Made by a program: the position numbers and the translations under genes | Assembly: GCA_000993595.1 (NCBI GenBank) | Contig: LBWJ01000008.1 | Coordinates: 10,514 to 74,513, forward strand | Direction of reading: 5' to 3' | DNA length: 64,000 nucleotides | Source: Candidatus Peregrinibacteria bacterium GW2011_GWC2_39_14 | GTDB lineage: Bacteria; Patescibacteriota; Gracilibacteria; UBA1369; UBA12463 | Notes under the pieces: generated by a model | The model's input: the letters and a program-made list of their open reading frames with translations, nothing else | The model's database searches: none | Told to the model about the DNA's origin: nothing | In this document: positions 1-64,000 of the stretch, one piece after another | Layout of the letters: each line of letters begins with the position of its first letter | Position numbering within the stretch: position 1 is the first letter of the stretch

Positions 1-117
1 CCTGCGCCTGCGGACTTTGCTCTTGTTTCAGTTTGTTACAAGGCTTGCGACGGAACTAATACTCAAAAACAAATCAAAATATATCGCAACTCATCCGGTT
101 TGCCGGAAAAATCATGA
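1..117 (+). CDS. 3' end of a probable pilin/pseudopilin gene (partial)
   Basis: Frame 1 is open from the window edge (PAPADFALVSVCYKACDG...IKIYRNSSGLPEKS*). Its TGA overlaps the ATG of the next prepilin (ATGA). Confidence 0.5.
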   Translation, partial: PAPADFALVSVCYKACDGTNTQKQIKIYRNSSGLPEKS

Positions 118-806
118 TAAATAAAAACGAAAAATTTGGCGGATTAAAAAAGAGGCGCGGCACAACGCTAATTGAAGTTATAGTTTCGCTTTTTGTAATC
201 GAAACCGTTATCGTCGGTTCGATTTTTATTGTTTCTGTTGCATTCAAAACCGTGATGACAATTCGAGATACTTTGATTGCGCAAAATCTATCACGCGAGG
301 GGGTGGAAGTTGTGCGAAAAGTTATTAATTCAAATTTGATTCGATATAGCGATGCGGCATGTTGGAATTTTGAGCCAACGGCGACAAATCCGCTAATGAA
401 TTGCAGAACGCAGGATTACCATTTGGGTGGTGGTACTCATCAAAATTATATTTTGAATTTTAGTGAGCCCGCTGCAGGCGCACCAAAAGATTTTAAAATT
501 GATTTGGTGCAATCCGGAGTATGCGCGTTGGATTTAAAAACACCGGCAACGTGTGATAGAAATGCCGATTATCAATTAAAACTCGGCGAAGTTAATAACG
601 GAAAATTTTATACATCAGATCCTGCGTACACTGCGACTACAAAATTTCACAGAATGATAAAGATTACGCCAACGTATGATCTGGCCGGACCAGATCTAAA
701 CAAAGCAATAAAAATAAAAGTGGATTCGATTGTTCAATGGGGCTTGGGCGATAGCGCAAAAGAAATAAGTATGTCCGAAACTTTTTATAATAACTATCAG
801 AGATGA
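114..806 (+). CDS. type IV minor pilin (PilV-like), prepilin N-terminal cleavage/methylation domain
   Basis: KKRRG|TTLIEVIVSLFV prepilin motif with Glu5 and a hydrophobic helix, followed by AQNLSREGVE. Confidence 0.85.
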   Translation: MINKNEKFGGLKKRRGTTLIEVIVSLFVIETVIVGSIFIVSVAFKTVMTIRDTLIAQNLSREGVEVVRKVINSNLIRYSDAACWNFEPTATNPLMNCRTQDYHLGGGTHQNYILNFSEPAAGAPKDFKIDLVQSGVCALDLKTPATCDRNADYQLKLGEVNNGKFYTSDPAYTATTKFHRMIKITPTYDLAGPDLNKAIKIKVDSIVQWGLGDSAKEISMSETFYNNYQR

Positions 807-1666
807 TGACTAATAAGCCAAAATTAGGCGCACAAAGAAAAGGGTTCACGCTCATCGAAATGATAATCGCGATTGGACTTGTTGGAATCGTGAGCGGTCT
901 GACGGCGCAAGCTTTGGCGGATATTATGCGCACAAATAAATATATTTCCATGAATCAGGCGGTGACAGAAGACGCGCAATTGGTTATGAATTTGCTGGCA
1001 ACAGAAGTGCAAAATAACGCAGTGGATTATGAGGGGTATTATGAAGGAAATTTGCATGGTTCGATTGGTCTGACATATGGTGAATATGCGGACATGTTTG
1101 AACGTGGAGTTATTAGTGGCACGACAGCGCTTGGAGATGGAGCTACTGCAGCATATTATGAAAATAAATTGGCATTGATTAGTCCGGATGGATTCACGAA
1201 AAAAGTATATGGGGCAGAGTTGAATACGGGAGAAAGTTCGGGCTGTGATACGGTTACGGGTTGTGAATATGTTTTATCAAATGTGCAGGTTGTCGGGTGT
1301 GATAATGAACCAAGAGATGGCATTCCGGACAGATTTAAGAGGGAAAACGAAGCGTGTGATAGCATGAATGTTTTAACTTATTCCGGTGGAGATTGGAGCG
1401 ACCCTTCATATCCGCATGGTGGTGATTTTTATCCGGTAAGCTCATCGCGCACAAACATCACGGATCTTCGCTTTTATATAACGCCATGGAATGATCCGTA
1501 TAAAGCTTATGCAATGGAGGAATATGTTTATCAGCCAAGCGTAACAATCGTGATGACAATCAAGCCATCAAAAATATATTTTGGAAGTGCGGCGGATAAT
1601 TTTTCCGGAGTGACGATCCAAACAACCGCGACTCCAAGACTTATGAATGAGGTAAAAAGTAATTAA
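803..1666 (+). CDS. type IV minor pilin (PilW-like)
   Basis: RKG|FTLIEMIIAIGLVGIV prepilin motif; coupled to the upstream pilin. Confidence 0.88.
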   Translation: MMTNKPKLGAQRKGFTLIEMIIAIGLVGIVSGLTAQALADIMRTNKYISMNQAVTEDAQLVMNLLATEVQNNAVDYEGYYEGNLHGSIGLTYGEYADMFERGVISGTTALGDGATAAYYENKLALISPDGFTKKVYGAELNTGESSGCDTVTGCEYVLSNVQVVGCDNEPRDGIPDRFKRENEACDSMNVLTYSGGDWSDPSYPHGGDFYPVSSSRTNITDLRFYITPWNDPYKAYAMEEYVYQPSVTIVMTIKPSKIYFGSAADNFSGVTIQTTATPRLMNEVKSN

Positions 1667-1667
1667 T

Positions 1668-3020
1668 ATGATTAGAAAAAATAAAAATAGACGTTCGCAC
1701 ATCGCACAGCCTCGCAAAGGAATCGCGGTTATCGTCGCACTTATTTTTATGATGGCAATGCTGACAATTTCCACGACCGTCGCAAACACTGCGACAAACA
1801 TGGCAACAAGCACAGGCGGTTCATATAAATCCACTCAAGCTTTTTATAACGCGGAAACTGCGATGGAGACTGCACTTTATAATTATAAGCATCCAAATGC
1901 GGGAGTTTTATCTGGTGCACCGAGCGCAGATCAAGAAGGGGCAGGCGAAATGCAATGGAAGGTGCTTGGAGTTGGGAGTGATGAAGGACTGACGAATGAG
2001 ATTACGGATAGTGAAAGTAAGGTTTGGAGCTCTTATCCATTCCCGGGTTCGGGTACAGCGGGAAAAGATTGCGATGCGTATGATGCACCAATCGATATGA
2101 AGAGTTTTACGGCATCGTTAATGAAATATATCTCTACGACGGAAAGCACAGCCATGGTGGCAGACATGGAAAAAACTATAAGTAATGGCGGTATGGGTGA
2201 ACCGCAAGATCATCCATGCAACTGGAATAAATTGAAAGACACGGATTCAGCGATTGAAATTCCTTTATATGGGGTTGATGGAGAAGGGAATAAGCAGCAA
2301 ATTGAGTTTAGCGCTTTTCAAGTAAGGGTTCGCACAGCATGTGACGCAAAAGCGATAAAGAGTTCGAATGGTGGAGATAGTCCGGGCGGCGGAGCAAATG
2401 GAGACCAAGGCAATGGCCCAACCGGGGACGAGTTGATATACGAAGGGGCGGGCATGTGTGAAGCAGAGAAGAGGTATGGGATGTATGTGAAAGACGGCGA
2501 GGCGAATACGATCGTTAACTGGGGGCTTTATACAGAGGATGACGGAAGTTATATGGTGCCGATAAAGGATATAACTGATAAAAATGCAACAAATAGTTCA
2601 AATATCACAGCTTGGAATATCAAGAACAAACAAGAGATTGGGTTTGCGGTGTTGGATGCTGAGGATGCGTTAAACCCTGCTATGGGTATGATAAATATAA
2701 AAACGCCAGAGACTAAAGGAAAGAAGAGAATTTCTGAAGCTTTGAAAAAAATCACAAACCCTTATCTCCGCCTCACCCTCGAATTTCCATTTGCAGGCAA
2801 GCATTACTTCGCGGGAGGTATTGATGGCAGTACAAGTATCCCAAATCTTGAATATCAGATTTTGTATAAAACAAACGGCGATCCTGCCGCGGGAACAAGC
2901 CAAATATCGGGCGTTCCCGTTATTATCGGCGAAGGCTATTCAGGAGGCTTCAGACACATGATTCGAGCCAACATTTATGAGACTCCAACCGGCTTTGACT
3001 ACATTTACCAAAAGCCTTGA
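1668..3020 (+). CDS. PilX-like minor pilin
   Basis: RKG|IAVIVALIFMMAML (no Glu5) followed by QAFYNAETAME, typical of a PilX N-terminus; third gene of the pilin operon. Confidence 0.75.
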   Translation: MIRKNKNRRSHIAQPRKGIAVIVALIFMMAMLTISTTVANTATNMATSTGGSYKSTQAFYNAETAMETALYNYKHPNAGVLSGAPSADQEGAGEMQWKVLGVGSDEGLTNEITDSESKVWSSYPFPGSGTAGKDCDAYDAPIDMKSFTASLMKYISTTESTAMVADMEKTISNGGMGEPQDHPCNWNKLKDTDSAIEIPLYGVDGEGNKQQIEFSAFQVRVRTACDAKAIKSSNGGDSPGGGANGDQGNGPTGDELIYEGAGMCEAEKRYGMYVKDGEANTIVNWGLYTEDDGSYMVPIKDITDKNATNSSNITAWNIKNKQEIGFAVLDAEDALNPAMGMINIKTPETKGKKRISEALKKITNPYLRLTLEFPFAGKHYFAGGIDGSTSIPNLEYQILYKTNGDPAAGTSQISGVPVIIGEGYSGGFRHMIRANIYETPTGFDYIYQKP

Positions 3021-3069
3021 CAAACAAGGTTAATATATAGTATTATAACCTCCTTTAATAAAATTAAAA

Positions 3070-5358
3070 ATGATTAATTTGCCAAGCTCAAGAAATAATA
3101 GATCTAGTTTAGCCGATGAGGCTAAAGAGTATTTAAAAGTTGGTGGTGCGCCAGCTGAAGAATTTGATAGAGTAAATTCATCAGGACCAAAAAGGGCAAT
3201 TGGAGTTCTTTTAACTCTTTTCACAGCAGGTGCGATATCGCGCGAGGTTTTATCAAAAGAATTAGATAGAATTGTAACAGCCGATGAAAGCGGAAATTTA
3301 AGAGCGATAACGGTTACAGACGGAGTTGTATCAGCTGGAGTTGCTGTGCCTGCGGGCGGACAATACGGAGCGGATGAAGTTGCTTTTACAAGTAATAGAT
3401 TAGGGGCAACATTAGGCGGCGAACAAGGGGCTATATCATTTCGTGACCCTAAAGGTTTAAGTGGAATTGGAACAACAGATGCAATATCTTATCCAAATTA
3501 TCTCGCTTCATCAGAGTCTCAAGATGTGTTCGCTGTAGCCAATCAGCCTGCGAATGAGGGGCAGATTATCGTCACATTCAAAGATGGATCAAGTCAGACC
3601 TTAACCCCAAATCCGAAAGCGGAAACTGGGTTGCAACCGACTGTTCAGTCTTTGAGCTTCGCTTCGAATGGAGATCTATACGCAGGGACACAAGCAGATA
3701 ATCAAAATCAGTTTCAACGTTTTTCTTTAAATGGCACAAACCAATATGCAGAGTCTGGGAAGATCCCGTTGCCATCTGATCGCGCTGATAGTATAACGGT
3801 CCATAATGGAAAAGTTATCGTTGTTACATACTCTGAAGTAAGAATATATGATGAAAATAATCTTCAAGCAGAGCCACAAACAGTTGATATGAGTGACAGT
3901 GCGCAATCTATATTAGGAATTAGACCTGGTACTAGTGAATTCTGGTTCATGACTGGAGCAGGTGATAATATTTCTTCCATCGACATCAGTAACCCATCCG
4001 CCGGCGTCAAAATCGCAGTTCCGGAAGAAACGCTTCACGCATTAGTTCCAAATTGCGGAATAATGATTGGTGGCTTTTCAAAGGTCAATCCAAACGTTCT
4101 CGATCTTTTCCAGCAATCCGTTTCAGCGGGGAAAGTAAAAATGGCTCATCTTATTTTTGATACAAATAATAACGTTACAAGCTCAGTTATTACAGGAATT
4201 AGCTATGATGGAGTTATGTCGGTAGCAAGCGCACCAGACACAGATGGCGATCAAATCAACGATTTCGATGACGACTGCCCAGCCGTTTCAAATAATGACC
4301 AGATCGATACAGACGGCAATGGCATTGGAGACGCTTGTGAAGCTGTTATTGACCAAGACGGTGATGGCGTAATTGATTCTGTCGACAACTGTTCAACTGT
4401 CCCAAATCCTGCTCAGATCGATACAACCGGCACAGGCGTTGGCGACGCATGCCAAAATTCAGCTGACGTTTCTGCTTCAACTCAAGAGCTATACGGCACT
4501 TCAGCCGAAGTTCAGACAACTCCGGGGCATACGGTTTTCGGTGACGCGGATGTGATAACTCAAGGCAATGAAACAACTGTTTCCATTCCTCAAGATTCCG
4601 ACGTTGTTATCACAAACACAGGATCTACTTCTGAAAATATGACAGTCGTTATTCCTGCAGGAACAGATTTCACAATTGAAATGGGCGAAGGTTCTGCGGA
4701 TAATGCGGACACAGCGGGTGTTGATTTCCCACAATCAGACGAGCCATATCAAGGACAGACAGGCGACGAAGGCGTTGCGCTTGCAATTTCCGGAACATGG
4801 ATGAGAATTCATACACAAAAAACAATTGTACAAGTTGAAGAAACACAGCCTGAACAAGTTGAAGGTCCAGCTGAAGCCGTTGAAGTCGTTGAAGCCGTTG
4901 ATCCTGACGTTGTTGAAGAAGTGGCCGGAGAAGTTGTTGAAGGCGTTGATGCAGCAGAAGGTGTAGATACGACCGAACCAAAACCTGAACAAAATCCCGA
5001 ATCTCCAGCAGAAGTTATGGAGGTTGTTGAAGAGGCTGTCGAAGAAGCAGTTCAAGAAGTCGCAGCAGAAACTGCAGGCGATGAAGGAAACGCAGGCGAT
5101 GACGTTTCAAGCGGCGACGAAGGATTAGCAGGTGACGAAGCAGAAGGCGACACATTCACAGTTGAACCAGCCGAAAAAGGCGGTGGCGGTGGTTGTGCGG
5201 TCAATACGCGCATCCACGCAGGCGACCTATCGAGCGCGGCTTTGATGCTTGCCATGGCCGGAGTTATTGCGGCAAAAAGATTCGGCGGACCAACGTATTG
5301 GGCGCATATGGCCAGAGTTGCAGTCCGAAGAGTGCTTGATGGCAAATTAAATCGCTAA
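3070..5358 (+). CDS. large exported protein: beta-rich N-terminal half, thrombospondin type-3 repeats, acidic E/V/P linker, GGGGGC + TM C-terminal sorting-like tail
   Basis: Repeats DTDGDQINDFDDDCP, DTDGNGIGDAC and DQDGDGVIDSVDNC; C-terminal GGGGGCAV...AALMLAMAGVIAAKR. Confidence 0.75.
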   Translation: MINLPSSRNNRSSLADEAKEYLKVGGAPAEEFDRVNSSGPKRAIGVLLTLFTAGAISREVLSKELDRIVTADESGNLRAITVTDGVVSAGVAVPAGGQYGADEVAFTSNRLGATLGGEQGAISFRDPKGLSGIGTTDAISYPNYLASSESQDVFAVANQPANEGQIIVTFKDGSSQTLTPNPKAETGLQPTVQSLSFASNGDLYAGTQADNQNQFQRFSLNGTNQYAESGKIPLPSDRADSITVHNGKVIVVTYSEVRIYDENNLQAEPQTVDMSDSAQSILGIRPGTSEFWFMTGAGDNISSIDISNPSAGVKIAVPEETLHALVPNCGIMIGGFSKVNPNVLDLFQQSVSAGKVKMAHLIFDTNNNVTSSVITGISYDGVMSVASAPDTDGDQINDFDDDCPAVSNNDQIDTDGNGIGDACEAVIDQDGDGVIDSVDNCSTVPNPAQIDTTGTGVGDACQNSADVSASTQELYGTSAEVQTTPGHTVFGDADVITQGNETTVSIPQDSDVVITNTGSTSENMTVVIPAGTDFTIEMGEGSADNADTAGVDFPQSDEPYQGQTGDEGVALAISGTWMRIHTQKTIVQVEETQPEQVEGPAEAVEVVEAVDPDVVEEVAGEVVEGVDAAEGVDTTEPKPEQNPESPAEVMEVVEEAVEEAVQEVAAETAGDEGNAGDDVSSGDEGLAGDEAEGDTFTVEPAEKGGGGGCAVNTRIHAGDLSSAALMLAMAGVIAAKRFGGPTYWAHMARVAVRRVLDGKLNR

Positions 5359-5532
5359 ATTCTGATATTGCGAATCGATTTAAGCTTGCCGCGCGGCAAA
5401 AATCTATATCGAAACACAGCTATATGTTTGCGCAAATTTTTCTGAGCTTGTCACGTGACGGAATTCTATATCGTACGATAAATTAGAAATTTCGTAATAT
5501 TTTTTGTTCCTAGAAATAATGCACTTCCATTC

Positions 5533-5561
5533 TTGCATTTTCCGCATTTGTATGCTATAAT
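5533..5561 (+). promoter_or_regulatory. sigma70-type promoter of the cyclase gene
   Basis: TTGCAT-17 nt-TATAAT with extended -10 TG. Confidence 0.55.
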
Positions 5562-5646
5562 TTCATGATATTGTAATAAAAAAACGTGCGATTGGGCGCG
5601 GCTAAAAGTTACGATAAGAAGCGCCCTGTTTCGCGCAATAATTATT

Positions 5647-7773
5647 ATGCAAAAAATAAAAACAAAAATTTTGGCGCTTGCCGGCATGCTTGTTTTGGTT
5701 TCCGTGCTCGTTTTTGCGGGGATTTTTTCCGGCGCACTTAAATCTTGGAACCTTAAACTCCAAAACGTTTTATATCAAAAAACCGCAGATTTAAGCCAAA
5801 ATATTGTTATCATTGAAATCGATAATAAAAGTCTTGATGACACATCCGGTCTCGGTCGTTTTCAAAATTGGCGCAGAACTTTTTATGCAAAAGTGCTTAA
5901 TGAAATCGAAAAAGGCGCTCCAAAAGCTGTCGCATTCGATATCTTGTTTTCCACACGTACTCGCGGAATTCCGGAAGATGCGATGAAAGCGAAATTTAAC
6001 GAAATCAAAAGTCTCACTCCCGAAAACGCAAAAGATTTTGTGGATTTTTTAAGCTCATTTATATTTAAAGATAACCATCCGGATGACATCGCATTTGCGG
6101 AGGAACTTGGAAAATATGACAATGTTTTTATCGCGCAAAATGCAGTTATTCAAACTGAAAAACCGCAAAGCTATTTAACGGCAACATCGATAATTAATCC
6201 GATTGAAATAATTCGTAGTAGTGCGCAAAACGGCAACATAAGCGTTCTTCCCGATGCGGATAATGTCGTCAGAAGAATTCCGTTGGCAGTGATATATAAA
6301 GAAGATCCAAATCTTAATTTGCCGCTTGCTATAGCGCAATTTGCATATCCAAATATCGCGTATCCGGCAGGCTCAACGCCGTCCGATAACGGCATGCTTA
6401 TTAATTATAAAGGCGCGGCCGGAATTTCTCGTTTCAAAAAATTCTCTTTCACTGATGTCTATAACGGAAAAATCGATCCTTCCGAATTCAAAGATAAAAT
6501 AGTTTTGATTGGCGCAACGGCAAAGTCACTTCAGGATTTGCAATATACTCCAATTTCAACTTCCACCCCGATGCCCGGTGTGGAAATTCAGGCGCAAGCA
6601 ATCGAAACGATTTTGAACAAAGATTATTTGCTTCCGCAAAGCCGTACGACGACGCTCGCGATTTGCTTTATTTTGGCCGCAATCACAATTTTATTCGCGA
6701 CGAATTTTCACTTCATCGCAGGAATTTTAATAATAGTTATTCTTTCAGGTCTGCACTTTTTATACGCAAAATACATGTTCGATAAAACAAATAATTCCGC
6801 CGAAATTGCAGACATGGTTTATCCATATTTATCAATTTTGCTAGCATATATTTCAAGTTTGATTTATCGATATTTTGCCGAGTATAAAGCAAAATCAGTA
6901 ATCAAAAACGCATTCGGTCATTACGTTAACGAGTCGGTTGTGAATGAAATAATCAAGCATCCGGAAATGTTAAAACTTGGCGGAGAGAAAAAAGAAATAA
7001 GTGTCTTTTTCACTGACATAGAAGGCTTCACTTCATATTCGGAACTTCTTCCGCCGGAAATGGTTACAAATATTTTGAATAAATATTTTTCCGCGATGTC
7101 CAAAGTGATTTTGGCGCATGGAGGCACTCTTGATAAATTTGAAGGTGACGCGATTATGGCTTTCTTTAACGCTCCAATCGATCAGACGAATCACGCGGAA
7201 CTTGCATGTCAAACGATTCTGGAAATGCGACGCGCCCTTGAAGAACTTAATAACAGCTTAAAAATCGGCAATTTTCAGATGATAAATTTCCGTACAGGAA
7301 TTTCAACAGGACAAGCGGTCGTCGGCAACCTTGGCTCGGAAAACCGCTTTGATTACACGATTATTGGCGATACGGTTAACACAGCAAGTCGTCTTGAATC
7401 CGCAAATAAACAATTTGGCACAAATATTATCGTCTCCGAATCAACGTACGAGCAGACAAAAGATAAATTTATTTTCCGTGAAATCGATTTAATCCGTGTT
7501 GTCGGAAAACTCAAACCAATTCACGTTTATGAGCTTATGTCAGAGAAAAACAATTTTTCAGAAATCGGCGCAAATTTGAAATCCGAATTCGAAAAAGCAC
7601 TCGCTTTATATCGCGAATGCAGATTTGAAGAAGCAAAAACCGCTTTTGAAGAAGCCTTAAAAATCTATTCCGAAGACGGCCCATCCAAAACTTACATTTC
7701 TCGTTGCGAAGCCTTTATCAAAAACCATCCACCATGGAACTGGGATGGCGTTTGGCAGATGACGAGCAAATAA
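5647..7773 (+). CDS. CHASE2-domain class III adenylate/guanylate cyclase with C-terminal TPR-like region
   Basis: CHASE2 motifs (IVIIEID, FDILF, VLIGATA, PGVEIQA), TM segments, and cyclase motifs FTDIEGFT, DKFEGDA and DYTIIGDTVNTASRLE. The K/D specificity residues suggest adenylate cyclase. Confidence 0.92.
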   Translation: MQKIKTKILALAGMLVLVSVLVFAGIFSGALKSWNLKLQNVLYQKTADLSQNIVIIEIDNKSLDDTSGLGRFQNWRRTFYAKVLNEIEKGAPKAVAFDILFSTRTRGIPEDAMKAKFNEIKSLTPENAKDFVDFLSSFIFKDNHPDDIAFAEELGKYDNVFIAQNAVIQTEKPQSYLTATSIINPIEIIRSSAQNGNISVLPDADNVVRRIPLAVIYKEDPNLNLPLAIAQFAYPNIAYPAGSTPSDNGMLINYKGAAGISRFKKFSFTDVYNGKIDPSEFKDKIVLIGATAKSLQDLQYTPISTSTPMPGVEIQAQAIETILNKDYLLPQSRTTTLAICFILAAITILFATNFHFIAGILIIVILSGLHFLYAKYMFDKTNNSAEIADMVYPYLSILLAYISSLIYRYFAEYKAKSVIKNAFGHYVNESVVNEIIKHPEMLKLGGEKKEISVFFTDIEGFTSYSELLPPEMVTNILNKYFSAMSKVILAHGGTLDKFEGDAIMAFFNAPIDQTNHAELACQTILEMRRALEELNNSLKIGNFQMINFRTGISTGQAVVGNLGSENRFDYTIIGDTVNTASRLESANKQFGTNIIVSESTYEQTKDKFIFREIDLIRVVGKLKPIHVYELMSEKNNFSEIGANLKSEFEKALALYRECRFEEAKTAFEEALKIYSEDGPSKTYISRCEAFIKNHPPWNWDGVWQMTSK

Positions 7774-7808
7774 ATCAGTGTTAATATGAGCATGATACAT
7801 AAATATTC

Positions 7809-8585
7809 ATGGCAACAAATTCTTCAAAATTAAACGCTAAGTTCTACAATAATTTCGCTTCTATTCACGATATCATGCTTCCAATTGAAGAACGCTTGTC
7901 TGGCAAATCTTTTTTCGAATATATTTTAAAAAAAGATTTTAAGAAAAATGAAATTTTAGATTGTGCATGTGGTACGGGAATTCATGTAATTCTTTTATCA
8001 AAGCTTGGATATAAAGTCGATGGAATGGATTTGTCTTCAGGAATGATTAAACAGGCCAAAATAAATTTAAAAAAATTTAATATAAAAGCCAATTTAAAAG
8101 TAGGCGATTTTAGAAAAATAAAATCAGTATATGGCGAAAAGAAATATGACTTTGTGGCTTGCCTTGGCAATTCTTTGGCGTATATGCAAACTGAAAAAGA
8201 TTTGAAGAAAGCTCTTGGGGAAATGTTTAATGTGTTAAAGCCAAATGGAATGGTTATTATAAGTCAAAGAAATTATGACAAATTATTAAAAGATAAGAAG
8301 AGATATAATGTGATACAGCAAGGCAAATTCACGTTTTTATATATTTACAATTACTTAAAAAATAAGGTGATTTTTAATATTATCGCTGGAGCTACGAATA
8401 ATAATCGCACTACGTTTCAAACTTTTAAAACCACTTATAATCCAATTTTGCAGAAAGATTTGAAAAAGCATATGCAAGAAATGGGATGTAGAAATATAAA
8501 ATTCTATAATCAAGGAAATGAAAAAGAATATTTTAAGTTTAATAAAGAAAGTGACGAGTTTTTTACTATAACGGGGACGAAATAG
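7809..8585 (+). CDS. class I SAM-dependent methyltransferase (glycine/sarcosine N-methyltransferase-like)
   Basis: ILDCACGTG motif I, GMDLS, CLGNSL, LKPNG; AT-rich; 3' end overlaps the convergent radical SAM gene. Confidence 0.85.
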   Translation: MATNSSKLNAKFYNNFASIHDIMLPIEERLSGKSFFEYILKKDFKKNEILDCACGTGIHVILLSKLGYKVDGMDLSSGMIKQAKINLKKFNIKANLKVGDFRKIKSVYGEKKYDFVACLGNSLAYMQTEKDLKKALGEMFNVLKPNGMVIISQRNYDKLLKDKKRYNVIQQGKFTFLYIYNYLKNKVIFNIIAGATNNNRTTFQTFKTTYNPILQKDLKKHMQEMGCRNIKFYNQGNEKEYFKFNKESDEFFTITGTK

Positions 8586-9639
8586 CGGATTTGTCGATAT
8601 AGTCGCCAGGATTAAAGTACCTCCAAAATAAAGGGCATCCTCCTATACACTTCATTCTCATTTCGCAGGCATCGCAATCTTCGGATGGATATTTCCAGTT
8701 TTCAGGACCAATAGTACCTCTTACTCGTAATAAAATATCTCTAACTTGTTCTCGTGGTTTAATTTTTTGCTGATCGTCAAGAATGGCTTCAATAGGGCTG
8801 TTAACCTGATGAGTGCAGGCCAATATATTACCGGTTGGGTCAAAAGCTATTCCAGACCCATCGTAAATATTACATTCGCTCATCGCGCCACCGGAAAGAG
8901 GTATCAAATACGATTCGTCTATCATACTTGTTAGCAGATCTCTATCAAACAAGCAAAGCGGAACCGTTGCATAAAAATGAGCCTGTATTCCTTCAGATTT
9001 AAGGACTTTATAAGAACCTTGAATGATTCTTGCTAATTCGGCAGGAGACAAAATCTTGTCATTGACGACGTCGCCCTCTATCGGAGACGCTAAATTATAG
9101 ACAATGGATTTGACTCCAAGGTTGTGAAGGAACCTTGCCATGTCGCAGACCCTGTCTTTATTTGAAGCATTGACGGTTGTCAGTGTTACAAAAGGAACGT
9201 TCAACTTAATGCAATTTTTTATACCGGCTAAGGTTTCATCAAAACTTCTTTCGACGCCAGTATTACCAGCGTGTTCTTCTTTGGAGCTTCCATGTACGGA
9301 TATTGCGGTAAAGGACATGCCTGCATCAATCATTCTTTGTAAAAAATCTTCATTTGCATATTTTCGTCCATTTGTAACAACCTTCATTTTTAGTCCATGT
9401 TGTGAACCATATTCAATAACATCAACTATATTGGGATGTAAAGTTGGCTCTCCGCCTATTAAAGTGCATTTTTTTGCTCCAAGTTCGGTCATTGAATCGA
9501 TAATGCCTTTTTGATTTTCAAGAGACAGTTTCTCAGATGGGAACCCTTGCGCTTCTGTGTAGCAAAAATTACAACGATTATTACATGAGTAGTTTGATAC
9601 TATCCAAAATCCTGCGAATTGTTGTTCCGATGTAGTCAT
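8566..9639 (-). CDS. radical SAM / SPASM-domain protein
   Basis: CNNRCNFC (CxxxCxxC), GGEP, VTNG; C-terminal C..C and CDAC..CIGGC SPASM cysteines. Confidence 0.92.
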   Translation of the reverse strand: MTTSEQQFAGFWIVSNYSCNNRCNFCYTEAQGFPSEKLSLENQKGIIDSMTELGAKKCTLIGGEPTLHPNIVDVIEYGSQHGLKMKVVTNGRKYANEDFLQRMIDAGMSFTAISVHGSSKEEHAGNTGVERSFDETLAGIKNCIKLNVPFVTLTTVNASNKDRVCDMARFLHNLGVKSIVYNLASPIEGDVVNDKILSPAELARIIQGSYKVLKSEGIQAHFYATVPLCLFDRDLLTSMIDESYLIPLSGGAMSECNIYDGSGIAFDPTGNILACTHQVNSPIEAILDDQQKIKPREQVRDILLRVRGTIGPENWKYPSEDCDACEMRMKCIGGCPLFWRYFNPGDYIDKSAISSPL

Positions 9640-9646
9640 CTAAATA

Positions 9647-10894
9647 TTATTTTCTTAAATCTATAATCCTTTTAATCTTTCCCGTGGACCTTACCCTTTC
9701 AATGCTGTTTTTTGCAACGCATACAATTTCAAAAGAATGAATTCTGCCGGTTTGAAGCTCGCTTTCCAAATCTTGTATTTCAGATATACATTTTTCTTTT
9801 ATCCTTCCGGCTAAATTGGTTGAAGGGCTTTCAGATTCAATCATTATTTTAATTGCATCGCGATGGTTGTAGTTGCCTACTATAATTTGAAAAGCATCTG
9901 AACATTCCGGGAATTTGCTAAGAATATTTCTGATTTGATCAACGGCAACATGGAGGCTTGCCGAAACAATCATGTCTTGGCTTCTGCCTTTAACGTTAAG
10001 CGTTTGAGTTTCGCCACCACATTCGCATTCGTCGGTTGTTAACGCCCCGATGTCTCCGGTTCTATATCTAACTAATGGTATTAATCTTCTTTTTAGAGTG
10101 GTAATAATTATCTCTCCGAATTGTTCATCTGGCACAATATTCCCTGTTTCAGGATCAACAATTTCGACATATTGATAAGGGAAAACGTGATAATCGCTCA
10201 AGGTTTTATTGGCACATTGATATCCTATGGCAGCACTTTCCATGCATCCATATGCGGATTTCACGACTGCATTAGGAAAAATCTTGCATAGATAATCGAG
10301 CGTAGATTGAAAAACTTTTTCACCAAGACAATATATTTTGTTAACTTTTGCTCTGGCCTCATCATCATTTTTTAAATAATCAGCTACTGTCAAAATAGTT
10401 GAAGGCATGCCGGTAAAGCAGTTGGCGCCGAATCGTTTAACGAAAAATTTTATTTGTGCCATGGCTTCTTCGTCCAACCTTGTTCCGCCTTGGGGTATGA
10501 TTCTGCATCCAAGATGAGAAAGAGCTATGTTTGTTGTAGAAAAAACACCCCAAATGCCGGGCATAAAAAGATTTATAACCGTATCGGCGGGACCAAGGTT
10601 TAACCCTTGAAAATATTCATGCTGGTCGCCAATATCGTCAAAATCTCTAAGAATCAATCTGGGCTCAGACGTAGTGCCTCCCGATGAAAACACAAAACAA
10701 CCGGCAGGATTTTTTGCGCAAAGGTCGTTGTTATTAGGCGGAGTATTCTGTCGATATGTTTTATTGTCTAAAAAAGGAATAGCGTGAAAATCTTCGAGTT
10801 TATCAACGGCCTGTGTTGGTAAAACCCTTTCATAATAAGGAGCTTGTTTTGCATATTCTACGGCACTTGAGATGTCTCCGATTCTATTCATCAT
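9647..10894 (-). CDS. phenylacetate-CoA ligase (PaaK)-like adenylate-forming enzyme
   Basis: SSGGTTSEP P-loop, YGCMES, VEIVDPETG, RYRTGD, GRSQD, TGKIKRIID. Confidence 0.9.
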   Translation of the reverse strand: MMNRIGDISSAVEYAKQAPYYERVLPTQAVDKLEDFHAIPFLDNKTYRQNTPPNNNDLCAKNPAGCFVFSSGGTTSEPRLILRDFDDIGDQHEYFQGLNLGPADTVINLFMPGIWGVFSTTNIALSHLGCRIIPQGGTRLDEEAMAQIKFFVKRFGANCFTGMPSTILTVADYLKNDDEARAKVNKIYCLGEKVFQSTLDYLCKIFPNAVVKSAYGCMESAAIGYQCANKTLSDYHVFPYQYVEIVDPETGNIVPDEQFGEIIITTLKRRLIPLVRYRTGDIGALTTDECECGGETQTLNVKGRSQDMIVSASLHVAVDQIRNILSKFPECSDAFQIIVGNYNHRDAIKIMIESESPSTNLAGRIKEKCISEIQDLESELQTGRIHSFEIVCVAKNSIERVRSTGKIKRIIDLRK

Positions 10895-11907
10895 TGAGTT
10901 GTTATTGGCAGTGATTGGTCGTCACTTTCTACATTAAAGCTTGATTGTAAAGCGTCAAAGTCTCCACTAAACTGAAAAACTAATTTGGCCGCCAAGTCTA
11001 ATTCATCAAGCCCATGTACCCTGGCAAGCTCTTTCAGTTTTTTATCAGTTGCAAGAGTGACGCCATGTAAAGCGTAAAGTATAAATTTATATTGTTCGGT
11101 GAAAACAGCTTGTGCGGGAAGTGCGCTATAGACATTTTCAAAAAAATATCTCATAGCCGGAATAAGAGCTTTGCTGTCATAGCCTTCCTTTTTAAGTCTT
11201 TCGAAAAGAACAAACATTTTTTCCGTTCTTGCGTTGCCGGCGCCTTTGCCAAAACCAAGCAGTGATCCATCTAAGAATTCCGCGCCACAGTTCATGGCTT
11301 CCAGGGAATTCGCCTCAGCAAAACCCATGTTATCATGAGGGTGAAATCCCAAAAGAATATCAGTGCGTCTTCTAAGCTCCGATATGCGTCTTCTAACATC
11401 TTCGGGCAACATCGTTCCATTGGTGTCGGCAAGATAAAAAATATCAGTACCATTGCCTTCGGCTTCTAGCATAGCATTAGCGCATTCATCTGCAGAATAC
11501 TGACTTGATCTAATTAAACTGACAGCAACTTGGAGTCCATTTTTTTTAAAATAATCAATTGGCTTTGCGGTCTGTTTTATTTCCCATCTGTTACAGCCTA
11601 GCCTAACCATGTCAACGCTCTGAAAAAAAACATCCGAATATAGTCCGGGATTAAAACCATCAGGTAATAGCATAGTCGCTATTTTAGTCCTTGTGCCTTC
11701 GAAAAGCGCAGCCACTCTGGCGATAAACTCCTCGTTATAATCTCTTAACGAAAAAACTCCATTTTTTGGTGGTTGTATGTATGAAGGTTCTACGTAATCA
11801 ATCCCGGAATGTTTCAATCTCTTAAGAGTCTCAAGCACATGCGTTTCGCTTGGATGTAAGCCATCTACGTTTGTAGTCTCTCTGAATGTAACGTCCATGT
11901 ATTGCAT
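10891..11907 (-). CDS. DRE-TIM (HMGL-like) metallo-aldolase/synthase, 4-hydroxy-2-oxovalerate aldolase-like
   Basis: DVTFRE, YLADTNG, GFHPHDN (HxH metal site), GFGKGAGN. Confidence 0.85.
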   Translation of the reverse strand: MQYMDVTFRETTNVDGLHPSETHVLETLKRLKHSGIDYVEPSYIQPPKNGVFSLRDYNEEFIARVAALFEGTRTKIATMLLPDGFNPGLYSDVFFQSVDMVRLGCNRWEIKQTAKPIDYFKKNGLQVAVSLIRSSQYSADECANAMLEAEGNGTDIFYLADTNGTMLPEDVRRRISELRRRTDILLGFHPHDNMGFAEANSLEAMNCGAEFLDGSLLGFGKGAGNARTEKMFVLFERLKKEGYDSKALIPAMRYFFENVYSALPAQAVFTEQYKFILYALHGVTLATDKKLKELARVHGLDELDLAAKLVFQFSGDFDALQSSFNVESDDQSLPITTQ

Positions 11908-11912
11908 AAGAT

Positions 11913-12563
11913 TTACCTCAAAGGTTGGTTATATTTAAACGTCCTTCTTGCTTCATCTAGACGCATGCCGCCTATGACTGCTGAACGTATTTTATCTTCA
12001 ACTTCATGTATTTTTTGTGAACCTTCAAGAACAAGTTCAATATTGTGTTTAGGTACAACGATAACGCCGCTTTTGTCGGCCCTGATAAAATCACCGGGAT
12101 TAACAGTAACTCCTGATAGGGTTATATTTTCTTGAACAGATGCGAGTCTAACTCTATTTTTGCCAGTCCTCATAAAAGCATGTTTTGAAAAAACGGGATA
12201 ATCAGAGCTGGATATTACAGAGAGATCTCTGCATGATCCATCTATAACGGTACCGGCAAGTTTACGCATCCCTGCGACAAGAGTGAGGATGTCTCCCCAA
12301 ACCGTACAATTATCAATCCCGCCATTATCGATGACAACGACACTGCCTTCAGGAACATCATCTATGTAATCGCCAGCTTTTGCGGAAACGCCAGGTGATA
12401 CAGGTTCAAATTTGACAGTAAAAACAGTGCCAGTTATTTCGGTATTTCTACTCCTTGGAGCTATACCAAGGCAAGCGCCATTTATATGTAAATTGTCCAA
12501 TGCATCAGATATTTCAGGCGTGTCGTATTTTGACAGCAAGGATATTAATTCATTTTGCTCCAT
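11913..12563 (-). CDS. RraA family / HMG-aldolase-like protein
   Basis: DTPEISDAL, VWGDIL, VIDGSCRD, VNPGDFIRADKSGVIVVP. Confidence 0.9.
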   Translation of the reverse strand: MEQNELISLLSKYDTPEISDALDNLHINGACLGIAPRSRNTEITGTVFTVKFEPVSPGVSAKAGDYIDDVPEGSVVVIDNGGIDNCTVWGDILTLVAGMRKLAGTVIDGSCRDLSVISSSDYPVFSKHAFMRTGKNRVRLASVQENITLSGVTVNPGDFIRADKSGVIVVPKHNIELVLEGSQKIHEVEDKIRSAVIGGMRLDEARRTFKYNQPLR

Positions 12564-13143
12564 AGCGATTGTGGTGAGTTATGGAGTCAGGGTCTCTTTT
12601 TGGGAGTAAAATATTTTGACCTGCGTCCAGCGAATAAACTGTGCCATTTGTCACTGGAACTACGGTCGAGGTATGAGCTGGATAGCCAAGTCCTATTAAT
12701 GAATCTACCTTATGCGTTTCAGGAACGCTTAAAAGTTGAGAAAGTGCCACTCTGTTTATGCAATGTAAAAATACGCTTTCTATGTCAAGGCTATGTGCGT
12801 AAAGCATTATATTTTGAGCTGCTGCGCCAGCATCATATTCATATCCGACGTCTCTTATTGTTCTATTAACCAGCATTGCAATATAGGAATTTGGTGCAAA
12901 TACTGGATCAGCGAATGCGGTATTTACCTTATTTCTTGTGCCCCATAAAATATTTGCAAATACTTGTTCGCATAATTCAGGGTCTTTTATCAAAACATAT
13001 TCCAGCGGCTGATCATTCATTCTGCTTGGGCATAAAGAAGCAAGGTGTGCCATTTCTTTCATTTCATCAAGGGGAACGTCTTTAGCGTGATTAAACTTTC
13101 TAATCGTTCTTCTGCTGGCTATGATTTCACCTACTGCATTCAT
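12550..13143 (-). CDS. nitroreductase family flavoprotein
   Basis: SRRTIRKF, CPSRMNDQP, DAGAAAQNIMLYA, IGLGYP. Confidence 0.9.
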   Translation of the reverse strand: MNAVGEIIASRRTIRKFNHAKDVPLDEMKEMAHLASLCPSRMNDQPLEYVLIKDPELCEQVFANILWGTRNKVNTAFADPVFAPNSYIAMLVNRTIRDVGYEYDAGAAAQNIMLYAHSLDIESVFLHCINRVALSQLLSVPETHKVDSLIGLGYPAHTSTVVPVTNGTVYSLDAGQNILLPKRDPDSITHHNRYGAK

Positions 13144-13154
13144 TGTATTGTTTT

Positions 13155-14285
13155 TTAAACGATATCTTCAAAGCACGCTCCGCTATTGAATAAAGCGCCG
13201 TTCCCTTTTTTATAAACCACTCTGCACGGGCATCCATAGCAACCTTCTTCTTTGTGCTCTACGCAAGTTCTACATTTACCGGAAACATTATCTAAAATAT
13301 TTCTAACCTTCTCCACCTCAGGGCTGAGCCATAAATCCGCAAGAGATTGTTCTCGAATATTGCCGATATGCGGAAGTCCAATACACGGAGCAACGTCTCC
13401 CATGATCGTAACCATAATGTGATACAAGTAATAATTACAATGGATTCCGGCGTATGGAGGCGCAGGCTTCCAATGAAAACCATATTCTTGTCTGTCTATT
13501 TCAGAGAGCTTTTCATACAGAGCTCGTAATTCACCAGGCGTTATTTGAAGATTCTCTTTTACAAATGGAGTAGCGGCTCTTTCGTTGGTGAGAAATGGCT
13601 TTACGAGTGGAAAAATATTATGTTCCCTGCACCATCTGAAGAGGCTTTCAATCTCATGTAAATTTTTTTTCATAACTAAAATATCAGCCCCGAGCTTAGT
13701 TGGAGCATTCTTATTAAAACCTGCTGCAATGAGTCTCTCCATTCCTTCGGCTCGTGCTCGTGCGTAGCCTTTTTTGCCGGCAAACCAATCTTGCAATCCC
13801 TCATCGAGACTATGGATTTTAACAATAACAGATGCATTTGCAGCCTTTAATTTATCAACAGCCTCATCCGTCATTCCGGCAGCGTGTGTAAAAATAACAG
13901 GCTTAAGCTCAAGAGATTTCATATAAGCAAGTTGGTCCCAAAAAATAGGATCAACCAAAGGTTCTCCTCTGCCGGCAATATGGACCATCTCTCCACCAAG
14001 AGCCTTGAATTGATCAAGCAAATCCCTTCGTTCACCTAATGTCATTTCGCCGGGCATAGGTGTTCCACTTTTTGTTTGGCAATAAACACAATGTAAATCA
14101 CATGCACCGCTTACTCCGGCATATATGTGTTTCAATAATCGTTTGTCTTTTATAAGCGCTAATTTATCCGAATCAAAAATACCCCATCCGTCTAAAACAG
14201 GCGGTTTTTGAAGTAGAGTGGCGCCCTGATCATCAGGGCAAGTGCTGGCTTCTATAAGTGGTGCGGATCGATTAGAATCAGACAT
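13155..14285 (-). CDS. radical SAM / SPASM-domain protein
   Basis: CDLHCVYC; GRGEP; C-terminal HC..GDVAPC..GNIRE..CRTC..CYGCPC. Confidence 0.92.
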   Translation of the reverse strand: MSDSNRSAPLIEASTCPDDQGATLLQKPPVLDGWGIFDSDKLALIKDKRLLKHIYAGVSGACDLHCVYCQTKSGTPMPGEMTLGERRDLLDQFKALGGEMVHIAGRGEPLVDPIFWDQLAYMKSLELKPVIFTHAAGMTDEAVDKLKAANASVIVKIHSLDEGLQDWFAGKKGYARARAEGMERLIAAGFNKNAPTKLGADILVMKKNLHEIESLFRWCREHNIFPLVKPFLTNERAATPFVKENLQITPGELRALYEKLSEIDRQEYGFHWKPAPPYAGIHCNYYLYHIMVTIMGDVAPCIGLPHIGNIREQSLADLWLSPEVEKVRNILDNVSGKCRTCVEHKEEGCYGCPCRVVYKKGNGALFNSGACFEDIV

Positions 14286-14300
14286 GAGGGTAAATAAATT

Positions 14301-16757
14301 TTATTGGATAATTTTAACGTCAAAGCTTTCGCCTTCTATAAATTGAATATTTTTAGCCTTCGAAAAGCCTTTTATATCATCAATAAATGGCTTTAAGGAT
14401 TCTAAAATTTTTGTAGGTCCATAAATTTCAAGAGTTTCTGATTCTGTTGAAAAAGCTATTCGTTCAGTCGTTCTAATGCGTCTTATATTGCCGATAAGAG
14501 TGATGAAATTATTCATTCCAAATCTTAAAGACTCATGCTCAGAGCCGTCTACTCCTTCCATGCCTTGCGGGTATTTAGTTTTATGGAGGCTTGATTCAGG
14601 TTCGTATTTTTTATAATAATGTTGATAAATTCCATCAGATACGTGTGGCATGTAAGGAGCAATGAATTGAAGAACGGCTTTAAGTCCAAGATAAAGAGCG
14701 GTTTGCGCAGATCTTTTTTTCTTTTCGCCTCCTTCGATCAATTCAGGGGAGCGTAATCGGGTTTTAACCATTTCCAGATAATTATCGCAAAAATCTTTCC
14801 AAAAGAAATTTTCAAACTCTTGACGTCCGGAACCAACTTCGTATTTTTCAAAAGTTGAATTCATAAGGTCTGCAACTTCTCTAATGCGTAATAAAAGCCA
14901 CTGATCCGTAGGTTCCATATCGGATTCGGCAACCATATCTTTTGTAGGGTCAAAATCTTCCAAATTGCCGATCGAAAATTTAGCGGCGTTCCACAGTTTT
15001 GTAATAAGTTTTTTACCTTTTAAAATTTCATTTTCGTCGAATACAACGTCTTTTCCCAAAGAGGCTCCACAAGCCCAATATCTGACGGCATCAGCAGAGT
15101 ATTTCGCAATAAGCTCTTCCGGCGATTCGGGGCCTTTTCCGCCGGCGCCTTTTGATTTGCTAAGTTTTTCTCCTTTTCGAGCTAAAACATGACCGGATAT
15201 CATGATATTACTCCAAGGAGCACTCTGCTCATGCAATTCACTCATCACTATGGTATAAAGTGCCCAAGTTCGGATAATGTCATGTGCTTGCGGTCTCAAG
15301 TCCATCGGATATACACGATTGTGCAAGTCGGCATTTTGCCCGCATCCCGCGTTGATTTGAGGAGTCAAAGAAGAGGTCGCCCATGTGTCTAATACGTCAG
15401 AATCCGCAATTATATCATCAGCGGTATGTTCTGCGGGCATGTTCAATGGTAGCTCTGCGTGTGGGTCAACAGGTAGCTGGCTTTCATCAGGAAAAATGAT
15501 TTCGCCGGTTTTTTTAGAGTACCAAACGGGGATTGGGACTCCATAATACCTTTGGCGAGAAATCGCCCAGTCCCATTTTAGATTACTTACCCATTGTAAA
15601 TACCTTTCTTTCATATACGGCGGATGCCATTTAATTTCATCGGCGCGTGCTATCAATTTATCTCTCATCTCCATTATTTTGATGAACCATTGTGCGATTG
15701 GAATTATTTCGATTGGCGTTCCACATCTTTCATGCACTCCGACATCGTGTTTTATTGGAATAGAGTCAATGAGATCTCCGGAAGTTTTTAATTTATCAAT
15801 TATTATTGCTCTTGCTTTATTGCAAGAAGCGCCATTGATTTCATCAATACCAGAGTCAACCATCCTGCCGTCTTTGCCGATAATTACTTTTTCAGGCAGG
15901 TGATGCTCTTTTATCCATTTCATGTCCTGCTCGTCTCCATAACTGCAACACATGACAACTCCAGTTCCTTTGTTTATACTAACAGCATCGTCCGCAATTA
16001 TTTTTACGGTATCGCCCAAAGGAGTGGTTATATTTTTGCCGATAAGGTTTTTATATCTTTCGTCTTCAGGGTGAACAAAAACAGCTACACATGCAGGCAA
16101 GAGTTCGGGACGAGTAGTCGCGATATTGACGCTACACCCATCTTCAAGTGTAAATTTTATAGTATGAAAAGATGAAGACAACTCCTTGTCGTCCACCTCT
16201 GCCTGAGCAACAGCAGTGCCGCATTCAGGACACCATAGAGTAGGAGAGTCCACTCTAACGGCGTTTCCCTGCTTTAACAGAGAGAGAAAGGAGGCTTGAG
16301 ACGTTCTACGTACTTCAGGAGAAATAGTTGAATATTCATATCTCCAGTCAACGCTTAATCCTAAACTCCTCCACAATTCCTTAAATTTTCTTCTATATCC
16401 TTCGGTTATTTCTAAGCATTTGTCCGTAAATTCTTCTCTCGTAAATTCGTTAGCCTTGTGTCCAATTTGTTTTTCCACAAGCCTTTCAGTAGGTAGTCCA
16501 TTATCATCAAATCCAAACGGATAAAAAACATTTAAGCCTTGCATTCTTTTATATCTCGCGAGAACTTCAGCTTGAGTATAAGAAAATATATGGCCAATAT
16601 GCATGTTGCCGGAAACGGTTGGAGGAGGCGTGTCTATAGAGTAAACCTGAGCAGGAGAGTCTAAGTCGAATGCATTTATGCCGTTTTGTTCCCATAAGTC
16701 CTGCAATCGTCCCTCTTCTTCCTGTGGGAAATGCTTATTTTCAAAAAATTCGTGCAT
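14301..16757 (-). CDS. valS: valyl-tRNA synthetase, archaeal-type (short C-terminus)
   Basis: IDTPPPTVSG, HIGH, GFDDNGLPTER, ATTRPELL, WAISRQR, RPQAHDIIRTW, KLSKS; no C-terminal coiled-coil arm. Confidence 0.93.
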   Translation of the reverse strand: MHEFFENKHFPQEEEGRLQDLWEQNGINAFDLDSPAQVYSIDTPPPTVSGNMHIGHIFSYTQAEVLARYKRMQGLNVFYPFGFDDNGLPTERLVEKQIGHKANEFTREEFTDKCLEITEGYRRKFKELWRSLGLSVDWRYEYSTISPEVRRTSQASFLSLLKQGNAVRVDSPTLWCPECGTAVAQAEVDDKELSSSFHTIKFTLEDGCSVNIATTRPELLPACVAVFVHPEDERYKNLIGKNITTPLGDTVKIIADDAVSINKGTGVVMCCSYGDEQDMKWIKEHHLPEKVIIGKDGRMVDSGIDEINGASCNKARAIIIDKLKTSGDLIDSIPIKHDVGVHERCGTPIEIIPIAQWFIKIMEMRDKLIARADEIKWHPPYMKERYLQWVSNLKWDWAISRQRYYGVPIPVWYSKKTGEIIFPDESQLPVDPHAELPLNMPAEHTADDIIADSDVLDTWATSSLTPQINAGCGQNADLHNRVYPMDLRPQAHDIIRTWALYTIVMSELHEQSAPWSNIMISGHVLARKGEKLSKSKGAGGKGPESPEELIAKYSADAVRYWACGASLGKDVVFDENEILKGKKLITKLWNAAKFSIGNLEDFDPTKDMVAESDMEPTDQWLLLRIREVADLMNSTFEKYEVGSGRQEFENFFWKDFCDNYLEMVKTRLRSPELIEGGEKKKRSAQTALYLGLKAVLQFIAPYMPHVSDGIYQHYYKKYEPESSLHKTKYPQGMEGVDGSEHESLRFGMNNFITLIGNIRRIRTTERIAFSTESETLEIYGPTKILESLKPFIDDIKGFSKAKNIQFIEGESFDVKIIQ

Positions 16758-16785
16758 AGCACATAAAATTAATAATTGGTGTATA

Positions 16786-16813
16786 ATTATAACCCTCTGC
16801 TTCTCTATGTCAA
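16786..16813 (-). promoter_or_regulatory. sigma70 promoter driving the valS-led operon
   Basis: Minus strand TTGACA-16 nt-TATAAT, about 30 nt before the valS ATG. Confidence 0.7.
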
Positions 16814-16844
16814 TGTGATATTATTTAGAGCAGAAGTTGTAAAT

Positions 16845-17504
16845 TTAATCGCGGATTATATCTATGATTTTTCTTAAAATTGGTTTCGCATTTCGCGCTG
16901 CAAAATTAGCCTTTTCAGAAAAATGCGATAATTGTAAGTCGGGATCTGGATGATATATCCAATCAGATACCCCCTTAACAACATGTGGGGTAACGCCATG
17001 TGTTTTACACCCCTTTACGGTCCAAAAGGCCTCCATATCAACAACGTCTCCAAGGTCTTTTAGTCTATCTAATTCCAAAATACCATCTTTCAATGAGACA
17101 TATCTATTGCCGGTCAACACTCTGGATAGCTCGAGCTCGCTATCGTCTCTCAATTTTGCCAGACTATCTGCTAGTTGGACGACTTTTTCTCCGTCTTGAT
17201 CATGAGACTGGGCTGATTCTGCAAGAACAACACTGCCTACAGGGAGCGCGCTATTTAGGGAGCCGGCAACTCCTATGTTTATAACATCTTTAATAGAAGG
17301 AAATCTATTTAAAAGATGCTCTATCCCCAAGGTAGCACACGATTGTCTCATTCCGGTCATCATCATTGCAAGATCGCCGCCTTCATAAATTCTAAAAGGG
17401 GCTTTTTCAATCTGCACCATGCCTAACTGGCGAGGATTTACTATCAATAGAGTTTCCCTAATAGTCGCGCATACAATTCCAATTTTTGGCCCATTGTTCA
17501 TCAA
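16845..17504 (-). CDS. MTA/SAH nucleosidase-like (PNP/UDP phosphorylase superfamily)
   Basis: IGIVCATIRE, INIGVAGSL, VLTGNRYV, VVDMEA, VKGVSD; upstream TTGACA-17-TAAAAT at 17527-17555. Confidence 0.8.
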   Translation of the reverse strand: MMNNGPKIGIVCATIRETLLIVNPRQLGMVQIEKAPFRIYEGGDLAMMMTGMRQSCATLGIEHLLNRFPSIKDVINIGVAGSLNSALPVGSVVLAESAQSHDQDGEKVVQLADSLAKLRDDSELELSRVLTGNRYVSLKDGILELDRLKDLGDVVDMEAFWTVKGCKTHGVTPHVVKGVSDWIYHPDPDLQLSHFSEKANFAARNAKPILRKIIDIIRD

Positions 17505-17592
17505 ATATTTTTTAGAATAAGAGCCAATTTTAAAAGTATTCTACGGTTATGTCAAACGCATGGGTAGATAAATAACGAAAATATCTGTCCAA

Positions 17593-19401
17593 CTATCTCA
17601 CAATTTCCACCGTGATATTGTCCGGTATCGAAGGCACAGTCGGCGCCCAAGCCGGCCAGCTTTTTGTTTCGACTTTTTCAACTTCAGGCAAATTTCTCAC
17701 AAAATCTTTTGCGTCACTAATCTTTTTGCCCGTTATATTTTCTTTAATTTTTCTAACCAATTGCGCACCGAGTTCTTGCGAAGCGTCCAAGTCAAATTCT
17801 TCCGCAGCTTTAATTGTAGCCGTTATTTTTATATGTCCGGTATTTTTATCAATATCAAAAACCCTATAGCTCAGCGATCCTTCATCGATTCTTGCGATTC
17901 TTTTTTGCGGACTTTGTTTGGTTTTTATTTCCGCTTTCAGAATTTCAAGAACCTCGGTTTTGTTGAAGTAATAGCCTTTCAAATCAACTTCGCCATAAAC
18001 GTCAAATTGATCCTGAATTTTTTCTTCAAGCGTGTTATCAACGCTTACTCTTGGTTCGGAAATATCAATTGCGAATTTATTATTTACCAAATCAAATTTC
18101 ATCTTTTCAGCGAGAGAGGAGTTTTTCTCATTAACCGCTTTCACAAGCTCATCTGCAGCGGTATTAGCAAGAGTTGTTTTCATGTTTTTAACAGCGGTTT
18201 TCAAGTCTTCCTTTGAAATCTTTTTGCTAAAATCACTTTTTCCACCTGTCATTGGAGTCGAACTTTCCCCGTATAATTGTTGTTGCGTGCTACCCATAAG
18301 CGCCGGCAAAATAAATTTGGTTGGTCCAAGGTTTCCGCGATCTCCAATCACATTTCCGTTCGCATCAAATTCATCGGCAAAAACCGGAACTTCAAGTTTT
18401 CCCGGATTCACGCCATCAGACTTCGGCACAACAACAGGCGATTGAATTCGGAAAACAACGCCATCCGCATTTTGAAATCTTGTTTTTGCAATAAGTGGCC
18501 TTGTATCAGTCGTATTATTTATAATCGTAAGTTTTCCTGATGCATTAGACCCTTTAAAGATTTTTCCCGTCGCAGAAAATGAATTCGTTTTTTTAACAGC
18601 CAGTGTAATTTGATGCATGGCAAGAACTCGTGGCTGATGCGAATCAACTTCGCCCTTATTCTTTTCATAATCAGAAAGCAAAACATTTGAAGACTGTTCA
18701 AGAACGCTTGATTTTGGCGTTATATAGATCGTAATTCCCGGCAAGGCGATATATGCAATTATCAAAAGCACGACAACGCTGATGGAAATAAGCGCAACAA
18801 GTGCTTGCTTGTTTGGCGCAATCAAAACCAGTTTTCGATTAACAGGATCAGTCACCGGCACAACATCTTCATGACTGCTTTTTCTTTTAAAAATATTAAA
18901 TCCTTTTGGCATCATTGAAGGCCTTTCGCGTTTACTTCCGCGCCCAATCAAATCAACAATTGAAACCTTTTTGCTGGAAAGCCTTGTTGGAGTTTCATCT
19001 TCCATCGTATTTACAGACGCTTTTAAAGGACTGATTTTTATTTCTTTATCATCTTTATTTTTCCATTGTGAAAGAATCGGAAGTCCACCCATGTCTACGC
19101 GATTATAAACAGGCACGCCAATCTGTCCGCACAAATGAATTCCATTCGTATCGCTCGTTATAATCGACATTTTTTTGCCCAAATCTTCAATCTTCTTCTT
19201 TAAAATTTTGAGATTCACAAGGCTCTGGAAGATCATTGCTTGTTTTGGCGCAACAATGTAAATATCATTCATTTTTGTCTCATGCGCACGATCAAAAATA
19301 GTCGTGACTTCATCATCTATTTCCGCATAAATAATTTTTTTTGCGGGAACGATTTTTTCTTCCGGCGAAGTATTTTCTTGTTGTGAGGTTTTGTCTGTCA
19401 T
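17593..19401 (-). CDS. conserved CPR membrane protein, baseplate-J-like periplasmic region
   Basis: N-terminal IYAEIDDEVTTI..SLVNLKILKK, single TM, A.GKLTIIN..L.AKTRF, GN; lies directly downstream of the ftsA-like gene as commonly seen in CPR genomes. Confidence 0.6.
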   Translation of the reverse strand: MTDKTSQQENTSPEEKIVPAKKIIYAEIDDEVTTIFDRAHETKMNDIYIVAPKQAMIFQSLVNLKILKKKIEDLGKKMSIITSDTNGIHLCGQIGVPVYNRVDMGGLPILSQWKNKDDKEIKISPLKASVNTMEDETPTRLSSKKVSIVDLIGRGSKRERPSMMPKGFNIFKRKSSHEDVVPVTDPVNRKLVLIAPNKQALVALISISVVVLLIIAYIALPGITIYITPKSSVLEQSSNVLLSDYEKNKGEVDSHQPRVLAMHQITLAVKKTNSFSATGKIFKGSNASGKLTIINNTTDTRPLIAKTRFQNADGVVFRIQSPVVVPKSDGVNPGKLEVPVFADEFDANGNVIGDRGNLGPTKFILPALMGSTQQQLYGESSTPMTGGKSDFSKKISKEDLKTAVKNMKTTLANTAADELVKAVNEKNSSLAEKMKFDLVNNKFAIDISEPRVSVDNTLEEKIQDQFDVYGEVDLKGYYFNKTEVLEILKAEIKTKQSPQKRIARIDEGSLSYRVFDIDKNTGHIKITATIKAAEEFDLDASQELGAQLVRKIKENITGKKISDAKDFVRNLPEVEKVETKSWPAWAPTVPSIPDNITVEIVR

Positions 19402-19404
19402 GTT

Positions 19405-20655
19405 TTATATTTGCATAAGTCTTACAACTTTTTTGAGCAATTTTGAAAGCACATATTCTTCTCCTATAAATTCTAGCGCAATATTTGCTAATGCCAAAGG
19501 CGTAACATCATTTATTTCGGTCAAAAGTTTTGTATCGTCAGTCATATTTTCAACCATTTTTGGCGTCATGAAATTTACGATTGGCTTTCTTACAAAAGGT
19601 AATGTTTTCACCCATTCACGCCCTTCAAGAATTTCTTTTATTTCAGGCAAAAGTGAACCACCTCCGCATAGATAAATTTTCGACGGGAGCATGTCGATTT
19701 GTTCGAATTCACTAAGCGTTAAAATGACTCCTGTAAGCCAAACATCGCTATCACCTTTCATTGCATCACGAACAAGTTTTTCTGAATGTTTTTCCAGTTT
19801 ATACGTGCTGTATGCAATTTTGATTCTCTCTGCATCCGTAAAAGAAACATTCAAACTTTGTGCGAGTCTTTTTGTGAAAGTTCTGCCGCCAATTGTAAAC
19901 ATTTTCGTTCCTTCAACTCTGCCGTTTCGAACAATCGCAATATCAGTTGTTCCGCCTCCAATATCAATAAAAATTCCATTCAAATTTATGCTTTCAGTTT
20001 CGCCAAGCGATTTTGCAACAGCATAAGGTTCCGCGGAAATTGCCAAGAGTTCCATATTTAATTCCGATGCAATTGTTTGAAGCGCGCCAAAATGTACAAG
20101 CGGAGCAAACGCGTTAAATATGCTTATGATTACATCTTTTCCTTGAAATCCAATTGGATTACTCACGCGATATCCATCAATCGTCACGTCTGCAATCGCC
20201 GCATTAACAAGTTTAACGTCAATTTCATTATAGCCTGTTTCATATGCCAATTGCGCGCGCACCTGATCAAACGCTTTCCACTGAATTTTATGAACAATAT
20301 TTTTAAGTTCCGCCAAATCAATCTTCGTATCAGGCTCGCGTCTTGTGTAATGCATGCTTAAAGTCGCACCTTTAACAAGTTCACCGGCAATCCCGATAAC
20401 CATTTTATCCGGATTAACATTTGCAATTCTTTTTGCGTCATTAATCGCAGAGTGGCAATTTTGAATAACGCTCGCGATGTCCATAACAACGCCACTTTGC
20501 ATGTCTCCAACTTTTTGATAGCACTTTCCAACGCCAATAACTCGCCCCTTTGTGCCTTCACTACAGCAAATAAGCGCTTTTACGACATCGGTTCCGATAT
20601 CCAGCGCCAAATAAAAATTCCCTCTTCTACGCAAAGACGACGAGAAAAATCCCAT
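19405..20655 (-). CDS. FtsA-like actin-fold ATPase
   Basis: LALDIGTDVVKA, AEPYAVA, IDIGGGTTDI, GGRTFT, AERIK, LCGGGS. Confidence 0.85.
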   Translation of the reverse strand: MGFFSSSLRRRGNFYLALDIGTDVVKALICCSEGTKGRVIGVGKCYQKVGDMQSGVVMDIASVIQNCHSAINDAKRIANVNPDKMVIGIAGELVKGATLSMHYTRREPDTKIDLAELKNIVHKIQWKAFDQVRAQLAYETGYNEIDVKLVNAAIADVTIDGYRVSNPIGFQGKDVIISIFNAFAPLVHFGALQTIASELNMELLAISAEPYAVAKSLGETESINLNGIFIDIGGGTTDIAIVRNGRVEGTKMFTIGGRTFTKRLAQSLNVSFTDAERIKIAYSTYKLEKHSEKLVRDAMKGDSDVWLTGVILTLSEFEQIDMLPSKIYLCGGGSLLPEIKEILEGREWVKTLPFVRKPIVNFMTPKMVENMTDDTKLLTEINDVTPLALANIALEFIGEEYVLSKLLKKVVRLMQI

Positions 20656-20680
20656 GTCAATATATTATTACAAATAAAGA

Positions 20681-20740
20681 AATTTACAATTTACAATTTA
20701 CAATTTACATTCAATTTACAATTTTCAAGTGCTAATTTTC
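20681..20740 (+). repeat. degenerate heptamer tandem repeat (AATTTAC)n
   Basis: AATTTAC x4 perfect, followed by degenerate units. Confidence 0.85.
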
Positions 20741-21089
20741 AGTTAAATGACTTGCGAGAATGAAAAATAGAGTTAAAGATTAAAATTAATTCATGAGATT
20801 CTTGTAAAAGCGGTTTAATTATGATGGAAAATTCGGGAGTGGCGGTTTCAAGCATTATAAGCCAATGATATGTTTCCTGAGCTTCTTTTCTTACTATGCA
20901 GATTTTATGCATAAAATCTTTTTTCGATCCCGAATTAATAGCTTCGCAGTAATTAGCGCCTATGCTTGTTCCGGATCTCATTATTTGTAAAATTAAAGGC
21001 CTGGTTATTGTGTTTTCAGGCACTTGTTTTACAAATCGTATTATGTTTTTGCCGAATTCACATGTTCTTTCTTTAAGATCATATTTCAT
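20739..21089 (-). CDS. four helix bundle protein (23S rRNA IVP-like family)
   Basis: DLKERT..F, QIMRSGTSIGANYCEA, SKKDF..K..I.RKEAQET.HWL. Confidence 0.9.
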   Translation of the reverse strand: MKYDLKERTCEFGKNIIRFVKQVPENTITRPLILQIMRSGTSIGANYCEAINSGSKKDFMHKICIVRKEAQETYHWLIMLETATPEFSIIIKPLLQESHELILIFNSIFHSRKSFN

Positions 21090-21172
21090 GCGCGCAATAT
21101 ACATGAAGAAAATGAGATATTCTTAAATTATTCTTGGCTTATTTATGAATTTTTTATGAACGCTACAGTTTA

Positions 21173-21231
21173 AAAATTGTAAATTAAATCTTGAAAATTG
21201 AATGTAAATTGGAGTTTGAATCTTGTAAATT
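21173..21231 (+). repeat. degenerate heptamer repeat (GTAAATT)n, inverted relative to 20681-20740
   Basis: aattgtaaatt..cttgaaaattgaatgtaaatt..cttgtaaatt. Confidence 0.75.
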
Positions 21232-21243
21232 CGGATACAAGGC

Positions 21244-21657
21244 TTATACCGCAAGTCCTTCCATGATTACAGTATGAACTTGTCTAAGCGCAGCTTGAAC
21301 AGTAGTGTTTCTGTGATGCAATTCCGCGTAAACATCTGTCATAAAACAGGCAAATAAGTCGCGCAGATTAATTGTTTTGCCTTTATAACGGTCATCTCTT
21401 GCGGCTTCTTCAAAAGCAGTACGGACCCATTCGAGAGCGGGCACAAGTCCAACTTGCTTAGCTTTATCAATGGTTCCATTAACAAGGCGGTCCAATGCGG
21501 TTTTCGCAGAGGTAAATCCTTCAACGGCTTCACCGTTTGTATGACAATCTAAAAAACTTTTAGCATCCGTAAGGCAAATAGTCTTAAATGCTTCATCAAC
21601 TAATAAGTTTGGATCGCGAGCTCCATCAGCGGTATTGAATGATCTAATTGCGTTCAT
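21244..21657 (-). CDS. hypothetical protein (orphan)
   Basis: 137-aa ORF with upstream TTGACT-17-TATAAT (21689-21717, minus strand). Confidence 0.7.
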   Translation of the reverse strand: MNAIRSFNTADGARDPNLLVDEAFKTICLTDAKSFLDCHTNGEAVEGFTSAKTALDRLVNGTIDKAKQVGLVPALEWVRTAFEEAARDDRYKGKTINLRDLFACFMTDVYAELHHRNTTVQAALRQVHTVIMEGLAV

Positions 21658-21727
21658 ATTAATTTTTTAAAATATAATAAAGGATGTAATTATAAACATA
21701 AACGCATATCCAGTCAACGCTAAAAAA

Positions 21728-22810
21728 TTACTTCTTAAACCAATCCGACTTCGAGCTAAAATTCACTTTATTTTTATTCTTTTCTTTATGCGCATCAAAA
21801 GCCAGCGCAATCAAATCTTCGATCAATTTTTCATAAGGAATCCCGGCATGTGCCCACATCTTTGGATACATACTGATTGAAGTGAAGCCCGGAATCGTGT
21901 TGATTTCGTTTATGTAAAGCGCGTTATCATCTTTGGATAAAAACCCGTCAACACGCGCCATGCCCACGCAATCAAGTGTGCGATAAGTTTTTAAACACAT
22001 TAATTGGAATTCTTCGCTTAATCTTGGAGAAATTTTCGCAGGTATTTCGCCACGCGATTTTCCATTCACGTATTTATCATAAAAATCATAAAATTCTCCA
22101 CCAAGAATAATCTCACCGACAGTCGAAGCTTTTGGGCTGCTGTTGCCAAGAACCGCGCATTCAATTTCATGCCCGTTTATATGCTTTTCAACTAAAATTC
22201 TGCTGTCATATTCGCATGCGAGTTTTATCGCTTTTTCAAGATCACGTTCGTGTTTCACTTTTGAAATTCCAACAGAAGACCCCATCCTTGAAGGCTTAAC
22301 AAAGCACGGAATGCGAATTTCACGAATAATATTTTTCATTACAGCTGCGGAATTTTTTGCAAAATATTCACGCGTAAACCACATATATTTTGAATTTGGA
22401 ACACCGGCTTTATCCAGCAATTTTTTAGTTGTGATCTTATCCATTGCAACGCTGGAAGCCATAACTCCACATCCAACATAAGGCACATTAGCCATCTCAA
22501 AGAGACCTTGAATCGTTCCATCTTCGCCAAAAGGTCCGTGCAAAACAGGGAAAACAACATCAAGCTCGCAGAGCGATTTACCGCTCTTGTCCGTTAATAA
22601 TAGTTTTCCTTTTTCCGGTGCAAGATTTATAAGAACCGGAACGGATTTTTTATCCTCCAAAAACCATTTTCCATCCTGCGTTATTTTAATCTTAAAAACG
22701 TTATATTTTTTTGCATCAACGTGCGAAATAATCGATTTTGAAGAAACAAGCGAAACTTCATGCTCGCCGCTACGACCACCAAAGATGATTCCAAGGTTTA
22801 ATTTTTTCAT
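21728..22810 (-). CDS. ddl: D-alanine--D-alanine ligase
   Basis: FGGRSGEHEVS, LHGPFGEDG, MDK, GSSVG, FYDFYDKY, NEINTIPGFT.SMYP. Confidence 0.97.
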   Translation of the reverse strand: MKKLNLGIIFGGRSGEHEVSLVSSKSIISHVDAKKYNVFKIKITQDGKWFLEDKKSVPVLINLAPEKGKLLLTDKSGKSLCELDVVFPVLHGPFGEDGTIQGLFEMANVPYVGCGVMASSVAMDKITTKKLLDKAGVPNSKYMWFTREYFAKNSAAVMKNIIREIRIPCFVKPSRMGSSVGISKVKHERDLEKAIKLACEYDSRILVEKHINGHEIECAVLGNSSPKASTVGEIILGGEFYDFYDKYVNGKSRGEIPAKISPRLSEEFQLMCLKTYRTLDCVGMARVDGFLSKDDNALYINEINTIPGFTSISMYPKMWAHAGIPYEKLIEDLIALAFDAHKEKNKNKVNFSSKSDWFKK

Positions 22811-22845
22811 AATTAAATTTTAGTCGCGACTTTATCAAAACACCA

Positions 22846-22874
22846 TTGACAAAATAACCAAAATGACGTATAAT
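22846..22874 (+). promoter_or_regulatory. sigma70 promoter
   Basis: TTGACA-17 nt-TATAAT; implies the start is ATG 22899 rather than 22863. Confidence 0.75.
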
Positions 22875-22898
22875 TTATGTATATTAACAAAAACAAAA

Positions 22899-24380
22899 AT
22901 GAAAAACCAAAAACTCGCGAGTCTAACCGTGGCAGTTGTCATCATTTCGACGTTGACGCTGTCTGTTCCCGTAGGCGCTTATATCCAGACATTTATGTTT
23001 GGACCATTTTTAGCCCAAGAGTCGGGCAACCCTCCTCCATCAGGCGGAGAAGGTGGTGGTGACTCCGGTGGCCAAGGTCCAAGACAAGAAATGGGTCCAG
23101 GTCCAGGTTCAAGCGGTGGTGGCTTTGGCGGTCAAGGCGGGAATTTTATGCCCGGTAACTTTGATCCAAATAATCAAGGTCCAAACGACATGAAATATGG
23201 TAATCGCCCTCCAATGCAAGGCCAGGACGGGAATTTTCAATCACAGCCATATAAGCCAATGATGCAGCAAGGTCAAGATGATAAGCAAAACCAAGGATAT
23301 CAACCTCAAAATCAACAGCAAGGTTCTACGAATAAACCATGCAATGGAAAGTGGGTTCAAGATGATAAAGGCGGTTATTGTGAGTCATGGGGAAAGTACG
23401 ATCAGTCAATGCAATCTCAGCAAGGTGGGCAAATGAAGCCTGCGCCAATGAGCGATACAACTCAAACGTCTGATCAAAGCCAGAATTTCAATCAAAGCAA
23501 TCAAGGCGAAAATCAGGAAGATTTTGATAAACAACAATATCAGATGGATGAAAGGCAAGTCAATATGGAAGTGAAAAATATTCAACGTGAAGCTAAAAAT
23601 TTTCTCAACGAAATTACAAGAATGAAAAAAGAAGCTGACAAGATGGCAAAGAGAATAAAGGGCGTAGCGTGCCCGGCCATAGATGAAGCAAAAGGCCTTA
23701 TTAATGATGCTAAAGCAACTTTAACAGAGCTCCAGAAGGCAAAGGCAACAACTGAAGAAGAATTGGATGCACTTCGCACAAAGCTCGAAAACCTTAGAGG
23801 TGGCCCAAATGCAGAGGAAGATGAATCATTGATGGATAAAATGAATCAGATTATGCCAAAAATGGGAGTTTGTGAAGGATTGATGAAATTTACAAAAGAA
23901 GTTAAAAAATTCGATAAAGAAGTCGTTAGAGAAATAACAAAAGCTAAGAAAAACAAAATGCCCGACGAAATAGTTGGTGGGATGCAAGAAATTTTGAATA
24001 CGCTTAAAGCTCTTGAAGCAAATCCGACAGAAGGGCTTTCGGAAGAAGATATGGATAGTGGAGACTTTGTAAACAGTTTGTTTAATGACACTTTGCAACC
24101 ACTTCGCGATTCAATGGATGAAATTCGACAAAGCATGAACGATATTTATGATAAGCTCGGCATGTGTAAAGGCCTTGTAAAAAATAAAAAATCAGTTGAA
24201 ACTCTTTCAAAAAAAGTCAGCAAATTGGGCGAAGAAGCCGTTGCCGCAGCTGAAGAATTAAAAACTGTATTTTTTGAAGGCTTGAGCGCTTGCGAAGCAA
24301 AAGATTACGATTCTTTGGATGAAATAGCTTCAAAGCTTGAAGAATTGAAAAACAATTTTGAAGAGATGTATCAAAAATAG
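22899..24380 (+). CDS. secreted protein with G/Q/P/M-rich low-complexity region and coiled-coil C-terminus
   Basis: Signal peptide MKNQKLASLTVAVVIISTLTLSVPVGA; Q-rich middle; helical E/K-rich C-terminus with spaced Cys. Confidence 0.75.
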   Translation: MKNQKLASLTVAVVIISTLTLSVPVGAYIQTFMFGPFLAQESGNPPPSGGEGGGDSGGQGPRQEMGPGPGSSGGGFGGQGGNFMPGNFDPNNQGPNDMKYGNRPPMQGQDGNFQSQPYKPMMQQGQDDKQNQGYQPQNQQQGSTNKPCNGKWVQDDKGGYCESWGKYDQSMQSQQGGQMKPAPMSDTTQTSDQSQNFNQSNQGENQEDFDKQQYQMDERQVNMEVKNIQREAKNFLNEITRMKKEADKMAKRIKGVACPAIDEAKGLINDAKATLTELQKAKATTEEELDALRTKLENLRGGPNAEEDESLMDKMNQIMPKMGVCEGLMKFTKEVKKFDKEVVREITKAKKNKMPDEIVGGMQEILNTLKALEANPTEGLSEEDMDSGDFVNSLFNDTLQPLRDSMDEIRQSMNDIYDKLGMCKGLVKNKKSVETLSKKVSKLGEEAVAAAEELKTVFFEGLSACEAKDYDSLDEIASKLEELKNNFEEMYQK

Positions 24381-24405
24381 ACAAGCGTATATTTTAAAAA
24401 TTAAC

Positions 24406-24443
24406 AAAGGGCTGGATCAAAAATTCGGCCCTTTTTACTTTTT
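24406..24443 (+). terminator. intrinsic terminator
   Basis: AAAGGGCTGGA..TTCGGCCCTTT stem followed by a T-rich tail. Confidence 0.65.
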
Positions 24444-24491
24444 GTTTTATATTTTGACTTTTGCTATAACAACATCCTTTAATAAAAATAT

Positions 24492-24998
24492 ATGAGCATA
24501 GACGGAGATTTTGCTTCTCGGGAAGAAGCTGATGAAGCGGCAAGAGATACTATGGTACGCATAGAAAAAGGCATCACAAAAGGAGAGATAGACAGGAGAT
24601 TTTTTGTTCCGCTTATTTGCAGAGTAGGCGGTTATGACGCAGTCTTATTTGATTCGGCTCAGGCTTCAAATAACGATGCGGCCGCTAGAATTGTAGCAGC
24701 ACTAACTACGGCTTATGGAGCTCAAAGAATAGGTCATTCAGACCTTTTCGCAGCGTTAAACGCCGCACAGAGTAACAGAAATCCGGTTAGCGCAGATCCG
24801 GCAATAGCGCATGCAGATAGAAGGGCGGGGGATGGAGTTGCGCTTGCATTGAGACTTAATTATGATCCGAGAGATATTGCTCATCCTGATAATCGAAACG
24901 CGGTCGTGGCAAATTTTGAAGCCACGCATAGAAGGGTTATGGAAACGTTTGGTATTCCGGACGATTTTAAATTCCCTTTCGAGGTATCCGTTCATTAA
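24492..24998 (+). CDS. hypothetical protein (orphan)
   Basis: 168-aa Ala/Asp/Arg-rich ORF; overlaps the convergent alr 3' end. Confidence 0.65.
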   Translation: MSIDGDFASREEADEAARDTMVRIEKGITKGEIDRRFFVPLICRVGGYDAVLFDSAQASNNDAAARIVAALTTAYGAQRIGHSDLFAALNAAQSNRNPVSADPAIAHADRRAGDGVALALRLNYDPRDIAHPDNRNAVVANFEATHRRVMETFGIPDDFKFPFEVSVH

Positions 24999-26166
24999 TT
25001 CTCGCTACAACCTCATAATTAATCGTATTAAACCATCCTGCCATTTGTTCTGCAGAAATGGTTTCGGCGTGGCCTTTTGCGCTACCTTTTTGCGTCCCAA
25101 GTAGCACAACCTCATCCTCCAATTTCACATCGCGAATATCCGTCACATCAACCATGATTATATTCATGCAAACGCGTCCGCAAATTGGCGCGCGTTTTCC
25201 GTGAATCAAAACGTAAGAATTATTCGAAAGTCGGCGGTCGTAGCCGTCATAATATCCAACCGGAATTATCGCAATTTTCGTTTTCGCAGTCGTTTTATAC
25301 GTGCATCCATAGCCAATATACGAGCCTTCAGGGATTATTTTTATCTGCGCGATTTTCGTTTTCCACGTCAAAATCGGTTCAAGTTTTATTTTTCCGCGAC
25401 CTTTTTGCAAGGCCGAAACATACGTTTCTTTTGAAGGCCACATCCCATAAAGTCCGATTCCAACGCGCACCATTGTCATGTGTGTTTTCGGAAAAAGGAT
25501 TGTCGCCGCCGTATTTGCGCAATGTTTATATTTGATTTTTATACCAATCGCTTCAATTTTTGCGATTGTCTTTTTAAAATTTTCGAGTTGAAAGCTAGCA
25601 AATTCATGCTCAGTCGTATCTTCAATATTTGCGAAGTGTGTGCTGATTCCTTCCAGTTCCAGATTTTTATTTGCGATAATGTATTTTGCAAATTTCACAG
25701 CATCTTCCGGCATAACGCCTTGTCTATTATTTCCGGTTTCGATCTTCAAATGCAGTCGCGCTTTTTTGCCAAACTTTTTTGCAGCTTTCGCAGCGGCGTC
25801 AACCGTTTCTTTATTATAAACAACAAATCGCACGTCCATTTTTACAGCCGCTTCAATCTGGTCCAGCGGCACATATCCAAGAATATAAATCGGATTTTTG
25901 ATTCCGGCGTTCCTCAAAGTTTCCGCTTCAAAAGCCGCATTAACGCCAAGCCAAATAGACGACCCACCATCTTTATATTCGGAAATTATTTTTCCAACTT
26001 GAGCAAGCCCATGCCCATATGCATTTGCCTTCACGCAAAAACAAAGCGTTACATTTTTGCCAATCAAAGATTTAAAAGCCGCAATATTATGCTCTAGCGC
26101 CTTTTTGCTTATCTCAACTCGGCTAATCGGTTCGGTTTTTGGATTTTGTCCTTTGGATTTTATCAT
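24967..26166 (-). CDS. alr: alanine racemase
   Basis: CVKANAYGHG (PLP Lys), HLKIETGNNRQG, THFA, VRVGIGLYG, GYYDG, GRVCMN, TINYEV; start moved to ATG 26166 because a promoter sits at 26174-26202. Confidence 0.96.
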   Translation of the reverse strand: MIKSKGQNPKTEPISRVEISKKALEHNIAAFKSLIGKNVTLCFCVKANAYGHGLAQVGKIISEYKDGGSSIWLGVNAAFEAETLRNAGIKNPIYILGYVPLDQIEAAVKMDVRFVVYNKETVDAAAKAAKKFGKKARLHLKIETGNNRQGVMPEDAVKFAKYIIANKNLELEGISTHFANIEDTTEHEFASFQLENFKKTIAKIEAIGIKIKYKHCANTAATILFPKTHMTMVRVGIGLYGMWPSKETYVSALQKGRGKIKLEPILTWKTKIAQIKIIPEGSYIGYGCTYKTTAKTKIAIIPVGYYDGYDRRLSNNSYVLIHGKRAPICGRVCMNIIMVDVTDIRDVKLEDEVVLLGTQKGSAKGHAETISAEQMAGWFNTINYEVVARINERIPRKGI

Positions 26167-26208
26167 TTCCTGTATTATATTGGTTTTGTATTCTTTTTCC
26201 AATCTACA

Positions 26209-26316
26209 ATGAAAATTCTCCGCAAAACATTCGGCTTCCTCGCACTTTTAATACTGCTCCCAGTTGCAATATTCAAGCTCTGGGCAGTTGTGAAAATGTT
26301 TAAAAAGAAGAAGTAA
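26209..26316 (+). CDS. small cationic hydrophobic peptide (35 aa)
   Basis: Translated by hand: MKILRKTFGFLALLILLPVAIFKLWAVVKMFKKKK*; fills the intergenic gap. Confidence 0.5.
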   Translation: MKILRKTFGFLALLILLPVAIFKLWAVVKMFKKKK

Positions 26317-26319
26317 TTT

Positions 26320-26931
26320 TTATCCGGGAATAATGCGGCTACCGGTATCATTGGTAGCGTCTAGAAGCGTATCAGCAGGTTCATCTGCGGCAATGGCTCC
26401 AAGAGCCCTTCCTGCGGTTTCGTCGATTCTTGGTCGGATTCCCAAGTCGGCAACAGCGCTATTAAATTCAGGAAATTTGCAGTATGGAAGTTGAACCTTG
26501 ATAGACATATCGATTTCACTCAGCACAATTTGCGCTCCGGGCAGTTGTTCTCCTAAATATAATGCGAAAAACCTGAGGTCATCAATGCTGGGATAATCAA
26601 CAGTGGAAGGTATTAGCGTATTAACGGTTACCGTATGATCTTGGCGGTCTTTTGGGCGAGGCTCAGGCACAAAATCTATCTTACGTGCAAATAAAAAGCA
26701 CGTATATGCAGTTGTTCCAAACGCATCAGCATATCTCAAATAATGAAGATTTTTAAGATCGGACGCTTCCAGAAGATCCTTAAAGCCTCGATTCATTTTC
26801 GCGGAAAGCTCAGGCTCATCTCTACATTCAGCTTCAGCAACAACTCTTTTTCTAAGATAATCATGACCTTTTCCATCAGGAACGGCGGTTAATTCGTCTA
26901 ATGACATTAAATCAGGATTTGGTGCTCCCAT
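26320..26931 (-). CDS. hypothetical protein, paralog of 26935..27444
   Basis: Shared pattern P.G...YL, EL.A, DL, AY, LP.A.I, YC. Confidence 0.7.
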   Translation of the reverse strand: MGAPNPDLMSLDELTAVPDGKGHDYLRKRVVAEAECRDEPELSAKMNRGFKDLLEASDLKNLHYLRYADAFGTTAYTCFLFARKIDFVPEPRPKDRQDHTVTVNTLIPSTVDYPSIDDLRFFALYLGEQLPGAQIVLSEIDMSIKVQLPYCKFPEFNSAVADLGIRPRIDETAGRALGAIAADEPADTLLDATNDTGSRIIPG

Positions 26932-26934
26932 ATA

Positions 26935-27444
26935 TTAATTTGTTATTTTTATAGGGCCAGGGCAAACAGCATCACCAACCGCATCTGCGGCCTCTTCTGC
27001 AATATCTCCAATTCTTTTTGTTCGAATGCTCCTTGCGTCTCCAAATAATTTTTCAAGGTGACAATAGCTAATGACTACACTGATAAATCCATTAGCTCGA
27101 TCAAATTTTATGCTTGCAAAAGGCATTTTAGCTTTTAGATGAGCAGTTAGAGGTACGAGAGTGTTAGCATCTGTTTCAGCCTTATATGGATCAGCTTTAT
27201 CAAGGCGGATATATCCAATGTAAGCGTCAGAGTCGAATCTTTCAAGTTTGCTACCTTTAATGAAGCGTACGCCATCCGGAAAAGGAAAGCCAAAAACCAG
27301 ATCTTCGATTGCAATGCCTATTCTGGCTCCAAGGTCACGTGAGTCAGCAACTCCAAATTTTTGCAAAGCAAGATTAATGAGATAATTAGGGGCCGCGCCC
27401 GTGGGAAATGCTTCCGGTATTTCTATTGCTTCTGCTGCATTCAT
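26935..27444 (-). CDS. hypothetical protein, paralog of 26320..26931
   Basis: Same shared pattern; promoter TTGACA-18-TATAAT at 27470-27499 (minus strand). Confidence 0.7.
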   Translation of the reverse strand: MNAAEAIEIPEAFPTGAAPNYLINLALQKFGVADSRDLGARIGIAIEDLVFGFPFPDGVRFIKGSKLERFDSDAYIGYIRLDKADPYKAETDANTLVPLTAHLKAKMPFASIKFDRANGFISVVISYCHLEKLFGDARSIRTKRIGDIAEEAADAVGDAVCPGPIKITN

Positions 27445-27469
27445 AATAATTTTTTAAATTCAGGTTTCG

Positions 27470-27536
27470 ATTATAAATAACAAGCATGGCATTTGTCAAA
27501 TTATAAATTGACATAACGAAAAATATATTTTACAAT
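27470..27536. promoter_or_regulatory. back-to-back divergent sigma70 promoters
   Basis: Minus: TTGACA(27499-27494)..TATAAT(27475-27470). Plus: TTGACA(27508)-17-TACAAT(27531). Confidence 0.7.
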
Positions 27537-27558
27537 TTAAACACTTATAATACAATTT

Positions 27559-28383
27559 ATGGCTTTAAGTCTAAAACAAAGAGGCGATGCTGTTGATGAA
27601 ACAGCGGAGAGATTTTTTAGAATGAGACCCGGCGAATTGGGCGTAGCAAAAGCAATTCGTGAAGTATTTTTAGGAGAAGATCATCGAATAAGCGTTGCTG
27701 TCAGACGTGCGGTGGAAGAAGTGGGACGTGAAGACTGTTTGGAAATTTTATCGATAATTAATCGTGGATGGGCAAATTTGATGATGGGCTATGAAGGTGG
27801 TTTTTTGCATATTGCAAATGCTGTTACGGTAGACAGGGCAACTGTGGAATTGCGTCCAATAGCGGAAGTGTGTTCAGCTCATGGTAGAGATGCGATGCAA
27901 GCGGTGGCGTCTTCGCCAATATCGGACTTGTCTGCTTCAAAAGCACCAAGAAAGCAAAAGCCGGTATCAAAAGCACGCCAAGTCTTGGACAGAGATGCGC
28001 CAAAATTTAGATTTATTTCAGAAAAAGGCCTTGATGCGACAGAACTGGAAGAGTTAAAACAGGCTTTACGCGGGGACGATTTGGATGCTGTAAAAAAAGC
28101 AATTTTGCGTTGTCCGGGACTTATTTTGGAAGAATTTAATACGATTTTGGAGTCAAAAATTGTAAGAGAGCTTCTATTGTTTATAGCGCAAGAATATCCG
28201 AACGTTATAATAATTTATTCGCCAAGATTTTTAGACAAACCTTTTGCTTATGAGGTTATTATGGAAGCGGCAAGAAGAGATCCTAAATTGGCAATTAAGC
28301 TATACGCAAAATATGAGCCCCTCAGCGGTTCTGAAAAGATTCTCGCAGAAGCGGAAACTCTCGCAAAATCAGTAAAAGACTGA
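27559..28383 (+). CDS. hypothetical protein with helical-repeat-like C-terminus
   Basis: 274-aa ORF with its own promoter; C-terminal AILRCP../IAQEYP../AARRDP.. repeating helices. Confidence 0.7.
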   Translation: MALSLKQRGDAVDETAERFFRMRPGELGVAKAIREVFLGEDHRISVAVRRAVEEVGREDCLEILSIINRGWANLMMGYEGGFLHIANAVTVDRATVELRPIAEVCSAHGRDAMQAVASSPISDLSASKAPRKQKPVSKARQVLDRDAPKFRFISEKGLDATELEELKQALRGDDLDAVKKAILRCPGLILEEFNTILESKIVRELLLFIAQEYPNVIIIYSPRFLDKPFAYEVIMEAARRDPKLAIKLYAKYEPLSGSEKILAEAETLAKSVKD

Positions 28384-28384
28384 G

Positions 28385-28454
28385 AATTAAATGTAAATTG
28401 AATCCTGTAAATTGAAAATTGCTTGATAATTGATTATCGATAATCGATAATTGA
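28385..28454 (+). repeat. degenerate heptamer repeat
   Basis: aattaaatgtaaattgaatcctgtaaattgaaaattgcttgataattgattatcgataatcgataattga. Confidence 0.7.
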
Positions 28455-28460
28455 TCCACA

Positions 28461-29435
28461 ATGCTTCGTTATATAAAAAAGATTTTTTACGTAATTCCAA
28501 AAACACCAATGAAGGTGCAGCTTGAGATTACAAACGCTTGCAACCTTGCGTGTCCGATGTGTCCGAGAACAACGCTTAAAACAGGGGAGGCGCACATGGA
28601 TTATGATTTATATTTGCGAATCCTAAATAAACTCAAAGGCGTTCAAAGAATTTACCTCACAGGTTGGGGCGAGCCGCTTGTTTATCCGCAGATTTTTAAT
28701 GCAATAAAAGAGGCAAAAAAACGTGGTCATTTTGTAAGCATTACGACGAATGGCATTATTTTAAGTGAAGAAATTCAAAAAAAACTTATAAAAACCGGTA
28801 TTGATCAGGTTGTTTTTTCAGTCGATTCAATCACGGATTATAGCGGCGACGGTCACAGAAATTCCTCGTCTTTAAAAAACATTATTGATTTCACAAAACG
28901 CGCAAAAGAATCAGGAAATCCAGATATTTCGCTTCAAGCCTGCAACCAAAAAAACCGTGAAAATGATCTGTTTGATGTTATAAATTTTGCCGCCAGAAAT
29001 CGCATCAGAAATGTCGAAATTTTGCGTTTGGACACAAGATTTTTATCAAATCTCGCACGTCCAAATTTTAAAGAAGAAGAGAGTGCGCTCAAAAAAGCTT
29101 TTAAGCTCGGTCGCATTCTTGGCGTTGAGGTTAATAGCATCCAAAATTCAATCGGCTCGGGACTTCGTGGATTTTTATTTCGCAGATTCAAAAGGCAATT
29201 TCACGGGCTCAATACGCTCATGCAAAAGCCATGTTTAAAGGTTCAAGATTATCTTTATATAAATGTAAAAGGCCAGGGAACGCCTTGTTGTATGCTTCCG
29301 CATTTTAATATTGGCGATCTTGGCTCGGAAGACTTGCAAGCCGTTTGGCACAGCAAAAAATTTCAAGATTTCCGCAAAAAAGAATGGAAAAAGATTTGTG
29401 GAAAATGCGACATCATGAATTTGAAGCAGAAATAG
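28461..29435 (+). CDS. radical SAM protein with SPASM/twitch domain
   Basis: CNLACPMC, GWGEP, TTNG; C-terminal PC..PCC..CGKC. Confidence 0.9.
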   Translation: MLRYIKKIFYVIPKTPMKVQLEITNACNLACPMCPRTTLKTGEAHMDYDLYLRILNKLKGVQRIYLTGWGEPLVYPQIFNAIKEAKKRGHFVSITTNGIILSEEIQKKLIKTGIDQVVFSVDSITDYSGDGHRNSSSLKNIIDFTKRAKESGNPDISLQACNQKNRENDLFDVINFAARNRIRNVEILRLDTRFLSNLARPNFKEEESALKKAFKLGRILGVEVNSIQNSIGSGLRGFLFRRFKRQFHGLNTLMQKPCLKVQDYLYINVKGQGTPCCMLPHFNIGDLGSEDLQAVWHSKKFQDFRKKEWKKICGKCDIMNLKQK

Positions 29436-29487
29436 GGGGACGGAGTCGACATTGACAGATTGAATATAATCTGTTATTTTATTTCCT

Positions 29488-30267
29488 ATGGCAAATTTAT
29501 CACAACCCGGCAGCGCCTCGGATGATCTTGGCGATGAGGCAGAATCTATCAGTATTCACGATTTGGATTTGAGAATAGATGATGCGGTTATGCAGAAATT
29601 TAGAGCGATGGCGAGAGAAAATTCTGCAAATATAGCCGAATCAAATTTATATATAGAGCAAAGGCAAGCTTTTTGGGCTTCTTTGCCGGATGATGGAGTT
29701 GGTGAGGAGGTTTCGGTTGCACAGTATATCGAAATGAATCCGCATTTATTGAGAGCATATGATAACATGATTTCTTCGGTTCAAGTGCGCGCAAATGCAG
29801 GATTGCTATTTAGTCAAAAAGTTAGAAAAAATAGTACAAAAGAAGCGGAATTCATAGCTCAAGTGAGAAGAATATGCGAAGGCGGAGAATTCGTAGAAGT
29901 GTTTGTTATCATTGCGGTTTTAGACGATGGAGCTCAGATAAAGAAATTTGCATTTTCAGCTATCGATTGGGTGAAGGAAGAAGATATAAATTTAGCGGTA
30001 GTAGATCTTAAGAAGGAGTTAGGACAGAGAAAACCAATAAAGATGTTTTCATTACATAATCATCCGGATCAACTCGCGAAATCAAAGATAAAATCAGTAC
30101 ATCCGGGGCCGGAAATAGGATTTATATCAACAAATTCTCTTACAGTGGAAGATATAAATGAAGCTGACAGGATGCATCACGAGTTTTTCCCGGGAGTCCC
30201 ATTGTTGGAGATTGCAGTTAGCGAGAGCGGATTGACGTACGAATATGAGGTTTCGGTTCAGGATTAA
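29488..30267 (+). CDS. hypothetical protein with possible JAB/MPN-like HxH motif
   Basis: EVFV...SLHNHPD...SLTVED, followed by a helix and terminal beta strands. Confidence 0.55.
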   Translation: MANLSQPGSASDDLGDEAESISIHDLDLRIDDAVMQKFRAMARENSANIAESNLYIEQRQAFWASLPDDGVGEEVSVAQYIEMNPHLLRAYDNMISSVQVRANAGLLFSQKVRKNSTKEAEFIAQVRRICEGGEFVEVFVIIAVLDDGAQIKKFAFSAIDWVKEEDINLAVVDLKKELGQRKPIKMFSLHNHPDQLAKSKIKSVHPGPEIGFISTNSLTVEDINEADRMHHEFFPGVPLLEIAVSESGLTYEYEVSVQD

Positions 30268-30346
30268 TATATTTTGACCTTTGACTTATGACTTTTGAGT
30301 TATTTTGTGCTATACTTCCAACACGTATTCACCTAACAATAACAAT

Positions 30347-31024
30347 ATGCAAATCGCAAATTTACATTATACGGGAGCGAAGATTGCTCCAACGTTTTTT
30401 GGAAAAGTTATGTTCTATTTCGCGCTTGCGGTATTGATGTCCGCAGTTGGCGCATACATGGGATTTTTCTATTTTCTGCCGATGATCGTCGCGTCCCGCG
30501 GCTTAATTTATGGAATCTTCGCACTTGAGCTAATCCTCATTTTCACATCTCGAATGTGGATGCGCAAACGTCCGATAAATTACATTCTTTTTTCAGCATT
30601 TACGTTTATAACAGGCGTAACAATCGCGCCGCTTTTGGCTGTAACTATAGCGGAATTTGGAGGCATGTTTATCATTAAAGCGCTTGCCGCAACAGCGTTA
30701 ATGTTCACAGCATCAGCAATAATTGGTTATACCGCAAAAGTCGATTTCACAGGAATTCGCGGTTGGCTTTTTATGTTTCTTATCGGCATGATCGTGGTTT
30801 CTGTAATTGGAATTTTTGTTCCATGGAGTAATACATTTGAAATGGTGTTTTCCGGCTTTGGAGTGGCGCTTTTCAGCATTTATACGGCCGTTGATTTTCA
30901 GCTTATGCTCAAAAGAAATACGTCTCACGAATTCGCGATGGACGTGGCTTTAATGCTTTATCTGGACATTTTCAATCTTTTTATATATATTCTTCGCCTG
31001 ATGGGAAGCATCAGCAGGAATTGA
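30347..31024 (+). CDS. Bax inhibitor-1/YccA family membrane protein
   Basis: About 7 TM segments; F.GKV, YTAVDFQ, ALMLYLDIFNLFIYILRL. Confidence 0.93.
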   Translation: MQIANLHYTGAKIAPTFFGKVMFYFALAVLMSAVGAYMGFFYFLPMIVASRGLIYGIFALELILIFTSRMWMRKRPINYILFSAFTFITGVTIAPLLAVTIAEFGGMFIIKALAATALMFTASAIIGYTAKVDFTGIRGWLFMFLIGMIVVSVIGIFVPWSNTFEMVFSGFGVALFSIYTAVDFQLMLKRNTSHEFAMDVALMLYLDIFNLFIYILRLMGSISRN

Positions 31025-31040
31025 TTTAAAAAACAAATTT

Positions 31041-31643
31041 ATGCCTAAAAATAAATTTAAACTTAATATTGGCTCGATTTTAGAAGCCGAAGAGGGCGCT
31101 CATGTCGAATTTGATATTGATGCGCTGCTTAAATTGGATGAAAAAACTGAAATGCCAATAACGGCCGCAGTGCAAGTTATGAAACTTTCGCACGAGGTAA
31201 ACGTAACCGCAAAGAAATTTACTGCAGAAGCAAGCGTTGTTTGCTCACGATGCATAAAGAAATTTAAACAAAAAATTTCGATCAAGCTCATCGAAAGACA
31301 GTTCTTATTCGAACGACCACATGTTGTTGAAGATGCTGACGATTTATACCTCGTTGATATGAAAAATGCGACAATTGACATCGCCGAGCTGTTCCGACAA
31401 GAATTGCTATTGCATTTTCCGCTTATTCCGCTATGCTCTTTAAAGTGTAAGGGTCTATGTGCGGTATGCGGTAAGAATCTGAATCTTGGCGACTGCGGAC
31501 ATAATCACGACGTCGATATTTCATCTATCGAGACCCAAAAACCTTTACTCAAATTAAAAGAATTGTTTAAACAATCACAAAATGGCAAAACGACCGACAA
31601 ACAAACGAAAAGCTCCACGAAGCCAAACCAAAAAAAGATATAG
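31041..31643 (+). CDS. yceD: YceD/DUF177 family protein
   Basis: CSRC, LCSLKCKGLCAVCG.NLN..C; directly upstream of rpmF. Confidence 0.9.
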   Translation: MPKNKFKLNIGSILEAEEGAHVEFDIDALLKLDEKTEMPITAAVQVMKLSHEVNVTAKKFTAEASVVCSRCIKKFKQKISIKLIERQFLFERPHVVEDADDLYLVDMKNATIDIAELFRQELLLHFPLIPLCSLKCKGLCAVCGKNLNLGDCGHNHDVDISSIETQKPLLKLKELFKQSQNGKTTDKQTKSSTKPNQKKI

Positions 31644-31815
31644 TGGTTTCAAGAAGAGAGCACAAAAACAGCTTGTTGAAAAATACTCGCTCGCAAAATG
31701 CAAAAACTGCGGCGAAGTAAAGCTGAATCATCACATCTGCCCAGTCTGCGGAAGCTACGCTGATAGAAAACCGCTAGATAAAGGCAAAGACGTGATAAAG
31801 AAAATCAAAGCTTAA
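31582..31815 (+). CDS. rpmF: 50S ribosomal protein L32
   Basis: Basic N-terminus, CKNCG..HHICPVCGSY zinc ribbon; yceD-rpmF synteny. Confidence 0.92.
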   Translation: MAKRPTNKRKAPRSQTKKRYSGFKKRAQKQLVEKYSLAKCKNCGEVKLNHHICPVCGSYADRKPLDKGKDVIKKIKA

Positions 31816-31897
31816 TTGAAAATTGTAAATTCATTGTGAATTGAGTTTTGAATCTTGATAATTGAATGTAAATTGAAGCTTGTAAATTGTAAATTAA
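31814..31897 (+). repeat. degenerate heptamer repeat
   Basis: aattgaaaattgtaaatt...aattgaatgtaaattgaagcttgtaaattgtaaatt. Confidence 0.75.
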
Positions 31898-31903
31898 CTC
31901 CGT

Positions 31904-32350
31904 ATGGCTTTTAAAAGACGCGCAAGCAGAATTGTTGCTATGAAAGCACTTTTCGCATACGAACATCACAAGGAAAAAGTTGATAAAATTTTTGACTTTA
32001 TTTTAACGGATGGCGACTTGAAACTTGATGATCCGGAATTTGCAAAAGGCTTAATAAAAGGCACGATCAAGCATCAAAAAGACATTTTAGCGAAAATTCA
32101 AGAAATGGCGCCTGCTTGGCCTGTTGAGAAAATTGCTCCTGTGGATCGCGCGATTCTTGAAATCGGCGCATTTGAAATTCTTTTTTCAGAAGACGTTCCT
32201 CCTGTTGTTGCAATAAATGAGGCGATCGAAATTGCAAAAGAATTCGGCGATTTAAATTCCGCAAAATTTATAAATGGTGTTTTGAGTAGTATAATGACAA
32301 AGCATTGCACATATCGCGACCCAAAAACGGGCGAATATCTTAAAAAATGA
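31904..32350 (+). CDS. nusB: transcription antitermination factor NusB
   Basis: RRASR..AMKALF, VDRAIL, VAINEAIEIAKEFG, FINGVL. Confidence 0.96.
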   Translation: MAFKRRASRIVAMKALFAYEHHKEKVDKIFDFILTDGDLKLDDPEFAKGLIKGTIKHQKDILAKIQEMAPAWPVEKIAPVDRAILEIGAFEILFSEDVPPVVAINEAIEIAKEFGDLNSAKFINGVLSSIMTKHCTYRDPKTGEYLKK

Positions 32351-33063
32351 CAAAATCCAAAGGGCAAATGACAATCGACAAATTTGCAGAGCTTCAAAAA
32401 ATAATTAACGTAAAATTTAGAGATCCGGAACTTCTGGAAACAGTTTTTAGGCACAGATCATACGTGAACGAACACAAGCGCGATGGCGGATCAAATGAAC
32501 GCCTCGAATTTCTTGGTGATGCGGTTCTTGAGCTTGTTGTAACGGAATTTTTATACAAATCTTATCCAAAAGAGAATGAAGGCACGCTCACGGATTGGCG
32601 TTCCGCTCTCGTGAAAGGTCCGCACTTGGCAGACATCGCAATTGAACTTCAACTTGGAAAATATTTATATTTGAGCAAAGGCGAATTAATGTCTAAAGGT
32701 CGCGAAAAACCTTATATTCTTGCGAATACGGTTGAGGCTTTAATCGGTGCAATTTACATTGATAAAGGTTACAAAGTTGCGCACGGATTTATTGGAAAAT
32801 TCATTCTCGATCGTCTTCCTCCAATCATTGAGCAAGGGCTTCACATAGACCCAAAATCACGTCTTCAAGAAATCACTCAGGAGAAAATGCTTGGTATGCC
32901 GGTTTATAAAGTGATGAAAGAGGAAGGTCCGGATCATGCCAAAAGTTTTATTGTTGGTGTTTACGTTAAAGACGAACTATGCGGCGAAGGCTCAGGCTCC
33001 AGCAAGCAAAAAGCTGAGCAGGAAGCTGCAAAAAAGGGACTGAAGAAAAAAGGGTGGAAGTGA
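32347..33063 (+). CDS. rnc: ribonuclease III
   Basis: HRSY, NERLEFLGDAVL, EALIGAIYID, dsRBD DPKSRLQE..GPDH..SKQKAEQEAA. Confidence 0.97.
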   Translation: MTKSKGQMTIDKFAELQKIINVKFRDPELLETVFRHRSYVNEHKRDGGSNERLEFLGDAVLELVVTEFLYKSYPKENEGTLTDWRSALVKGPHLADIAIELQLGKYLYLSKGELMSKGREKPYILANTVEALIGAIYIDKGYKVAHGFIGKFILDRLPPIIEQGLHIDPKSRLQEITQEKMLGMPVYKVMKEEGPDHAKSFIVGVYVKDELCGEGSGSSKQKAEQEAAKKGLKKKGWK

Positions 33064-33103
33064 AATCGCGCTAAATAATACAAATATCATTTAACTTTTT
33101 AAT

Positions 33104-33580
33104 ATGGATTATCGAAAAAATGCTCCTTTGATTGCAGCAATTGCAATTCCGATTTTGATGATTATTTTTGTAGCGGTGGCAATTTATGTGCCGGGTTTAT
33201 TTAAGCATCCGACATACAGCTTTTTGTACGCTGAAGGTTATACAAGCGGAATATATGAAGTTAAAAATGGCACAATTGCAAAAGTTGAATACGATGAAAG
33301 AACGCAAAATTATTATAAAAACAGAGAAGAGGTAAAGTTATATTTATATGATGTTGCAAAGGATCAAGCGCGTGAAATAAGTCTCGAAGATGCGGCAAAA
33401 TTAAGTTTAGATACAAGCAGAATCGCTTTGGATGGCTTCACAATTGCGCAAGGCAGGCGCACAAGCCTGTTTGATTCAAACGATGGCAGAAATTTATTTG
33501 CGATTAACGGGAGCGTAAGTAAAGAGTTAAACGTAGGAATAAGAAATTATTCATTTACATTTTTAGGCTGGATAAAATAA
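33104..33580 (+). CDS. hypothetical membrane-anchored protein (CPR-type)
   Basis: N-terminal TM; ends FLGWIK. Confidence 0.7.
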   Translation: MDYRKNAPLIAAIAIPILMIIFVAVAIYVPGLFKHPTYSFLYAEGYTSGIYEVKNGTIAKVEYDERTQNYYKNREEVKLYLYDVAKDQAREISLEDAAKLSLDTSRIALDGFTIAQGRRTSLFDSNDGRNLFAINGSVSKELNVGIRNYSFTFLGWIK

Positions 33581-33591
33581 CAAATTAATAT

Positions 33592-34578
33592 ATGGAGAAA
33601 AATGAATTGTTAAAGGCGATCAAATATATAGCTTCGCAGAATTTGGTTTCCAAAGACGAGCTTATTTCGGCTTATGATGAAGGAATTGCAGGACGTAAAT
33701 CAGAAAAAACCAGTTTTGATATTTCAAAAATTTTATATTTTATAGGAGGCGGAATAATTATTTTGGGCATAGTGATTTTGATTTTCACAAACTGGGATAA
33801 GATGAACGATTTTGGAAAAATTCTTGCAAGTCTTGGTTCGGCAATTGCGGCATATGTTCTTGGAGCCATTTTATCAAGATACGAAAAAATCATTTACGCG
33901 GCGGGTCAGGCATTCTTTTTTATCTCCGCAATTCTTATGCCAATCGGTTTTTATGTGACTTTAGATATTGCGGGACTTGACGTTGATGCAGCGGGCGTGA
34001 ATGCATTTGTTTCAGCTTCTTTGGTATTGATATACGCGATTTCTTATTTTGTTTACAAAACATATCTTTTCAATATTTTGGCGATCGCATTTTCTTCATG
34101 GTTTTATTTCAGCTTAACAAGCTTAATCGCAGGCAATAATCCGATTCTTGACGCCGAAAAATTCTTTGAATATAGAACCTTAGTTTTGGGTTTTTCGTTT
34201 CTTTTTCTTGGCTATTATTACTCAAAAATCGATAAAAAAGTTTTTTCAAATATGTTATATGCATTTGGCATGTGTGGCGTTTTCATTACAGCTTTGATTC
34301 TTGGAGGATATAAGCCCGATCAAAATATGTTTTGGGAAATAATTTATCCGGGATTGGTTTTTGCGGCAATATTTATAAGCGTTTATTTAAAAAACAAAAT
34401 TTTCCTTTTTGGGGGATCAATATTTTTAATAGCATATATCATAAAAATTACAAGTGAGTACTTCAGCCACGGCTTTGGTTGGGCATTTTCATTAGTAATC
34501 GCAGGACTGGCCTTGATGGGAGTCGGGTATTTGACTTATTATTTGCATCAAAAATACTTGGGGTCGTCGGAGCTTTAG
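33592..34578 (+). CDS. DUF2157-like multi-pass membrane protein
   Basis: ILYFIGG..I.LG....IFTNW; many TM segments. Confidence 0.75.
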   Translation: MEKNELLKAIKYIASQNLVSKDELISAYDEGIAGRKSEKTSFDISKILYFIGGGIIILGIVILIFTNWDKMNDFGKILASLGSAIAAYVLGAILSRYEKIIYAAGQAFFFISAILMPIGFYVTLDIAGLDVDAAGVNAFVSASLVLIYAISYFVYKTYLFNILAIAFSSWFYFSLTSLIAGNNPILDAEKFFEYRTLVLGFSFLFLGYYYSKIDKKVFSNMLYAFGMCGVFITALILGGYKPDQNMFWEIIYPGLVFAAIFISVYLKNKIFLFGGSIFLIAYIIKITSEYFSHGFGWAFSLVIAGLALMGVGYLTYYLHQKYLGSSEL

Positions 34579-34583
34579 ATCGT

Positions 34584-35258
34584 CTAATTCCGATTCCTGA
34601 CTTTTGGATTTTTAAGTTCTCTTAAAGCATCGCCGGCGATCCATTTTGCGGCTTTGTTGTCGATTTTTAATATTTCTTCCGCAACTAAAATTGCTTGTTT
34701 TCGAAGCTCCGCATTTCTTTTCCCAATTTGGCGGAGTGCCCAATTAACCGCTTTCCTAACATAATTTCTTTCATCTTTGCATTCCCGCTTTATAATCGGA
34801 AAAAACGCCGCCATTTTTTTATCAGATGCCTTTTTATCATGCACAGCCAAAACCGCCATCAAAGCAAAACTCGTTCTTTTTATAAATTCCTCTTCGTGCC
34901 CGCTCAATTTCACAACCATTTCATATGCAAACGGAACTTTATCAAACAGATTTGTGCAACATTGATCGCAAACGTCCCACGAGTCAAAATCGCTTGCCCA
35001 AGCCAAAAACTGCTTCTCGGTTACAAGTTCAAATTCATCAATCATAGGCGCCAAAATTCGAGCCTCATGAATTCCACTTTTCCAAAGTTCAAGTGCCAGC
35101 TTGTGATTGCGACCAATCTTTTTCGCCATTTTTCGAATCGTCGGAATATTCGGCCCGCCAAGAACGTATTTGCCCGTAATTCCAAACCGCGCCATGCCTG
35201 CAACATTTGCAAGATTTGCATAAGATTTGAGCTCGGTGATGATAGAAGCGAAGTCCAT
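34584..35258 (-). CDS. DNA alkylation repair protein (AlkD-like HEAT-repeat)
   Basis: LW..G.HEAR, DSWDVCD, DERNYVRKAVNWALRQIGKRN. Confidence 0.9.
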   Translation of the reverse strand: MDFASIITELKSYANLANVAGMARFGITGKYVLGGPNIPTIRKMAKKIGRNHKLALELWKSGIHEARILAPMIDEFELVTEKQFLAWASDFDSWDVCDQCCTNLFDKVPFAYEMVVKLSGHEEEFIKRTSFALMAVLAVHDKKASDKKMAAFFPIIKRECKDERNYVRKAVNWALRQIGKRNAELRKQAILVAEEILKIDNKAAKWIAGDALRELKNPKVRNRN

Positions 35259-35260
35259 AT

Positions 35261-35536
35261 TTAAGATTCTTTAGATTTTTTTAAAATATTTAGCGTAGCT
35301 TGTACGGATGGATTCTCGGTATTTAAAAATAAAACTTTTTTACCGTAAATTCTAACAAGTGGAGTTATAAATTCATCGGCCCATGCAGGGGCCAACACAG
35401 ATATTTTTTCAAAATCCAATTCGATCGTTTCGCTTTTGACAATATTAACCAGATTTGATTTAAAAGCCAAAAAAGCTTCTTTTCCGGACGGCCTTGAAAT
35501 AAGCGTTGTGCCAAATTTACTTATATCTATTTTCAT
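35261..35536 (-). CDS. STAS-like DUF4325 protein
   Basis: KFGTTLISRPSGKEAF, LDFEKI, WADEF; start at ATG 35536. Confidence 0.75.
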   Translation of the reverse strand: MKIDISKFGTTLISRPSGKEAFLAFKSNLVNIVKSETIELDFEKISVLAPAWADEFITPLVRIYGKKVLFLNTENPSVQATLNILKKSKES

Positions 35537-35546
35537 ATTTTTGATT

Positions 35547-35705
35547 TTATGCATCTCCAAGGCGCCTAATAGTTTCTCCGTATTCTGCAAAAGCCCTGTC
35601 TACAAGTTTACTTATCATCTTTTTTTCATATTCGCTTATATCGTCTTGAGGAGATGATGTGACGATTTTACTTGGCGCAATATAGTTTTTACTGACTTTT
35701 TTCAT
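35547..35705 (-). CDS. small protein (52 aa), not in the ORF track
   Basis: MKKVSKNYIAPSKIVTSSPQDDISEYEKKMISKLVDRAFAEYGETIRRLGDA*; TGnTAGAAT lies 6 nt before the ATG. Confidence 0.6.
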   Translation of the reverse strand: MKKVSKNYIAPSKIVTSSPQDDISEYEKKMISKLVDRAFAEYGETIRRLGDA

Positions 35706-35842
35706 GCTTATATTCTAACAAATTCTTAGAGAAAAGTTAACAAATTTCTGACGAAGGGGCTTCACCGCCCTGTCCCCGTACTTGCCCTGTACAAATTTTC
35801 ATCTTTATAGTATAATATAAACAGTATTTAACAATATTAAAT

Positions 35843-36565
35843 ATGGACCCAGAAGCACGCGGTCAATCACCGGATCGAATGGCGGAATATTTATCTCGCA
35901 TTATTGAAAGGCTTTTACCTGAGGTTGATAGCCAAAAAGAGCCAAGACGAATTTTTGCGGATTTAATTGAATCGGGAGAATTTCCGGAGATTTTTTCAGA
36001 TGTGACTTTTCAAATAATTATATCAAAATTCATCGATAGCGTTAATAACATGAGAGTAAGGATGAAAAATATACAGGGAGTAGAGGGAAAAACGATAGTG
36101 ATAGAATCGGAGCTGGGGCAATTTATTACGAACAATAGAGGGATATTCATGGTTCAGAAAGCGCTTATGAGTGGCGATTTGCTTGCTGATGAAGTTCTTA
36201 CTGTTATCGCGGCAATTGGTATGCTTCCTAGGGCTCATACATTTAAAGGATGGGAAAAAGACTCTGCTCATTTGAGAGTTGTGCATGGAGTAGCCTCAGC
36301 TTTAAGCACAGGCAAATTATTTAATGGTCCATCGGAAACACGTGGTAGGCGTAATGTCGCTGATGTGTTAACGAAATTAGGGGAAGAACCTGTTATGCGG
36401 CTTCAAGATCGGATTAGAGCTGCGGAAGGAATTGCTGCCCCAGGAACCGATTCGCCAATGCCTACAAGGGAAATTGAAGACGAGGTTAGAGCTGCACTTT
36501 TTGGCATATTACCTGCGGAACAACCGAAAGCGCTTGGAGCCGATGACGAAAAAGGCGCAAAATAA
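35843..36565 (+). CDS. hypothetical protein (orphan)
   Basis: 240-aa ORF; upstream TATAAT at ~35811. Confidence 0.7.
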   Translation: MDPEARGQSPDRMAEYLSRIIERLLPEVDSQKEPRRIFADLIESGEFPEIFSDVTFQIIISKFIDSVNNMRVRMKNIQGVEGKTIVIESELGQFITNNRGIFMVQKALMSGDLLADEVLTVIAAIGMLPRAHTFKGWEKDSAHLRVVHGVASALSTGKLFNGPSETRGRRNVADVLTKLGEEPVMRLQDRIRAAEGIAAPGTDSPMPTREIEDEVRAALFGILPAEQPKALGADDEKGAK

Positions 36566-36601
36566 TTTTACAAATTACAAAATTTAATTTATACAAGGTA
36601 C

Positions 36602-37501
36602 ATGGCAGAATTAGATTTAAAATCAGTATCAGAACGTCCGCAATTTGAAGACGCAAAACGCCGAGCGGCGTTAAAAGAGGGAGATCGATTCTTTTTCTTC
36701 AAAGAGGGAAAGAAACCGGGAGAAGGTGGAGAAATTTTGAAAGGCAGTGTCCGTGAAAGTGGATTAAGTCCTTTTTGCAATTTATCTTATGGAGGAGGTA
36801 TGTCCGGTGATTATGGCGGTTATTTAAAGCCGGGAACGATTTGGGGCTTAACAGAGGAAGAGGTTAAAGCGAAATTGGCTGAAAAGCGCGTAAGCGAACA
36901 AGGTGTAGTAGCTCCGTCAGAATCTTCAGAGCTTGTGGTTCCGGCCGAAACTTCAGGAGCAATAACTGCAATATCAGTCGAAAAAAGACTAGACATACAA
37001 AAGACGACAGGTGCCGCGATTATTTTGAACGATAAAGGCGGCATAGATTTGAGAGGTGACATTGCGGCCACGGCTATGGATTTAACAATCAGAATTGCGC
37101 ATCCAATCAGCGCTTTCGGGGCTGAAAGGGCGGAAGATCTTGCGAAAGAGGGTTTTATAGACCCAATCCTTTATCGCGCATTAAAACCGGAATTTGATAA
37201 GCTTTTTGATAGTATAAAAAAGATGCTTGCAGCATTGGAGGGGATGAGTGGACTTCCTGAGCCGGCACTCAATGGCATGAGGCAAGCGCTGTACATGACA
37301 GCGAACGCTTTAACTTTAAAATTTCTTCAAGATAATGCCGAATTAATCGAATTCACGCAGCTTGCAACGGTCACGAATGGTGATCACGCGGCTCGTGCAT
37401 TAGAGGCAATTTTTGACGGTATTGATGGTGAGGGTCAAGCACATTTTAGAGATCTTCCACCTTCAGTTCAAAGATTCATAAGGAGATTTAGCGAGCGATA
37501 A
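36602..37501 (+). CDS. hypothetical protein (orphan)
   Basis: 299-aa ORF, no recognisable motif. Confidence 0.7.
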   Translation: MAELDLKSVSERPQFEDAKRRAALKEGDRFFFFKEGKKPGEGGEILKGSVRESGLSPFCNLSYGGGMSGDYGGYLKPGTIWGLTEEEVKAKLAEKRVSEQGVVAPSESSELVVPAETSGAITAISVEKRLDIQKTTGAAIILNDKGGIDLRGDIAATAMDLTIRIAHPISAFGAERAEDLAKEGFIDPILYRALKPEFDKLFDSIKKMLAALEGMSGLPEPALNGMRQALYMTANALTLKFLQDNAELIEFTQLATVTNGDHAARALEAIFDGIDGEGQAHFRDLPPSVQRFIRRFSER

Positions 37502-37505
37502 TTCT

Positions 37506-37557
37506 CTACTTATATTTTATTTTCATCGCCAAAACCGAAAGCGCGAACGCGGAACCA
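37506..37557 (-). repeat. 52-bp direct repeat: detached copy of the SemiSWEET 3' end
   Basis: 48/52 identical to 39269-39320; encodes the same GSAFALSVLAMKIKYK*. Confidence 0.9.
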
Positions 37558-37647
37558 CGGCGAGGGTAAGGCGCTATTTAGGTGAAATCAGTTGTAATGC
37601 TGAAATTTTTTACGTAAAATGTCTTTGCATTTTATCGCAAGCAATAT

Positions 37648-38373
37648 ATGGATAAAAAAACACCTAAACAAGTTGAAAAAGATTTAAAGAGCTTATTCGA
37701 AAAATATAATGTTCAAGAAAAAGTTAGCGTCGATGACATTAAAAATTGGATTTGGAACGCTACGGGATCCGCAATGACGGCTTCAAATAAGTATAATAAA
37801 AAATGTCTCAATTTATTTTCGCCAATCGACGATATCGACGAACTCAATGATGTCATGCAGGTATTCGTAGATGCATGGAACTTTTTTCCGCACAAAGCTC
37901 TTAAGGGGAAATCACCACATGAAGCATATCTCGAGATATACGGTGAGAGAGCGGGAGAGCAACCTCGAGACATGAAAGATAGAGCGGAAAGGCCAAAGGT
38001 GATGGTCGGAGGACATGAAATGGAATTGGACGAATTCCATGCAATGATAAAAGAAATGGAAAAAGCACAAAAACCATTCAAGGAGTGGATTGAGAAAGAC
38101 GCTCTTCCGAAATATCAAAAATATCTGGAGCAAATCGTGAAAACGGAAAAAGCCTGTGAAGAGCATTACAGTGTTGCCGATTTATTTTTTCAAAGGGCAT
38201 TGCATCTTGGTTTTATTGATTTAAAGTCTATTCGCCAGGATTTTATTCAAAAAGAATTTCCTCATTGGTGGCCGACACACGTGATGTATTCAAATCTAAA
38301 GCCGGCAGGCGTTAAAAAATCACTGAGTTTATTTTTTGAATTTATTGAATTAGTCTATGGGGTTAAAAACTGA
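37648..38373 (+). CDS. hypothetical protein
   Basis: 241 aa; DAWNFFPHKALKGKSP motif; C-terminal helical domain. Confidence 0.75.
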   Translation: MDKKTPKQVEKDLKSLFEKYNVQEKVSVDDIKNWIWNATGSAMTASNKYNKKCLNLFSPIDDIDELNDVMQVFVDAWNFFPHKALKGKSPHEAYLEIYGERAGEQPRDMKDRAERPKVMVGGHEMELDEFHAMIKEMEKAQKPFKEWIEKDALPKYQKYLEQIVKTEKACEEHYSVADLFFQRALHLGFIDLKSIRQDFIQKEFPHWWPTHVMYSNLKPAGVKKSLSLFFEFIELVYGVKN

Positions 38374-38404
38374 TTTATTATTCTAATCTTTAACTTCTAA
38401 AATT

Positions 38405-39250
38405 ATGAATAACCGGGAAAATAAGATCGTTCTATTTCAATCGAAAAAGGTTCGCAGAGCTTGGCACAATGATGAGTGGCTTTACTCTGTGGTGGACATC
38501 ATTGAGGCATTGACTGATTCTGCAAATCCTACGGACTATCTTAAAAAGCTCAGAAAAAGAGATGTCGAACTCGGATCCTACATAGGGACAAATTGTCCCC
38601 ACGTAGAGATGTTGACGGAAACAGGCAAAAAGAGAAGGACATTGGCAGGAAATACGGAAAACGTTCTTCGAGTTATTCAGTCCGTTCCGTCACCAAAAGC
38701 GGAACCATTTAAAAGATGGCTTGCCGAAGTGGGGAAAGAGCGACTTGATGAGATTGAAAATCCCGAATTGGCACAAGAGAGGATGAAGGATCTTTATGAG
38801 AAGAAAGGCTATTCAAAAGATTGGATTGATAAGCGTTTGCGTGGCATAGCGATTCGTCAGAATTTAACCGATGAATGGAAGGACCGAGGTCTTACGCATG
38901 AAAAAGATTACGCGATTTTAACTGCCGAAATTTCCAAAGCTACTTTTGGCATGACACCAAGCGAATATAGGAAATATAAAAATATTCCCGATAAAACGAA
39001 AGCAAATTTGCGGGATAATATGACTGATTTGGAGTTGATTTTTACGATGCTTGGAGAAAAAGTGACAACAGAGATTTCTCGGAAAGAAAAACCAAGAGTG
39101 ATGATAGAGCATAAAAAAGTGGCCAAGCGAGGTGGAAATGTAGCAGGGGATGCAAGAAAGCAGACGGAAAAGGAACTCGGAAGAAGTGTTATTTCGAAAG
39201 GCAATTCCCTCGATGAAATTGTAAAGAAAAAACTAAAAAAGTCCGATTAA
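38405..39250 (+). CDS. Bro-N domain / phage antirepressor-like protein
   Basis: VRRAW....W.YSVVDII.ALTDS, QSVPSPKAEPFKRWLA, LTDEW, NLRDNMTDLELIF. Confidence 0.88.
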   Translation: MNNRENKIVLFQSKKVRRAWHNDEWLYSVVDIIEALTDSANPTDYLKKLRKRDVELGSYIGTNCPHVEMLTETGKKRRTLAGNTENVLRVIQSVPSPKAEPFKRWLAEVGKERLDEIENPELAQERMKDLYEKKGYSKDWIDKRLRGIAIRQNLTDEWKDRGLTHEKDYAILTAEISKATFGMTPSEYRKYKNIPDKTKANLRDNMTDLELIFTMLGEKVTTEISRKEKPRVMIEHKKVAKRGGNVAGDARKQTEKELGRSVISKGNSLDEIVKKKLKKSD

Positions 39251-39268
39251 AGCCAATGTTAAAAGTCT

Positions 39269-39523
39269 TTATTTATATTTTATCTTCATCGCCAAAACCG
39301 AAAGTGCGAACGCGGAACCAACTCCGCTCATGATTGTTATTGGCCAGCTTTGAATCAAAAAGCCATAGACAGTCCACAAAATTAGCCCGAGCGAATACAT
39401 CGCGTATCGCATCAGGGACAAATCTCCGGTCGACTTCGTGCGCCAACTTTTAATCGTTTGCGGAATCATCGAAACCGTTGATAGAATTCCTGCGACGTAG
39501 CCGAGAAGATCGGTGTTGGACAT
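39269..39523 (-). CDS. SemiSWEET / PQ-loop transporter
   Basis: 84 aa, 3 TM, IPQTIKSWRTKSTGDLS, LWTVYG. Confidence 0.9.
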   Translation of the reverse strand: MSNTDLLGYVAGILSTVSMIPQTIKSWRTKSTGDLSLMRYAMYSLGLILWTVYGFLIQSWPITIMSGVGSAFALSVLAMKIKYK

Positions 39524-39527
39524 GGGG

Positions 39528-40220
39528 TTATTTTTTTAATAAATCTTTTTTCAGAATCTGCATAATAGTAACGGGGTCATATAATTCCGGTTTCAATGAA
39601 TCTCCGGAAAAACGAGTTATAGGGTAAAGGCTGTATTTATTATCTTTGCTGACAATTATGAAAATATAATGGAGCTGAAGAACTTCCAACATGGCTTTGT
39701 CATAACCGCTTGAACGTGGCCATTTTTCTTCGACATTTTGCAGTTCCACAGCCAATCTGTTGCCACCAATGCCAACGACTCTCCATCCAGATAACCCTTG
39801 AGGTACGATTGTTAATAAAACCCTTATGCTATTGTCGTAAACAACTGAAAAATACCATGAAGTGGGTTTCACTACCGATATAAAGTTGGTGTCAGACGTG
39901 TAATTGCTTATGTCATCATTGAGGATGGCATAATTTCTATATGCATTGCCAAGGGTGGCTTCTTTAATTTCTTGTTGATTTGAAAAACCATAACTTTTTA
40001 GTGCACTTGGGTCGGCAATTAAGGAGTCTAATAACGAGGGTAATTCTTTTTTTGCAGCTGTTACAACGCCTGAAGGAGGGTCGACGTCTAAATGTGGTCG
40101 TAAATACCAATAAATCATTCCAGCCACTATGGCGGTAATAATTATTATAACAACAAAAATTATCCAGTTTTTATTACTATTTTTTTGATCTGCGTAATAA
40201 GCTTGGATCTCTTGTTCCAT
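39528..40220 (-). CDS. hypothetical membrane-anchored protein
   Basis: Single N-terminal TM; lies immediately downstream of tRNA-Leu. Confidence 0.65.
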   Translation of the reverse strand: MEQEIQAYYADQKNSNKNWIIFVVIIIITAIVAGMIYWYLRPHLDVDPPSGVVTAAKKELPSLLDSLIADPSALKSYGFSNQQEIKEATLGNAYRNYAILNDDISNYTSDTNFISVVKPTSWYFSVVYDNSIRVLLTIVPQGLSGWRVVGIGGNRLAVELQNVEEKWPRSSGYDKAMLEVLQLHYIFIIVSKDNKYSLYPITRFSGDSLKPELYDPVTIMQILKKDLLKK

Positions 40221-40241
40221 ATCGTAAATTGTTATTTATTC

Positions 40242-40327
40242 TGGTGCCGGGGAAGGGACTTGAACCCTTATACTCTTGCGAGCACACGCACCTGAAACGT
40301 GCGCGTCTGCCATTCCGCCACCCCGGC
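40242..40327 (-). tRNA. tRNA-Leu(CAG)
   Basis: GCCGGGGTGGCGGAATGGCAGACGCGCACGTTTCAGGTGCGTG...GGTTCAAGTCCCTTCCCCGGCACCA; long variable arm, encoded CCA. Confidence 0.96.
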
Positions 40328-40404
40328 AATATAGATTTTCAGGTAAATATTTCCTAAAAACCAAAGAATAAGTTATCATATATCCGGCTTTTTAACCATA
40401 AAAA

Positions 40405-40833
40405 ATGCCTGAAATTAGAGAAAAATCTTGCGGAATAGTCCTTGTGAATCGCGGCGAAAATGATGACTCCGAGGTGAAATTTTTGCTTTTGCATTATCCG
40501 CAGGGGCATTTTGATTTTGCAAAAGGTCACGTTGAAGCGGGGGAAACAGAGCTTGAAACCGCAGCTCGCGAACTAAAAGAAGAAACCGGAATTTCAGAAA
40601 TCGAATTTTATGAAGGTTTTCGCGAAAAGATTAGTTATAAATTTCGATACGAAGGGAAAATGATTTATAAAGATGTCTATTTTTTTATCGCCGAAACACA
40701 CGAAACAAAAGTCGTTCTTTCGCATGAGCATCAGGGTTCCGGCTGGTTTGTATACGAAGAAGCGCGCAAAAAAATCACATTTGATCAGTCAAGAAAAGTT
40801 CTGGAAAAAGCGCATGAGTATTTGGTAAAATAA
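40405..40833 (+). CDS. Nudix hydrolase, Ap4A hydrolase-like
   Basis: KGHVEAGETELETAARELKEETG Nudix box; LSHEH. Confidence 0.92.
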   Translation: MPEIREKSCGIVLVNRGENDDSEVKFLLLHYPQGHFDFAKGHVEAGETELETAARELKEETGISEIEFYEGFREKISYKFRYEGKMIYKDVYFFIAETHETKVVLSHEHQGSGWFVYEEARKKITFDQSRKVLEKAHEYLVK

Positions 40834-40866
40834 AAACGCACTAATTTTTTTAAACCTCACATATTT

Positions 40867-42339
40867 ATGAAAACAAAATTTATTTCATCGTTATCGCACT
40901 CTGAAAAAGTTTTGATTGTTCCGATTTACACTTTCAAAAAATCTTTATTCACGCATTCGATTCCACAAGATCTCGTGAAACTCATTTCTGCTGCATTTAA
41001 AGCCAAAGATTTCGAATGTAAAGATGATGAAATTTATACAATAAACGGCGAACAAAAACTAATTTTTATCAGCCTCTCTGAAAAAGAAAAACTAGATTCC
41101 GCAAAAGTAAGAAACGCATTCGCGAACGGATTCAAAAAAGCAAAATCATTCAAGAAAAAATCCGTCGCTGTTTTCTTGTACGCCGAACTTGAAAGATTTG
41201 CGCAAGAAATTGCGGAAGGAATTGGGCTTTCAAATTATGACGTTGCGAAATATAAAACAGGCGAAGGGCTTGAAGAGCTTAAGAAAGCGGAAATCGAGGA
41301 AGTTATATTTATAACAAAAGATGAAAAAAAGTTTGCACCAGCACTTCAAAAAGGTCTAAAAATTGCCGACGCCGTGAACACTGTTAAAGAAATGACAAAC
41401 GCGCCGGCAAACATTTTATCTCCAAAAGATTTTGCAGAAAAATCACAAAAACTAGCAAAAAAATACGGTTATAAAATTGAAATTCTTGAGAAAAAAGCAC
41501 TCCAAAAACTCGGACTCAATACTCTTCTCGCGGTCAATGCAGGAGCGGATAAGGAAGATCAGGAAGCGCGCCTTGTAATCCTCAAATACATGCCTATCAA
41601 AAATCAGGAACCGATCGCGATCGTTGGAAAAGGCGTAATTTTTGATACCGGCGGATATAACTTGAAACCAAGCAAGCATCTTGACGACATGCAAGGCGAC
41701 AAAGCCGGAGCATGTGCTGTTTTTGGCTTGTTTGAGCTGTTATCACAATTAAAAATTCAGCAAAACGTAATTGGCGTTATGGCGATTACGGAAAATCTCG
41801 TTGGTCCTCGCGCGTTTAAACCGGCCGATATTGTCACTTCTTATTCCGGCAAAACAATTGAAATTGTGGATACCGATGCTGAAGGTCGTTTGATTCTTGC
41901 AGACGCGCTCGCATACGCAAACAAAAATTTCAAACCTCGTTATATGATTGATATTGCAACTCTCACCGGCGCTTGCGTTGTGGCCCTTGGGGATAGATAT
42001 GCCGCTACAATGGGCAATGACGATAAATTGAACAAGCTCCTTATTGAATCCGGAAAACGCACAGACGAGCTTGTTTGGGAGCTTCCAATGCATCCGGATT
42101 TTGACAAGAAGACAAAATCAAAAATCGCAGATCTTCAAAATGTCGAACACGGATCAGGCTACATGGCGGGCTCTTCCAAGGGTGGCGCATTTTTAAAACA
42201 CTTTGTTGATAAAACAAAATGGGCGCATCTTGATATTGCGGGAACAGCATTCACGCATGACCCAAAACCATATGAGCAAGATAGAGCAACGGGATTCGGT
42301 GTCCGATTGCTACTGGATTTCTTGGAAAATCTAAAATAG
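40867..42339 (+). CDS. pepA: leucyl aminopeptidase (M17)
   Basis: VGKGVIFDTGG, DM.GD.AG, DTDAEGRLILAD, ATLTGA, HLDIAG. Confidence 0.95.
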   Translation: MKTKFISSLSHSEKVLIVPIYTFKKSLFTHSIPQDLVKLISAAFKAKDFECKDDEIYTINGEQKLIFISLSEKEKLDSAKVRNAFANGFKKAKSFKKKSVAVFLYAELERFAQEIAEGIGLSNYDVAKYKTGEGLEELKKAEIEEVIFITKDEKKFAPALQKGLKIADAVNTVKEMTNAPANILSPKDFAEKSQKLAKKYGYKIEILEKKALQKLGLNTLLAVNAGADKEDQEARLVILKYMPIKNQEPIAIVGKGVIFDTGGYNLKPSKHLDDMQGDKAGACAVFGLFELLSQLKIQQNVIGVMAITENLVGPRAFKPADIVTSYSGKTIEIVDTDAEGRLILADALAYANKNFKPRYMIDIATLTGACVVALGDRYAATMGNDDKLNKLLIESGKRTDELVWELPMHPDFDKKTKSKIADLQNVEHGSGYMAGSSKGGAFLKHFVDKTKWAHLDIAGTAFTHDPKPYEQDRATGFGVRLLLDFLENLK

Positions 42340-42684
42340 TTTTTAATTTAAAAAATTACAAAAAAAAGTAGATTTCTATCGAAAATCAATCTTGAAGATG
42401 TGACGATTTATACAAAATAGACGGTGCGACAAGTTTCTACGTCAGATTGTAAAATTTTATTCTTAAAACTTCAAAATAGGCTTTAAATAAAGACGTACAA
42501 AAATATACACGTTGACGGAATTAGCCCGTCAATTTGCTGGCGACGGGTTTCAACCGACAGTTTGATTTTTCGCCATACCTATGCGAAAAAAGGCATTTTA
42601 AATTTGAAATAAATTTCCCTTTTTGACAATATTACGGAATGACATAATTAAATCACGCAAAAAATTTAAATAACCAAAAAAACC

Positions 42685-44760
42685 ATGATACAAGAAAAAT
42701 TTGAAAGAACAGAAGTGTCGAGAAGGGTGGCCGGCGCGGTAATAACTTTATTTGCGCTTATGTTAAATCTTGGCATTATGCCAGATGCAAAAGCGGCGGC
42801 CGCTCCGACTTTGAGCGTAGATTCGATGACTGTTAATGTAGGCGACATCGCGTCTGTACCGATTAGAGTATATGCGATGACAAATGTAACAGCCATGACT
42901 TTAGATGCAAGCTATGACGATACAAAATTGTCATTTCAGTCCATTGATGTTTTTGGAATTGATGAAAATGGTCTCATGTCAATTAACGTGGATATTCCTG
43001 GAAAAGTGACAATAGATTGGATGTCGGTTACAAACACTCCTTTAGTATTAGACAATCAGGGCATTATTAGTCTAAATTTTAGCGTTATTTCCGGTTTTGG
43101 GACGACAACGCAAGTGGATTTGACAGTGCCGTCGACTTCAATAATAGACGCAACGGGCGTTGATATAACAAGTTCTTATACTTTTAATCCGGGAACGATA
43201 ACTATTAATTCAGTAGGAACATTTTTAAATATTCATGATACCCTTTTATTAAGCGGAATAAATAATAATTTAGAGACATGCGATCTTTCGCCAACGGCAT
43301 GTGATGGAATTTATTTTGAAGATCCTGCGGTAGGAAAAATTACATTCGTTGGACCATTAGACGTAAGCGACATTGCAACGATAACGCTGCTTCAGGATCC
43401 GATAAGTTATATATCTTTCCAGAACGTGGGGGGTTTTTCCATAGTGATTTTTAATGGCGGTGCTTCGACTGTTTTATCAAGCGCTCAATTAAAAGTGGAT
43501 TTCTATAATTTCTCAGCCGGATTAACTTTAAACGATATAACATTTATGATTTGGGATAATGATACAGGGGCTGAAATCAATAATGCTACGATATTAAGCA
43601 ACGAAGCATATAATGGAACAACGGTTTCTTTTAATGCAGCGCATCCGGCAACTTTTTATGCATTTGAAAATTCCGTAATGATTCCGCCTGTTTTAACAGA
43701 GGTGACTCCGGTTCCAAGCATTACGAATAACGCAAATCCTGCATATACTTTCAACACTGACAAAGAGGGTACCATTACTTTAAATGGAGGATGTGGATCT
43801 GCGACTACAGACGTAGTGGTAGGTGATAATACGATTACTTTAACTGATCCAATGAGAGCTCCTTTGGCTGATGATGTGTATTTATGTGTAATTGATGAGA
43901 CTGATTTAGCGGGAAATGTCACTTCAATGCAAATGAGTCAGTTCACAGTGGATGCAGTGGGGCCAGCCGCTCCGGTGATTATTAATTTTTTAAATGCGAT
44001 AGATAATACGAATAAAAACAATTTTAGTTTTGATGGAACAGGTGAAGTAAATATGCCTTTTAATTATGCGGTAACGGATAGCGCGGCATCATCGGTAACG
44101 GGTTCAGGCATGATTGATGCGGCAGGCGTATTTTCCGTCAGTGGCGTTGATTTATCTACATTGGCGGACGGTGTTTTGACTTTGGACGTTTATATATCAG
44201 ACGTTGCAGGGAATATTAGCGTTTATGCTACAAAAACGATTACAAAAAATACAACCGTAATTGTTAATTTAGTTTTAAGACCGGGCTGGAATTTAATAAC
44301 TTTACCGGTTCAACCTGTTGATAGTATTACAAATCAACAAATTAATTACACAGCTGAAACATTGGGAAGCTTATTGGGTGCGGACGTTGTTTCGCAATGG
44401 ATAGACACAAATCAACAGTATGGAAGCCATATAGTGGGATTGCCTATAAACAATTTTCCAATTGCGATTTCTAAAGGATTTTTCGTACACGTTAATGCCG
44501 GCACAACAATTGCAATGAACGGTTCATCAATTAACAACGTCGTATATTCGCCACTTTCGATTGGTTGGAATGCGTTGGGATGGAACAATCTTGCGATAGG
44601 TGCGACAACAGCCGGTGTTTTTGGAGCGTCATTAACTGGAGTTAATGTTGTTTCAAAATTTGATAGCGCAACGCAACTGTGGGTGAGTCACATAATAAAT
44701 TTGCCTATTGGCGATTTTACGATCAATCCCGGAGACGGAGTTTTTGTGAACAAACAATAG
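42685..44760 (+). CDS. secreted surface protein with cohesin-like and Ig-like domains
   Basis: Signal peptide; V.VGDIASVPI..L..SYD.TKLSF cohesin-like; D.AGN Ig-like units; C-terminal L.PGWNLI repeats. Confidence 0.7.
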   Translation: MIQEKFERTEVSRRVAGAVITLFALMLNLGIMPDAKAAAAPTLSVDSMTVNVGDIASVPIRVYAMTNVTAMTLDASYDDTKLSFQSIDVFGIDENGLMSINVDIPGKVTIDWMSVTNTPLVLDNQGIISLNFSVISGFGTTTQVDLTVPSTSIIDATGVDITSSYTFNPGTITINSVGTFLNIHDTLLLSGINNNLETCDLSPTACDGIYFEDPAVGKITFVGPLDVSDIATITLLQDPISYISFQNVGGFSIVIFNGGASTVLSSAQLKVDFYNFSAGLTLNDITFMIWDNDTGAEINNATILSNEAYNGTTVSFNAAHPATFYAFENSVMIPPVLTEVTPVPSITNNANPAYTFNTDKEGTITLNGGCGSATTDVVVGDNTITLTDPMRAPLADDVYLCVIDETDLAGNVTSMQMSQFTVDAVGPAAPVIINFLNAIDNTNKNNFSFDGTGEVNMPFNYAVTDSAASSVTGSGMIDAAGVFSVSGVDLSTLADGVLTLDVYISDVAGNISVYATKTITKNTTVIVNLVLRPGWNLITLPVQPVDSITNQQINYTAETLGSLLGADVVSQWIDTNQQYGSHIVGLPINNFPIAISKGFFVHVNAGTTIAMNGSSINNVVYSPLSIGWNALGWNNLAIGATTAGVFGASLTGVNVVSKFDSATQLWVSHIINLPIGDFTINPGDGVFVNKQ

Positions 44761-44794
44761 AGCTTTATATATATAACTTTTTAACCAAAAAACT

Positions 44795-47350
44795 ATGATT
44801 AAAATCAAAAAAACGGTTTCAAAAATCACAATTGCAGCAATGATGGCGGTGTTATTATCTTTTTTTCAGACCGGTTCGATAACTGCATTGGCGGCACAAG
44901 GATGCGCTTTAAACTCACTTTATGGAACGGTGACCGTAAACGGTGTCGCAACAGACGGAGCGACGGTAACTTTAACGGACTTAACGAATGGAGCTCCGGC
45001 TCTTTCCACGACAACGGCAAGTGGCGGAATATATTTAATTGAATCGGCAAATCTAAACGTTTGTGCGGTTGTTGGTGATCACATTCAGGTAACCGCATCA
45101 ATGAACAGTGCAAGCGCAGATGCATTTGTGAACTATGCAGCGCAAGCACTGACAAATATAGATTTAACATTATCAACTGATATATTAACGTCGATTTCAA
45201 TTACGCCATCAAGCGTAGGGATATTATTGGTTGGTGCAACTCAGCAATTTTCCGCATCAGCTTTGAATCAAAATGGAGTCGCAATGAATCCTCAGCCAAC
45301 GATAGTTTGGGCATCGAACACTACGTCGGTTGCAACAATCGATCAGTCGGGACTTTTAACTGCCATTGGTGCAGGAACGACGAGCGTTAGCGCTGCAAAC
45401 GGTTCGATTATGGCAAACGTTTCGGTTTCAGTTACAGATCCTGTTCCAACACCTGTCCTAACATCAATCACAGTTTCTCCTGCAACAGCAACAATCAACA
45501 CAGGAGCAACACAACAATATACAGCTTCAGCGCTTGATCAAAACAATGTGGCTATGAATCCACAACCAACCTTTACATTCACATCAAGCAATACAGCTGT
45601 TGCAACAATCGATGCTTCAGGTCTTGCAACAGGAGTCACAGCAGGTGGTCCTGTTACAATCACAGCAACAAGTGGAGCAGTCTCAGGAACGACAACTCTA
45701 ACAGTCACAACTCCGCCTACAGGGGACACGATTCCTCCACAGGTAGTTTCTGCTATTGCGACAACGCCGACAACAATACAAATAACTTTCGACGAAGAGC
45801 TGCAAAATAACGCAACTAACGGCCCAAAATCAAGCGATTTTACAATATATAACAATGCAACGGCGACGAAAAAATCTTTAACTATCGCAAGCATTTCTTA
45901 TAATGCAAAAGTTGTAACAATTGGTTTATTAGACGCAATATTGCTTGGAGATACGCCGAATTTTGATATCAACACAGTAACGCCGGGAACAATAATCGAC
46001 TTAGCAGGAAACGTCTTTGATTCAACAACTTATAGTCATCTAATCGTTGATGGGATTGGCCCGGCCGTTTCAATCGCACCCGCATTAGCAGTTGCGAAGA
46101 TCGGCCAAAATATAACGCTTACGCCAACGTCATCCGATGTGTTCAGTGGGATAGGCGGTTATACATGGGATTTTGGCGATGGATCAGCCTTGATTCCGGG
46201 AACGGGAGAGCCGATTCCGGTTACATACGCATATGGTTATGCGGGAGAATTCACGATAAAATTAACAGTTAAAGATGTTAATAATAACGCAACGGACGCC
46301 ACTACAAAAGCAATGATAGGCTTATTAACAAAGCATAAGAGTGACGACGGTGGATTGGAAATGGAATTTGAAGACATGCCGGACGGAGAATATAATTTAA
46401 CGATGGACAAGAAAACTGAATCCGGAGAAGATATGACAGGATTTAAGGTCGGAGGAATATACTACGAAATAACTTCATCGGTTCCAAACGGTCAATTCTC
46501 TGCAAATATGACATTTGATTATCCGGACGTGGATAATAACGGCGTAGTCGACAACACATCGATAAATGAAAACGACTTAAATGTATATTACAGAAATGGA
46601 TCAAAATGGGATCTAGTTCCTACCACATTGAGAGACAGCGTAAACAACAAATTAACTGTAAAGGTTAACCATTTCAGTAAATACGCTTTATTGGCTATAG
46701 ATACGTCGACATCAGGAAGCACCGGAGGTAGCGGTGGCGGCGGCGGAGGAGGTGGCGGTGGATTAGTTATTTCAGGTGGTGGAAGTGGATCATACGTAGC
46801 TCTGCAATCATCAGATATAGCTCCTCCATTCACAGACATTGAAAATCATTGGGCGCGACAATACATTGAAGATTTGAGACTTAAAGGAGAGATTGTTGGA
46901 ACAACGATCGGTAATTTCTCGCCGGATGTAACATTAACAAGAGCTGAACTCGTAAGGATGGTTCTGAATGCTTATAACATTCCAACACGAGACAGTTCAA
47001 AAGAAGAATTATTCAAGGATATTATGGGATCTGAACAATATGCTCCATATATTGCAGGCGCAAAAGCAGTTGGAATAATTAACGGATATGATGACGGGAC
47101 ATTTAGACCAAATCTTCCGGTAACGAGAGTGGAAGCGTTAAAGGTATTGCTTGAAGCTTCAAAGAAAGATTTAGCAATATCAATGGCGGCAACATATCCG
47201 GACACAAGCACAGATCAGTGGTATTCAAGATATGTAGTTTATGCAAAAGCAGCCGGAATCATAAGCGGGTTTCCGGATGGAACTTTTAGGCCACTAGCAA
47301 ATGTAACCAGAGCGGAATTTGCAAAAATGGCTTTTATGGCTCAGAGATAA
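44795..47350 (+). CDS. surface protein with BIg_2 repeats, PKD domain and C-terminal SLH domains
   Basis: Two TSI.V.P..TQQ..A.ALDQ..SSN..VATID..GL units; YTWDFGDG; FTDI..HWA, TRAEL, GY.DGTFRP. Confidence 0.85.
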   Translation: MIKIKKTVSKITIAAMMAVLLSFFQTGSITALAAQGCALNSLYGTVTVNGVATDGATVTLTDLTNGAPALSTTTASGGIYLIESANLNVCAVVGDHIQVTASMNSASADAFVNYAAQALTNIDLTLSTDILTSISITPSSVGILLVGATQQFSASALNQNGVAMNPQPTIVWASNTTSVATIDQSGLLTAIGAGTTSVSAANGSIMANVSVSVTDPVPTPVLTSITVSPATATINTGATQQYTASALDQNNVAMNPQPTFTFTSSNTAVATIDASGLATGVTAGGPVTITATSGAVSGTTTLTVTTPPTGDTIPPQVVSAIATTPTTIQITFDEELQNNATNGPKSSDFTIYNNATATKKSLTIASISYNAKVVTIGLLDAILLGDTPNFDINTVTPGTIIDLAGNVFDSTTYSHLIVDGIGPAVSIAPALAVAKIGQNITLTPTSSDVFSGIGGYTWDFGDGSALIPGTGEPIPVTYAYGYAGEFTIKLTVKDVNNNATDATTKAMIGLLTKHKSDDGGLEMEFEDMPDGEYNLTMDKKTESGEDMTGFKVGGIYYEITSSVPNGQFSANMTFDYPDVDNNGVVDNTSINENDLNVYYRNGSKWDLVPTTLRDSVNNKLTVKVNHFSKYALLAIDTSTSGSTGGSGGGGGGGGGGLVISGGGSGSYVALQSSDIAPPFTDIENHWARQYIEDLRLKGEIVGTTIGNFSPDVTLTRAELVRMVLNAYNIPTRDSSKEELFKDIMGSEQYAPYIAGAKAVGIINGYDDGTFRPNLPVTRVEALKVLLEASKKDLAISMAATYPDTSTDQWYSRYVVYAKAAGIISGFPDGTFRPLANVTRAEFAKMAFMAQR

Positions 47351-47449
47351 GATAAAAGTAAACAAATGGGGAGGGGTTTCAGGGGGATTGGGCCTTCGTA
47401 ACAATCGGAGGCCCTTTCAAGAAAGAGGAAAAAATGATATAATTAATCG

Positions 47450-48658
47450 ATGAAAATGAAAAGCAAAAAGACAATAATATTAATTTTAGGAATCGTTTTC
47501 GCTGCGATTTATTTTGCAATTTTTATATTTAACATTTGTATAACCGGTGACGTAAATGAAAAGTTGGCTTTATTAAATGCAAAATATGGTCTAACTGAAG
47601 CGGAAACAGTTGATAGTGCGCTAACGGAGAAAAAAATAGACTCGTTATTTTTTAGAGAAATATCTATGACGAGCGTATTAAATGTTTTGAAGCCAAAAAA
47701 AGAATTAATTGTAAAACTTAATGATGAAAATAATGTCCAAGAAGGCCCGCTTAAAAACATTTTTGTTTTAAAATTACGCACAGATTCTGACGTAAAAGAG
47801 ATAGCCAAAGATTATGAGAACATTGACTTAGTGGCTTATGCTGAGCCAAATTATGAGCTGGAGATGAATGCGGAATCCGTTGAATTGTTGGAAGATACGA
47901 ATGAGCCGAAAGAAGCTTTAGAGGCACCGGAAGACGCGCCGAAAAATCTTATTGTTACAGTCGCGCTTATTGATTCCGGCATTGATGCAAATCATAAAGA
48001 TTTAAAGGGCAGAATTATTCAAGGTTGGAATTTTATGAATGGATCAAGTATTACAGACGACAATGTTGGTCATGGAACTCACATTGCAGGAATAATCGCG
48101 AGGAATTCAACGTTCGCGAAAATCATGCCATTGAAATTTACAGACGGTAAAAACGGCGGAAGAATAAGTGATTTAATAAAAGCGATAAAGTTTGCGTCTG
48201 ATAAAAACGTAAATATTATAAATTTGAGTTTGGGATTGCAGGAAAAATCAAAATCATTGGAAGAGGCGACTGCATACGCTTTTGTGAAAGGAGCAATCGT
48301 TGTGGCGGCCGCCGGGAATTACAATAGTGAAAATGAATATTATCCGGCCGCGTTTAATAACGTTTTTGCTGTTGCGGCACTTAATAAAAACAGAGAAAAA
48401 TTATATCAAAGTGATTTTGGTAAATGGGTTGATTATTCAACTGAAGCGCAAGACGTTTTAAGTTCTTTGCCGGGAGATAGATATGGTTACGCAACCGGGA
48501 CATCTCAAGCAACACCATTTTTAACAGCAAAAATAGCAGACATAATCGCAACAAATAATATCTTTGATTCACCACGAATAAATCGCGAACTCAGAAAGGC
48601 GTCAAGAATTATTAACAAAGGCGAATTTTCCGGAATGCTTGGTCGCGAACTCTTATAA
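47450..48658 (+). CDS. S8 subtilisin-like serine peptidase
   Basis: Catalytic triad in ALIDSGID, HGTHIAG and GTSQATP; oxyanion AAAGN. Confidence 0.93.
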   Translation: MKMKSKKTIILILGIVFAAIYFAIFIFNICITGDVNEKLALLNAKYGLTEAETVDSALTEKKIDSLFFREISMTSVLNVLKPKKELIVKLNDENNVQEGPLKNIFVLKLRTDSDVKEIAKDYENIDLVAYAEPNYELEMNAESVELLEDTNEPKEALEAPEDAPKNLIVTVALIDSGIDANHKDLKGRIIQGWNFMNGSSITDDNVGHGTHIAGIIARNSTFAKIMPLKFTDGKNGGRISDLIKAIKFASDKNVNIINLSLGLQEKSKSLEEATAYAFVKGAIVVAAAGNYNSENEYYPAAFNNVFAVAALNKNREKLYQSDFGKWVDYSTEAQDVLSSLPGDRYGYATGTSQATPFLTAKIADIIATNNIFDSPRINRELRKASRIINKGEFSGMLGRELL

Positions 48659-48689
48659 GTTTTGACCTTTGGATTTTGAGCTTTGAAAT

Positions 48690-49976
48690 TTACTTCTTGT
48701 ATCTCCCAATCGCAAGCGCCAATTCTTCATGATCTTTTGCGTATTTCTGCACGCTCACGCCTTTTTGCCATGCTTCACAGGCTTGGACCAAAGCGGTCGC
48801 GCCACCTTTCGTTCCCATCGGATGCGCATGTACGCCACCACCCATCGTTGTGATGAAATCAACATGGCCAATCGCTTTTATATAAGGAGCAAGAAGTAGA
48901 GGATTCAAGCCTCCGGACGCAATTGATACACAGCCTTTCATGCCATGCCAATCTTGTTCAAAAAATTCACCTTTAACTTTTGGTTGATATGCGGCATATG
49001 CGGCAAAAATGTCTTCCTCTGCGGTTCCAGCCATTTTCCCAATTCCTGCGGTTCCTGTGTGTACTCCTGATGCACCTGCAAGTCTTGCGAACTTACTCAA
49101 AACGCCGGGCGTAAATCCAATCGGATTTTCAGCTCTTGTGAAAGCGCCATGCATGGCTCTATGAAAATGCAGAAACACTTTTGGCCAAAGTCTGCGAGCG
49201 GTTTGAACAGAGGTCCAACCTGCCGTAATTCCATCAACTAAAAAGCAAAACGATCCCGGACGCATTTTTTTGATGATATATTCTGCGCGTTTTTTCATCG
49301 TATCAAAGTCCGCACCGGAAATATTAAACGAATGTAACTTTGCATGACCGGTTTCATCTTCCGCGCGATTCATTGCATCGCGAATCTTATCAACGGTTTT
49401 AAAATATGGACAGAAATCCTGATCAGCCTGCGGCTCATCGTGTTTTACAAAATCACCGCCACCAGCCCAGAATTGATAAGCTTTATCTGCAAATTCTTCG
49501 GGTTTAAGTCCGATTTTTGGTTTAATAATTGTTCCAAGAATTGGTCTGTTATAAACTTTCAAATATTTTCTCGCCTCAGGAAGAGAAGTGCTAGGACCAT
49601 CATATTTTTTAAGCATCTCTTTCGGAAACCAAACGTCAAGAAGTTTGAGAGCGATAATGTTCGACATTCCAAAAACATTTCCCGCGATATAAGTTAAAAT
49701 ATTTTGCACGTTTCCTCCGCGATCAAAAATCCTCCAAGGAAATGCAATCCAAACCAAGCTTCTTTTTTTATCAACTTTATAAACCTGAGCATCAAGCCCC
49801 GCAGAGAATTTTGTAGTTGTAACCTTAACATTTGAACCGGTGCTGGATTCTGCAGCGACTTCACTTGCCGCATCCAAAAGATCCGTGCCTTTTTCCGGCA
49901 CAAGATGATAGACCGTAAGCAAATAATCACCTGAATAAGGATTTTTCAGGTTCAAATTAATATACTCCTTCTGCAT
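48690..49976 (-). CDS. ribulose-1,5-bisphosphate carboxylase large subunit, Form II or II/III-like
   Basis: AESSTG, GNVFG, GTIIKPKIG, GGDFVKHDE, HFHRAMHG, HTGT, GKM, SGG, GGG: catalytic residue set present. Confidence 0.92.
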   Translation of the reverse strand: MQKEYINLNLKNPYSGDYLLTVYHLVPEKGTDLLDAASEVAAESSTGSNVKVTTTKFSAGLDAQVYKVDKKRSLVWIAFPWRIFDRGGNVQNILTYIAGNVFGMSNIIALKLLDVWFPKEMLKKYDGPSTSLPEARKYLKVYNRPILGTIIKPKIGLKPEEFADKAYQFWAGGGDFVKHDEPQADQDFCPYFKTVDKIRDAMNRAEDETGHAKLHSFNISGADFDTMKKRAEYIIKKMRPGSFCFLVDGITAGWTSVQTARRLWPKVFLHFHRAMHGAFTRAENPIGFTPGVLSKFARLAGASGVHTGTAGIGKMAGTAEEDIFAAYAAYQPKVKGEFFEQDWHGMKGCVSIASGGLNPLLLAPYIKAIGHVDFITTMGGGVHAHPMGTKGGATALVQACEAWQKGVSVQKYAKDHEELALAIGRYKK

Positions 49977-50013
49977 GTGTGTGAGGGTTAAATTTTAATT
50001 TTATGTAATTGTA

Positions 50014-50343
50014 TCAAAAATCGTGGTCAAATTCAAAGATGTAAAACCAATTAGACCTGAGGCTGAACTTCAAGATGCCAAGATAGCACATCAGTTGACG
50101 CTTAAAATCAGCAATTGCTTTATCTCTTGAGCGGTAAAGTAAAAAGAAAATATCGTTTTTATTTGTGTTTATGAAAAATGCAATTTTTCTTTCACCCGTC
50201 TTGGTTGTTACATATATTTTTATCAATTCAATAGATTCAGCAGGGCTATTTGACGCATATTCATAAGCTATTTTTGCTATGTTATATATATCATTTTCCA
50301 TATTTTCTCTTTTAACCAAGGCCTTAGAGAATATAATTCTCAT
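50014..50343 (-). CDS. hypothetical protein, possible toxin partner
   Basis: Small protein starting 11 nt after the upstream RHH-like gene. Confidence 0.5.
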   Translation of the reverse strand: MRIIFSKALVKRENMENDIYNIAKIAYEYASNSPAESIELIKIYVTTKTGERKIAFFINTNKNDIFFLLYRSRDKAIADFKRQLMCYLGILKFSLRSNWFYIFEFDHDF

Positions 50344-50354
50344 ATTCAATCTTT

Positions 50355-50606
50355 TTACTTTTTTGATTTTTCGTTCCAATTTTTCAATACGCCATTCATT
50401 AAATCCCGCGTTATTCGGTCAACTTTGATTATCTCTCCGCGTATTTTAGGGTTAACCCTTGCGCCAATTTTTATTTCTCCGATCGCATAGTCGAGCAGCA
50501 AAATTCTCATTACAGAGCTGACAGACGTTTTATCTTCCTTGGCTCTATTTGAAGCCATTTTTAGAAGCTCCGAATCAATAGAGAGGGACGTCCTTGTTGT
50601 TTTCAT
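50355..50606 (-). CDS. ribbon-helix-helix (CopG-like) protein, possible antitoxin
   Basis: MKTTRTSLSIDSELLK.A..RAK....SVSSVMR.LL. Confidence 0.7.
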   Translation of the reverse strand: MKTTRTSLSIDSELLKMASNRAKEDKTSVSSVMRILLLDYAIGEIKIGARVNPKIRGEIIKVDRITRDLMNGVLKNWNEKSKK

Positions 50607-50798
50607 GTTCGTATGGGTTTTATAGCATTTATATATAAAATTTATATAAAACGTATGTATAGTTGATATAATTTACATACGGGTTTAAAAAAGAAAACAA
50701 GCCAACTTATTTGGCTCATTTTACGGCAACAACATTAAAAATCTCTAAAAGTTTTTTAACTTTATCTTAAATTTTTTCTAAACTTTAATGCGCGCCGG

Positions 50799-51722
50799 CT
50801 AGAGCGACCTTGTATATTTAAATGCCGAATAACTTGCCATCACAGCCTGCGCAGAGCCAAGAATTGCTTGTTTGACTTCGATGTCCGTGCAATCGCCGGC
50901 TGAATAAACGCCCGGCAAATTTGTTTCGCTTTTGCGATTTACAATAATTTCGCCTCTTTCGTTCAAAGTGACTCCAAGATCTTTCGCAATTGCATTCATT
51001 GGTTCGGTTCCAATCGCGACAAAAACTCCATCGGTTACAATTTCTTTTCCGGATTTAAATTTGATTTTTTCAACTTTGCCGCCGGCTTTCGGATCTCCGC
51101 CAAGAACTTCCGCGACTTCTTCTTTATAGATCATTTCAATGTTTGGAGTTTGTTCCAAAAGTTTGATGTTCGCAGGTTCGGCCCTAAGAACGCTTCTGAC
51201 AATCACATAGATTTTTACGCAATGCTGAGCCAAAACAAGCGTGTCCTTAACCGCCGCGTCTCCGCCGCCGACAACAACAACGGTTTTTCCTTTATAAAAA
51301 TTTGCATCACAAAGTGCGCAATAGCTAACACCTTTTCCGCTGAATTCTTTTTCACCGGGAACGTTGAGTAATCTATGTTTTCCGCCTGTCGCAAACATAA
51401 TCGTATAAGTATCATAACTTCCGCTCGTAGTTTTTACGCGATATGCGTCTTTTTCGTCTTCACTTTTTATTTTCTCAGCAGAAACAACTTCTTCATATTT
51501 AATTTCCGCACCGCTTCCTTGTGCATGTTCCATCAAATTATTTGCCAAATCAATTCCATCAATGGATTTTTCTCCGGGCCAGTTTTCGATTGCATGAATT
51601 GAAGTCAAAAGTCCACCGGGCATAAGGGCAAGCACAAGCGTTTTCATGTTCATACGCGCAGAATACATCCCGGCGCTCAAACCGGCGGGTCCACCACCAA
51701 TAATAATTATTCCGTAAGTCAT
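50799..51722 (-). CDS. trxB: thioredoxin-disulfide reductase
   Basis: IGGGPAG, GVSYCALCD (CxxC), VGGGDAA, T..PGVYSAGD. Confidence 0.92.
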   Translation of the reverse strand: MTYGIIIIGGGPAGLSAGMYSARMNMKTLVLALMPGGLLTSIHAIENWPGEKSIDGIDLANNLMEHAQGSGAEIKYEEVVSAEKIKSEDEKDAYRVKTTSGSYDTYTIMFATGGKHRLLNVPGEKEFSGKGVSYCALCDANFYKGKTVVVVGGGDAAVKDTLVLAQHCVKIYVIVRSVLRAEPANIKLLEQTPNIEMIYKEEVAEVLGGDPKAGGKVEKIKFKSGKEIVTDGVFVAIGTEPMNAIAKDLGVTLNERGEIIVNRKSETNLPGVYSAGDCTDIEVKQAILGSAQAVMASYSAFKYTRSL

Positions 51723-51738
51723 GTTTGTTTATTAAGGA

Positions 51739-51969
51739 TTACTCAACCAAAATCGCACGCGTTGGGCATGAATCGACTGCTCCTTGTACGCTTTCCGGCG
51801 TATCATCAACGTCAGTAAAATTTACCCAATCATTAGAAGTCGTTCCGTCTTTTTTTAAGACAGCTGATTTGCCGGTTTCGCCGATTTTAAAGACTTTTGG
51901 GCAAACCGCAGGGCACGTTCCGCATCCAATGCAGAGGTCCACGTCTACTTTAACTTTTGTGAATGTCAT
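51739..51969 (-). CDS. ferredoxin (single cluster)
   Basis: CIGCGTC..CP and C-terminal SCPTRAI. Confidence 0.92.
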   Translation of the reverse strand: MTFTKVKVDVDLCIGCGTCPAVCPKVFKIGETGKSAVLKKDGTTSNDWVNFTDVDDTPESVQGAVDSCPTRAILVE

Positions 51970-51986
51970 ATTTTAAATTAATAATA

Positions 51987-52016
51987 GGGGACAGTACTCT
52001 TTAGAGCCCTGTCCCC
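51987..52016. repeat. GGGGACAG...CTGTCCCC palindrome
   Basis: 8-bp inverted repeat with an inner CTCT/AGAG hairpin; half-sites also at ~35767 and ~29435. Confidence 0.55.
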
Positions 52017-52022
52017 CTCATT

Positions 52023-52883
52023 TTAACAAAATTCCACCGTCTTTAGCAAATGTTCAGTTGCGCTCGGTCCAATCAAGCGTTTTTTATTTTTATAAACGCC
52101 AAGTGGGTATTTTGATTTCAAAATCTCGCCCGCAGTAAACGGCGTTCCAATTCTTCCATTCAAAAACATTTCATCGTTTCCGCCTTTTTCCGGCTGATCT
52201 CCGACTGTGATAATTTCTCTATATTTAGCCGAAAACTTCATTTTTCGATTTTTCTTTAGATATTCACCAAATTTTTCTATTCCGGTATCCTTATCCGCAA
52301 TTTTTGGAATAATTATTATTCCAAGTTTTGAATTTATCACCTTTAATTTATTCGCTCCGGCGAATTTCTTAAAAATCTTTTTTATGCCATCATCAAGCAC
52401 GTCGCACCTTCTTGCGATTTCATCGTTATCGACAATTTTATTATCCGCATTTTCATAAGAAGGTTGCATCACCAAGCTCGATTTATTATATTGAAAATCC
52501 TCTCCGTGATGCCCGATAAGCCCTTTTAATTTTGCCTTGATTGTGCGCGTGAGTTTTGCCTTATTAATCGACTTTTCCGGCCATTTAACGCGATAAAATT
52601 CCACCCATTTATTTTTCTTCAATTCAAATCCCGCGCACCCGTTTTCAACAATCAAAACCCACCCCATTTTTTCAAACTTTTTTCCAAAACACGATTGCAT
52701 TTTCGGATATGCGGTTCGAAAAGGTCTCGCTGTGCAAAGCGCCAAAGGTACAGTTTTCGATAAATTCTCCAAAGTTTTTATAAGTGAACCCGGAACAGAG
52801 GATTTTGGCGTCCTTTCGGTCAAAGTGCCATCAAAATCAAACATTGCGGCACGAAATTTCTGCCTATTTTGTTGTTTTTTCAT
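52023..52883 (-). CDS. HAD-superfamily subclass IIB hydrolase (phosphomannomutase-like)
   Basis: FDFDGTL, CTAR, ENG, DK, GDQ..GGND. Confidence 0.85.
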   Translation of the reverse strand: MKKQQNRQKFRAAMFDFDGTLTERTPKSSVPGSLIKTLENLSKTVPLALCTARPFRTAYPKMQSCFGKKFEKMGWVLIVENGCAGFELKKNKWVEFYRVKWPEKSINKAKLTRTIKAKLKGLIGHHGEDFQYNKSSLVMQPSYENADNKIVDNDEIARRCDVLDDGIKKIFKKFAGANKLKVINSKLGIIIIPKIADKDTGIEKFGEYLKKNRKMKFSAKYREIITVGDQPEKGGNDEMFLNGRIGTPFTAGEILKSKYPLGVYKNKKRLIGPSATEHLLKTVEFC

Positions 52884-52885
52884 AT

Positions 52886-54433
52886 TTAAAACGGTCTTTT
52901 AACTTTAGGAAAATTCAACCATACGCTGATTCCGCACCACCTTGGCCCTTCCGGACATGGGCCTTCTTTCAAGTCCGTCTTGATTCCGCCAAGATTTCGA
53001 GTGAAGCACGGTGGGCCAATATATTTATTCAAATTCGGATGAACTTCGCGCACCTGCATCAATTCGTCCATGGAGGCATCATAAATTTCAGTTTGCGCGT
53101 TAAAGCACGTTCTCATGCGCCATTTATGCATAAAATGAAGCACAGAAGCTGATTCCGTCATGCGCACGTTAACGGCATTTGGAAGCAAATAAACGGTAAA
53201 ATCAGGATTAACGCCATTCGCAATTAATTTATTTTTCGCCTCCCAAAGCAGCTCCATCGTATTTTTATAAATTTCCGCGGCCTCGGCATTTTTCGCAACA
53301 ACCGCAGGAATAATATAATCAGGTTTTTCAGTATGTGTTCTGCTCAACATAATTTTTGATGCCGGCGTCATCCTGTGTCTTTGATTTTGACTATCCGCCG
53401 TATGACTTATACGTTTTTTGAAAGTGTAATTTGCGTGATTCAAGACGCGCATCAAAGGGCTGAGTGTCCAAGAATTTAGCGTATCCAAAAGATATGCGTT
53501 TTTTGCAGGATTCATCACCATTTCAATGGCTTCTGCATCTGACATTTGCGTCTTTCTTAAGCCAAGAACATCACGCACCGCTTGCGCAACGATCGCTTCC
53601 GAATTCGCATCAAAAGAAATCAATTTTGAAATATGCCCGTCCAAAGATTTATCAAATTCCGAAACCCATTCATCGGGATCGGATTCCGGACCAAAATTTT
53701 CCAAAATAACTTCCGGCCACATTGGCTCTTCAGGAATTTTATCAATAAAATCCGGTTCCACTTTTTTCACTTCTTCAACCATTTTTTCAACCACAAGTCG
53801 CGTTTCATAAGGGCAATCTCCGGTATTCGCCATCCGAATATATCTTTTCAAAACAATTCCGGAAATCGTGTGATAAAGGGCAGTATTGGCCGCAATTGGC
53901 AAAACGTATCTTGCATTTTCAATGGATTTTTTCTCTGAATCGGTTTTAATTTGCTTTTCATTTTGACCTTTTATTTTTCCAATACTTTCCATCAAGCGAA
54001 AATTATTGGCGTTCATGAGTTCCCAAATTTTTGCATAAGAATCATAAGATTTAGCAACCGCTTCTTTATAAATTTTCAAATTCTCTCCTTCAATTGGCGG
54101 AACAAAAACGCTAATTTCTTTCATCGCGACATATCTTTGGCTTTGCTGTTCGGAATTATAAAAAGGATGGTTGTGCAAAAACGACCAAACAAATTGTCGT
54201 GAAACATTACTTAAGCCAAAAACAAAAGTAGGATGCGTGAAAGGCGTGTGATGTCCGCTTTCATAAATGCCTTTTCCAATTCTTTCGATATGGTCCGGCG
54301 TAATTTCATTCGGTTCAATCAATCTGGGCGAATAGCACGTGCGTGCGCTCGCCACGGCCAAATTTGTCGCGCCGCTTGTATAAGCCAAGAGCTTGACTTG
54401 CGGAGCTCCTGAAATGATTTGTTTTTCTTCCAT
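52886..54433 (-). CDS. thyX: flavin-dependent thymidylate synthase with tandem ThyX domains
   Basis: SGHHTPFTH, VSRQF, QQSQRYV, ENARYVLP; second domain SHTADSQNQRHR, YLLPNA, RTCFNAQTEI. Confidence 0.88.
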   Translation of the reverse strand: MEEKQIISGAPQVKLLAYTSGATNLAVASARTCYSPRLIEPNEITPDHIERIGKGIYESGHHTPFTHPTFVFGLSNVSRQFVWSFLHNHPFYNSEQQSQRYVAMKEISVFVPPIEGENLKIYKEAVAKSYDSYAKIWELMNANNFRLMESIGKIKGQNEKQIKTDSEKKSIENARYVLPIAANTALYHTISGIVLKRYIRMANTGDCPYETRLVVEKMVEEVKKVEPDFIDKIPEEPMWPEVILENFGPESDPDEWVSEFDKSLDGHISKLISFDANSEAIVAQAVRDVLGLRKTQMSDAEAIEMVMNPAKNAYLLDTLNSWTLSPLMRVLNHANYTFKKRISHTADSQNQRHRMTPASKIMLSRTHTEKPDYIIPAVVAKNAEAAEIYKNTMELLWEAKNKLIANGVNPDFTVYLLPNAVNVRMTESASVLHFMHKWRMRTCFNAQTEIYDASMDELMQVREVHPNLNKYIGPPCFTRNLGGIKTDLKEGPCPEGPRWCGISVWLNFPKVKRPF

Positions 54434-54533
54434 ACGCAGACATTCTATACAAAGAAAACGGGTTTGACACGCACTATAGATTGTAAAACAGCCCAATTTT
54501 TGATATAATATACAAATAATAAAAACAAAAAAA

Positions 54534-56333
54534 ATGGCGCCAGGATCATCATTGCCAAAAGGACCGGGTAGTTCTGCTGAAAGCGTAACACCGGGAAGTG
54601 AAACTCAAGAGGTATCACAGCTTTCGCAAGAACAAAAAGAGCAGATGGAAAAAGAAAAAAGTCGCAAAGAACGATTGCGTTTGAGCGTGGAAATGGAAGT
54701 TGACCGTCTTCAGAAAGAAATAATTGATAAGCCCGAAGGCGATAAATTGCATTATAAAGAAATAGCGGAGATAAGAAATACAGGCGCGATGCCCGGATAT
54801 AAATGGTTTGATTTTTCAAATGGTGCAGAGATTCCAAATGAAAAAATCGTTGATTGGTTAATGGAAAAAGAAATTGTCGTTTCAAGCGAACACGACGAAA
54901 ATATTAAGAAGTTTACAGAAAGCGTTTCAAAACAAAAAGATGAAGATAAAGCGAAAACAATAGAAGAATATGCAGATGATTCGAAGACTTCAATATTCGA
55001 TATCCAATCCAATCAGCAATATGAAAAAATGTCTGGCGCGTTTACGAAAGGTGAATTTGTTAAAGGTAAAGCTTTGGAAATTGATTTGAAAGGAAACGCA
55101 AAGTTCGAGCTTTACATTGGGCTTGGACATATATTGCCACCTTCAGTCCAAAAGGTGAAAGTTATAGACAATAAGGGCGCAGTAAGAATTGGCTCAAGGG
55201 ATATAAGAGATAAGGTTGGTTATTTTGATGATCAAGGCTACATTCCGGTTTTTAGCGGGTATAAAGTTGAGATTATTGAGACAATAAGCGAGGAAGGAGA
55301 TTTATATAAAGAGCTTCTTAAAAAAGAATCGGATTTTTATAAAGGTCAAAAGGAAATTGCGCAAAACGCAGCATGGAAAGAAGAAACAATCGATCAGATG
55401 CTCAAAGAAGGTAAGGATGAAAATAGCGAATATGTTGCAGATTTCAAAAATATAGAAAAAATTCTTTTAGCCAAAAGGATTAGAATCAACGCTCAGGCTT
55501 TGATGACGGATGCGCAAATTTTGCGCTCATTGAAGGGAAAAGGTTCGGAAAAGCTTGGAGACTGGGATTCGGAAAAAAACGAGATTAAGGATCCGGAAAA
55601 CAAAACATTAAAACTTCTTGAAAGACTTAGCCAAGGCGGATCATTCGGACAATTTGTATTGCTTCAGGGATACGAATTCAAGCTTGGCGACCTGGATAGA
55701 ATTGAGAAATACGCTAATGACGAGCAGTTGATGCTAAAAGATTTTGAAAAAGCATTTGCTAAAAAAGGTGGCTTGCCTATGAGTTTTGAAGAGGTGACGA
55801 AAGAGCTCGTTCTCGGAGAGGGTGCGATGAATTTGAATGAAGTTAGAAATCACCCTCAATTTAGAAGAAGAATGGCTGAAAATGGGATGCCTTTTGTGAC
55901 TCCGGATGATTATATAAACATGTTTAGAAATCGCCCAGGGGTATCACCAAGTCAAATGATGATTAATCCAAACATTTATAGAGATGGAAAAATTCTCGGC
56001 GATCTCATGTGTGCAAGATACGTTTCGGACGTGCTTGGAATTAAGCCCCCGGATTATTCAGCACCATCTTTATTCACAAGGGTTGTAAAAGGAGGTGGAA
56101 AAATTATCCCGGAATCTAAAAACTTAAAGAAAGGAGATTTGATCTTTTTCAGGGGTACATACGGGGACAAGTGGAATACGATAAGCCACGTTGGCTATAT
56201 AATTGACGCCGGAGAAGGGTATGTAACAATGCGACACAATGGTGGACCGGTGAATGGAGTTCAAACAAAAACTATAAGGCTGAACGATCCATCTTCAAAA
56301 AAATTCTACGCAGGGGTGCGCATAGCGAGCTAA
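54534..56333 (+). CDS. large charged protein with C-terminal NlpC/P60-like domain
   Basis: MCARYVSDVL (Cys), GDLIFF, SHVG (His), MRH; no N-terminal signal peptide. Confidence 0.75.
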   Translation: MAPGSSLPKGPGSSAESVTPGSETQEVSQLSQEQKEQMEKEKSRKERLRLSVEMEVDRLQKEIIDKPEGDKLHYKEIAEIRNTGAMPGYKWFDFSNGAEIPNEKIVDWLMEKEIVVSSEHDENIKKFTESVSKQKDEDKAKTIEEYADDSKTSIFDIQSNQQYEKMSGAFTKGEFVKGKALEIDLKGNAKFELYIGLGHILPPSVQKVKVIDNKGAVRIGSRDIRDKVGYFDDQGYIPVFSGYKVEIIETISEEGDLYKELLKKESDFYKGQKEIAQNAAWKEETIDQMLKEGKDENSEYVADFKNIEKILLAKRIRINAQALMTDAQILRSLKGKGSEKLGDWDSEKNEIKDPENKTLKLLERLSQGGSFGQFVLLQGYEFKLGDLDRIEKYANDEQLMLKDFEKAFAKKGGLPMSFEEVTKELVLGEGAMNLNEVRNHPQFRRRMAENGMPFVTPDDYINMFRNRPGVSPSQMMINPNIYRDGKILGDLMCARYVSDVLGIKPPDYSAPSLFTRVVKGGGKIIPESKNLKKGDLIFFRGTYGDKWNTISHVGYIIDAGEGYVTMRHNGGPVNGVQTKTIRLNDPSSKKFYAGVRIAS

Positions 56334-56442
56334 AACTGCGAGTTTCGTTTTTAAGATTTCTAATTTGTTTCGTTTTTCGATTTTCGAATTCCGAAACAGT
56401 GGTGGGCCCGTCCCGACTTGAACGGGAGACCTACCGGTTATG

Positions 56443-57102
56443 CTTATCACTACAACTTTCGTTGCCCCTTTCGGGTTTGTAATCTGGACTATACCTTGTC
56501 GCCAGACCGTTCCGCAAAGCGGAACACAGGTCTATATAAATAAAGGCGACCCTGCCGTCTAGTCTCTACACCTTATCGCCGCGCCGTTAGACGAGCGATC
56601 TTGGCTCGGGATTGCCATTTTTGCTCGAAAGCAATTTTTAGGTTTCCCCGAATTTGACAGGTTATCATTTGAGAATTACTTCTCAAACAGCCCTTGGCTA
56701 TGAATTATGTCGAGCGTATAATATGGTTATGACATTAAAGTCTAACTGTATCATATGTGGTATCAAACTGCATGGTAGGCAAAAAATGTTTTGCTCTATC
56801 GGCTGTAAGAACAAATACCATCAATGTTACGAATCTCAGAAGCGTAGGGGATTTTCAAGAAAATTAAAATTAGTAAGCGATGCAGGAGGCTGTTGTTCGG
56901 CTTGCGGTTATAATAAAAACCTAGCAGCTTTAGTTTTTCATCATGTAGATTCTAAAAAGAAAAAATTCAAGCTTGATACAAGATCTTTATCTAATCGCAC
57001 GCTTTCATCAGTATTAGCCGAAGCGAATAAATGCATTTTGTTGTGTCAAAATTGCCACGCGGAAATTCATAATCCTCACGTCGATTTAAATCCATTGCCT
57101 TA
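56443..57102 (-). ncRNA. group I self-splicing intron (IC3-like), 660 nt
   Basis: Follows exon U33 and ends in G. Core motifs P AAATTCGGGGAA, Q AATCCCGAGC, R GTAGAGACTAGA, S AAGGTATAGTCC. P7 GACTA/TAGTC; IGS GGCTG pairs with exon CGGCU. Confidence 0.9.
56694..56722 (+). promoter_or_regulatory. intron-internal antisense promoter for the HNH ORF
   Basis: TTGGCT-17 nt-TATAAT; in-frame ATG 6 nt downstream (56729). Confidence 0.6.
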
Positions 57103-57103
57103 A
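56729..57103 (+). CDS. HNH endonuclease with N-terminal Zn-finger (putative homing endonuclease)
   Basis: CIICG..FCSIGC; CSACGY..L.FHH.D..K.F; KCILLCQNCHAEIH. Confidence 0.85.
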   Translation: MTLKSNCIICGIKLHGRQKMFCSIGCKNKYHQCYESQKRRGFSRKLKLVSDAGGCCSACGYNKNLAALVFHHVDSKKKKFKLDTRSLSNRTLSSVLAEANKCILLCQNCHAEIHNPHVDLNPLP

Positions 57104-57180
57104 GCCGGCTGCTCTAACCAACTGAGCTACGGGCCCAAGAAATCTTTTTAATGAACAATGCTATATCATTCTATATATGA

Positions 57181-57230
57181 AATTATCAATAATCAATAAT
57201 CAAACGATTTTCAATTATCAATTTTCAATT
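57181..57230 (+). repeat. degenerate heptamer repeat
   Basis: aattatc aataatc aataatc aaacgat tttc aattatc aattttc aatt. Confidence 0.65.
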
Positions 57231-57240
57231 AAAAATACGC

Positions 57241-57516
57241 TTAGGCTTTTGGCTTCTCAATCTTCGCCAATTCCGCAGCCAATCTTGACTTCTTTCTTGC
57301 CGCATTATTCTTGTGTAAAACAAAAGTCTTCACAGATTTGTCGATTGTTGAATATGCTTCAGGAAGCAATTTCTTTGCTTCATCGACTTTTTTATTTTTC
57401 GTTAAAAGAAGAAAATCTTTAATAACGGATTTTACTTTTGCGCGAACAACATAGTTTCTTTTCCTGTTTGCTTCGCTCTTTCTCATGGATTTTTTTGCTG
57501 ATTTCGTGTTAGGCAT
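57241..57516 (-). CDS. rpsT: 30S ribosomal protein S20
   Basis: MPNTKSAKK..RN...K..IK..IDK....LHKNNAARKKSRL. Confidence 0.96.
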   Translation of the reverse strand: MPNTKSAKKSMRKSEANRKRNYVVRAKVKSVIKDFLLLTKNKKVDEAKKLLPEAYSTIDKSVKTFVLHKNNAARKKSRLAAELAKIEKPKA

Positions 57517-57656
57517 AATTTAAGATTTGTTTAGAATATTTTAATGTTTGCCGTGTATAGTTGTATTAACGGCGTAAAGAATATAAAATAATATAGCTAA
57601 GAATGTCAACCTATTATATAGTAATAAGCACAGAAACAAGTAGTTTTAAATTACTA

Positions 57657-57685
57657 TTGACAAAATCCAAGAACAGCTATACAAT
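57657..57685 (+). promoter_or_regulatory. sigma70 promoter
   Basis: TTGACA-17 nt-TACAAT. Confidence 0.65.
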
Positions 57686-57773
57686 TACACCCCTGTCTTG
57701 AAATCTGCTGAAAATAGCTTAAAATCAAGGCACGACAAAAATAATTTATTATAAAAATATAACCATATATAAA

Positions 57774-60700
57774 ATGAAATCCCAAACAAATCTCATGTCC
57801 AAAGCATCTGCATTACTGATCGGAGCAGTGATGTTCTTGATGTCTGTAGCTCCAGCAGGAGCCTACACATTGGACACAACAGTCGTCCCTTCAAGGACAG
57901 CACTGTTGCCTGCTTATAACGCAACGGCCCCTGTTGTTTCAGGTGTCAGCGCATCTCCATCAACAATTAATCAAGGACAGCAAGCAACGATTACATTCAC
58001 GCTTGATAAAGCCGCGAATCTTGATTTGACTATTTTGGATATAAGAGGAGGTTTGGTTAAAACGATTATTGCAGATGGCCAAGTTCAAGCTGCTACACAT
58101 CAATATTATTGGTCCGGCAGAAATGATGCAGGAAATTATGTTGCCGCAGGTTCATATAGAGCCAGAGTTATGGTTTCAAACACATATGGTTCATCTTATA
58201 GAGATGCAGCAATCACAGTTGGATCTCCTTCAGTGCTTGCAGCTCCAATTGTTACAAGAATGACAGCGACTCCTTCAACTATCAATCCACAAAATAATGA
58301 AATTTCAAATATTTCATTTTATTTGGACAAGCAAGCAACTGTTGATTTAACGGTTACTTCTAATGGTGGAAGCGGCGTAGTCGTTAATACAATCTTTAGA
58401 GGCGCAAATCTTGGCGCAGGTTTATATACCTATTATTGGTCAGGCAAAGACGGCAATAGCCAAACCGTTGCTGCAGGACAATATCTTGCGAAAGTTTCAG
58501 CTACAAATACAGCTGGAACAGCCTTTGGCACAGCCTTAATCACGGTTGCATATGGCAGCGCTGGTACAAAGCTTGCACTCAGCAATGTTTATGCATCTCC
58601 TGTTACTTTTGATCCTAAAGCAGGTGCAGTAACAAACGTTTACTTTACAGCAAATCAATCTGCGTATATCACAGTTTCAGTTATGCAAGGCACGACTCTT
58701 GTTAAAAGATTGACATCGTCAGCGTTTTTGAAACAAGGAAATATTGCTTGGGATGGTAAAAATACAAGCGGCGCAGTTGTCGCAGAAGGTTTATATACAT
58801 ATGTTGTATATGCAACAGTCAACGGACAAGAGGCTCAAGCAGCCGGAAATGTTACGGTTGATTATGCAAATGTTGTTAACTCATTATCAATTACAAGCCA
58901 TTCCGCGGTTCCATCAACATTTGATCCTCAGGCAGGCGGCACAACGTCAATCCGTTATGCAACAAGTCAATCCGCTTATACTTCAGTAACGATCATGCAA
59001 GGCGGCGATGTTATTGTTAAAAGACTTTCAACTTCTGTTTATGGCCAATCAGGTTCAATTACATGGGATGGTAGAAATACAAGTGGAACGGTCGTTCAGG
59101 AAGGTACATATTCATACGTCGTTTATTCAACAGTCAACGGACAAGAAGCTAGAGCGGTTGGAAGCGTTACGGTTGATTATGGAACAGTCGTTGTCAGCAA
59201 CTTGAGAGTCACAAGCCACAACGCATATCCTTCAACGTTCAATCCTAATACACAATCAACAACGATTTCGTATACATTGAATAAGCAGGCAAGCGTTAAC
59301 GTTAGAATCAGAGACAACAACGCGGCATTGGTTAAAACAATCTTCACAGGTGACGCGACAAGCGGAAGCGCAATCTGGGACGGTAGAGATCAATGGGGTA
59401 GTGTTGTTGCAAACAATTCATATAAATATGAAATTTACGCATTCGTCGGAAGCGAAACAGTCACAGCTTATGGTTATGTTTATGTGAACAACAATGGCAA
59501 TGGAAACGGTGGAGATACAGGAACAGCTCCTTCAATCACAAGCGCATCTGTTAATCCTTCAACATTCAATCCAAATACACAGACAACGCAACTTCAATAC
59601 ACACTTGCAAATGCAAGCGCGAATATCACAATCCAAGTTTTGGATAGATACAACACAAATAGATACATGGTTACTCTTGCTGATACAGTTTATAGATCAG
59701 CGGGTACGTATTATGTCACATGGAACGGACGCGATTCTTCAAGCACAGTTGTCCCGGAAGGCACATATACATTCCAAATCACAGCTGCAAATTCATATGG
59801 AAATGACATGAGAAATGTCAATGTTACAGTCGATTACGATAACAATGGCAACGGCGACACAACGTGTACGGACTCTTATTATTGCCCAACGTATAACACA
59901 AGACCATATATCTTCAATGATTATGCGACACCAAATCCATTTAGAGTTGGATACAACAGCCCTGTCATTAACTTTACGCTTAACACAGGCGCAAGAATTA
60001 CAGTCATTATCATGAAAGATACGGCAACGATCAGAACAATCACGAACAACGAATTCAAAAATGGTGGAGTGAACTATGTTACATGGAATGGTCTCGACTA
60101 TAGCGGAAACTACGTTTCAGTCGGAACATACACATATAAGATTTACGCAGAAAACGGATATGGCTCAGATGTTAAAACGGATTATATCTATGCAACATCA
60201 AAAGTCGGAGAAACAATGCCTTGTGGCGGATTCAACGATATTAGCATATCAAGCCCATATTGCCGCGCAGTTCTTCAGATGGTCAAGCTTGGAATCTTCG
60301 AAGGTTACAGCAATGGCACATTCGGAGCAACAACACCAATCAATAGAGCTGAAACAATGAAAGTTATCTTGAAAGCTCTTAACAAGCCAATCCAAGTTAC
60401 GAATGGCACAAACATCGGTTTCTGGGATCTTAATCCAGGCGAGTGGTATATGAATTATCTCTATACTGCAAAATTGATGGGCATCATCAACGGTTATCCG
60501 GATGGAAGCTTCAAACCTGCAGACACAGTAAATAGAGTTGAACTTCTTAAGATGTTCTTCAGAACAGCAGGTTCAAGCTTACCAGCTTGCCAATATGCTC
60601 CTTATGAAGATACGCCGGTTACATATGATACAGCTTGGTACTTACCTTATGTTTGCTACTCAAGAAAATTCACATTGGTTGATGGTATTGGAAGCTATTT

Positions 60701-60851
60701 CCACCCGGACAAGCCAATGAAAAGAGGTGACGTCGCATCATTGTTCTACAGATATCAAGTTCAAGGTCTGTTCAATGGTGTAACAAATCCACCAACGTAT
60801 TCACCGGATTATCAGTATCTCGTTCCGGGGTATACAACACCGGCATACTAA
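57774..60851 (+). CDS. S-layer-associated protein with ~7 FlgD-Ig-like repeats and C-terminal SLH domains
   Basis: Signal peptide; repeated P.TF.P..W.G[RK][ND]..G..V..G.Y units; GY.DG.FKP, NRAE and NRVE SLH motifs. Confidence 0.85.
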   Translation: MKSQTNLMSKASALLIGAVMFLMSVAPAGAYTLDTTVVPSRTALLPAYNATAPVVSGVSASPSTINQGQQATITFTLDKAANLDLTILDIRGGLVKTIIADGQVQAATHQYYWSGRNDAGNYVAAGSYRARVMVSNTYGSSYRDAAITVGSPSVLAAPIVTRMTATPSTINPQNNEISNISFYLDKQATVDLTVTSNGGSGVVVNTIFRGANLGAGLYTYYWSGKDGNSQTVAAGQYLAKVSATNTAGTAFGTALITVAYGSAGTKLALSNVYASPVTFDPKAGAVTNVYFTANQSAYITVSVMQGTTLVKRLTSSAFLKQGNIAWDGKNTSGAVVAEGLYTYVVYATVNGQEAQAAGNVTVDYANVVNSLSITSHSAVPSTFDPQAGGTTSIRYATSQSAYTSVTIMQGGDVIVKRLSTSVYGQSGSITWDGRNTSGTVVQEGTYSYVVYSTVNGQEARAVGSVTVDYGTVVVSNLRVTSHNAYPSTFNPNTQSTTISYTLNKQASVNVRIRDNNAALVKTIFTGDATSGSAIWDGRDQWGSVVANNSYKYEIYAFVGSETVTAYGYVYVNNNGNGNGGDTGTAPSITSASVNPSTFNPNTQTTQLQYTLANASANITIQVLDRYNTNRYMVTLADTVYRSAGTYYVTWNGRDSSSTVVPEGTYTFQITAANSYGNDMRNVNVTVDYDNNGNGDTTCTDSYYCPTYNTRPYIFNDYATPNPFRVGYNSPVINFTLNTGARITVIIMKDTATIRTITNNEFKNGGVNYVTWNGLDYSGNYVSVGTYTYKIYAENGYGSDVKTDYIYATSKVGETMPCGGFNDISISSPYCRAVLQMVKLGIFEGYSNGTFGATTPINRAETMKVILKALNKPIQVTNGTNIGFWDLNPGEWYMNYLYTAKLMGIINGYPDGSFKPADTVNRVELLKMFFRTAGSSLPACQYAPYEDTPVTYDTAWYLPYVCYSRKFTLVDGIGSYFHPDKPMKRGDVASLFYRYQVQGLFNGVTNPPTYSPDYQYLVPGYTTPAY

Positions 60852-60917
60852 GCCGCAGGTAAAGACGTTCCGTAAGCGGAACATGGCCCAAAAGGGCACT
60901 AAAGTTATGTGAGGGGG

Positions 60918-61007
60918 AGCCCTCCTTAGAACCTTCAGTTTACTTCGGAAGGGGATGGGGAGGGCTTTTTTAATACAAGAAAGGAAACCTTGTCGGTTTC
61001 CTTTCTT
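60918..61007 (+). terminator. terminator-like hairpins
   Basis: AGCCCTCC..GGAGGGCT + T run; perfect 13-bp stem AAGAAAGGAAACC/GGTTTCCTTTCTT. Confidence 0.65.
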
Positions 61008-61213
61008 ACTATCTTTCCCTTCAAGGTGTTTTCTTCCTTCGCTCATTCACGCTCTGCTCTCTAATTTCGAGAGCAGGCTTCGCTTACTTCGTGCGCTCGC
61101 ACGCTATTCACTACGTCAGAAAACTTTTATTATAGCCGGGATTTTATGCAAAATTTGACGCAAAATGAATTCGCGCCTAATATTAAATTACAATATCAAT
61201 AAAACAAATTTCT

Positions 61214-61477
61214 ATGAGAGGAAAACTTGGATTACTTTTGGGACTAGCCGCGGGAGCAGCTTTAGGCTTTATGTTTGCACCAAATCCTGGCAGCAAACTT
61301 CGCGCTGAAATGCGTAAAGAACGTGCAGGTGGCGGAACAGGCTTAAACGCAATAAAAAACAGCATGAAGGGTGCAGGAAAAGAGATCGGAACAAGCATCA
61401 AGAAATCAAAATACGGAGAAAAAGCATCCGAACTCAAAGACAAGATTAAAAAAGCGGTCAATCGCGACGAAGATTAA
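61214..61477 (+). CDS. YtxH-like protein
   Basis: GLLLGLAAGAALGFMFAPNPGSKLR. Confidence 0.8.
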   Translation: MRGKLGLLLGLAAGAALGFMFAPNPGSKLRAEMRKERAGGGTGLNAIKNSMKGAGKEIGTSIKKSKYGEKASELKDKIKKAVNRDED

Positions 61478-61523
61478 AGGGAGCATTTAAAATCGCACAC
61501 GGACGCCGTACTAGTACGGAAAT

Positions 61524-61552
61524 TTGACATTTGCCATAATCGATATTATAAT
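61524..61552 (+). promoter_or_regulatory. consensus sigma70 promoter
   Basis: TTGACA-17 nt-TATAAT. Confidence 0.8.
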
Positions 61553-61573
61553 TCCCGCCTGTAATAAATTAAT

Positions 61574-62317
61574 ATGGCTATTGGTTTTGAACAAAGAGAT
61601 GGTCGCGAAGCGGCAATTGATATGGCACTTGTAAAAGCAGGCGCAACAGGGCGTGATGTTTGGAATTTTTTAGATCCAAGAGTTTTTAGCGGAAATGAAA
61701 TGCCTGGTTTAACTATTCCCGAAGGCGAATTAACGGAAATGGCTGTAGCGACTGTAAATCGTGCGGCAGCAGCATTTTTCGAGGATGCTAAGCGTGGAGC
61801 AGCTAGAGATCCGGTGTCTTTCGAGGATTTCGGTATTCAAGCAGGCAGAAGAACGGGCATTACAAGGCGTAGCTTAATGGGAGTAGTGATCGTCGGACTT
61901 GGCTTAATGGCAGTAGCGCCATCATGCGCAGGAATGTTTTCATTAAGCAGAGAAGAGCGCAAAAAACAGGAAGGCGAAGAGGCGCAAGCTGTGGATCATA
62001 TGATGCAAACATTTAAAGAGCAAGGTACAAAGCATTTCGTACCGGTGCCTGCTCAATTAAACGGTGTAGATAATCCGCATACAATAGGACTCGCGGTTTT
62101 TGAAAAAAATACCGATCCAAATGCGAAAGGAAAATGGAATGAAAAATCAATGTCGACATTTGCATTTATAAGATTTAAATATACAAGTGTGGGAATAATT
62201 TATAGCTTGGAAGTAAACGGTGATTATTCCGGAAAAAAATATCAAACAAGGTCAGAGTCCGAAGCGATACAATATGTTCACGAATTGGTTCAGCAATATT
62301 ACATGAATCAGATATAA
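61574..62317 (+). CDS. hypothetical protein with internal RR/TM/Cys segment
   Basis: ITRRSLMGVVIVGLGLMAVAPSC located ~95 aa from the start. Confidence 0.7.
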   Translation: MAIGFEQRDGREAAIDMALVKAGATGRDVWNFLDPRVFSGNEMPGLTIPEGELTEMAVATVNRAAAAFFEDAKRGAARDPVSFEDFGIQAGRRTGITRRSLMGVVIVGLGLMAVAPSCAGMFSLSREERKKQEGEEAQAVDHMMQTFKEQGTKHFVPVPAQLNGVDNPHTIGLAVFEKNTDPNAKGKWNEKSMSTFAFIRFKYTSVGIIYSLEVNGDYSGKKYQTRSESEAIQYVHELVQQYYMNQI

Positions 62318-62338
62318 TTCTATCAAATACTCATGTAA

Positions 62339-63655
62339 TTACCCGCGCAGCTCCTTCATCATATTCACCCTCTTTTCAATCAGCTCTTTTGTGCCGATGT
62401 CTTTGCGGTAAAACACAGGTCCTTTAACGGATAAGAGTCCGCTGGAAGCAAGTTCCGCGGCTTCCTCGATTGTGTTTCCGATTCCAACAAAAGCAACAGC
62501 GCGACTTCCGCCAAGAACAAGTCCATTTTCAGTTTGATTGATGGAGGCAAAGTAAACTCGAACGCCTTCCGGCACGCTTCCAATCTCGATTTTTTCGCCT
62601 TTAATAGGGGAATCGGGATAGCCGTTTGGTACGACGTATTTGCAGACCGTCGCCTTATTTTCGAACTCGATTTTTAGCTGATCCAAAGTGCCATTGATTA
62701 TCGCCTCGCAAACATCAACAAAATCAGTTTTTAAAATTGGCAAAACATTCATAGTTTCCGGATCGCCAAATCGTACATTAAATTCAATTAAACGCACGCC
62801 GGTTGCGGTCGCCATATATCCACCATAAATAATTCCTTTGAAATACTGACTACTTTTTTTATACACAGCTTGAATAATTTTTTTATTCACTTCTGAGGCC
62901 TGCTGTATGTCATTTTCCGTCAAAAATGGGAGTGAATGATTTGCATCGGAATACGTTCCCATTCCACCGGTATTTGGTCCTAAATCTCCATCAAAAGCCC
63001 TTTTGTGATCCTGCACAGCCGGCATATTTGCGAGAGTTTTTCCGTCCGTGAAACTCATGAGACTAAATTCTTGTCCAATAAGTTTTTCTTCAACAACAAC
63101 GCGTCCCGCTTTTTGCAAGCACTCTGTAGCATAAATAACGCCTTCCTCAACGGTCTTGAGGTGGTCGCCCGACACTTTCACGCCTTTGCCGGCCATCAAG
63201 CCGTCAGCCTTAATTACAAAGTTTCCGCCAAGCTTCTCAAGCATCTCTTTAATGCCTTCAGGTGACGTAAAAACCTTATATTCCGGATTGCCGGTAATTC
63301 CGTATTCTTCCATCAAATCACGCGTAAAAGACTTGCTTGCTTCAATCTGCGCCGCAAATTTATTTGGCGCCACGCAAGGCACACCAATTTTGCCGAGCTC
63401 ATCAGCGACACCCGCCGCAATTGGATCTTCCGGGCCAATAATCGCAAAATCAGGCTTTGTATTCCCCGCAAACGCCAAAATATGCGCTATATCAAGAACG
63501 TCTCCAATTTCATATCCGCCATCGCTCAAATCAAATATTCCCGGATTTTTCGCTTTCGCATAAGTAAATAAGTTCATACCGTATTTACTTTTTTTCAAAG
63601 CTTCGGCAATCGCATGTTCTCGTGCGCCGTTGCCGATTAATAAAACTTTTTTCAT
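62339..63655 (-). CDS. purD: phosphoribosylamine--glycine ligase
   Basis: KVLLIGNGAREHA, IGPE, KADGLMAGKGV, QDHKR, GPNTGGMG, EFNVRFGDPE, YRKDIG. Confidence 0.97.
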   Translation of the reverse strand: MKKVLLIGNGAREHAIAEALKKSKYGMNLFTYAKAKNPGIFDLSDGGYEIGDVLDIAHILAFAGNTKPDFAIIGPEDPIAAGVADELGKIGVPCVAPNKFAAQIEASKSFTRDLMEEYGITGNPEYKVFTSPEGIKEMLEKLGGNFVIKADGLMAGKGVKVSGDHLKTVEEGVIYATECLQKAGRVVVEEKLIGQEFSLMSFTDGKTLANMPAVQDHKRAFDGDLGPNTGGMGTYSDANHSLPFLTENDIQQASEVNKKIIQAVYKKSSQYFKGIIYGGYMATATGVRLIEFNVRFGDPETMNVLPILKTDFVDVCEAIINGTLDQLKIEFENKATVCKYVVPNGYPDSPIKGEKIEIGSVPEGVRVYFASINQTENGLVLGGSRAVAFVGIGNTIEEAAELASSGLLSVKGPVFYRKDIGTKELIEKRVNMMKELRG

Positions 63656-63657
63656 AT

Positions 63658-64000
63658 TTAAACTAAATTTAATTGACCTTTTTTTATGCCGGGCATATCA
63701 CAATTTTCTTCAATTTGTCCGCACGCCTTATCGTTTAATCTTGAGTCTGAATTTGCTTTCAAAATCTTTTCAGTAACATCTCCGGTTTTATATTTTCCAT
63801 CAAAACACGCCATGCACATATCTTTAACATTCGGATTTCCTGATGTGCAAGCCTCAAGAACATCTTTAAGATCTGCGTAAATAAGAGCATCAGCATCAAC
63901 AAATTTTCGAACTTGTTCAACGGAATAACTGGACGCAATTAACTCTTCTCGCGTTGGAATATCGATTCCATACAAACATGGGCTGACAATCGGTGGTGAA
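63658..64000 (-). CDS. purF: amidophosphoribosyltransferase, C-terminal part (partial)
   Basis: SPPIVSPCLYGIDIP..ELIA...CMACFDGKY; directly upstream of purD. Confidence 0.92.
   Translation of the reverse strand, partial: SPPIVSPCLYGIDIPTREELIASSYSVEQVRKFVDADALIYADLKDVLEACTSGNPNVKDMCMACFDGKYKTGDVTEKILKANSDSRLNDKACGQIEENCDMPGIKKGQLNLV

Follow-up and report, generated by a model that had tools for sequence, protein, structure and literature searches.

A second valine-tRNA ligase gene in an accessory enzyme island of a gracilibacterial genome

Described systems closest to the island

Known target-copy pairs of a compound and an aminoacyl-tRNA synthetase (aaRS) include mupirocin and IleRS, borrelidin and ThrRS, as well as albomycin and SerRS. 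The available parts of two reports present aaRS genes in biosynthetic clusters either as resistant target copies or as suppliers of tRNA-dependent steps (10.64898/2025.12.02.691738; PMC13515044). The excerpt of the former gives tiarins, with an aaRS encoded in their cluster, and indolmycin as target-copy cases, and cites valanimycin as a precedent for tRNA-dependent steps; that of the latter describes ThrRS in the cluster of vibriomycins and cautions that false positives can arise from duplicated genes or from genes next to a cluster. A ValRS immunity gene appeared in none of the papers returned by our literature search, which for ValRS yielded only that on agrocin 84 and a second LeuRS (PMC5059758, in excerpt). 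The island described here resembles such clusters in having an extra essential aaRS, foreign to the host lineage and apparently transcribed together with the biosynthetic genes of a transferable unit. It differs from them in that its enzyme set is not that of a PKS, NRPS, RiPP, or known nucleoside pathway, it includes no exporter, its host is a CPR bacterium, and both inhibition and self-resistance are here putative.

In the pyrrolysine cassette pylTSBCD, which is transferable, an aaRS is combined with enzymes of three other types (radical-SAM, ATP-dependent ligase, and oxidoreductase). The island also unites these four types of enzyme on a transferable unit, but it has no dedicated tRNA, no suppressor tRNA is present in the genome, and its aaRS, ValS2, is a canonical ValRS by family (NF009687) and motifs. 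Modules consisting of HMGL-like and RraA-like genes, in some cases with an isopropylmalate-dehydrogenase-like gene, are found in Pseudomonas, Bacillus, Bartonella, Legionella, and Xenorhabdus. Their two genes adjoin, as in the island, and their RraA-like proteins (the member corresponding to PDB 3k4i) are 39–47% identical to that of the island. Unlike the island, however, these modules carry a dehydrogenase, hydrolase, transporter, or LysR regulator, and a PaaK-like ligase, nitroreductase, radical-SAM protein, or ValRS was present at none of the 78 non-Paceibacterota loci. As far as could be found, their function is likewise uncharacterised. AhbC, AhbD, and NirJ, which belong to alternative haem synthesis and to that of haem d1, are the top-scoring named NCBIfam families for both radical-SAM proteins of the island. 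The scores (75–97 bits) are, however, far under the cut-offs of 500–650, and a siroheme decarboxylase partner is absent.

The island, its genes, and their recurrence

Genome-to-genome alignment identifies positions 7777–17573 of the window (the whole 64,000-nt stretch of DNA analysed) as a clean 9.8-kb insertion relative to the sister genome G003. There, C5:42763–45015 aligns to window 5521–7775 and C5:45184–48278 to window 17574–20669, both at 92% identity, and in the junction alignment the flanks are separated by just ~169 bp, which is the absence at the syntenic locus that the sequence-only reading had proposed as a check. The host is a tiny groundwater bacterium. Its description in that reading as a CPR genome agrees with the 1.32-Mb assembly and with a 94%-identical protein named at NCBI as "Candidatus Gracilibacteria bacterium". 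The features are as follows.

7777–17573, no strand assigned: accessory island of 9.8 kb, an insertion when compared with sister genome G003
7809–8585, plus: class I SAM methyltransferase, convergent, 258 aa, within the island
8566–9639, minus: rSAM_B, radical-SAM enzyme with cysteines in a SPASM-type motif, 357 aa, closing the predicted operon
9647–10894, minus: PaaK-like adenylate-forming ligase, 415 aa (Pfam AMP-binding and AMP-binding_C_2)
10891–11907, minus: HMGL-like (DRE-TIM) aldolase/synthase-family protein, 338 aa (PF00682)
11913–12563, minus: RraA-like class II aldolase/decarboxylase-family protein, 216 aa (PF03737)
12550–13143, minus: nitroreductase-family flavoenzyme, 197 aa (PF00881)
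13155–14285, minus: rSAM_A, radical-SAM/SPASM enzyme, 376 aa (Pfam Radical_SAM and SPASM)
14301–16757, minus: ValS2, second valine-tRNA ligase, of a foreign type, 818 aa, opening the predicted operon (NF009687)
16786–16813, minus: promoter TTGACA-16-TATAAT of the seven-gene operon, 12 of 12 consensus matches
16845–17504, minus: PNP_UDP_1-family, MTA/SAH-nucleosidase-like protein, 219 aa, within the island (PF01048)
17555–17527, minus: promoter-like site of the PNP_UDP_1 gene, 11 of 12 matches

All nine open reading frames are present, each with a Pfam family above its gathering score. Seven of the genes, starting with valS2, would be read from one strong promoter, judging from spacing and signals. 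The gaps from valS2 downstream are +15 (to rSAM_A), +11, -14, +5, -4, and +7 nt. The gene order, families, and tight spacing (15 nt or less, or overlaps) given earlier are confirmed by coordinates and Pfam, and a direct reading of the sequence confirms the perfect promoter with its 16-nt spacer. This promoter lies 29 nt ahead of the valS2 ATG, and none of the other sites among the 42 promoter-like ones in 7500–21500 is perfect. Shuffled sequence yields 41.4 such sites of any quality, so their number is at chance level, although the operon site is still perfect and correctly placed. The nucleosidase-like gene and the convergent methyltransferase, previously described as flanking the operon, both lie inside the island. 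Pfam and NCBIfam reveal no transporter or exporter, regulator, aminotransferase, or aminoacyl-tRNA-using transferase among the island proteins, and no precursor peptide is present.

For the eight proteins other than ValS2, every listed NCBIfam match stays under its cut-off, and the literature search returned no paper with the island's enzyme set, in line with the earlier reading, which did not recognise a described pathway. Protein rSAM_A has a CX3CX2C motif (C62/C66/C69) followed by eight C-terminal cysteines, with NirJ2 as its best NCBIfam match (78 bits; cut-off 500). Protein rSAM_B (PF04055, 79.3 bits) has the same motif at C19/C23/C26 and, without a Pfam SPASM match, a C-terminal CX2CX5CX3C at C322–C335 that we take to be the SPASM motif; its best solved relative is the cytosylglucuronate decarboxylase BlsE (48.9 bits). 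The nitroreductase scores 73.7 bits with PF00881, and the RraA-like protein 120 bits with PF03737 and 169 bits with its best solved relative, PDB 3k4i, deposited as "uncharacterized protein". In the HMGL-like protein (PF00682, 93.9 bits; PRK08195, 117.5 bits against a cut-off of 229), residues Asp5, Arg9, Glu10, His189, and His191 are invariant in an 11-sequence alignment (A1), and just 10 relatives at E <1e-40 occur in a collection of 5.8 billion proteins. The PaaK-like ligase matches the DVU_1553 family (132.9; cut-off 300), PaaK (109.7; cut-off 646), and PDB 4r1l (113 bits), with SSGGTTSEP at residues 70–78. The methyltransferase matches Methyltransf_25 (69 bits) and, best in NCBIfam, glycine/sarcosine N-methyltransferase (96; cut-off 350). 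For the remaining gene, earlier called MTA/SAH-nucleosidase-like, the family assignment stands (PF01048, 45.5 bits), but the specific models reach 47.6 against 169 and 34.9 against 73.8, and it is not the only PNP_UDP_1 member of the genome, a second, stronger one being located on C10.

Genome G002 carries the island at ~91% identity, and in run X10, from another study, contigs of a ~90%-identical variant span both island junctions as well as the rSAM_A/valS2 junction. HMGL-like relatives at E <1e-100 occur in one of four other genomes of the genus and in none of 56 other genomes of the order; in 11 further genomes, only longer proteins (378–557 aa) match, and these weakly (E 1e-6 to 1e-14). 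The tetranucleotide contrast suggested by the sequence-only reading did not set the island apart, 14.7% of same-size windows being equally or more distant from the genome's mean. The methyltransferase gene has a G+C content of 28.1% compared to 38.6–42.0% in the other eight genes. Between this genome and G002, dN/dS is 0.04–0.135 for all island genes compared, namely 0.040 for ValS2 (430 codons, dS ~0.5) and 0.049–0.135 for seven others (dS range of the comparison 0.25–0.52), the PNP-like gene being excluded by its position past the end of the G002 contig. Purifying selection on the compared island genes is thus strong.

On a Paceibacterota contig, the core of the cassette is arranged as in the island, with nitroreductase (49% identical to that of the island), RraA-like, HMGL-like, and PaaK-like genes followed by one for a radical-SAM/SPASM enzyme; co-occurrence in other taxa, named earlier as a check, is thereby seen for five of the seven genes. 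This contig breaks off 92 nt ahead of the nitroreductase gene, and its fragmented 0.7-Mb assembly yielded no ValS2-type gene, the sole ValRS seen there being of the bacterial type, 31% identical. A Logan contig of 8318 nt is recorded for each of ValRS P0084 (75%), the rSAM_A homologue P0205 (81%), and the HMGL homologue P0003 (66%); rSAM_A homologues with 81% identity also lie on contigs of 6460 and 6451 nt. An RraA-like gene is found within ~4.5 kb of an HMGL-like one at 41 of 80 genome loci. At the more distant L009 and L017, the pair adjoins isopropylmalate-dehydrogenase-like genes. The island is horizontally acquired and accessory, and its presence or absence between sister genomes, together with the dN/dS values and the recurrence elsewhere, supports its genes being one transferable, conserved, and selected unit.

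ValS2 and the native ValRS

The island valS is a second, xenologous copy and not a housekeeping gene, as judged by comparison with the gene on C6. ValS2 scores 976.7 bits with NF009687 (cut-off 738) and has HIGH at residue 53 and KLSKS at 531, while the native, bacterial-type ValRS (1166 aa; NF004349, 1016.5 bits, cut-off 704), with HLGH and KMSKS intact, is only 31% identical to it and is intact in both this genome and G002. These two are the only genomes with a ValS2-type gene among the 61 of the order. The HIGH region and the PPP(T)V pocket of ValS2 are those of its family. ValS2 and P0084, which form a separate clade known only from cassette-bearing DNA, have in common K258A and T277Q, in columns conserved in 97% of 119 relatives; in ValS2 these are located in the editing domain, outside the synthetic site. 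A second, xenologous valS is classically a sign of self-resistance through a target copy, or else of a tRNA-dependent step. That it is not the housekeeping gene, that the insertion is clean, and that selection is strong go beyond the sequence-only reading.

Elsewhere in the class, searches detected the ValS2 type in 36 of another 400 sampled genomes, and it is the sole ValRS type detected in G112, G084, and G104. Both types occur in G096 and G064, where the 810-aa-type gene has no cassette beside it, its neighbours encoding SLH-domain proteins, a Glu/Val dehydrogenase, a Band 7 protein, a DNA polymerase III subunit, and GAPDH. A second ValRS need not, therefore, imply a ValRS-directed product.

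Possible product and role of ValS2

We tentatively favour an acquired island whose enzymes build a small molecule to which ValS2 is tied, most probably for self-protection, as a spare, insensitive version of the target. Starting from pyruvate, oxaloacetate, or similar 2-oxo acids, the RraA-like/HMGL-like pair would make a branched hydroxy- or oxo-carboxylic acid, whose oxidation state the flavoenzyme would set. The PaaK-like ligase may convert the carboxylate to an acyl-adenylate, then joined to CoA or an acceptor with an amine or hydroxyl group, with the two radical-SAM enzymes functionalising unactivated C–H bonds and the methyltransferase tailoring the product. The nucleosidase-like enzyme could clear 5'-deoxyadenosine or SAH, or work on a nucleoside intermediate. 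ValS2 would be kept beside the native ValRS because of its functional tie to the product.

It is possible, if rather unlikely, that ValS2 is instead a passenger, the donor's own valS co-transferred from beside the cassette, with a product unrelated to valine and the class in flux between ValRS types. The distribution of ValS2-type genes in the class, including G096 and G064, is consistent with this, as are the canonical synthetic site and the lack of an exporter. Contigs of 13528 nt, moreover, are recorded for both an rSAM_A homologue (P0209, 64%) and an 810-aa-type ValRS (P0123) but for no HMGL homologue. This suggests a valS/rSAM_A-like adjacency in another lineage, so that the valS/rSAM adjacency may be inherited donor synteny. 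A redundant copy in a 1.3-Mb genome would, however, be expected to decay, and the intact, selected ValS2 next to an intact native gene counts against such a history, as do the cassette-bound clade with P0084 and a linkage that holds at 66–81% protein identity. That ValS2 supplies Val-tRNA(Val) or mischarged tRNA(Val) for a valyl conjugate, comparable to the seryl-tRNA step of valanimycin, appears improbable. Co-transcription with biosynthetic genes and the clade-specific substitutions in the editing domain would fit, but the Pfam matches of the island include no cyclodipeptide synthase, Fem/GNAT, or LanB-like protein, no tRNA is dedicated to it, and Val-tRNA could come from the native ValRS.

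Slightly less probable still is a cassette for breakdown or salvage of organic or aromatic acids, leading from a CoA ligase through an aldolase/lyase to pyruvate, with ValS2 unrelated. The nearest named relatives of four of the enzymes (4-hydroxy-2-oxovalerate aldolase, LigK-type CHA aldolase, phenylacetate-CoA ligase, nitroreductase) and the catabolic look of the related Pseudomonas and Bacillus modules, beside LysR regulators or EamA transporters, point in this direction. The scores are nevertheless far under equivalog cut-offs (98.6 against 286, 74.5 against 304.5, 109.7 against 646), neither a ring-cleavage enzyme nor a hydratase nor an acylating dehydrogenase partner is present, and two radical-SAM/SPASM enzymes with a methyltransferase would be unusual for a breakdown route. 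We consider it very improbable that the island modifies a macromolecule, be it tRNA(Val), ValRS, or a glycan of the cell surface, or is an anti-phage system, and makes no free small molecule. Radical-SAM enzymes and a methyltransferase do adjoin an aaRS, and a distant HMGL/RraA pair lies beside ATP-grasp ligases inside a glycosyltransferase (glycan) cluster at L006, but Pfam finds no glycosyltransferase in the island, and the aldolase pair and adenylating ligase fit tRNA modification poorly. The match of rSAM_B to prokaryotic viperin (pVip) models, 66.7 bits, would also fit, but it covers the generic radical-SAM core only (positions 8–158 of 257), whereas rSAM_B has SPASM-type cysteines, and other PADLOC matches are limited to a generic methyltransferase and a 16-bit effector.

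The reading of ValS2 as a spare target draws on the second ValRS, the island itself, the coupling of its genes, their retention, the logic of the module, and the precedent of aaRS-containing clusters. Counted against it are G096 and G064, the missing transporter, regulator, and transferases, the canonical synthetic site, the Paceibacterota cassette without ValS2, the 13528-nt match, and the ordinary composition. The interpretation given by the sequence-only reading is partly supported: its ValRS-linked product is strengthened by the second, xenologous valS, while the synthetic site, the lack of an exporter, G096 and G064, and the Paceibacterota assembly weaken the link, and nothing shows a relation of the product to valine. 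An aaRS gene among biosynthetic genes is elsewhere the signature of producers of antibiotics that act on that aaRS, and by analogy the valS2 operon may be such a case. The enzyme set would, we infer, constitute an undescribed small-molecule pathway, and the island represents a real, rare accessory pathway with a plausible tie to ValRS.

Organization and borders of the island

The island, which spans positions 7777-17573 of the window, comprises nine genes. One operon is headed by valS2, encoding a valyl-tRNA synthetase (ValRS) of 818 residues (ValS2), and continues with the six enzyme genes of the cassette, including two radical-SAM (rSAM) genes.

Genes of the island (window coordinates; families from Pfam matches above the gathering score, operon genes also from the ORF listing)
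16845-17504, minus strand: PNP_UDP_1 gene, upstream of the operon
14301-16757, minus strand: valS gene (ValS2)
13155-14285, minus strand: rSAM/SPASM gene (rSAM_A)
12550-13143, minus strand: nitroreductase gene
11913-12563, minus strand: RraA-like gene
10891-11907, minus strand: HMGL-like gene
9647-10894, minus strand: PaaK-like gene
8566-9639, minus strand: second rSAM gene (rSAM_B)
7809-8585, plus strand: methyltransferase gene, convergent, downstream of the operon

The ORFs lie exactly as the sequence-only reading had described them in order and spacing, Pfam confirms every family named there, and both flanking genes, the nucleosidase-like one upstream and the convergent methyltransferase gene downstream, are present. 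The ORF coordinates give spacings of +15, +11, -14, +5, -4, and +7 nt from valS2 onward, with gaps of at most 15 nt inside the operon and of 87-88 nt at its edges. The TTGACA/TATAAT promoter that had been proposed (TTGACA-16-TATAAT at 16813..16786) is the sole 12/12 site within 7500-21500; since promoter-like sites in this interval are as numerous as expected from shuffles (42 vs 41.4), weight can be placed only on its quality and position. With valS2 first, 15 nt from the next gene and behind a single perfect promoter, transcription probably proceeds through the whole operon. An Rfam search of 7000-18500 returned one chance-level lncRNA match, and no riboswitch or T-box upstream of valS2.

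A DNA search of four same-genus genomes located both flanks in G003, a genome that is 100% complete and lacks the island, and thus agreed with the absence at a syntenic locus that had been put forward as a check. Segments G003:C5:42763-45015 and G003:C5:45184-48278 correspond to window 5521-7775 and 17574-20669, respectively, each at 92% identity, and are separated by ~169 bp of unrelated spacer, which places the island borders nearly base-exactly where the earlier interval (7809-17504) had them. The neighbours are a CHASE2-adenylate-cyclase gene on one side and a 602-aa gene without known family on the other. In G002, the same-genus genome with the island, it is found at ~91% identity on a contig ending inside valS2. 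Contigs of a ~90% identical variant from X10, a sequencing run of another study, run across both island borders, the left one with 6721-10998 and the right one with 17451-18867, as well as across the rSAM_A/valS2 junction (13597-15597), excluding misassembly; a joint skipping the whole island was not seen in the contigs of four runs, which carries no information on absence. No integrase, tRNA, direct repeat, or other mobility mark was seen at the island ends by Pfam, tRNA search, or junction alignment.

A contrast in composition, also proposed as a check, gave no signal either way in G+C or tetranucleotides, both being ordinary: G+C is 39.0% in the island vs 38.5% in the genome, and in tetranucleotide usage 14.7% of genome segments of island size deviate at least as strongly from the genome mean. 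The methyltransferase gene has 28.1% G+C vs 38.6-42.0% in the other eight genes, which suggests that it is of separate origin and that the island is mosaic. Between the window's own genome (G000) and G002, dN/dS of the eight comparable island genes is 0.040-0.135 at dS 0.25-0.52 (0.040 over 430 codons in valS2, 0.049-0.089 in the six cassette enzymes, and 0.135 in the methyltransferase), while a flanking gene gives 0.057 at dS 0.56. Such low values at this dS indicate that the island has been retained, intact and constrained, for approximately as long as the two genomes have diverged, over which the native ValRS has likewise remained intact.

Other features were observed around the island. Window 2000-5506 is only 74% identical to G003:C5:39133-42643, compared with 92% in the adjoining flanks, and this divergence hotspot, left of the CHASE2-cyclase gene, centres on a protein of 762 aa that contains thrombospondin type 3 repeats. 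The intergenic segment 5399-5505, upstream of the same cyclase gene, is a dispersed repeat with 73-88% matches to many G002 and G003 contigs. On the opposite side, a gene for a 121-aa protein of the '23S rRNA-intervening sequence protein' family (20739-21104, minus strand) lies in the element 20681-21231, flanked by imperfect inverted arms (59 nt, 76% complementary, rich in AATTTAC repeats). Pieces of the arms match many G002 and G003 contigs on both strands, contig depth climbs sharply there in sequencing runs, and the element looks like a small dispersed repeat.

ValS2 and the native valyl-tRNA synthetase

ValS2 is a valine-tRNA ligase of the NF009687 type (976.7 bits, cut-off 738), with HIGH at residue 53 and KLSKS (KISKS in the family consensus) at residue 531. 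The genome that carries it (1.32 Mb, 21 contigs, 100% complete, 2.5% contamination) encodes on contig C6 another ValRS, ValS1, only 31% identical to ValS2, which is of the bacterial type (1166 aa; NF004349, 1016.5 bits, cut-off 704), has HLGH and KMSKS, and shares 94-95% identity with its G002 and G003 orthologues. The ValS1 gene (L002:238-3738, minus strand) differs in length from those orthologues, which have 873 aa; an extra Lys/Glu-rich C-terminal tail of ~290 residues extends past the match to the ValRS model. The type of ValS2 is present in two of the 61 genomes of the order (G000 and G002), the others giving only ~30% (27-33%) matches, and in 36 other genomes of a 400-genome sample of the class, most of them from a single family with in-frame TGA in its genes. 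A housekeeping valS, as a first reading of the island gene, is ruled out by the native enzyme and by the rarity of the type in the order. In a FastTree phylogeny of 71 sequences, ValS2 and its relative P0084 (75-76% identity) occupy a branch of their own (support 100, stem 0.44), with no clear donor among the relatives labelled Sericytochromatia, Gracilibacteria, Absconditabacteria, or SR1. As judged from these comparisons, the island ValRS is an extra, foreign xenologue.

Possession of two ValRS types is not confined to genomes with the island. G096 and G064, two of the five genomes tested from the class members with the standard code, likewise carry both.

ValRS genes of G096 and G064 (in each genome one of the bacterial type and one of the 810-aa type, that of ValS2; coordinates not ordered by type)
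G096: C1:1246663-1249050 and C1:1032425-1034926
G064: C7:13471-15744 and C1:132308-134953

The neighbours of the 810-aa-type gene in these genomes encode SLH-domain proteins, Glu/Val dehydrogenase, a Band 7 protein, a DNA polymerase III subunit, and GAPDH, so the two types can coexist where the second copy has no cassette next to it; repeated exchange and coexistence of the types seem to have occurred in this class.

ValS2 departs from its 119 relatives at 7 of the 148 columns conserved at 93% or more, compared with 0, 0, 1, 1, 1, 2, and 11 departures at the same columns in seven control sequences. Four departures are common to ValS2 and P0084: K258A, T277Q, I532L (in K-I/L-SKS), and A644G. 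In the alignment to Thermus ValRS (1GAX), A258 corresponds to A259 and Q277 to L278, and Q277 is placed between D275 and D278 of ValS2, which align with Thermus D276 and D279, residues that we take to belong to the editing pocket. The valS2 copy of G002 misses this part of the gene. The available text of one study supports an aspartate anchoring the alpha-amino group in the editing sites of IleRS and LeuRS, and describes negative determinants that differ among editing enzymes (PMC9023258). The departures in the editing domain of ValS2 may serve as a lead, not as evidence of altered function.

Enzyme families and distribution of the cassette

None of the eight non-ValRS proteins reaches a curated NCBIfam cut-off among the matches listed (for four of the eight, the best 25 families), and no paper on a cluster with this enzyme set (RraA, radical SAM, nitroreductase, PaaK, aldolase) was found in the literature searched; the earlier remark that the gene combination was not recognised as a described pathway is thus upheld. 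For no cassette enzyme was a close solved-structure relative of known function found. The best are an 'uncharacterized protein' (PDB 3k4i, 169 bits) for the RraA-like protein, a putative aldolase and 4-hydroxy-2-oxovalerate aldolases (~66-69 bits) for the HMGL-like protein, phenylacetate-CoA ligase (113 bits) for the PaaK-like ligase, BlsE (49 bits) for rSAM_B, and SkfB (30 bits) for rSAM_A, for which the ESM Atlas gave generic rSAM/SPASM clusters only. Catalytic hallmarks are nevertheless retained. Both rSAM proteins have CX3CX2C and SPASM-type cysteines; rSAM_B has no Pfam SPASM match, yet the CX2CX5CX3C set (C322-C335) is present. The PaaK-like ligase shows an SSGGTTSEP loop as well as a C-terminal GK, and D5, R9, E10, H189, and H191 are invariant across the aligned HMGL-like family.

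Of the 80 loci kept from scanning 185,579 species genomes, 41 contain the RraA-like/HMGL-like pair, in Pseudomonas, Bartonella, Legionella, Xenorhabdus, Photorhabdus, Bacillus, and others (L017 of Pseudomonas cerasi, L009 of Bacillus sp., L011 of Lachnospiraceae, and 38 further loci). Its companions are isopropylmalate-dehydrogenase-like genes, often positioned between the two members, hydrolases (an alpha/beta hydrolase among them), transporters (EamA among them), LysR regulators, or nitronate monooxygenase. The pair is apparently a widespread module of uncharacterised function, the RraA-like member of which corresponds to PDB 3k4i, and it merits biochemistry irrespective of what the ValRS does. 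In more distant loci, ATP-grasp ligases adjoin it, once within a glycan cluster, and this recurrence of an aldolase pair beside an ATP-dependent ligase suggests that a carboxylic acid is made and then ligated. In the island, the pair would yield a small carboxylic acid, which the PaaK-like ligase would activate and attach; the remaining steps of such a route we infer from family chemistry.

Co-occurrence of the genes in other taxa, a further check suggested earlier, was found for the core. Among the 80 loci, the nitroreductase (49%), RraA-like (54-55%), HMGL-like (35%), and PaaK-like (48-55%) genes stand in island order in two contigs only, both of one Paceibacterota assembly; these contigs break 92-98 nt ahead of the nitroreductase gene, and on the longer one an rSAM/SPASM gene distantly related to both rSAM_A and rSAM_B comes next. 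The only ValRS seen in this 0.7-Mb assembly is 31% identical to ValS2. A JGI metagenome scan gave, among the matches listed, the full cassette in one of the 80 loci kept, a 94% copy. Close relatives of the HMGL-like protein are very rare: across 5.8 billion clusters, ten reach E <1e-40, of which one is 94% identical, three are 61-71% identical, and six are 34-37% identical. Homologues of rSAM_A (81%) were found on contigs of 8318, 6460, and 6451 nt, and HMGL homologues (66%, 71%, and 61%) on contigs of the same respective lengths, as was P0084 on one of 8318 nt; contigs of equal size are presumably the same. An rSAM_A homologue (64%) and a ValRS (52%) both lie on contigs of 13528 nt, a size at which no HMGL homologue was found, so the valS/rSAM adjacency may reflect donor synteny.

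Relatives of rSAM_A were not found in a sample of 400 genomes of the phylum, and in 400 genomes of the class they were limited to G059 (36%), where the gene is beside GNAT and cupin genes, and to a paralogue on another G000 contig (C9:7755-8759, L198; 334 aa, 35-37% identity). Next to the latter are a gene of the Trp-repressor family and one for a 280-aa protein without a recognised family, neighbours that are uninformative. The island is rare, horizontally mobile, and under selection.

Candidate roles of ValS2 and of the cassette product

Haem d1/alternative haem, futalosine, aromatic lower-pathway, viperin, RiPP, and pyl-like systems were considered, and each misses a defining feature. The futalosine menaquinone pathway needs MqnA/C/D/E and futalosine hydrolase; only the hydrolase model matches, at 28.4 bits vs a cut-off of 124.7, with no Mqn family among the listed rSAM matches. 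An rSAM/SPASM-matured RiPP needs a precursor gene and RRE/PqqD, whereas the island gaps are too small for the former and no PqqD/RRE match was found by Pfam; a precursor might still be encoded elsewhere. A catabolic cassette, or one for macromolecule modification or defence, appears quite unlikely even when these are taken jointly. The HMGL-like protein scores below the cut-offs of the 4-hydroxy-2-oxovalerate aldolase (98.6 vs 286 bits) and LigK (74.5 vs 304.5 bits) equivalogs, and aldolases of aromatic lower pathways pair with an acylating aldehyde dehydrogenase, while no dehydrogenase gene is present in the island. Similarity of rSAM_B to prokaryotic viperin (66.7 bits) covers only positions 8-158 of 257 in the pVip model, in a protein with SPASM-type cysteines, where a true viperin would match over its full length and have no SPASM domain; a defence system was rejected, PADLOC giving only a partial viperin-core match and a generic methyltransferase match.

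Duplication, co-location, and foreign origin are reportedly the self-resistance criteria of the ARTS approach. In this genome, an essential gene has a second copy (ValS1 and ValS2, motifs intact), this copy stands amid biosynthetic genes as the head of a putatively co-transcribed operon, and its rarity in the order and its clade with P0084 among the 810-aa-type ValRS mark it as foreign. We tentatively prefer the reading in which ValS2 is functionally tied to a small-molecule product of the cassette, most readily as self-protection. The idea of the sequence-only reading, a small molecule related to ValRS, is considerably better founded now that the island proves rare, mobile, and selected and its ValRS an extra xenologue; the link between ValRS and product is still read from the gene arrangement, and is plausible, though weakened by the G096/G064 control, in which the second copy has no biosynthetic neighbours. 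Further points stand against a product directed at ValRS: Pfam and tRNA searches found no exporter, regulator, aminotransferase, aminoacyl-tRNA transferase, or tRNA in the island, the ORF spacing leaves no room for a precursor peptide, the valS/rSAM adjacency may be inherited from a donor, the nucleosidase-like gene is not the sole PNP_UDP_1 member of the genome, and seven rSAM genes exist besides the two of the island. That ValS2 is a passenger we consider somewhat less likely than the preferred reading. A role as valyl donor is improbable: a tRNA-dependent pathway needs an aminoacyl-tRNA-using enzyme (cyclodipeptide synthase, Fem/GNAT-type, or LanB-like), and no such Pfam family occurs among the nine island proteins.

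We can also speculate that ValS2 is a tool, its K258A and T277Q substitutions letting a cassette-made valine analogue stay on tRNA(Val), which would make the island a portable non-canonical amino acid module with insertion at valine codons. This highly improbable reading follows pyrrolysine-like logic but without a new tRNA. A pyl-like code-expansion cassette needs a dedicated tRNA; the only one in the window is tRNA-Leu (40242-40327), and no suppressor was found in the genome, whose three tRNA-Val genes are ordinary.

As for precedents for the preferred self-protection, the available text of the sources describes aaRS genes in biosynthetic clusters as resistant target copies or suppliers for tRNA-dependent steps (10.64898/2025.12.02.691738; PMC13515044), one review warning of false positives (PMC13515044). 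LeuRS, ArgRS, ThrRS, indolmycin, and valanimycin cases are named there (10.64898/2025.12.02.691738; PMC13515044; PMC5059758), the agrocin 84 producer having a second LeuRS (PMC5059758). No case of ValRS self-resistance or immunity was found in the literature searched, where only LeuRS/agrocin 84 surfaced (PMC5059758); the aaRS types beside tfx-like operons, listed in Supplementary Data 2 of the tiarin preprint, might include ValRS (10.64898/2025.12.02.691738).

The island is a test case for target-directed genome mining beyond the usual producers, and the second ValRS without a cassette in G096 and G064 shows how such a heuristic can mislead. If the product targets ValRS, the island would encode a pathway to a natural ValRS inhibitor together with the matching immunity enzyme, of which no example was found in the literature searched, and a new, compact enzyme logic combining an aldolase pair, an adenylating ligase, and two radical-SAM/SPASM enzymes. 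In that case, a genome-reduced CPR bacterium would be spending ~10 kb on chemical warfare or host manipulation.

Follow-up and report, generated by a model that had tools for sequence, protein, structure and literature searches.

The only tRNA-Ile2(CAU) gene found in this genome is very probably split between U33 and C34 by a mobile group I intron of the IC3 type that carries an antisense HNH homing-endonuclease gene. The locus lies in the window, by which we mean the whole stretch of 64,000 nt that was analysed, and its features are collected in Table 1. The evidence comes from the two exons and their boundaries, a conserved and covarying fold, the marks of Ile2 in the tRNA body, an intact and conserved HNH gene and the mixture of alleles among relatives. 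The intron is a genuine mobile element and belongs to a known kind, with a layout that is common in nature and barely described.

Table 1. Features of the split tRNA-Ile2 locus, in window coordinates
Feature	Coordinates	Strand	Description
tRNA-Ile2(CAU) exon 1	57103..57136	-	34 nt; acceptor 5' strand, D arm, anticodon-stem 5' strand, C32, U33
tRNA-Ile2 exon 2	56400..56442	-	C34-A35-U36, A37, A38, anticodon-stem 3' strand, variable loop, T arm, acceptor 3' strand, A73
Group I intron	56443..57102	-	660 nt, IC3-like; from 5' UAAGGC (first intron U) to omega-G 56443
Promoter-like site upstream of the tRNA gene	57168..57196	-	Consensus scan 9/12; weak match, a pointer only
Terminator-like hairpin and T run	56306..56325	-	75 nt beyond the tRNA 3' end; consensus scan
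P1 5' strand	57102..57107	-	Exon C29-G30-G31-C32-U33 and first intron U; pairs with 56693-56688
Internal guide sequence GGGCUG (P1 3' strand)	56688..56693	-	Just 5' of P2
P1 extension 3' strand	56696..56702	-	Pairs with 57093-57099; from sequence and pairing table
P2 hairpin	56668..56687	-	GUAA loop; compensatory changes in 6/9 pairs
P3 5' strand	56656..56661	-	Pairs with 56551-56556; 2/6 pairs compensatory, 100% of cells paired
P4	56605..56652	-	56652-56646 with 56611-56605, encloses P5/P5a; P and Q elements of the original prediction
P6 hairpin	56575..56599	-	4/4 pairs compensatory
P7 5' strand (56564-56560), then P3 3' strand (56556-56551)	56551..56564	-	R element; invariant in 11/11
P8	56498..56550	-	56550-56545 with 56503-56498; 6/6 pairs compensatory
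J8/7 and P7 3' strand (UAGUC 56491-56487)	56487..56497	-	S element; invariant but for one position
P9 and second 3' hairpin (GAAA loop each)	56452..56475	-	Before the omega-G tail; 1/3 and 4/5 pairs compensatory
HNH endonuclease gene	56729..57103	+	Antisense to the intron; 124 aa from ATG 56729; alternative in-frame ATG 56723
HNH promoter-like site	56694..56722	+	TTGGCT, 17 nt, TATAAT; consensus scan 10/12; putative

Exons and boundaries of the split gene

The original prediction described two tRNA halves, 660 nt apart, that rejoin into a cloverleaf with the junction inside the anticodon loop. When the exons were joined by script, we obtained a 77-nt cloverleaf that ARAGORN called as tRNA(cat) with the loop CUCAUAA and the junction CU/CAUAA, in full agreement with that description. 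Exon 1 was delimited from the sequence, from the ARAGORN cloverleaf of the joined exons and from its contiguity with exon 2 in intronless orthologues, while exon 2 begins with CAUAA and finishes with an encoded CCA (56402-56400).

The insertion point after U33, also proposed at the outset, was borne out by several lines of evidence. Nine fetched relatives had an intronless tRNA-Ile2 gene, contiguous exactly at the U33/C34 junction, which supports the boundaries at the DNA level. The interval 56443-57102 was skipped precisely in two metagenome runs, by one DNA contig in each; among the DNA contigs of four runs, nothing was seen beyond intronless relatives and variable P8 loops. We also observed that the intron boundaries were identical in all 11 complete orthologues, each with U-1 and omega-G.

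Standard tRNA scans had been expected to miss the gene, and they did: ARAGORN at default settings found no tRNA at the split locus, and the Rfam tRNA model RF00005 gave no match there. With introns allowed, ARAGORN misplaced the intron by 3 nt and called a tRNA-Leu(taa), while the orthologues were called Leu, Ser or Met. Such placements violate the U-1/omega-G rule and put a Leu anticodon on a tRNA with a short variable arm. A register shifted one nucleotide later, which would give the anticodon UAU, was rejected, as it makes C the last nucleotide of the intron.

Fold of the intron RNA

A covariance search with a group I intron model, suggested along with the original prediction as a check, returned a match to Rfam RF00028 at 56712-56462 on the reverse strand. 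The match spanned the full model (1-253) and scored 58.4 bits (E 3e-12), the gathering score being 50; the same match was returned by the search of the organism's own genome. The margin of only 8 bits reflects the fact that the model omits the long P1 loop and the P8 insert. The subgroup label IC3 was taken over from Williams 2020 rather than computed.

In the guide pairing (CGGCU^U / GGGCUG), U33 at 57103 lies opposite G56692 in a U.G wobble, and the wobble was found in 11 out of 11 orthologues. Within the guide sequence GGGC was invariant in the alignment of the 11 introns (alignment A1), and the full GGGCUG occurred in nine of them; GGGCAG and GGGCAA were the variants. The guide was mismatched to the exon at one or two positions in 2/11 orthologues. 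For all seven ORF-less introns the minimum-energy fold of the P1 segment closed with the exon-guide pairing. These orthologues fold the segment as a single long P1 hairpin, and here the HNH gene forms the terminal loop of an extended P1.

The rest of the fold was assessed by drawing the canonical P2-P9 on alignment A1 (11 sequences), with P7 as a pseudoknot. We found that 98.6% of the 517 cells pair, compared to 35-46% with the partners slid, and that 25 of the 47 pairs show compensatory changes, compared to 3-6 when slid. P4 was 100% paired, with one compensatory change, and P5 had one as well. Among 500 shuffled controls, none reached the observed value in four of the five measures, and 26 did so in the fifth (further pair types). 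P7 gives no covariation evidence either way because it is invariant. Two helices proposed by RNAalifold, one between the guide sequence and the P7 3' strand, the other a small hairpin in the P7 region, were replaced by the canonical P7. In this way the terminal G, guide sequence and P/Q/R/S core described at first reading were recovered as omega-G 56443, GGGCUG and a fold supported by the alignment.

A 20-nt core motif from the P7/P3 region recurred without mismatch in at least 120 stretches from the collection of genomes. Among the 80 of these stretches that were fetched, ARAGORN called 76 intron-split tRNAs, of which 40 were Leu(UAA) at position 3.

The P8 loop contains an inserted hairpin repeat (about 56503-56544), copies of which occur elsewhere in the genome, and the P8 loops of relatives hold other short hairpins. 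The insert could disturb folding. It would suit the view of a relic intron that can no longer splice, inside a pseudogene, with the real Ile2 gene in an unassembled part of the genome; that the assembly is in 21 contigs and several expected tRNAs were not found points the same way. Still, we consider this very unlikely. P3, P4, P7 and J8/7 vary little or not at all, and covariation of the helices extends over 11 genomes from nine families, unlike what decay would leave. Neither exon is damaged and the two together fold into a clean cloverleaf, a near-identical copy in genome G002 and ten further complete orthologues retain U-1, omega-G and the guide sequence, and the completeness estimate is 100%.

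From the sequence we infer an active intron, with lysidine formed after splicing and the intronless gene as the target of the HNH protein. After transcription, the guide GGGCUG would pair with the anticodon-stem 5' strand CGGCU to form P1 with the U33.G wobble, and free guanosine would cleave after U33. G 56443 would then enter the G-binding site in P7, leading to exon ligation. The anticodon stem-loop would form only after splicing, whereupon TilS would convert C34 to lysidine and the tRNA would read AUA.

Identity of the spliced tRNA

The acceptor stem (GGGCCCG / CGGGCCC) has G3-C70, C4-G69 and C5-G68, and the anticodon stem has G27.U43. All four are named as Ile2/TilS marks in the excerpts of PMC1635315 and PMC2500205 that we used, where C4-G69 and C5-G68 appear as determinants of the E. 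coli TilS. The excerpt of PMC1635315 further states that G3-C70 excludes Met and fMet, and gives the C1/A72 mismatch and A11-U24 as initiator criteria. The host tRNA has a paired G1-C72 and the D stem GCUC/GAGC, and with neither the C1/A72 mismatch nor A11-U24 its body is that of an elongator. The Ile2 call was made on discriminator positions from papers on other bacteria and by elimination.

For the elimination we used the other tRNAs of the genome, which comprises 1.32 Mb in 21 contigs. ARAGORN found two further CAU tRNAs, an initiator and an elongator Met (C6:83557-83729). The initiator has the C1/A72 mismatch and A11-T24, while the elongator has C3-G70, A4 and G5 and shares G27.U43. No other Ile2 was found in the genome by the tRNA scans, and no tRNA-Ile(UAU) by ARAGORN at default settings. 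The genome encodes TilS (TIGR02432, 208 bits against a cut-off of 93.6, no internal stop), and ATA makes up 24.9% of its Ile codons, or 19.5 per 1000 codons, as counted in 529 long ORFs. When an intronless orthologue was compared with E. coli, the top eight listed matches were all annotated as tRNA-Ile; the best was full length, 84% identical and had a CAU anticodon.

The spliced tRNA might instead be an elongator tRNA-Met, the intron having hit a redundant Met gene and AUA being read in some other way. ARAGORN does label every CAU tRNA as Met, and G27.U43, common to the other elongator-type CAU tRNA, is alone non-discriminating. The reported exclusion of Met and fMet by G3-C70, the TilS determinants C4-G69 and C5-G68, and the C3-G70, A4 and G5 of the other elongator all speak against a Met tRNA, as do the missing UAU-anticodon tRNA at default settings, the tRNA-Ile annotation of the best E. 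coli look-alikes and a TilS that would otherwise have no substrate. We rate this alternative as extremely unlikely, and the sequence features support Ile2 rather than elongator Met. The lysidine-type isotype of the original prediction is upheld by the acceptor-stem pairs, the separate initiator and elongator Met tRNAs, TilS and the E. coli matches, and we infer, as it did, that AUA decoding depends on splicing.

The tRNA inventory of the genome is not fully understood, because tRNA-Tyr, Pro(UGG) and Ser(GCU) were also absent from the default scans, and another Ile2 or Ile(UAU) gene may have escaped them as well. A relaxed ARAGORN run aimed at these three returned well over a hundred implausible intron calls.

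The antisense HNH gene, intron mobility and known relatives

An intact gene for a 124-aa HNH endonuclease, seen in the ORF list, takes up about 375 nt of the intron in antisense; the original prediction had overlooked it. The stop codon TAA (57101-57103) overlaps the 5' splice site. The protein matched phrog_2255 and phrog_3106, both labelled 'HNH endonuclease' (E 6e-18); matches to Pfam HNH and AI2M-like_HNH fell below the cut-off (E 0.003-0.007), and the NCBIfam profiles gave nothing for this protein. An intact ORF with the Cys/His motifs kept was found in four genomes (G000, G002, G027, G028) and in a Bdellovibrionales MAG, the homologues differing at about half of their residues as judged by eye and not from computed identities. 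A 100% identical protein is encoded in a MAG labelled Candidatus Gracilibacteria (CPR/Patescibacteria).

The -10 element of the putative HNH promoter ends 6 nt before ATG 56729, and its -35 element falls on the complement of the guide-sequence region. In all four ORF-bearing introns examined, a -10-like hexamer stood 6-7 nt before the ATG, and the ATG lay exactly 41 nt past the complement of the guide sequence. This arrangement suggests that the gene, set in the extended P1 loop, is probably transcribed from a promoter of its own as a leaderless mRNA. The encoded protein would most likely cut intronless tRNA-Ile2 genes, and repair would then copy the intron in (homing).

With respect to distribution, an intron at this tRNA-Ile2 site was present in at least 12 of the 41 genomes of the order. 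Among the 11 introns that are complete, an intact antisense HNH gene was present in four, a remnant in one and neither in six; the 11 aligned introns span nine families (labels from the tool). We also found Ile2 introns after U33 in Chloroflexota and Bdellovibrionales MAGs. In the Bdellovibrionales MAG the same intron harbours an antisense HNH of about 60% identity, and in a quick tree this intron nests inside the CPR clade. An fMet-type position in a tRNA-Ile2 had been called unusual; it does fall outside the four classical classes, but with its occurrence in relatives and in other phyla it is not rare.

It is rather unlikely, in our estimate, that the antisense ORF is something other than an active homing endonuclease for this site, such as a passenger in decay or a nuclease that serves another function, e.g., a free-standing nuclease targeting tRNA genes that landed in the P1 loop. 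Such an origin would be in line with a homologue in a Thermoleophilaceae MAG that stands alone beside a tRNA-Asn gene, and decay with the ORF split over two frames at the related locus L100, with the mere remnant in G022 and with the Pfam scores under the cut-off; moreover, an intact HNH gene is missing from seven of the 11 complete introns at the orthologous site, six of which are without any trace. Against this stand the intact ORFs with conserved Cys/His motifs in the four genomes and the Bdellovibrionales MAG, the PHROG family matches, and the constant spacing from start codon to ribozyme together with the conserved -10-like box. Furthermore, ORF-bearing, ORF-less and empty sites occur together, as a homing cycle predicts. 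We therefore retain the homing endonuclease as the preferred reading of the HNH gene.

Williams 2020 (bioRxiv 10.1101/2020.01.27.920355) lists 21 classes of such introns, which are frequent in metagenomic assemblies of unnamed phyla; the four classical ones (Leu.3Ug, Arg.5Ug, fMet.2Ug and Ile2.5Ug) agree with the list given in the original prediction. The intron described here is the same kind of element with the same placing rule (U-1 and omega-G within the anticodon loop), and under that naming it would be 'Ile2.2Ug'. The main text of Williams 2020 mentions neither antisense endonuclease genes nor Ile2.2Ug, the 17 new classes being given only in its Table 1 and Fig. 3. In the literature searched, which covered the running text of Williams 2020, we found neither the string 'Ile2.2Ug' nor a description of an Ile2 intron with an antisense HNH layout.

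The cyanobacterial fMet.2Ug intron has the same insertion point, U33/C34 of a CU/CAUAA loop (Williams 2020), and, according to the excerpt of PMC1995217 used, is likewise an IC3-type intron in a CAU tRNA with an endonuclease gene in some copies. Its host is an initiator, whereas the host here is Ile2 with a paired 1-72, so that only the insertion position is common to the two. The copy in Synechocystis PCC 6803 encodes I-Ssp6803I, a PD-(D/E)XK enzyme, in contrast to the HNH gene placed antisense in the P1 loop here. The Synechocystis gene runs in the sense orientation. In the quick tree the sole sampled fMet.2 intron (L101), which is without an HNH homologue, adjoined the CPR Ile2 clade; it grouped with a Chloroflexia Ile2 intron with support of 0.89, while the support of the fMet node itself was 0.44.

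The Ile2.5Ug introns of Azoarcus, Burkholderia and Acidovorax share the Ile2 host, the small IC3-type ribozyme and the property of being missed by tRNA finders (excerpt of PMC8450103; Williams 2020). They are inserted after U36, whereas the intron here follows U33, and the four sampled ones formed a separate clade (support 0.99) apart from it. These were 204-223 nt long with no ORF, compared to 660 nt with an HNH gene here.

A gene opposite to the intron strand, with expression from a promoter of its own, is also described for I-DirII of a Didymium nuclear rDNA group I intron (excerpt of PMC3073962). That setting is eukaryotic: the promoter is one for Pol II, and a spliceosomal intron and a poly(A) tail are present. 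Here, in contrast, the intron is in a bacterial tRNA gene, the -10 box is sigma-70-like and the mRNA is probably leaderless. The nuclease family of I-DirII also differs from HNH.

Taken jointly, these observations allow a broader reading that we offer tentatively and regard as somewhat doubtful: that Ile2.2Ug with a backwards HNH gene might be a distinct composite mobile element, undescribed in print, which crosses phyla (Patescibacteria, Bdellovibrionota and probably Chloroflexota) and is related to fMet.2Ug. It might derive from the fMet.2Ug intron or have a common ancestry with it, because both tRNAs offer an identical CU/CAUAA target. The HNH gene would be tightly packed in the P1 loop, its -35 element overlapping the guide sequence and its stop codon using the complement of U33, and its leaderless mRNA would converge on the tRNA promoter. 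If this is true, heavy tRNA transcription would throttle the nuclease and, conversely, the supply of the sole AUA-reading tRNA could change with HNH transcription or antisense pairing.

An antisense, probably leaderless gene fitted exactly into a P1 loop would be an unusual mode of endonuclease expression for a tRNA intron, and the empty, ORF-less, remnant and ORF-bearing alleles within one order provide a clean natural series of the homing cycle. Genomes of this group seem to be without tRNA-Ile2, and here without tRNA-Asn and tRNA-Thr(GGU) too, because tRNA finders overlook intron-split genes. Split tRNAs missed in this way can skew completeness checks and inferences of the genetic code, and ARAGORN with introns allowed even yields a false tRNA-Leu(UAA). 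For this groundwater bacterium, about 2% of all codons (AUA) would hinge on a ribozyme reaction that precedes lysidine formation.

The split tRNA gene and its group I intron

The original prediction had placed two tRNA halves 660 nt apart, with the anticodon loop CU/CAUAA divided between them. We found that the joined exons form a 77-nt cloverleaf with the 7-nt loop CUCAUAA, accepted by ARAGORN as tRNA(cat). The P/Q/R/S core, terminal G and guide sequence claimed for the intervening RNA were also recovered: the complete Rfam group I intron model RF00028 aligned to 56712-56462 of the minus strand (58.4 bits, E 3e-12; gathering score 50), the last base was G56443, a guide GGGCUG was present and the fold covaried among relatives. 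As had been expected for standard scans, neither ARAGORN with default settings nor the Rfam tRNA model reported a tRNA at the locus. With introns allowed, ARAGORN detected the gene, shifted the intron downstream by 3 nt and labeled the gene tRNA-Leu(taa); we rejected this register because its intron has no U before it and no G at its end.

Features of the window and further copies of the P8 repeat in the source genome (G000; C-numbers are its contigs)
Feature	Position	Strand	Remarks
tRNA exon 1	57136-57103	minus	last base U33
Group I intron	57102-56443	minus	660 nt, between the exons, directly after U33; terminal G56443
Guide GGGCUG	56693-56688	minus	immediately 5' of P2
tRNA exon 2	56442-56400	minus	CAU anticodon first, encoded CCA last
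HNH gene	likely start ATG 56729; stop 57101-57103	plus	124 aa; start by comparison with homologues
Promoter-like site	ends 6 nt before ATG 56729	plus	sigma-70-like, TTGGCT-17 nt-TATAAT, 10/12 consensus
1025-aa protein	57774-60851	plus	seven FlgD-Ig-like repeats, C-terminal S-layer homology domains
599-aa ORF	54534-56333	plus	just downstream of the tRNA gene, opposite strand
Other P8 repeat copies	C7:51333-51382, C7:89671, C9:76456, C11:123821-123862		

The guide forms P1 with exon bases C29-G30-G31-C32-U33 plus the first U of the intron, with a G opposite U33; group I introns are expected to have such a wobble pair at the 5' splice site. P1 extends past an A/A internal loop (57099-57093 with 56696-56702), and therefore about 390 nt lie in the terminal loop of the extended P1.

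By BLAST, at least 12 of 41 genomes from the order (the source genome and 40 relatives) carried this split gene; 11 copies were complete and one was interrupted by a contig end. Introns of the complete copies were 660, 654, 321, 273, 611, 266, 610, 319, 243, 298 and 268 nt long, and all 11 showed the exon end ...CGGCU and an intron of the form U(A/G)A...G followed by CAUAACCG. The exon-guide pairing was kept in all of them (all six pairs in nine, one or two mismatches in two), and the isolated P1 segment folded into this pairing in seven of seven ORF-less introns. Nine fetched relatives had no intron: their gene runs from exon 1 straight into exon 2 at precisely the U33/C34 junction. In groundwater metagenomes, one contig in each of two runs joined 56442 to 57103 without the 660 nt; these contigs are DNA, not RNA, and represent intronless relatives.

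The 11 orthologous introns were aligned from the guide sequence to omega-G and scored against a hand-drawn canonical fold (P2-P6, P7 as a pseudoknot, P8, P9 and a second 3' hairpin). The fold paired 98.6% of 517 cells, compared to 35-46% when partners were slid by 1-3 columns, and compensatory changes occurred in 25 of 47 pairs, compared to 3-6 when slid. For four of five measures none of 500 shuffles reached the observed values, while the fifth, further pair types, was reached by 26 of 500. P7 and J8/7 did not vary, nor did most of P3 and P4. Judging from the aligned sequences, the ribozyme core is under selection.

The P8 loop contains a hairpin repeat of about 40 nt (56503-56544, minus strand) with five occurrences in the source genome and compensatory changes in its stem. 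Congeners had many copies, including three spaced 63 nt in the relative G001 (C88:806-973), which also had nested copies in the corresponding intron P8; the repeat resembles a small hairpin element prone to insertion. Near the tRNA gene, the 1025-aa protein is likely a cell-surface protein; the 599-aa ORF had no Pfam match above cut-off and a weak ToxN-like match (E 0.006).

Identity of the tRNA and other unusual tRNA genes

Several observations identify the split gene as the tRNA-Ile2 gene, which the organism needs. The split tRNA has G3-C70, C4-G69, C5-G68 and G27.U43. Silva et al. 2006 (PMC1635315) report that a tRNA with G3/C70 cannot be Met or fMet and that tRNA-Ile(CAT) often has C4-G69 and C5-G68; Ikeuchi et al. 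2008 (PMC2500205) describe recognition of the latter two pairs by E. coli TilS and the presence of G27.U43 in tRNA-Ile2. Two further CAU tRNAs, found by default ARAGORN, lie side by side at C6:83557-83729: the first has the initiator marks (C1/A72 mismatch, A11-T24), the second has C3-G70, A4 and G5. The closest E. coli genes to a congener's intronless orthologue are annotated tRNA-Ile, the top match being full length, 84% identical and with a CAU anticodon. The genome has a TilS gene without internal stop (208 bits, cut-off 93.6), default ARAGORN found no tRNA with a UAU anticodon in it, and in 529 long ORFs 24.9% of the Ile codons are ATA (19.5 per 1000). Splicing of the tRNA would thus be required.

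U33 is nearly universal in tRNAs; the initiator tRNA (C6:83557-83632) has C33 instead, in the anticodon loop CCCAUAA.

The tRNA-Asn(GUU) gene of the source genome is also split (C11:167496-167773, plus strand; L001:1477-1754 in the fetched stretch). Its ORF-less 203-nt group I intron follows U35 (RF00028, 108.9 bits), and default tRNA scans missed the gene. The tRNA-Thr(GGU) gene (C10:35002-35265, plus strand; L033:203-466) has a 188-nt insert after U36 with a terminal G. P3-P8-like helices can be drawn by eye, and RF00028 gave no match even at E <= 1; the insert could be a group I intron of very compact or divergent form, or an element of another kind. Default ARAGORN and the Rfam model RF00005 found no tRNA-Tyr, tRNA-Pro(UGG) or tRNA-Ser(GCU) in the genome, and relaxed searches gave noise only, despite a completeness estimate of 100%. 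The genome may conceal more tRNA genes of split or unusual form.

The antisense HNH gene

An open frame spans 56654-57103 of the plus strand. PHROG families annotated as HNH endonuclease matched it at E 6e-18, and Pfam HNH models matched below cut-offs only. The stop codon straddles the splice junction, its final base complementing U33. Intact homologues occupied the equal place and orientation in three relatives, in one of which (G027; the others are G002 and G028) the frame extends four codons into exon 1. We observed a remnant in the relative G022 and no HNH gene in six orthologous introns. Four ORF-bearing introns, one of them from a Bdellovibrionales MAG, were examined; each had a -10-like hexamer 6-7 nt upstream of the ATG, and in each the distance from the ATG to the complement of the guide sequence was exactly 41 nt. 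This spacing suggests a putative promoter of the gene's own, which would yield a leaderless mRNA.

Related HNH genes in Anaerolineae MAGs (stretches L005, L007 and L008) lie in sense orientation in group I introns of tRNAs, the host being tRNA-Asn in L007 and L008, while in a Thermoleophilaceae MAG (L006) a free-standing homologue adjoins an intronless tRNA-Asn gene. Because its members sit in tRNA introns or beside tRNA-Asn, the family seems tied to tRNA genes.

Related introns and known systems

When 401 genomes sampled evenly across the phylum were searched (BLAST E <= 1e-8), six, the source genome included, gave matches spanning the intron 3' part and exon 2, a lower bound; three of the six belong to one family outside the source's class. 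In the species-genome collection, at least 120 stretches contained an exact match to a 20-nt P7/P3 core motif, and ARAGORN called 76 of 80 fetched loci intron-split tRNAs. Requiring a preceding U and a terminal G within the anticodon loop assigned 40 to Leu(UAA) after position 3, seven to CAU after 2 and four to CAU after 5; 12 had no solution and 13 were ambiguous or other. Among the seven CAU.2 genes, one had an initiator body and six an Ile2-like body (Anaerolineae, Chloroflexia, Bdellovibrionales, an Accumulibacter MAG and an unclassified MAG). Two of the Ile2-like introns carried an antisense HNH gene 54-60% identical to that of the window, one of them frameshifted.

A quick midpoint-rooted FastTree of 55 intron cores (179 columns), from a sample biased by the exact-motif search, left out 17 of 72 (anchor motif mismatch) and the near-duplicate G002. 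It grouped the CPR Ile2 introns with the Bdellovibrionales intron (support 0.86); the single fMet.2 intron joined next (0.44, weak), then a Chloroflexia Ile2.2 intron (0.89). A separate clade (0.99) held the four Ile2.5 introns.

Williams 2020 (bioRxiv 10.1101/2020.01.27.920355) listed four classical classes (Leu.3Ug, Arg.5Ug, fMet.2Ug and Ile2.5Ug, named by host tRNA and anticodon-loop position preceding the intron) and 17 further ones, and reported a high frequency of such introns in metagenome assemblies from unnamed phyla. The tRNAscan-SE 2.0 paper (PMC8450103) mentions 36 genomes in which fMet or Ile2 was missed owing to group I introns, and Lui et al. 2021 (PMC8172020) report such introns in some tRNAs of circularized genomes, 34 of 36 being CPR. 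The window's intron shares its insertion position with fMet-type introns. I-DirII of Didymium rDNA is a known antisense endonuclease gene and has its own promoter (PMC3073962). In the literature covered by our search we found no account of bacterial tRNA introns with an HNH gene in antisense, nor of an Ile2 intron after U33.

The element is a real and mobile group I intron, probably active, which interrupts the only tRNA-Ile2 gene found, sits at the fMet-type position and holds a backwards HNH gene in its P1 loop. As an element it varies a well-known kind and is not a new mechanism. The split tRNA-Ile2 matters for annotation, and the intron alleles offer a tidy example of the homing cycle.

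Follow-up and report, generated by a model that had tools for sequence, protein, structure and literature searches.

A group I intron in a probable tRNA-Ile2(CAU) gene with an antisense HNH nuclease gene and a putative leaderless promoter in its P1 loop

Intron-borne nucleases and the present locus

The closest described system is the group I intron in the tRNA-fMet gene of Synechocystis PCC 6803, which belongs to class fMet.2Ug and is inserted after U33 (Williams 2020). Its I-Ssp6803I ORF is inserted in P1, according to the excerpts of PMC3073962, and in the excerpts of the reviews examined this is the sole endonuclease-bearing bacterial tRNA intron. Nuclease genes lying antisense within group I introns are represented by I-DirII of Didymium rDNA, which has its own promoter (excerpts of PMC3073962), and by gp14 of mycobacteriophage LittleE, an HNH gene in a capsid-gene intron, as given in a partial account. 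In collaborative homing, a free-standing enzyme targets the insertion site of an intron and is later captured into that intron (excerpts of PMC3984707), and phages T5 and T4 contain homing-endonuclease ORFs inside tRNA gene clusters (excerpts of PMC2330249).

Here we describe a related arrangement in the window, the whole stretch of DNA analysed (64,000 nt of Candidatus Peregrinibacteria bacterium GW2011_GWC2_39_14, a groundwater bacterium with a small genome). As in Synechocystis PCC 6803, a tRNA(CAU) gene contains an anticodon-loop intron after U33 with a nuclease ORF in P1. The Synechocystis host is an initiator tRNA, however, whereas the tRNA here has a G1-C72 pair and is probably tRNA-Ile2; and the Synechocystis enzyme is of the PD-(D/E)XK type, from a sense ORF overlapping P1/P2, whereas the gene here encodes an HNH enzyme, is antisense and has its own promoter-like site. 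With the Azoarcus-type Ile2.5Ug introns the locus shares a host with a GGGCC acceptor stem and a CAU anticodon, as well as a link to the same HNH lineage, but those introns lie after U36, 3 nt downstream of the present site, and are short and ORF-less in their classical form. The placement of a nuclease gene opposite the host-gene strand within a group I intron is shared with I-DirII and LittleE gp14. I-DirII differs in that it is a His-Cys-box enzyme from a eukaryote, expressed from a Pol II promoter as a polyadenylated transcript with a spliceosomal intron, and the LittleE intron differs in having a protein-coding host gene; neither intron is in a tRNA, and a leaderless promoter built on a P1 strand is not described for either gene. 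Our literature search turned up no description of a bacterial tRNA intron with an HNH gene, though an Ile2.2Ug class or long ORF-bearing introns may figure in the table or supplements of Williams 2020. Antisense endonuclease genes in bacterial introns are unmentioned in the reviews examined, and the words "antisense" and "opposite" have 0 occurrences in PMC3984707.

We consider it likely that the locus is a mobile group I intron in a probable tRNA-Ile2(CAU) gene, with an antisense HNH homing-endonuclease gene in its P1 loop that is expressed from its own sigma-70-type promoter as a leaderless mRNA. An earlier note, made from this DNA alone, had described such an ORF and promoter, and every feature it listed is present in the sequence where the note placed it.

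The split tRNA(CAU) gene and its group I intron

The whole split tRNA(CAU) gene spans 57136..56400 on the minus strand and, with its candidate promoter, is made up of the following features.

57168..57196, minus strand: candidate tRNA promoter, TTGATT, 17-nt spacer, TAGAAT (9/12, a consensus match only)
57103..57136, minus strand: tRNA(CAU) 5' exon, positions 1-33, 3' end ...GGCU (U33); junction confirmed by the intronless same-genus allele
56443..57102, minus strand: group I intron of 660 nt between U33 and C34 (class "2Ug"), last base G; from Rfam RF00028, the U-1/omega-G rule and same-genus alignment
57089..57107, minus strand: P1 5' strand, consisting of exon C-5..U-1, intron U+1, an AA internal loop and the extension GGCAAUGGAUU; from sequence reading
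56696..56706, minus strand: 3' strand of the P1 extension, AAUUCAUAGCC, overlapping the plus-strand -35 hexamer
56688..56693, minus strand: internal guide sequence GGGCUG, pairing with exon CGGCU and intron U+1, with a U-1:G wobble
56668..56687, minus strand: P2 hairpin, 8 bp with a GUAA loop; from the Rfam match and predicted fold
56462..56712, minus strand: ribozyme core per Rfam Intron_gpI (RF00028 match)
56499..56540, no strand assigned: 42-nt palindromic repeat unit in the P8 hairpin of the intron
56400..56442, minus strand: tRNA(CAU) 3' exon, CAUAA...ACCA, with CCA encoded; from sequence reading, the spliced fold and same-genus alignment

RF00028 matches the minus strand over the full model (1-253) with E 5e-14 and 58.4 bits (cut-off 50), omega-G is at 56443, and the intron is predicted on this basis to be a self-splicing group I intron. 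The exons joined in silico fold into a 77-nt tRNA(CAU) cloverleaf and correspond to the uninterrupted tRNA allele of a same-genus genome (G003); the candidate tRNA promoter lies ~30 nt upstream of tRNA position 1. Standard tRNA finders miss an essential tRNA that is split by such an intron, and ARAGORN reported no tRNA at the locus without its intron option and recovered the split gene once introns were allowed. The anticodon labels that it assigned to split genes (Leu-UAA, Gln-CUG and others) were rejected because the intron had been put at the archaeal/eukaryal position, breaking the U-1/omega-G rule; re-mapping gives CAU. Further copies of the 42-nt palindromic repeat are scattered through this and same-genus genomes.

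The insertion lies between loop positions 33 and 34 (CU/CAUAA), the site that defines class fMet.2Ug (Williams 2020), and not after U36 (CUCAU/AA), the Ile2.5Ug site. Across the introns compared, the U-1:G wobble is present in 27 of 27 rows, and exon position -3 covaries with guide position 4 (16 G-C rows and 10 A-U rows, one of the 27 being mis-picked). Of the 26 ORF-bearing rows in which the script placed the guide sequence, 25 have it 400-411 nt from the start of the intron (the value of 395 for the remaining row, L005, is a script mis-pick, and L061 received no guide); in the ORF-less L012 it comes after 22 nt. The minimum-energy fold of an ORF-less relative contains the same P1 and extension. 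Both the guide placement and this fold bear out the earlier claim that the antisense ORF occupies the P1 loop.

As a rule, bacterial initiator tRNAs have a mismatch at 1:72, and one of the three CAU tRNAs of this genome, on contig C6, has C1xA72 and is the initiator. The interrupted tRNA has a G1-C72 pair at its acceptor end and thus lacks the initiator character that is part of class fMet.2Ug. Given the G1-C72 pair and the separate initiator tRNA, the host is most likely tRNA-Ile2 and probably not tRNA-fMet. The comparison with the Synechocystis tRNA-fMet intron made in the earlier note accordingly stands for the insertion site, after U33 ("2Ug"), but not for the host. The genome contains tilS (208 bits), and the GGGCC acceptor stem of the host tRNA is common to the hosts of Azoarcus-type "5Ug" introns, to which its median identity is 75.7%, compared with 69.9% for the other elongator-type CAU tRNA of the genome, a modest gap. 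No further tRNA-Ile2 candidates were found among the 42 ARAGORN tRNA calls in the genome (39 plain and 3 intron-containing), and the interrupted gene is probably its only tRNA-Ile2(CAU) gene. E. coli-based IleRS/TilS identity rules were kept out of the evidence for the Ile2 assignment; one of them is not followed by the genome's own tRNA-Ile(GAU).

The antisense nuclease gene and its promoter-like site

The following two features occupy the plus strand opposite the intron.

56694..56722, plus strand: promoter-like site, TTGGCT (56694-56699), 17-nt spacer, TATAAT (56717-56722); 10/12
56729..57103, plus strand: ORF for a 124-aa zinc-ribbon and HNH endonuclease, filling loop L1 and antisense to the intron; from homologues, PHROG, AlphaFold and dN/dS

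The ORF runs from ATG 56729 to the TAA stop at 57101-57103 and, in the order of the intron, comes after the 5' splice site and before the internal guide sequence (56693..56688). The P1 5' strand is complementary to the final five codons and the stop of the ORF; because A57103 stands opposite exon base U33, the stop overlaps the exon-intron junction by one base. A search at E<=0.001 returned 63 homologues, most of them 124 aa long and starting where ATG 56729 does. Longer ORFs, from TTG 56654 (149 aa) or from the in-frame ATG 56723, were rejected, since the homologue N-termini fall at 56729 and ATG 56723 abuts the -10 box. Gene callers either shortened the nuclease (a 105-aa call) or named it "hypothetical" or "Zn ribbon protein". 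In Saccharibacteria copies the ORF runs on across the entire 5' exon.

The protein is composed of an N-terminal four-cysteine zinc ribbon followed by a zinc-bound HNH core. In an alignment of 24 sequences, residues C56, C59, H71, H72, C102, C106, N108, C109 and H110 are invariant, and the HNH core residues and two zinc-holding cysteine pairs are present. PHROG HNH families were matched with E 5.7e-18 and 7e-18, the Pfam HNH models scored below their gathering cut-offs (PF01844, 16.9 bits against 21.4; PF21368, 17.7 bits against 23), and no NCBIfam family matches the protein. By these sequence comparisons the family is a divergent, uncurated branch of the HNH enzymes. The HNH assignment of the earlier note is thus upheld by the PHROG matches and the invariant core, with Pfam sub-threshold, as is its view that the enzyme is unrelated to the PD-(D/E)XK nuclease of the Synechocystis fMet intron. 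A sequence search of the PDB returned EcoKMcrA only (E 0.004). The AlphaFold model (pLDDT 93.2) gave weak structural matches, the top ones to HNH nucleases, led in Foldseek by Cap5 (E 0.04) and followed by Gme HNH, T5 SciA, T4 endonuclease VII and EcoKMcrA, and led in VIA again by Cap5 (Z 4.2, rmsd 3.9 over 62 residues), followed by IscB, EcoKMcrA and T4 endonuclease VII. The dN/dS ratio is 0.09-0.13 in the 7 of 15 pairs with unsaturated dS, the other 8 pairs being saturated and giving no value, and together with the homologues and the PHROG matches these ratios mark the ORF as a real gene, under purifying selection.

The promoter-like site is positioned with its -35 hexamer adjoining the guide sequence GGGCUG and the end of its TATAAT 6 nt from ATG 56729. 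Its score of 10/12 is the highest of the 7 promoter-like sites in 56200-57400, where shuffles expect 3.2. A -10 hexamer at -12..-7 without a Shine-Dalgarno motif is the arrangement of a leaderless gene, and such geometry is common in this genome: of 985 long ORFs, 11.0% have TAnnnT at -12, about six-fold the genome-wide rate of 1.8% per position, and 2.4% have a Shine-Dalgarno-like motif. Among 17 Patescibacteria/Chloroflexota copies of the gene, 15 likewise have TAnnnT at -12..-7 (at -13 in one of them), a count in which L003 was scored from its first ATG and the copies, being related, are not independent; none of these copies has a Shine-Dalgarno-like motif, and their spacers have diverged. 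None of the seven Acidobacteriota/Armatimonadota copies whose start was mapped has the -10 box; four of them have a Shine-Dalgarno-like GGAAG in its place, and the mode of expression is therefore not uniform across the family. The -10 stretch is missing in the ORF-less relative, which makes it part of the gene cassette and not of the ribozyme. No terminator-like site was found on the plus strand downstream of the ORF. A search of sequencing runs gave no RNA run containing the stretch, and three metatranscriptome runs from the same sample or study contained next to no sequence words of the stretch.

The gene could instead be intact and not expressed from the predicted leaderless promoter, either because it is mostly silent or because transcripts reach it from elsewhere, by read-through of the plus-strand gene that precedes it (54534-56333) or from a promoter in the antisense of the ribozyme core, TAnnnT then being inherited sequence or an RNA feature of L1. 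Another promoter must serve the Acidobacteriota/Armatimonadota copies that lack the box, and no terminator-like site occurs on the plus strand between the stop of the upstream gene and 56595. Against this, the box-to-ATG distance is kept in copies from several phyla whose adjacent spacer is not conserved, the stretch belongs to the gene cassette, and the geometry is enriched at gene starts of this genome; we therefore regard such an origin of expression, or its lack, as unlikely. The preferred reading, a leaderless promoter belonging to the ORF, fits the comparative evidence, and the recurrence of TAnnnT and the prevalence of leaderless geometry in the genome speak for this part of the earlier note. 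The tRNA precursor is untranslated, so the gene would require a sigma-70-type promoter of its own, the -35 hexamer of which would be supplied by the P1 3' strand and the -10 hexamer by the inserted cassette. With the -10 hexamer 6 nt before the ATG, transcription is predicted to begin with the A of the ATG or with a base adjoining it, yielding a leaderless mRNA that would run against the tRNA gene.

Allele states, family layouts and homing

Three allele states of the tRNA gene are found within one genus. The element, intron and ORF together, is identical in genome G002, the intron is present without the ORF in G001, and the tRNA is uninterrupted in G003. The protein is encoded in 2 of the 5 genomes of the genus (G000 and G002) and in 7 of 41 related genomes with the present one counted, and broken gene copies occur at L019, L040 and L056-L060. 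A homing gene is expected to be patchily present, and its close relatives to include alleles with intron and ORF, with the intron alone and with no intron, as is the case here; judged from these sequences, the element looks mobile, and the HNH gene looks like a separable insert, as the earlier note had proposed, the same intron being present without it in a same-genus genome.

The gene lies inside or right beside a tRNA(CAU) gene at 55 of 80 genome loci. A search for homologous HNH ORFs in tRNA introns, which the earlier note had suggested, recovered the antisense arrangement in a 2Ug intron at 26 confirmed and 4 probable loci of the 80 (L052 and L059, with a splice site unresolved by the script, and L037 and L055, which are cut or broken) and a sense arrangement inside a 5Ug intron at 7, in Bacteroidota. 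The antisense arrangement, for which the note had proposed an independent invasion, is hence a widespread family layout and not a single event. At 17 loci, mostly in Gammaproteobacteria, the gene is free-standing, ~70-90 nt upstream of a tRNA with a 5Ug intron that is ORF-less and 233-274 nt long; these Gammaproteobacteria loci resemble the pre-capture state of the pathway outlined in the excerpts of PMC3984707. L012 is one of the 55 linked loci but lies beyond these three classes, and at L011 and L047 the gene flanks an intronless tRNA(CAU). Viral loci of the family have tRNA genes within 1.5 kb in 72 of 79 cases, recalling T4 and T5 as described in the excerpts of PMC2330249, and more distant relatives lie beside or within tRNA-Asn and tRNA-Thr genes; relatives in cultured phages have <=46% identity to the protein. 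The collaborative-homing and T4/T5 cases differ in concerning phage protein-gene introns or intron-free tRNA clusters, and SegB is a GIY-YIG enzyme.

In a tree of 114 family members the layouts cluster, with 12 changes against 64.6 in shuffles; with only 12 of 109 branches well supported, the tree does not allow a claim of single or multiple origin for the antisense layout. A broader proposition, which we hold to be evenly balanced, is that one HNH lineage has specialised on tRNA-Ile2(CAU) in cellular genomes of at least six phyla, with phage relatives, and that its three layouts (free-standing and divergent beside an ORF-less intron; sense in the P1 loop at site 36/37; antisense in the P1 loop at site 33/34) are living intermediates on a path from collaborative homing to a composite mobile intron. 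On the same even footing, the antisense leaderless layout would offer a general way to make a protein from an RNA gene whose transcript is not translated and is quickly processed, and the family would be the earliest described case of HNH homing in bacterial tRNA introns.

The abundance of relatives in viral contigs, the proximity of the viral loci to tRNA genes, and the distant relatives at tRNA-Asn and tRNA-Thr genes could also suit a selfish or defence-type HNH enzyme that does not home into tRNA-Ile2 but has another target (phage DNA or phage tRNA clusters) and is merely lodged in a harmless intron loop. We judge this to be quite improbable given the tRNA(CAU) linkage, the L011 and L047 copies that also flank intronless tRNA(CAU) genes, and the three allele states within one genus, which homing fits; moreover, the two insertion sites, 3 nt apart, would both split one anticodon-loop DNA target. 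On the homing reading, the intron would self-splice from the pre-tRNA to give an AUA-reading tRNA, and the HNH gene would have been inserted on the opposite strand in the terminal loop of the extended P1 helix. The enzyme may nick or cut the anticodon-loop region of tRNA-Ile2 genes that lack the intron, and repair from the intron-bearing copy would then spread intron and gene jointly; the host's own copy would be protected by the intron, which splits the target site.

The geometry of the locus would also allow the host to have co-opted the antisense transcription, a pure conjecture raised in the earlier note: transcription converging from the two strands, or an RNA duplex formed with the long P1 loop, might tune tRNA-Ile2 splicing or level. 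The mRNA would be fully complementary to loop L1 and the P1 5' strand and, if unterminated, to the 5' exon and the tRNA promoter region, and the Saccharibacteria ORF spans the full 5' exon. The same-genus genomes without the ORF or without the intron argue against a needed host function, however, and the patchy distribution is what a selfish element would show, leaving this explanation with a very slight probability next to that of a homing element.

The family provides many natural replicates, with intron-plus-gene, intron-only and empty alleles and with free-standing, sense and antisense layouts. Some of these are in cultured strains: the gene is free-standing with an ORF-less intron in Lysobacter daejeonensis GH1-9 and Thermomonas sp. 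LB-4, and in sense inside the intron in Hymenobacter coccineus CCM 8649. The assembly of a mobile intron and expression from inside a tRNA gene are thereby directly testable.

Architecture of the split tRNA(CAU) gene

An HNH gene lying antisense within a tRNA intron, the central observation of the earlier note, is confirmed. The interrupted tRNA gene, which plain ARAGORN did not find at 56400-57136, was recovered by ARAGORN with long introns allowed. ARAGORN labeled it Leu-UAA with an intron after position 37, a solution that we rejected since it violates the group I rule of a 5' exon ending in U and an intron ending in G. When all neighboring positions were tested, only one exon/intron solution satisfied this rule, and in-silico splicing of its exons gives a normal 77-nt tRNA fold with the anticodon CAU. 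The junction is independently confirmed by an intronless allele in the same-genus genome G003, where exactly these two exon ends abut in an uninterrupted tRNA. Minus-strand positions 56462-56712 match the Rfam group I model over its full length, scoring 58.4 bits (cut-off 50).

Features of the locus
56400-57136, minus strand: tRNA(CAU) gene
57136..57103, minus strand: 5' exon, ending in GGCU
57102..56443, minus strand: intron, 660 nt, last base G
56442..56400, minus strand: 3' exon, beginning with CAUAA
57099..57089, minus strand: 5' strand of the P1 extension, GGCAAUGGAUU
56706..56696, minus strand: 3' strand of the P1 extension, AAUUCAUAGCC
56693..56688, minus strand: guide sequence GGGCUG, immediately 5' of P2
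56687..56668, minus strand: P2 hairpin
56729-57103, plus strand: HNH ORF of 124 residues, ATG at 56729, TAA at 57101-57103
56694-56722, plus strand: promoter-like site, TTGGCT, 17-nt spacer, TATAAT

The guide GGGCUG pairs with exon CGGCU and intron base U+1, forming the canonical U-1:G wobble, and beyond a two-by-two A loop P1 continues into an 11-pair extension with one mismatch, read from the sequence and alignment; the minimum-energy fold of the ORF-less relative contains the same P1 and extension. Among 28 rows of this intron class, with the insertion after U33 ('2Ug'), U-1:G is present in all 27 for which our script found a guide (it mis-picked the guide of L005 and found no match in L061), and exon position -3 and guide position 4 form a G-C pair in 16 rows and an A-U pair in 10 others, both sides having changed. 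The guide lies 400-411 nt into the intron in ORF-bearing copies (the 395 of L005 being the mis-pick) and 22 nt into it in L012, the sole ORF-less copy of the set; the ORF therefore takes up the terminal P1 loop, in agreement with the earlier note. The final five codons and stop of the ORF are the complement of the P1 5' strand. The claimed overlap of the stop with the exon-intron junction is real and amounts to one base, the final A of TAA being the complement of exon base U33.

A 42-nt palindromic unit is located inside the P8 hairpin (56499-56540). It recurs elsewhere in the genome on contigs C7 (51341-51382) and C11 (123825-123862) at 95% and 92% identity, and same-genus genome G001 has 18 matches, including three copies 63 nt apart at C88:806-973. 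The unit appears to be a small dispersed repeat with one copy inserted in the P8 loop.

The HNH protein and its predicted promoter

Sixty-three proteins match the ORF at E<=0.001, and because they align from its first residue, most of them being 124 aa long, the start is placed at 56729; the alternative starts ATG 56723 and TTG 56654 were rejected on the same grounds. The alignment displays an N-terminal C-x2-C ... C-x3-C zinc ribbon followed by an HNH core in which the Cys pairs, His-His, Asn and His are invariant. These residues, together with matches to PHROG HNH families (E 5.7e-18 and 7e-18), bear out the HNH assignment. Matches to the Pfam HNH models fall below their cut-offs, and no NCBIfam family matches the protein. 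The AlphaFold model is confident (pLDDT 93.2), and its closest matches among solved structures, weak in score (Foldseek E 0.04, VIA Z 4.2), are HNH nucleases (Cap5, Gme HNH, T4 endonuclease VII, EcoKMcrA, IscB and Cas9 HNH domains). Differences between homologues are concentrated at third codon positions, and dN/dS is 0.09-0.13 in the 7 of 15 pairs with unsaturated synonymous change. The ORF thus encodes a protein that purifying selection maintains and that belongs to an uncurated branch of the HNH superfamily.

The region 56200-57400 contains 7 promoter-like sites against an expectation of 3.2, and the putative promoter is the best among them. Its -10 hexamer occupies -12 to -7 relative to the A of the ATG, so that in textbook promoter geometry transcription would begin at the start codon. 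The -35 hexamer, complementary to the P1 3' strand, occurs as TTGGCG in the ORF-less intron of G001 too, while the -10 hexamer falls inside the stretch absent there. TAnnnT is found at the same distance from the ATG in 15 of 17 Patescibacteria and Chloroflexota copies (in one a base further, and in L003 only when its first ATG is taken; L013 and L061 are the exceptions), spacers differ among the copies that keep it, and none of the 17 has a Shine-Dalgarno-like motif. This conserved distance favors the leaderless promoter that the earlier note had predicted. The search of sequencing runs gave no RNA run that contains the stretch. Of seven Acidobacteriota and Armatimonadota copies with a mapped start none has the box and four have GGAAG in its place; expression signals are therefore not the same in all lineages. 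In the window's own genome, surveyed with crude first-ATG gene models, TAnnnT occurs at -12 in 11.0% of 985 long ORFs versus 1.8% per position genome-wide, and a Shine-Dalgarno-like motif in only 2.4%; leaderless starts therefore look like normal practice in this host, where initiation may be largely leaderless or Shine-Dalgarno-independent.

Host tRNA and allele states

The intron is inserted between CU and CAUAA, the '2Ug' position (33/34) listed for the classical fMet intron (Williams 2020 preprint). The fMet comparison in the earlier note accordingly holds for the site but not for the implied host, since the window tRNA has a G1-C72 pair and a separate CAU tRNA on contig C6 has a C1xA72 mismatch. 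Bacterial initiator tRNAs carry a 1:72 mismatch. The genome encodes tilS (208 bits) and therefore needs tRNA-Ile2(CAU); apart from the initiator, we found just two CAU tRNAs in it. The window tRNA shares a GGGCC acceptor stem with the hosts of '5Ug' introns (36/37, Azoarcus type, Ile2) in related loci, and its median identity to those hosts is 75.7%, versus 69.9% for the other candidate. We consider it quite probable that the window tRNA is tRNA-Ile2.

The same genome contains, outside the window, a tRNA-Asn(GUU) split by a 203-nt group I intron (C11:167496-167773, Rfam 108.9 bits) and a tRNA-Thr(GGU) with a 188-nt insert called by ARAGORN (C10:35002-35265), the latter insert without an Rfam match at E<=0.001. 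ARAGORN found no tRNA-Tyr in this genome.

The ORF protein is present in 7 of 41 related genomes, its own included; within the genus, 2 of 5 genomes have it. By DNA search and alignment of the alleles in the genus, a 99% identical element was identified in G002; in G001 the same tRNA has an intron lacking ~380 nt, exactly the P1 loop, with a 10-pair P1 extension closing over a short loop. With the intronless G003, three allele states thus exist within the genus. Elsewhere in the family, frameshifted or prematurely stopped copies are found (L019, L040, L056-L060). This pattern of gain, decay and loss is that expected of a homing element.

Known systems, family layouts and proposed mechanism

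Mobile group I introns that carry a homing endonuclease are a known kind of element, and the one in the window is a new variant of it. The Synechocystis fMet intron with I-Ssp6803I has the same site and P1 location but differs in tRNA, enzyme family and strand (PMC3073962, in part); the Azoarcus intron differs in site, while its host, tRNA-Ile2, is probably shared. Antisense endonuclease genes are known from I-DirII in Didymium rDNA, with its own Pol II promoter (PMC3073962, in part), and, published in passing, from the capsid-gene intron of mycobacteriophage LittleE (PMC3706429, in part). The words 'antisense' and 'opposite' do not occur in the available text of the 2014 review of bacterial group I introns (PMC3984707), and full-text literature searching, outside Table 1 and the supplements of Williams, turned up no report of an HNH gene inside a bacterial tRNA intron. 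The earlier interpretation is largely right, except for the fMet host and the idea that convergent transcription modulates tRNA maturation, which is conjectural.

A scan of one genome per species gave at least 536 encoding places, of which 80 loci were kept and their intron sites re-mapped. The homologous HNH ORFs within tRNA introns that the earlier note had proposed to seek are among them.

Layouts among the 80 loci
As in the window, ORF antisense within the P1 loop of a tRNA(CAU) intron at the 2Ug site: 26 loci and 4 probable (L037, L052, L055, L059); Chloroflexota, Gracilibacteria, Saccharimonadia, Moranbacteria, Acidobacteriota, Armatimonadota
Free-standing HNH gene ~70-90 nt upstream of the tRNA and oriented divergently from it, the tRNA having a short ORF-less 5Ug intron: 17 loci and 2 similar (L044, L048); mainly Gammaproteobacteria, among them the cultured Lysobacter daejeonensis and Thermomonas sp.
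HNH gene in sense within a 5Ug intron, preceding the core: 7 loci; Bacteroidota, including Hymenobacter coccineus
Intronless tRNA-Asn with a more distant relative immediately upstream: 18 loci; Solirubrobacterales and other Actinomycetota MAGs
Other tRNA-linked layouts: 6 loci (L011, L012, L047, L064, L066, L081)

The antisense layout is found widely, and it lends itself well to experiments on the origin of such composites. Layouts cluster in a tree of 114 family members, in which few deep branches are resolved.

Anatomy, selection on the protein and allele states are established here, and we propose a mechanism to accompany them. The enzyme would recognize the DNA of the uninterrupted tRNA-Ile2 anticodon region, a target that an intron at either 33/34 or 36/37 would split, so that the carrier would be protected; a cut or nick in an empty allele would be repaired from the carrier, copying intron and gene together. 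By analogy, the free-standing gene beside an ORF-less intron appears to match the 'collaborative homing' described in PMC3984707 (in part), and the in-loop layouts may be captured descendants of it. Antisense orientation and a predicted leaderless promoter would uncouple expression from the never-translated precursor.

In Saccharibacteria no stop codon ends the antisense ORF at the exon junction, and it continues through the whole 5' exon (L007, L008, L015 and L018, Saccharibacteria/Saccharimonadota; also P0015), its C-terminal tail being a reverse translation of the D-arm. In a Gemmatales MAG (L047:2440-2972) a copy of the first ~27 nt of tRNA(CAU) precedes the HNH gene and the complete tRNA follows it, as if the gene had inserted into the tRNA gene with duplication of its 5' part, an intron-free occupation of the same target. 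Distant relatives (E 1e-11 to 1e-17) lie in sense inside 509-563-nt introns of tRNA-Asn (L087) and tRNA-Thr (L088, L089) in genomes of the window organism's family and order; the family therefore colonizes several tRNA introns in these small genomes.

At least 540 more encoding places lie on viral contigs; of the 79 loci kept from these (L101-L179), 72 have tRNA genes within 1.5 kb. Cultured-phage relatives, at most 46% identical, are annotated as HNH endonuclease or hypothetical protein. In the viral loci tRNA(CAU) often abuts the 3' end of the ORF on the opposite strand, and three with long 'introns' called (L117, L130, L132) may include further intron-borne copies.
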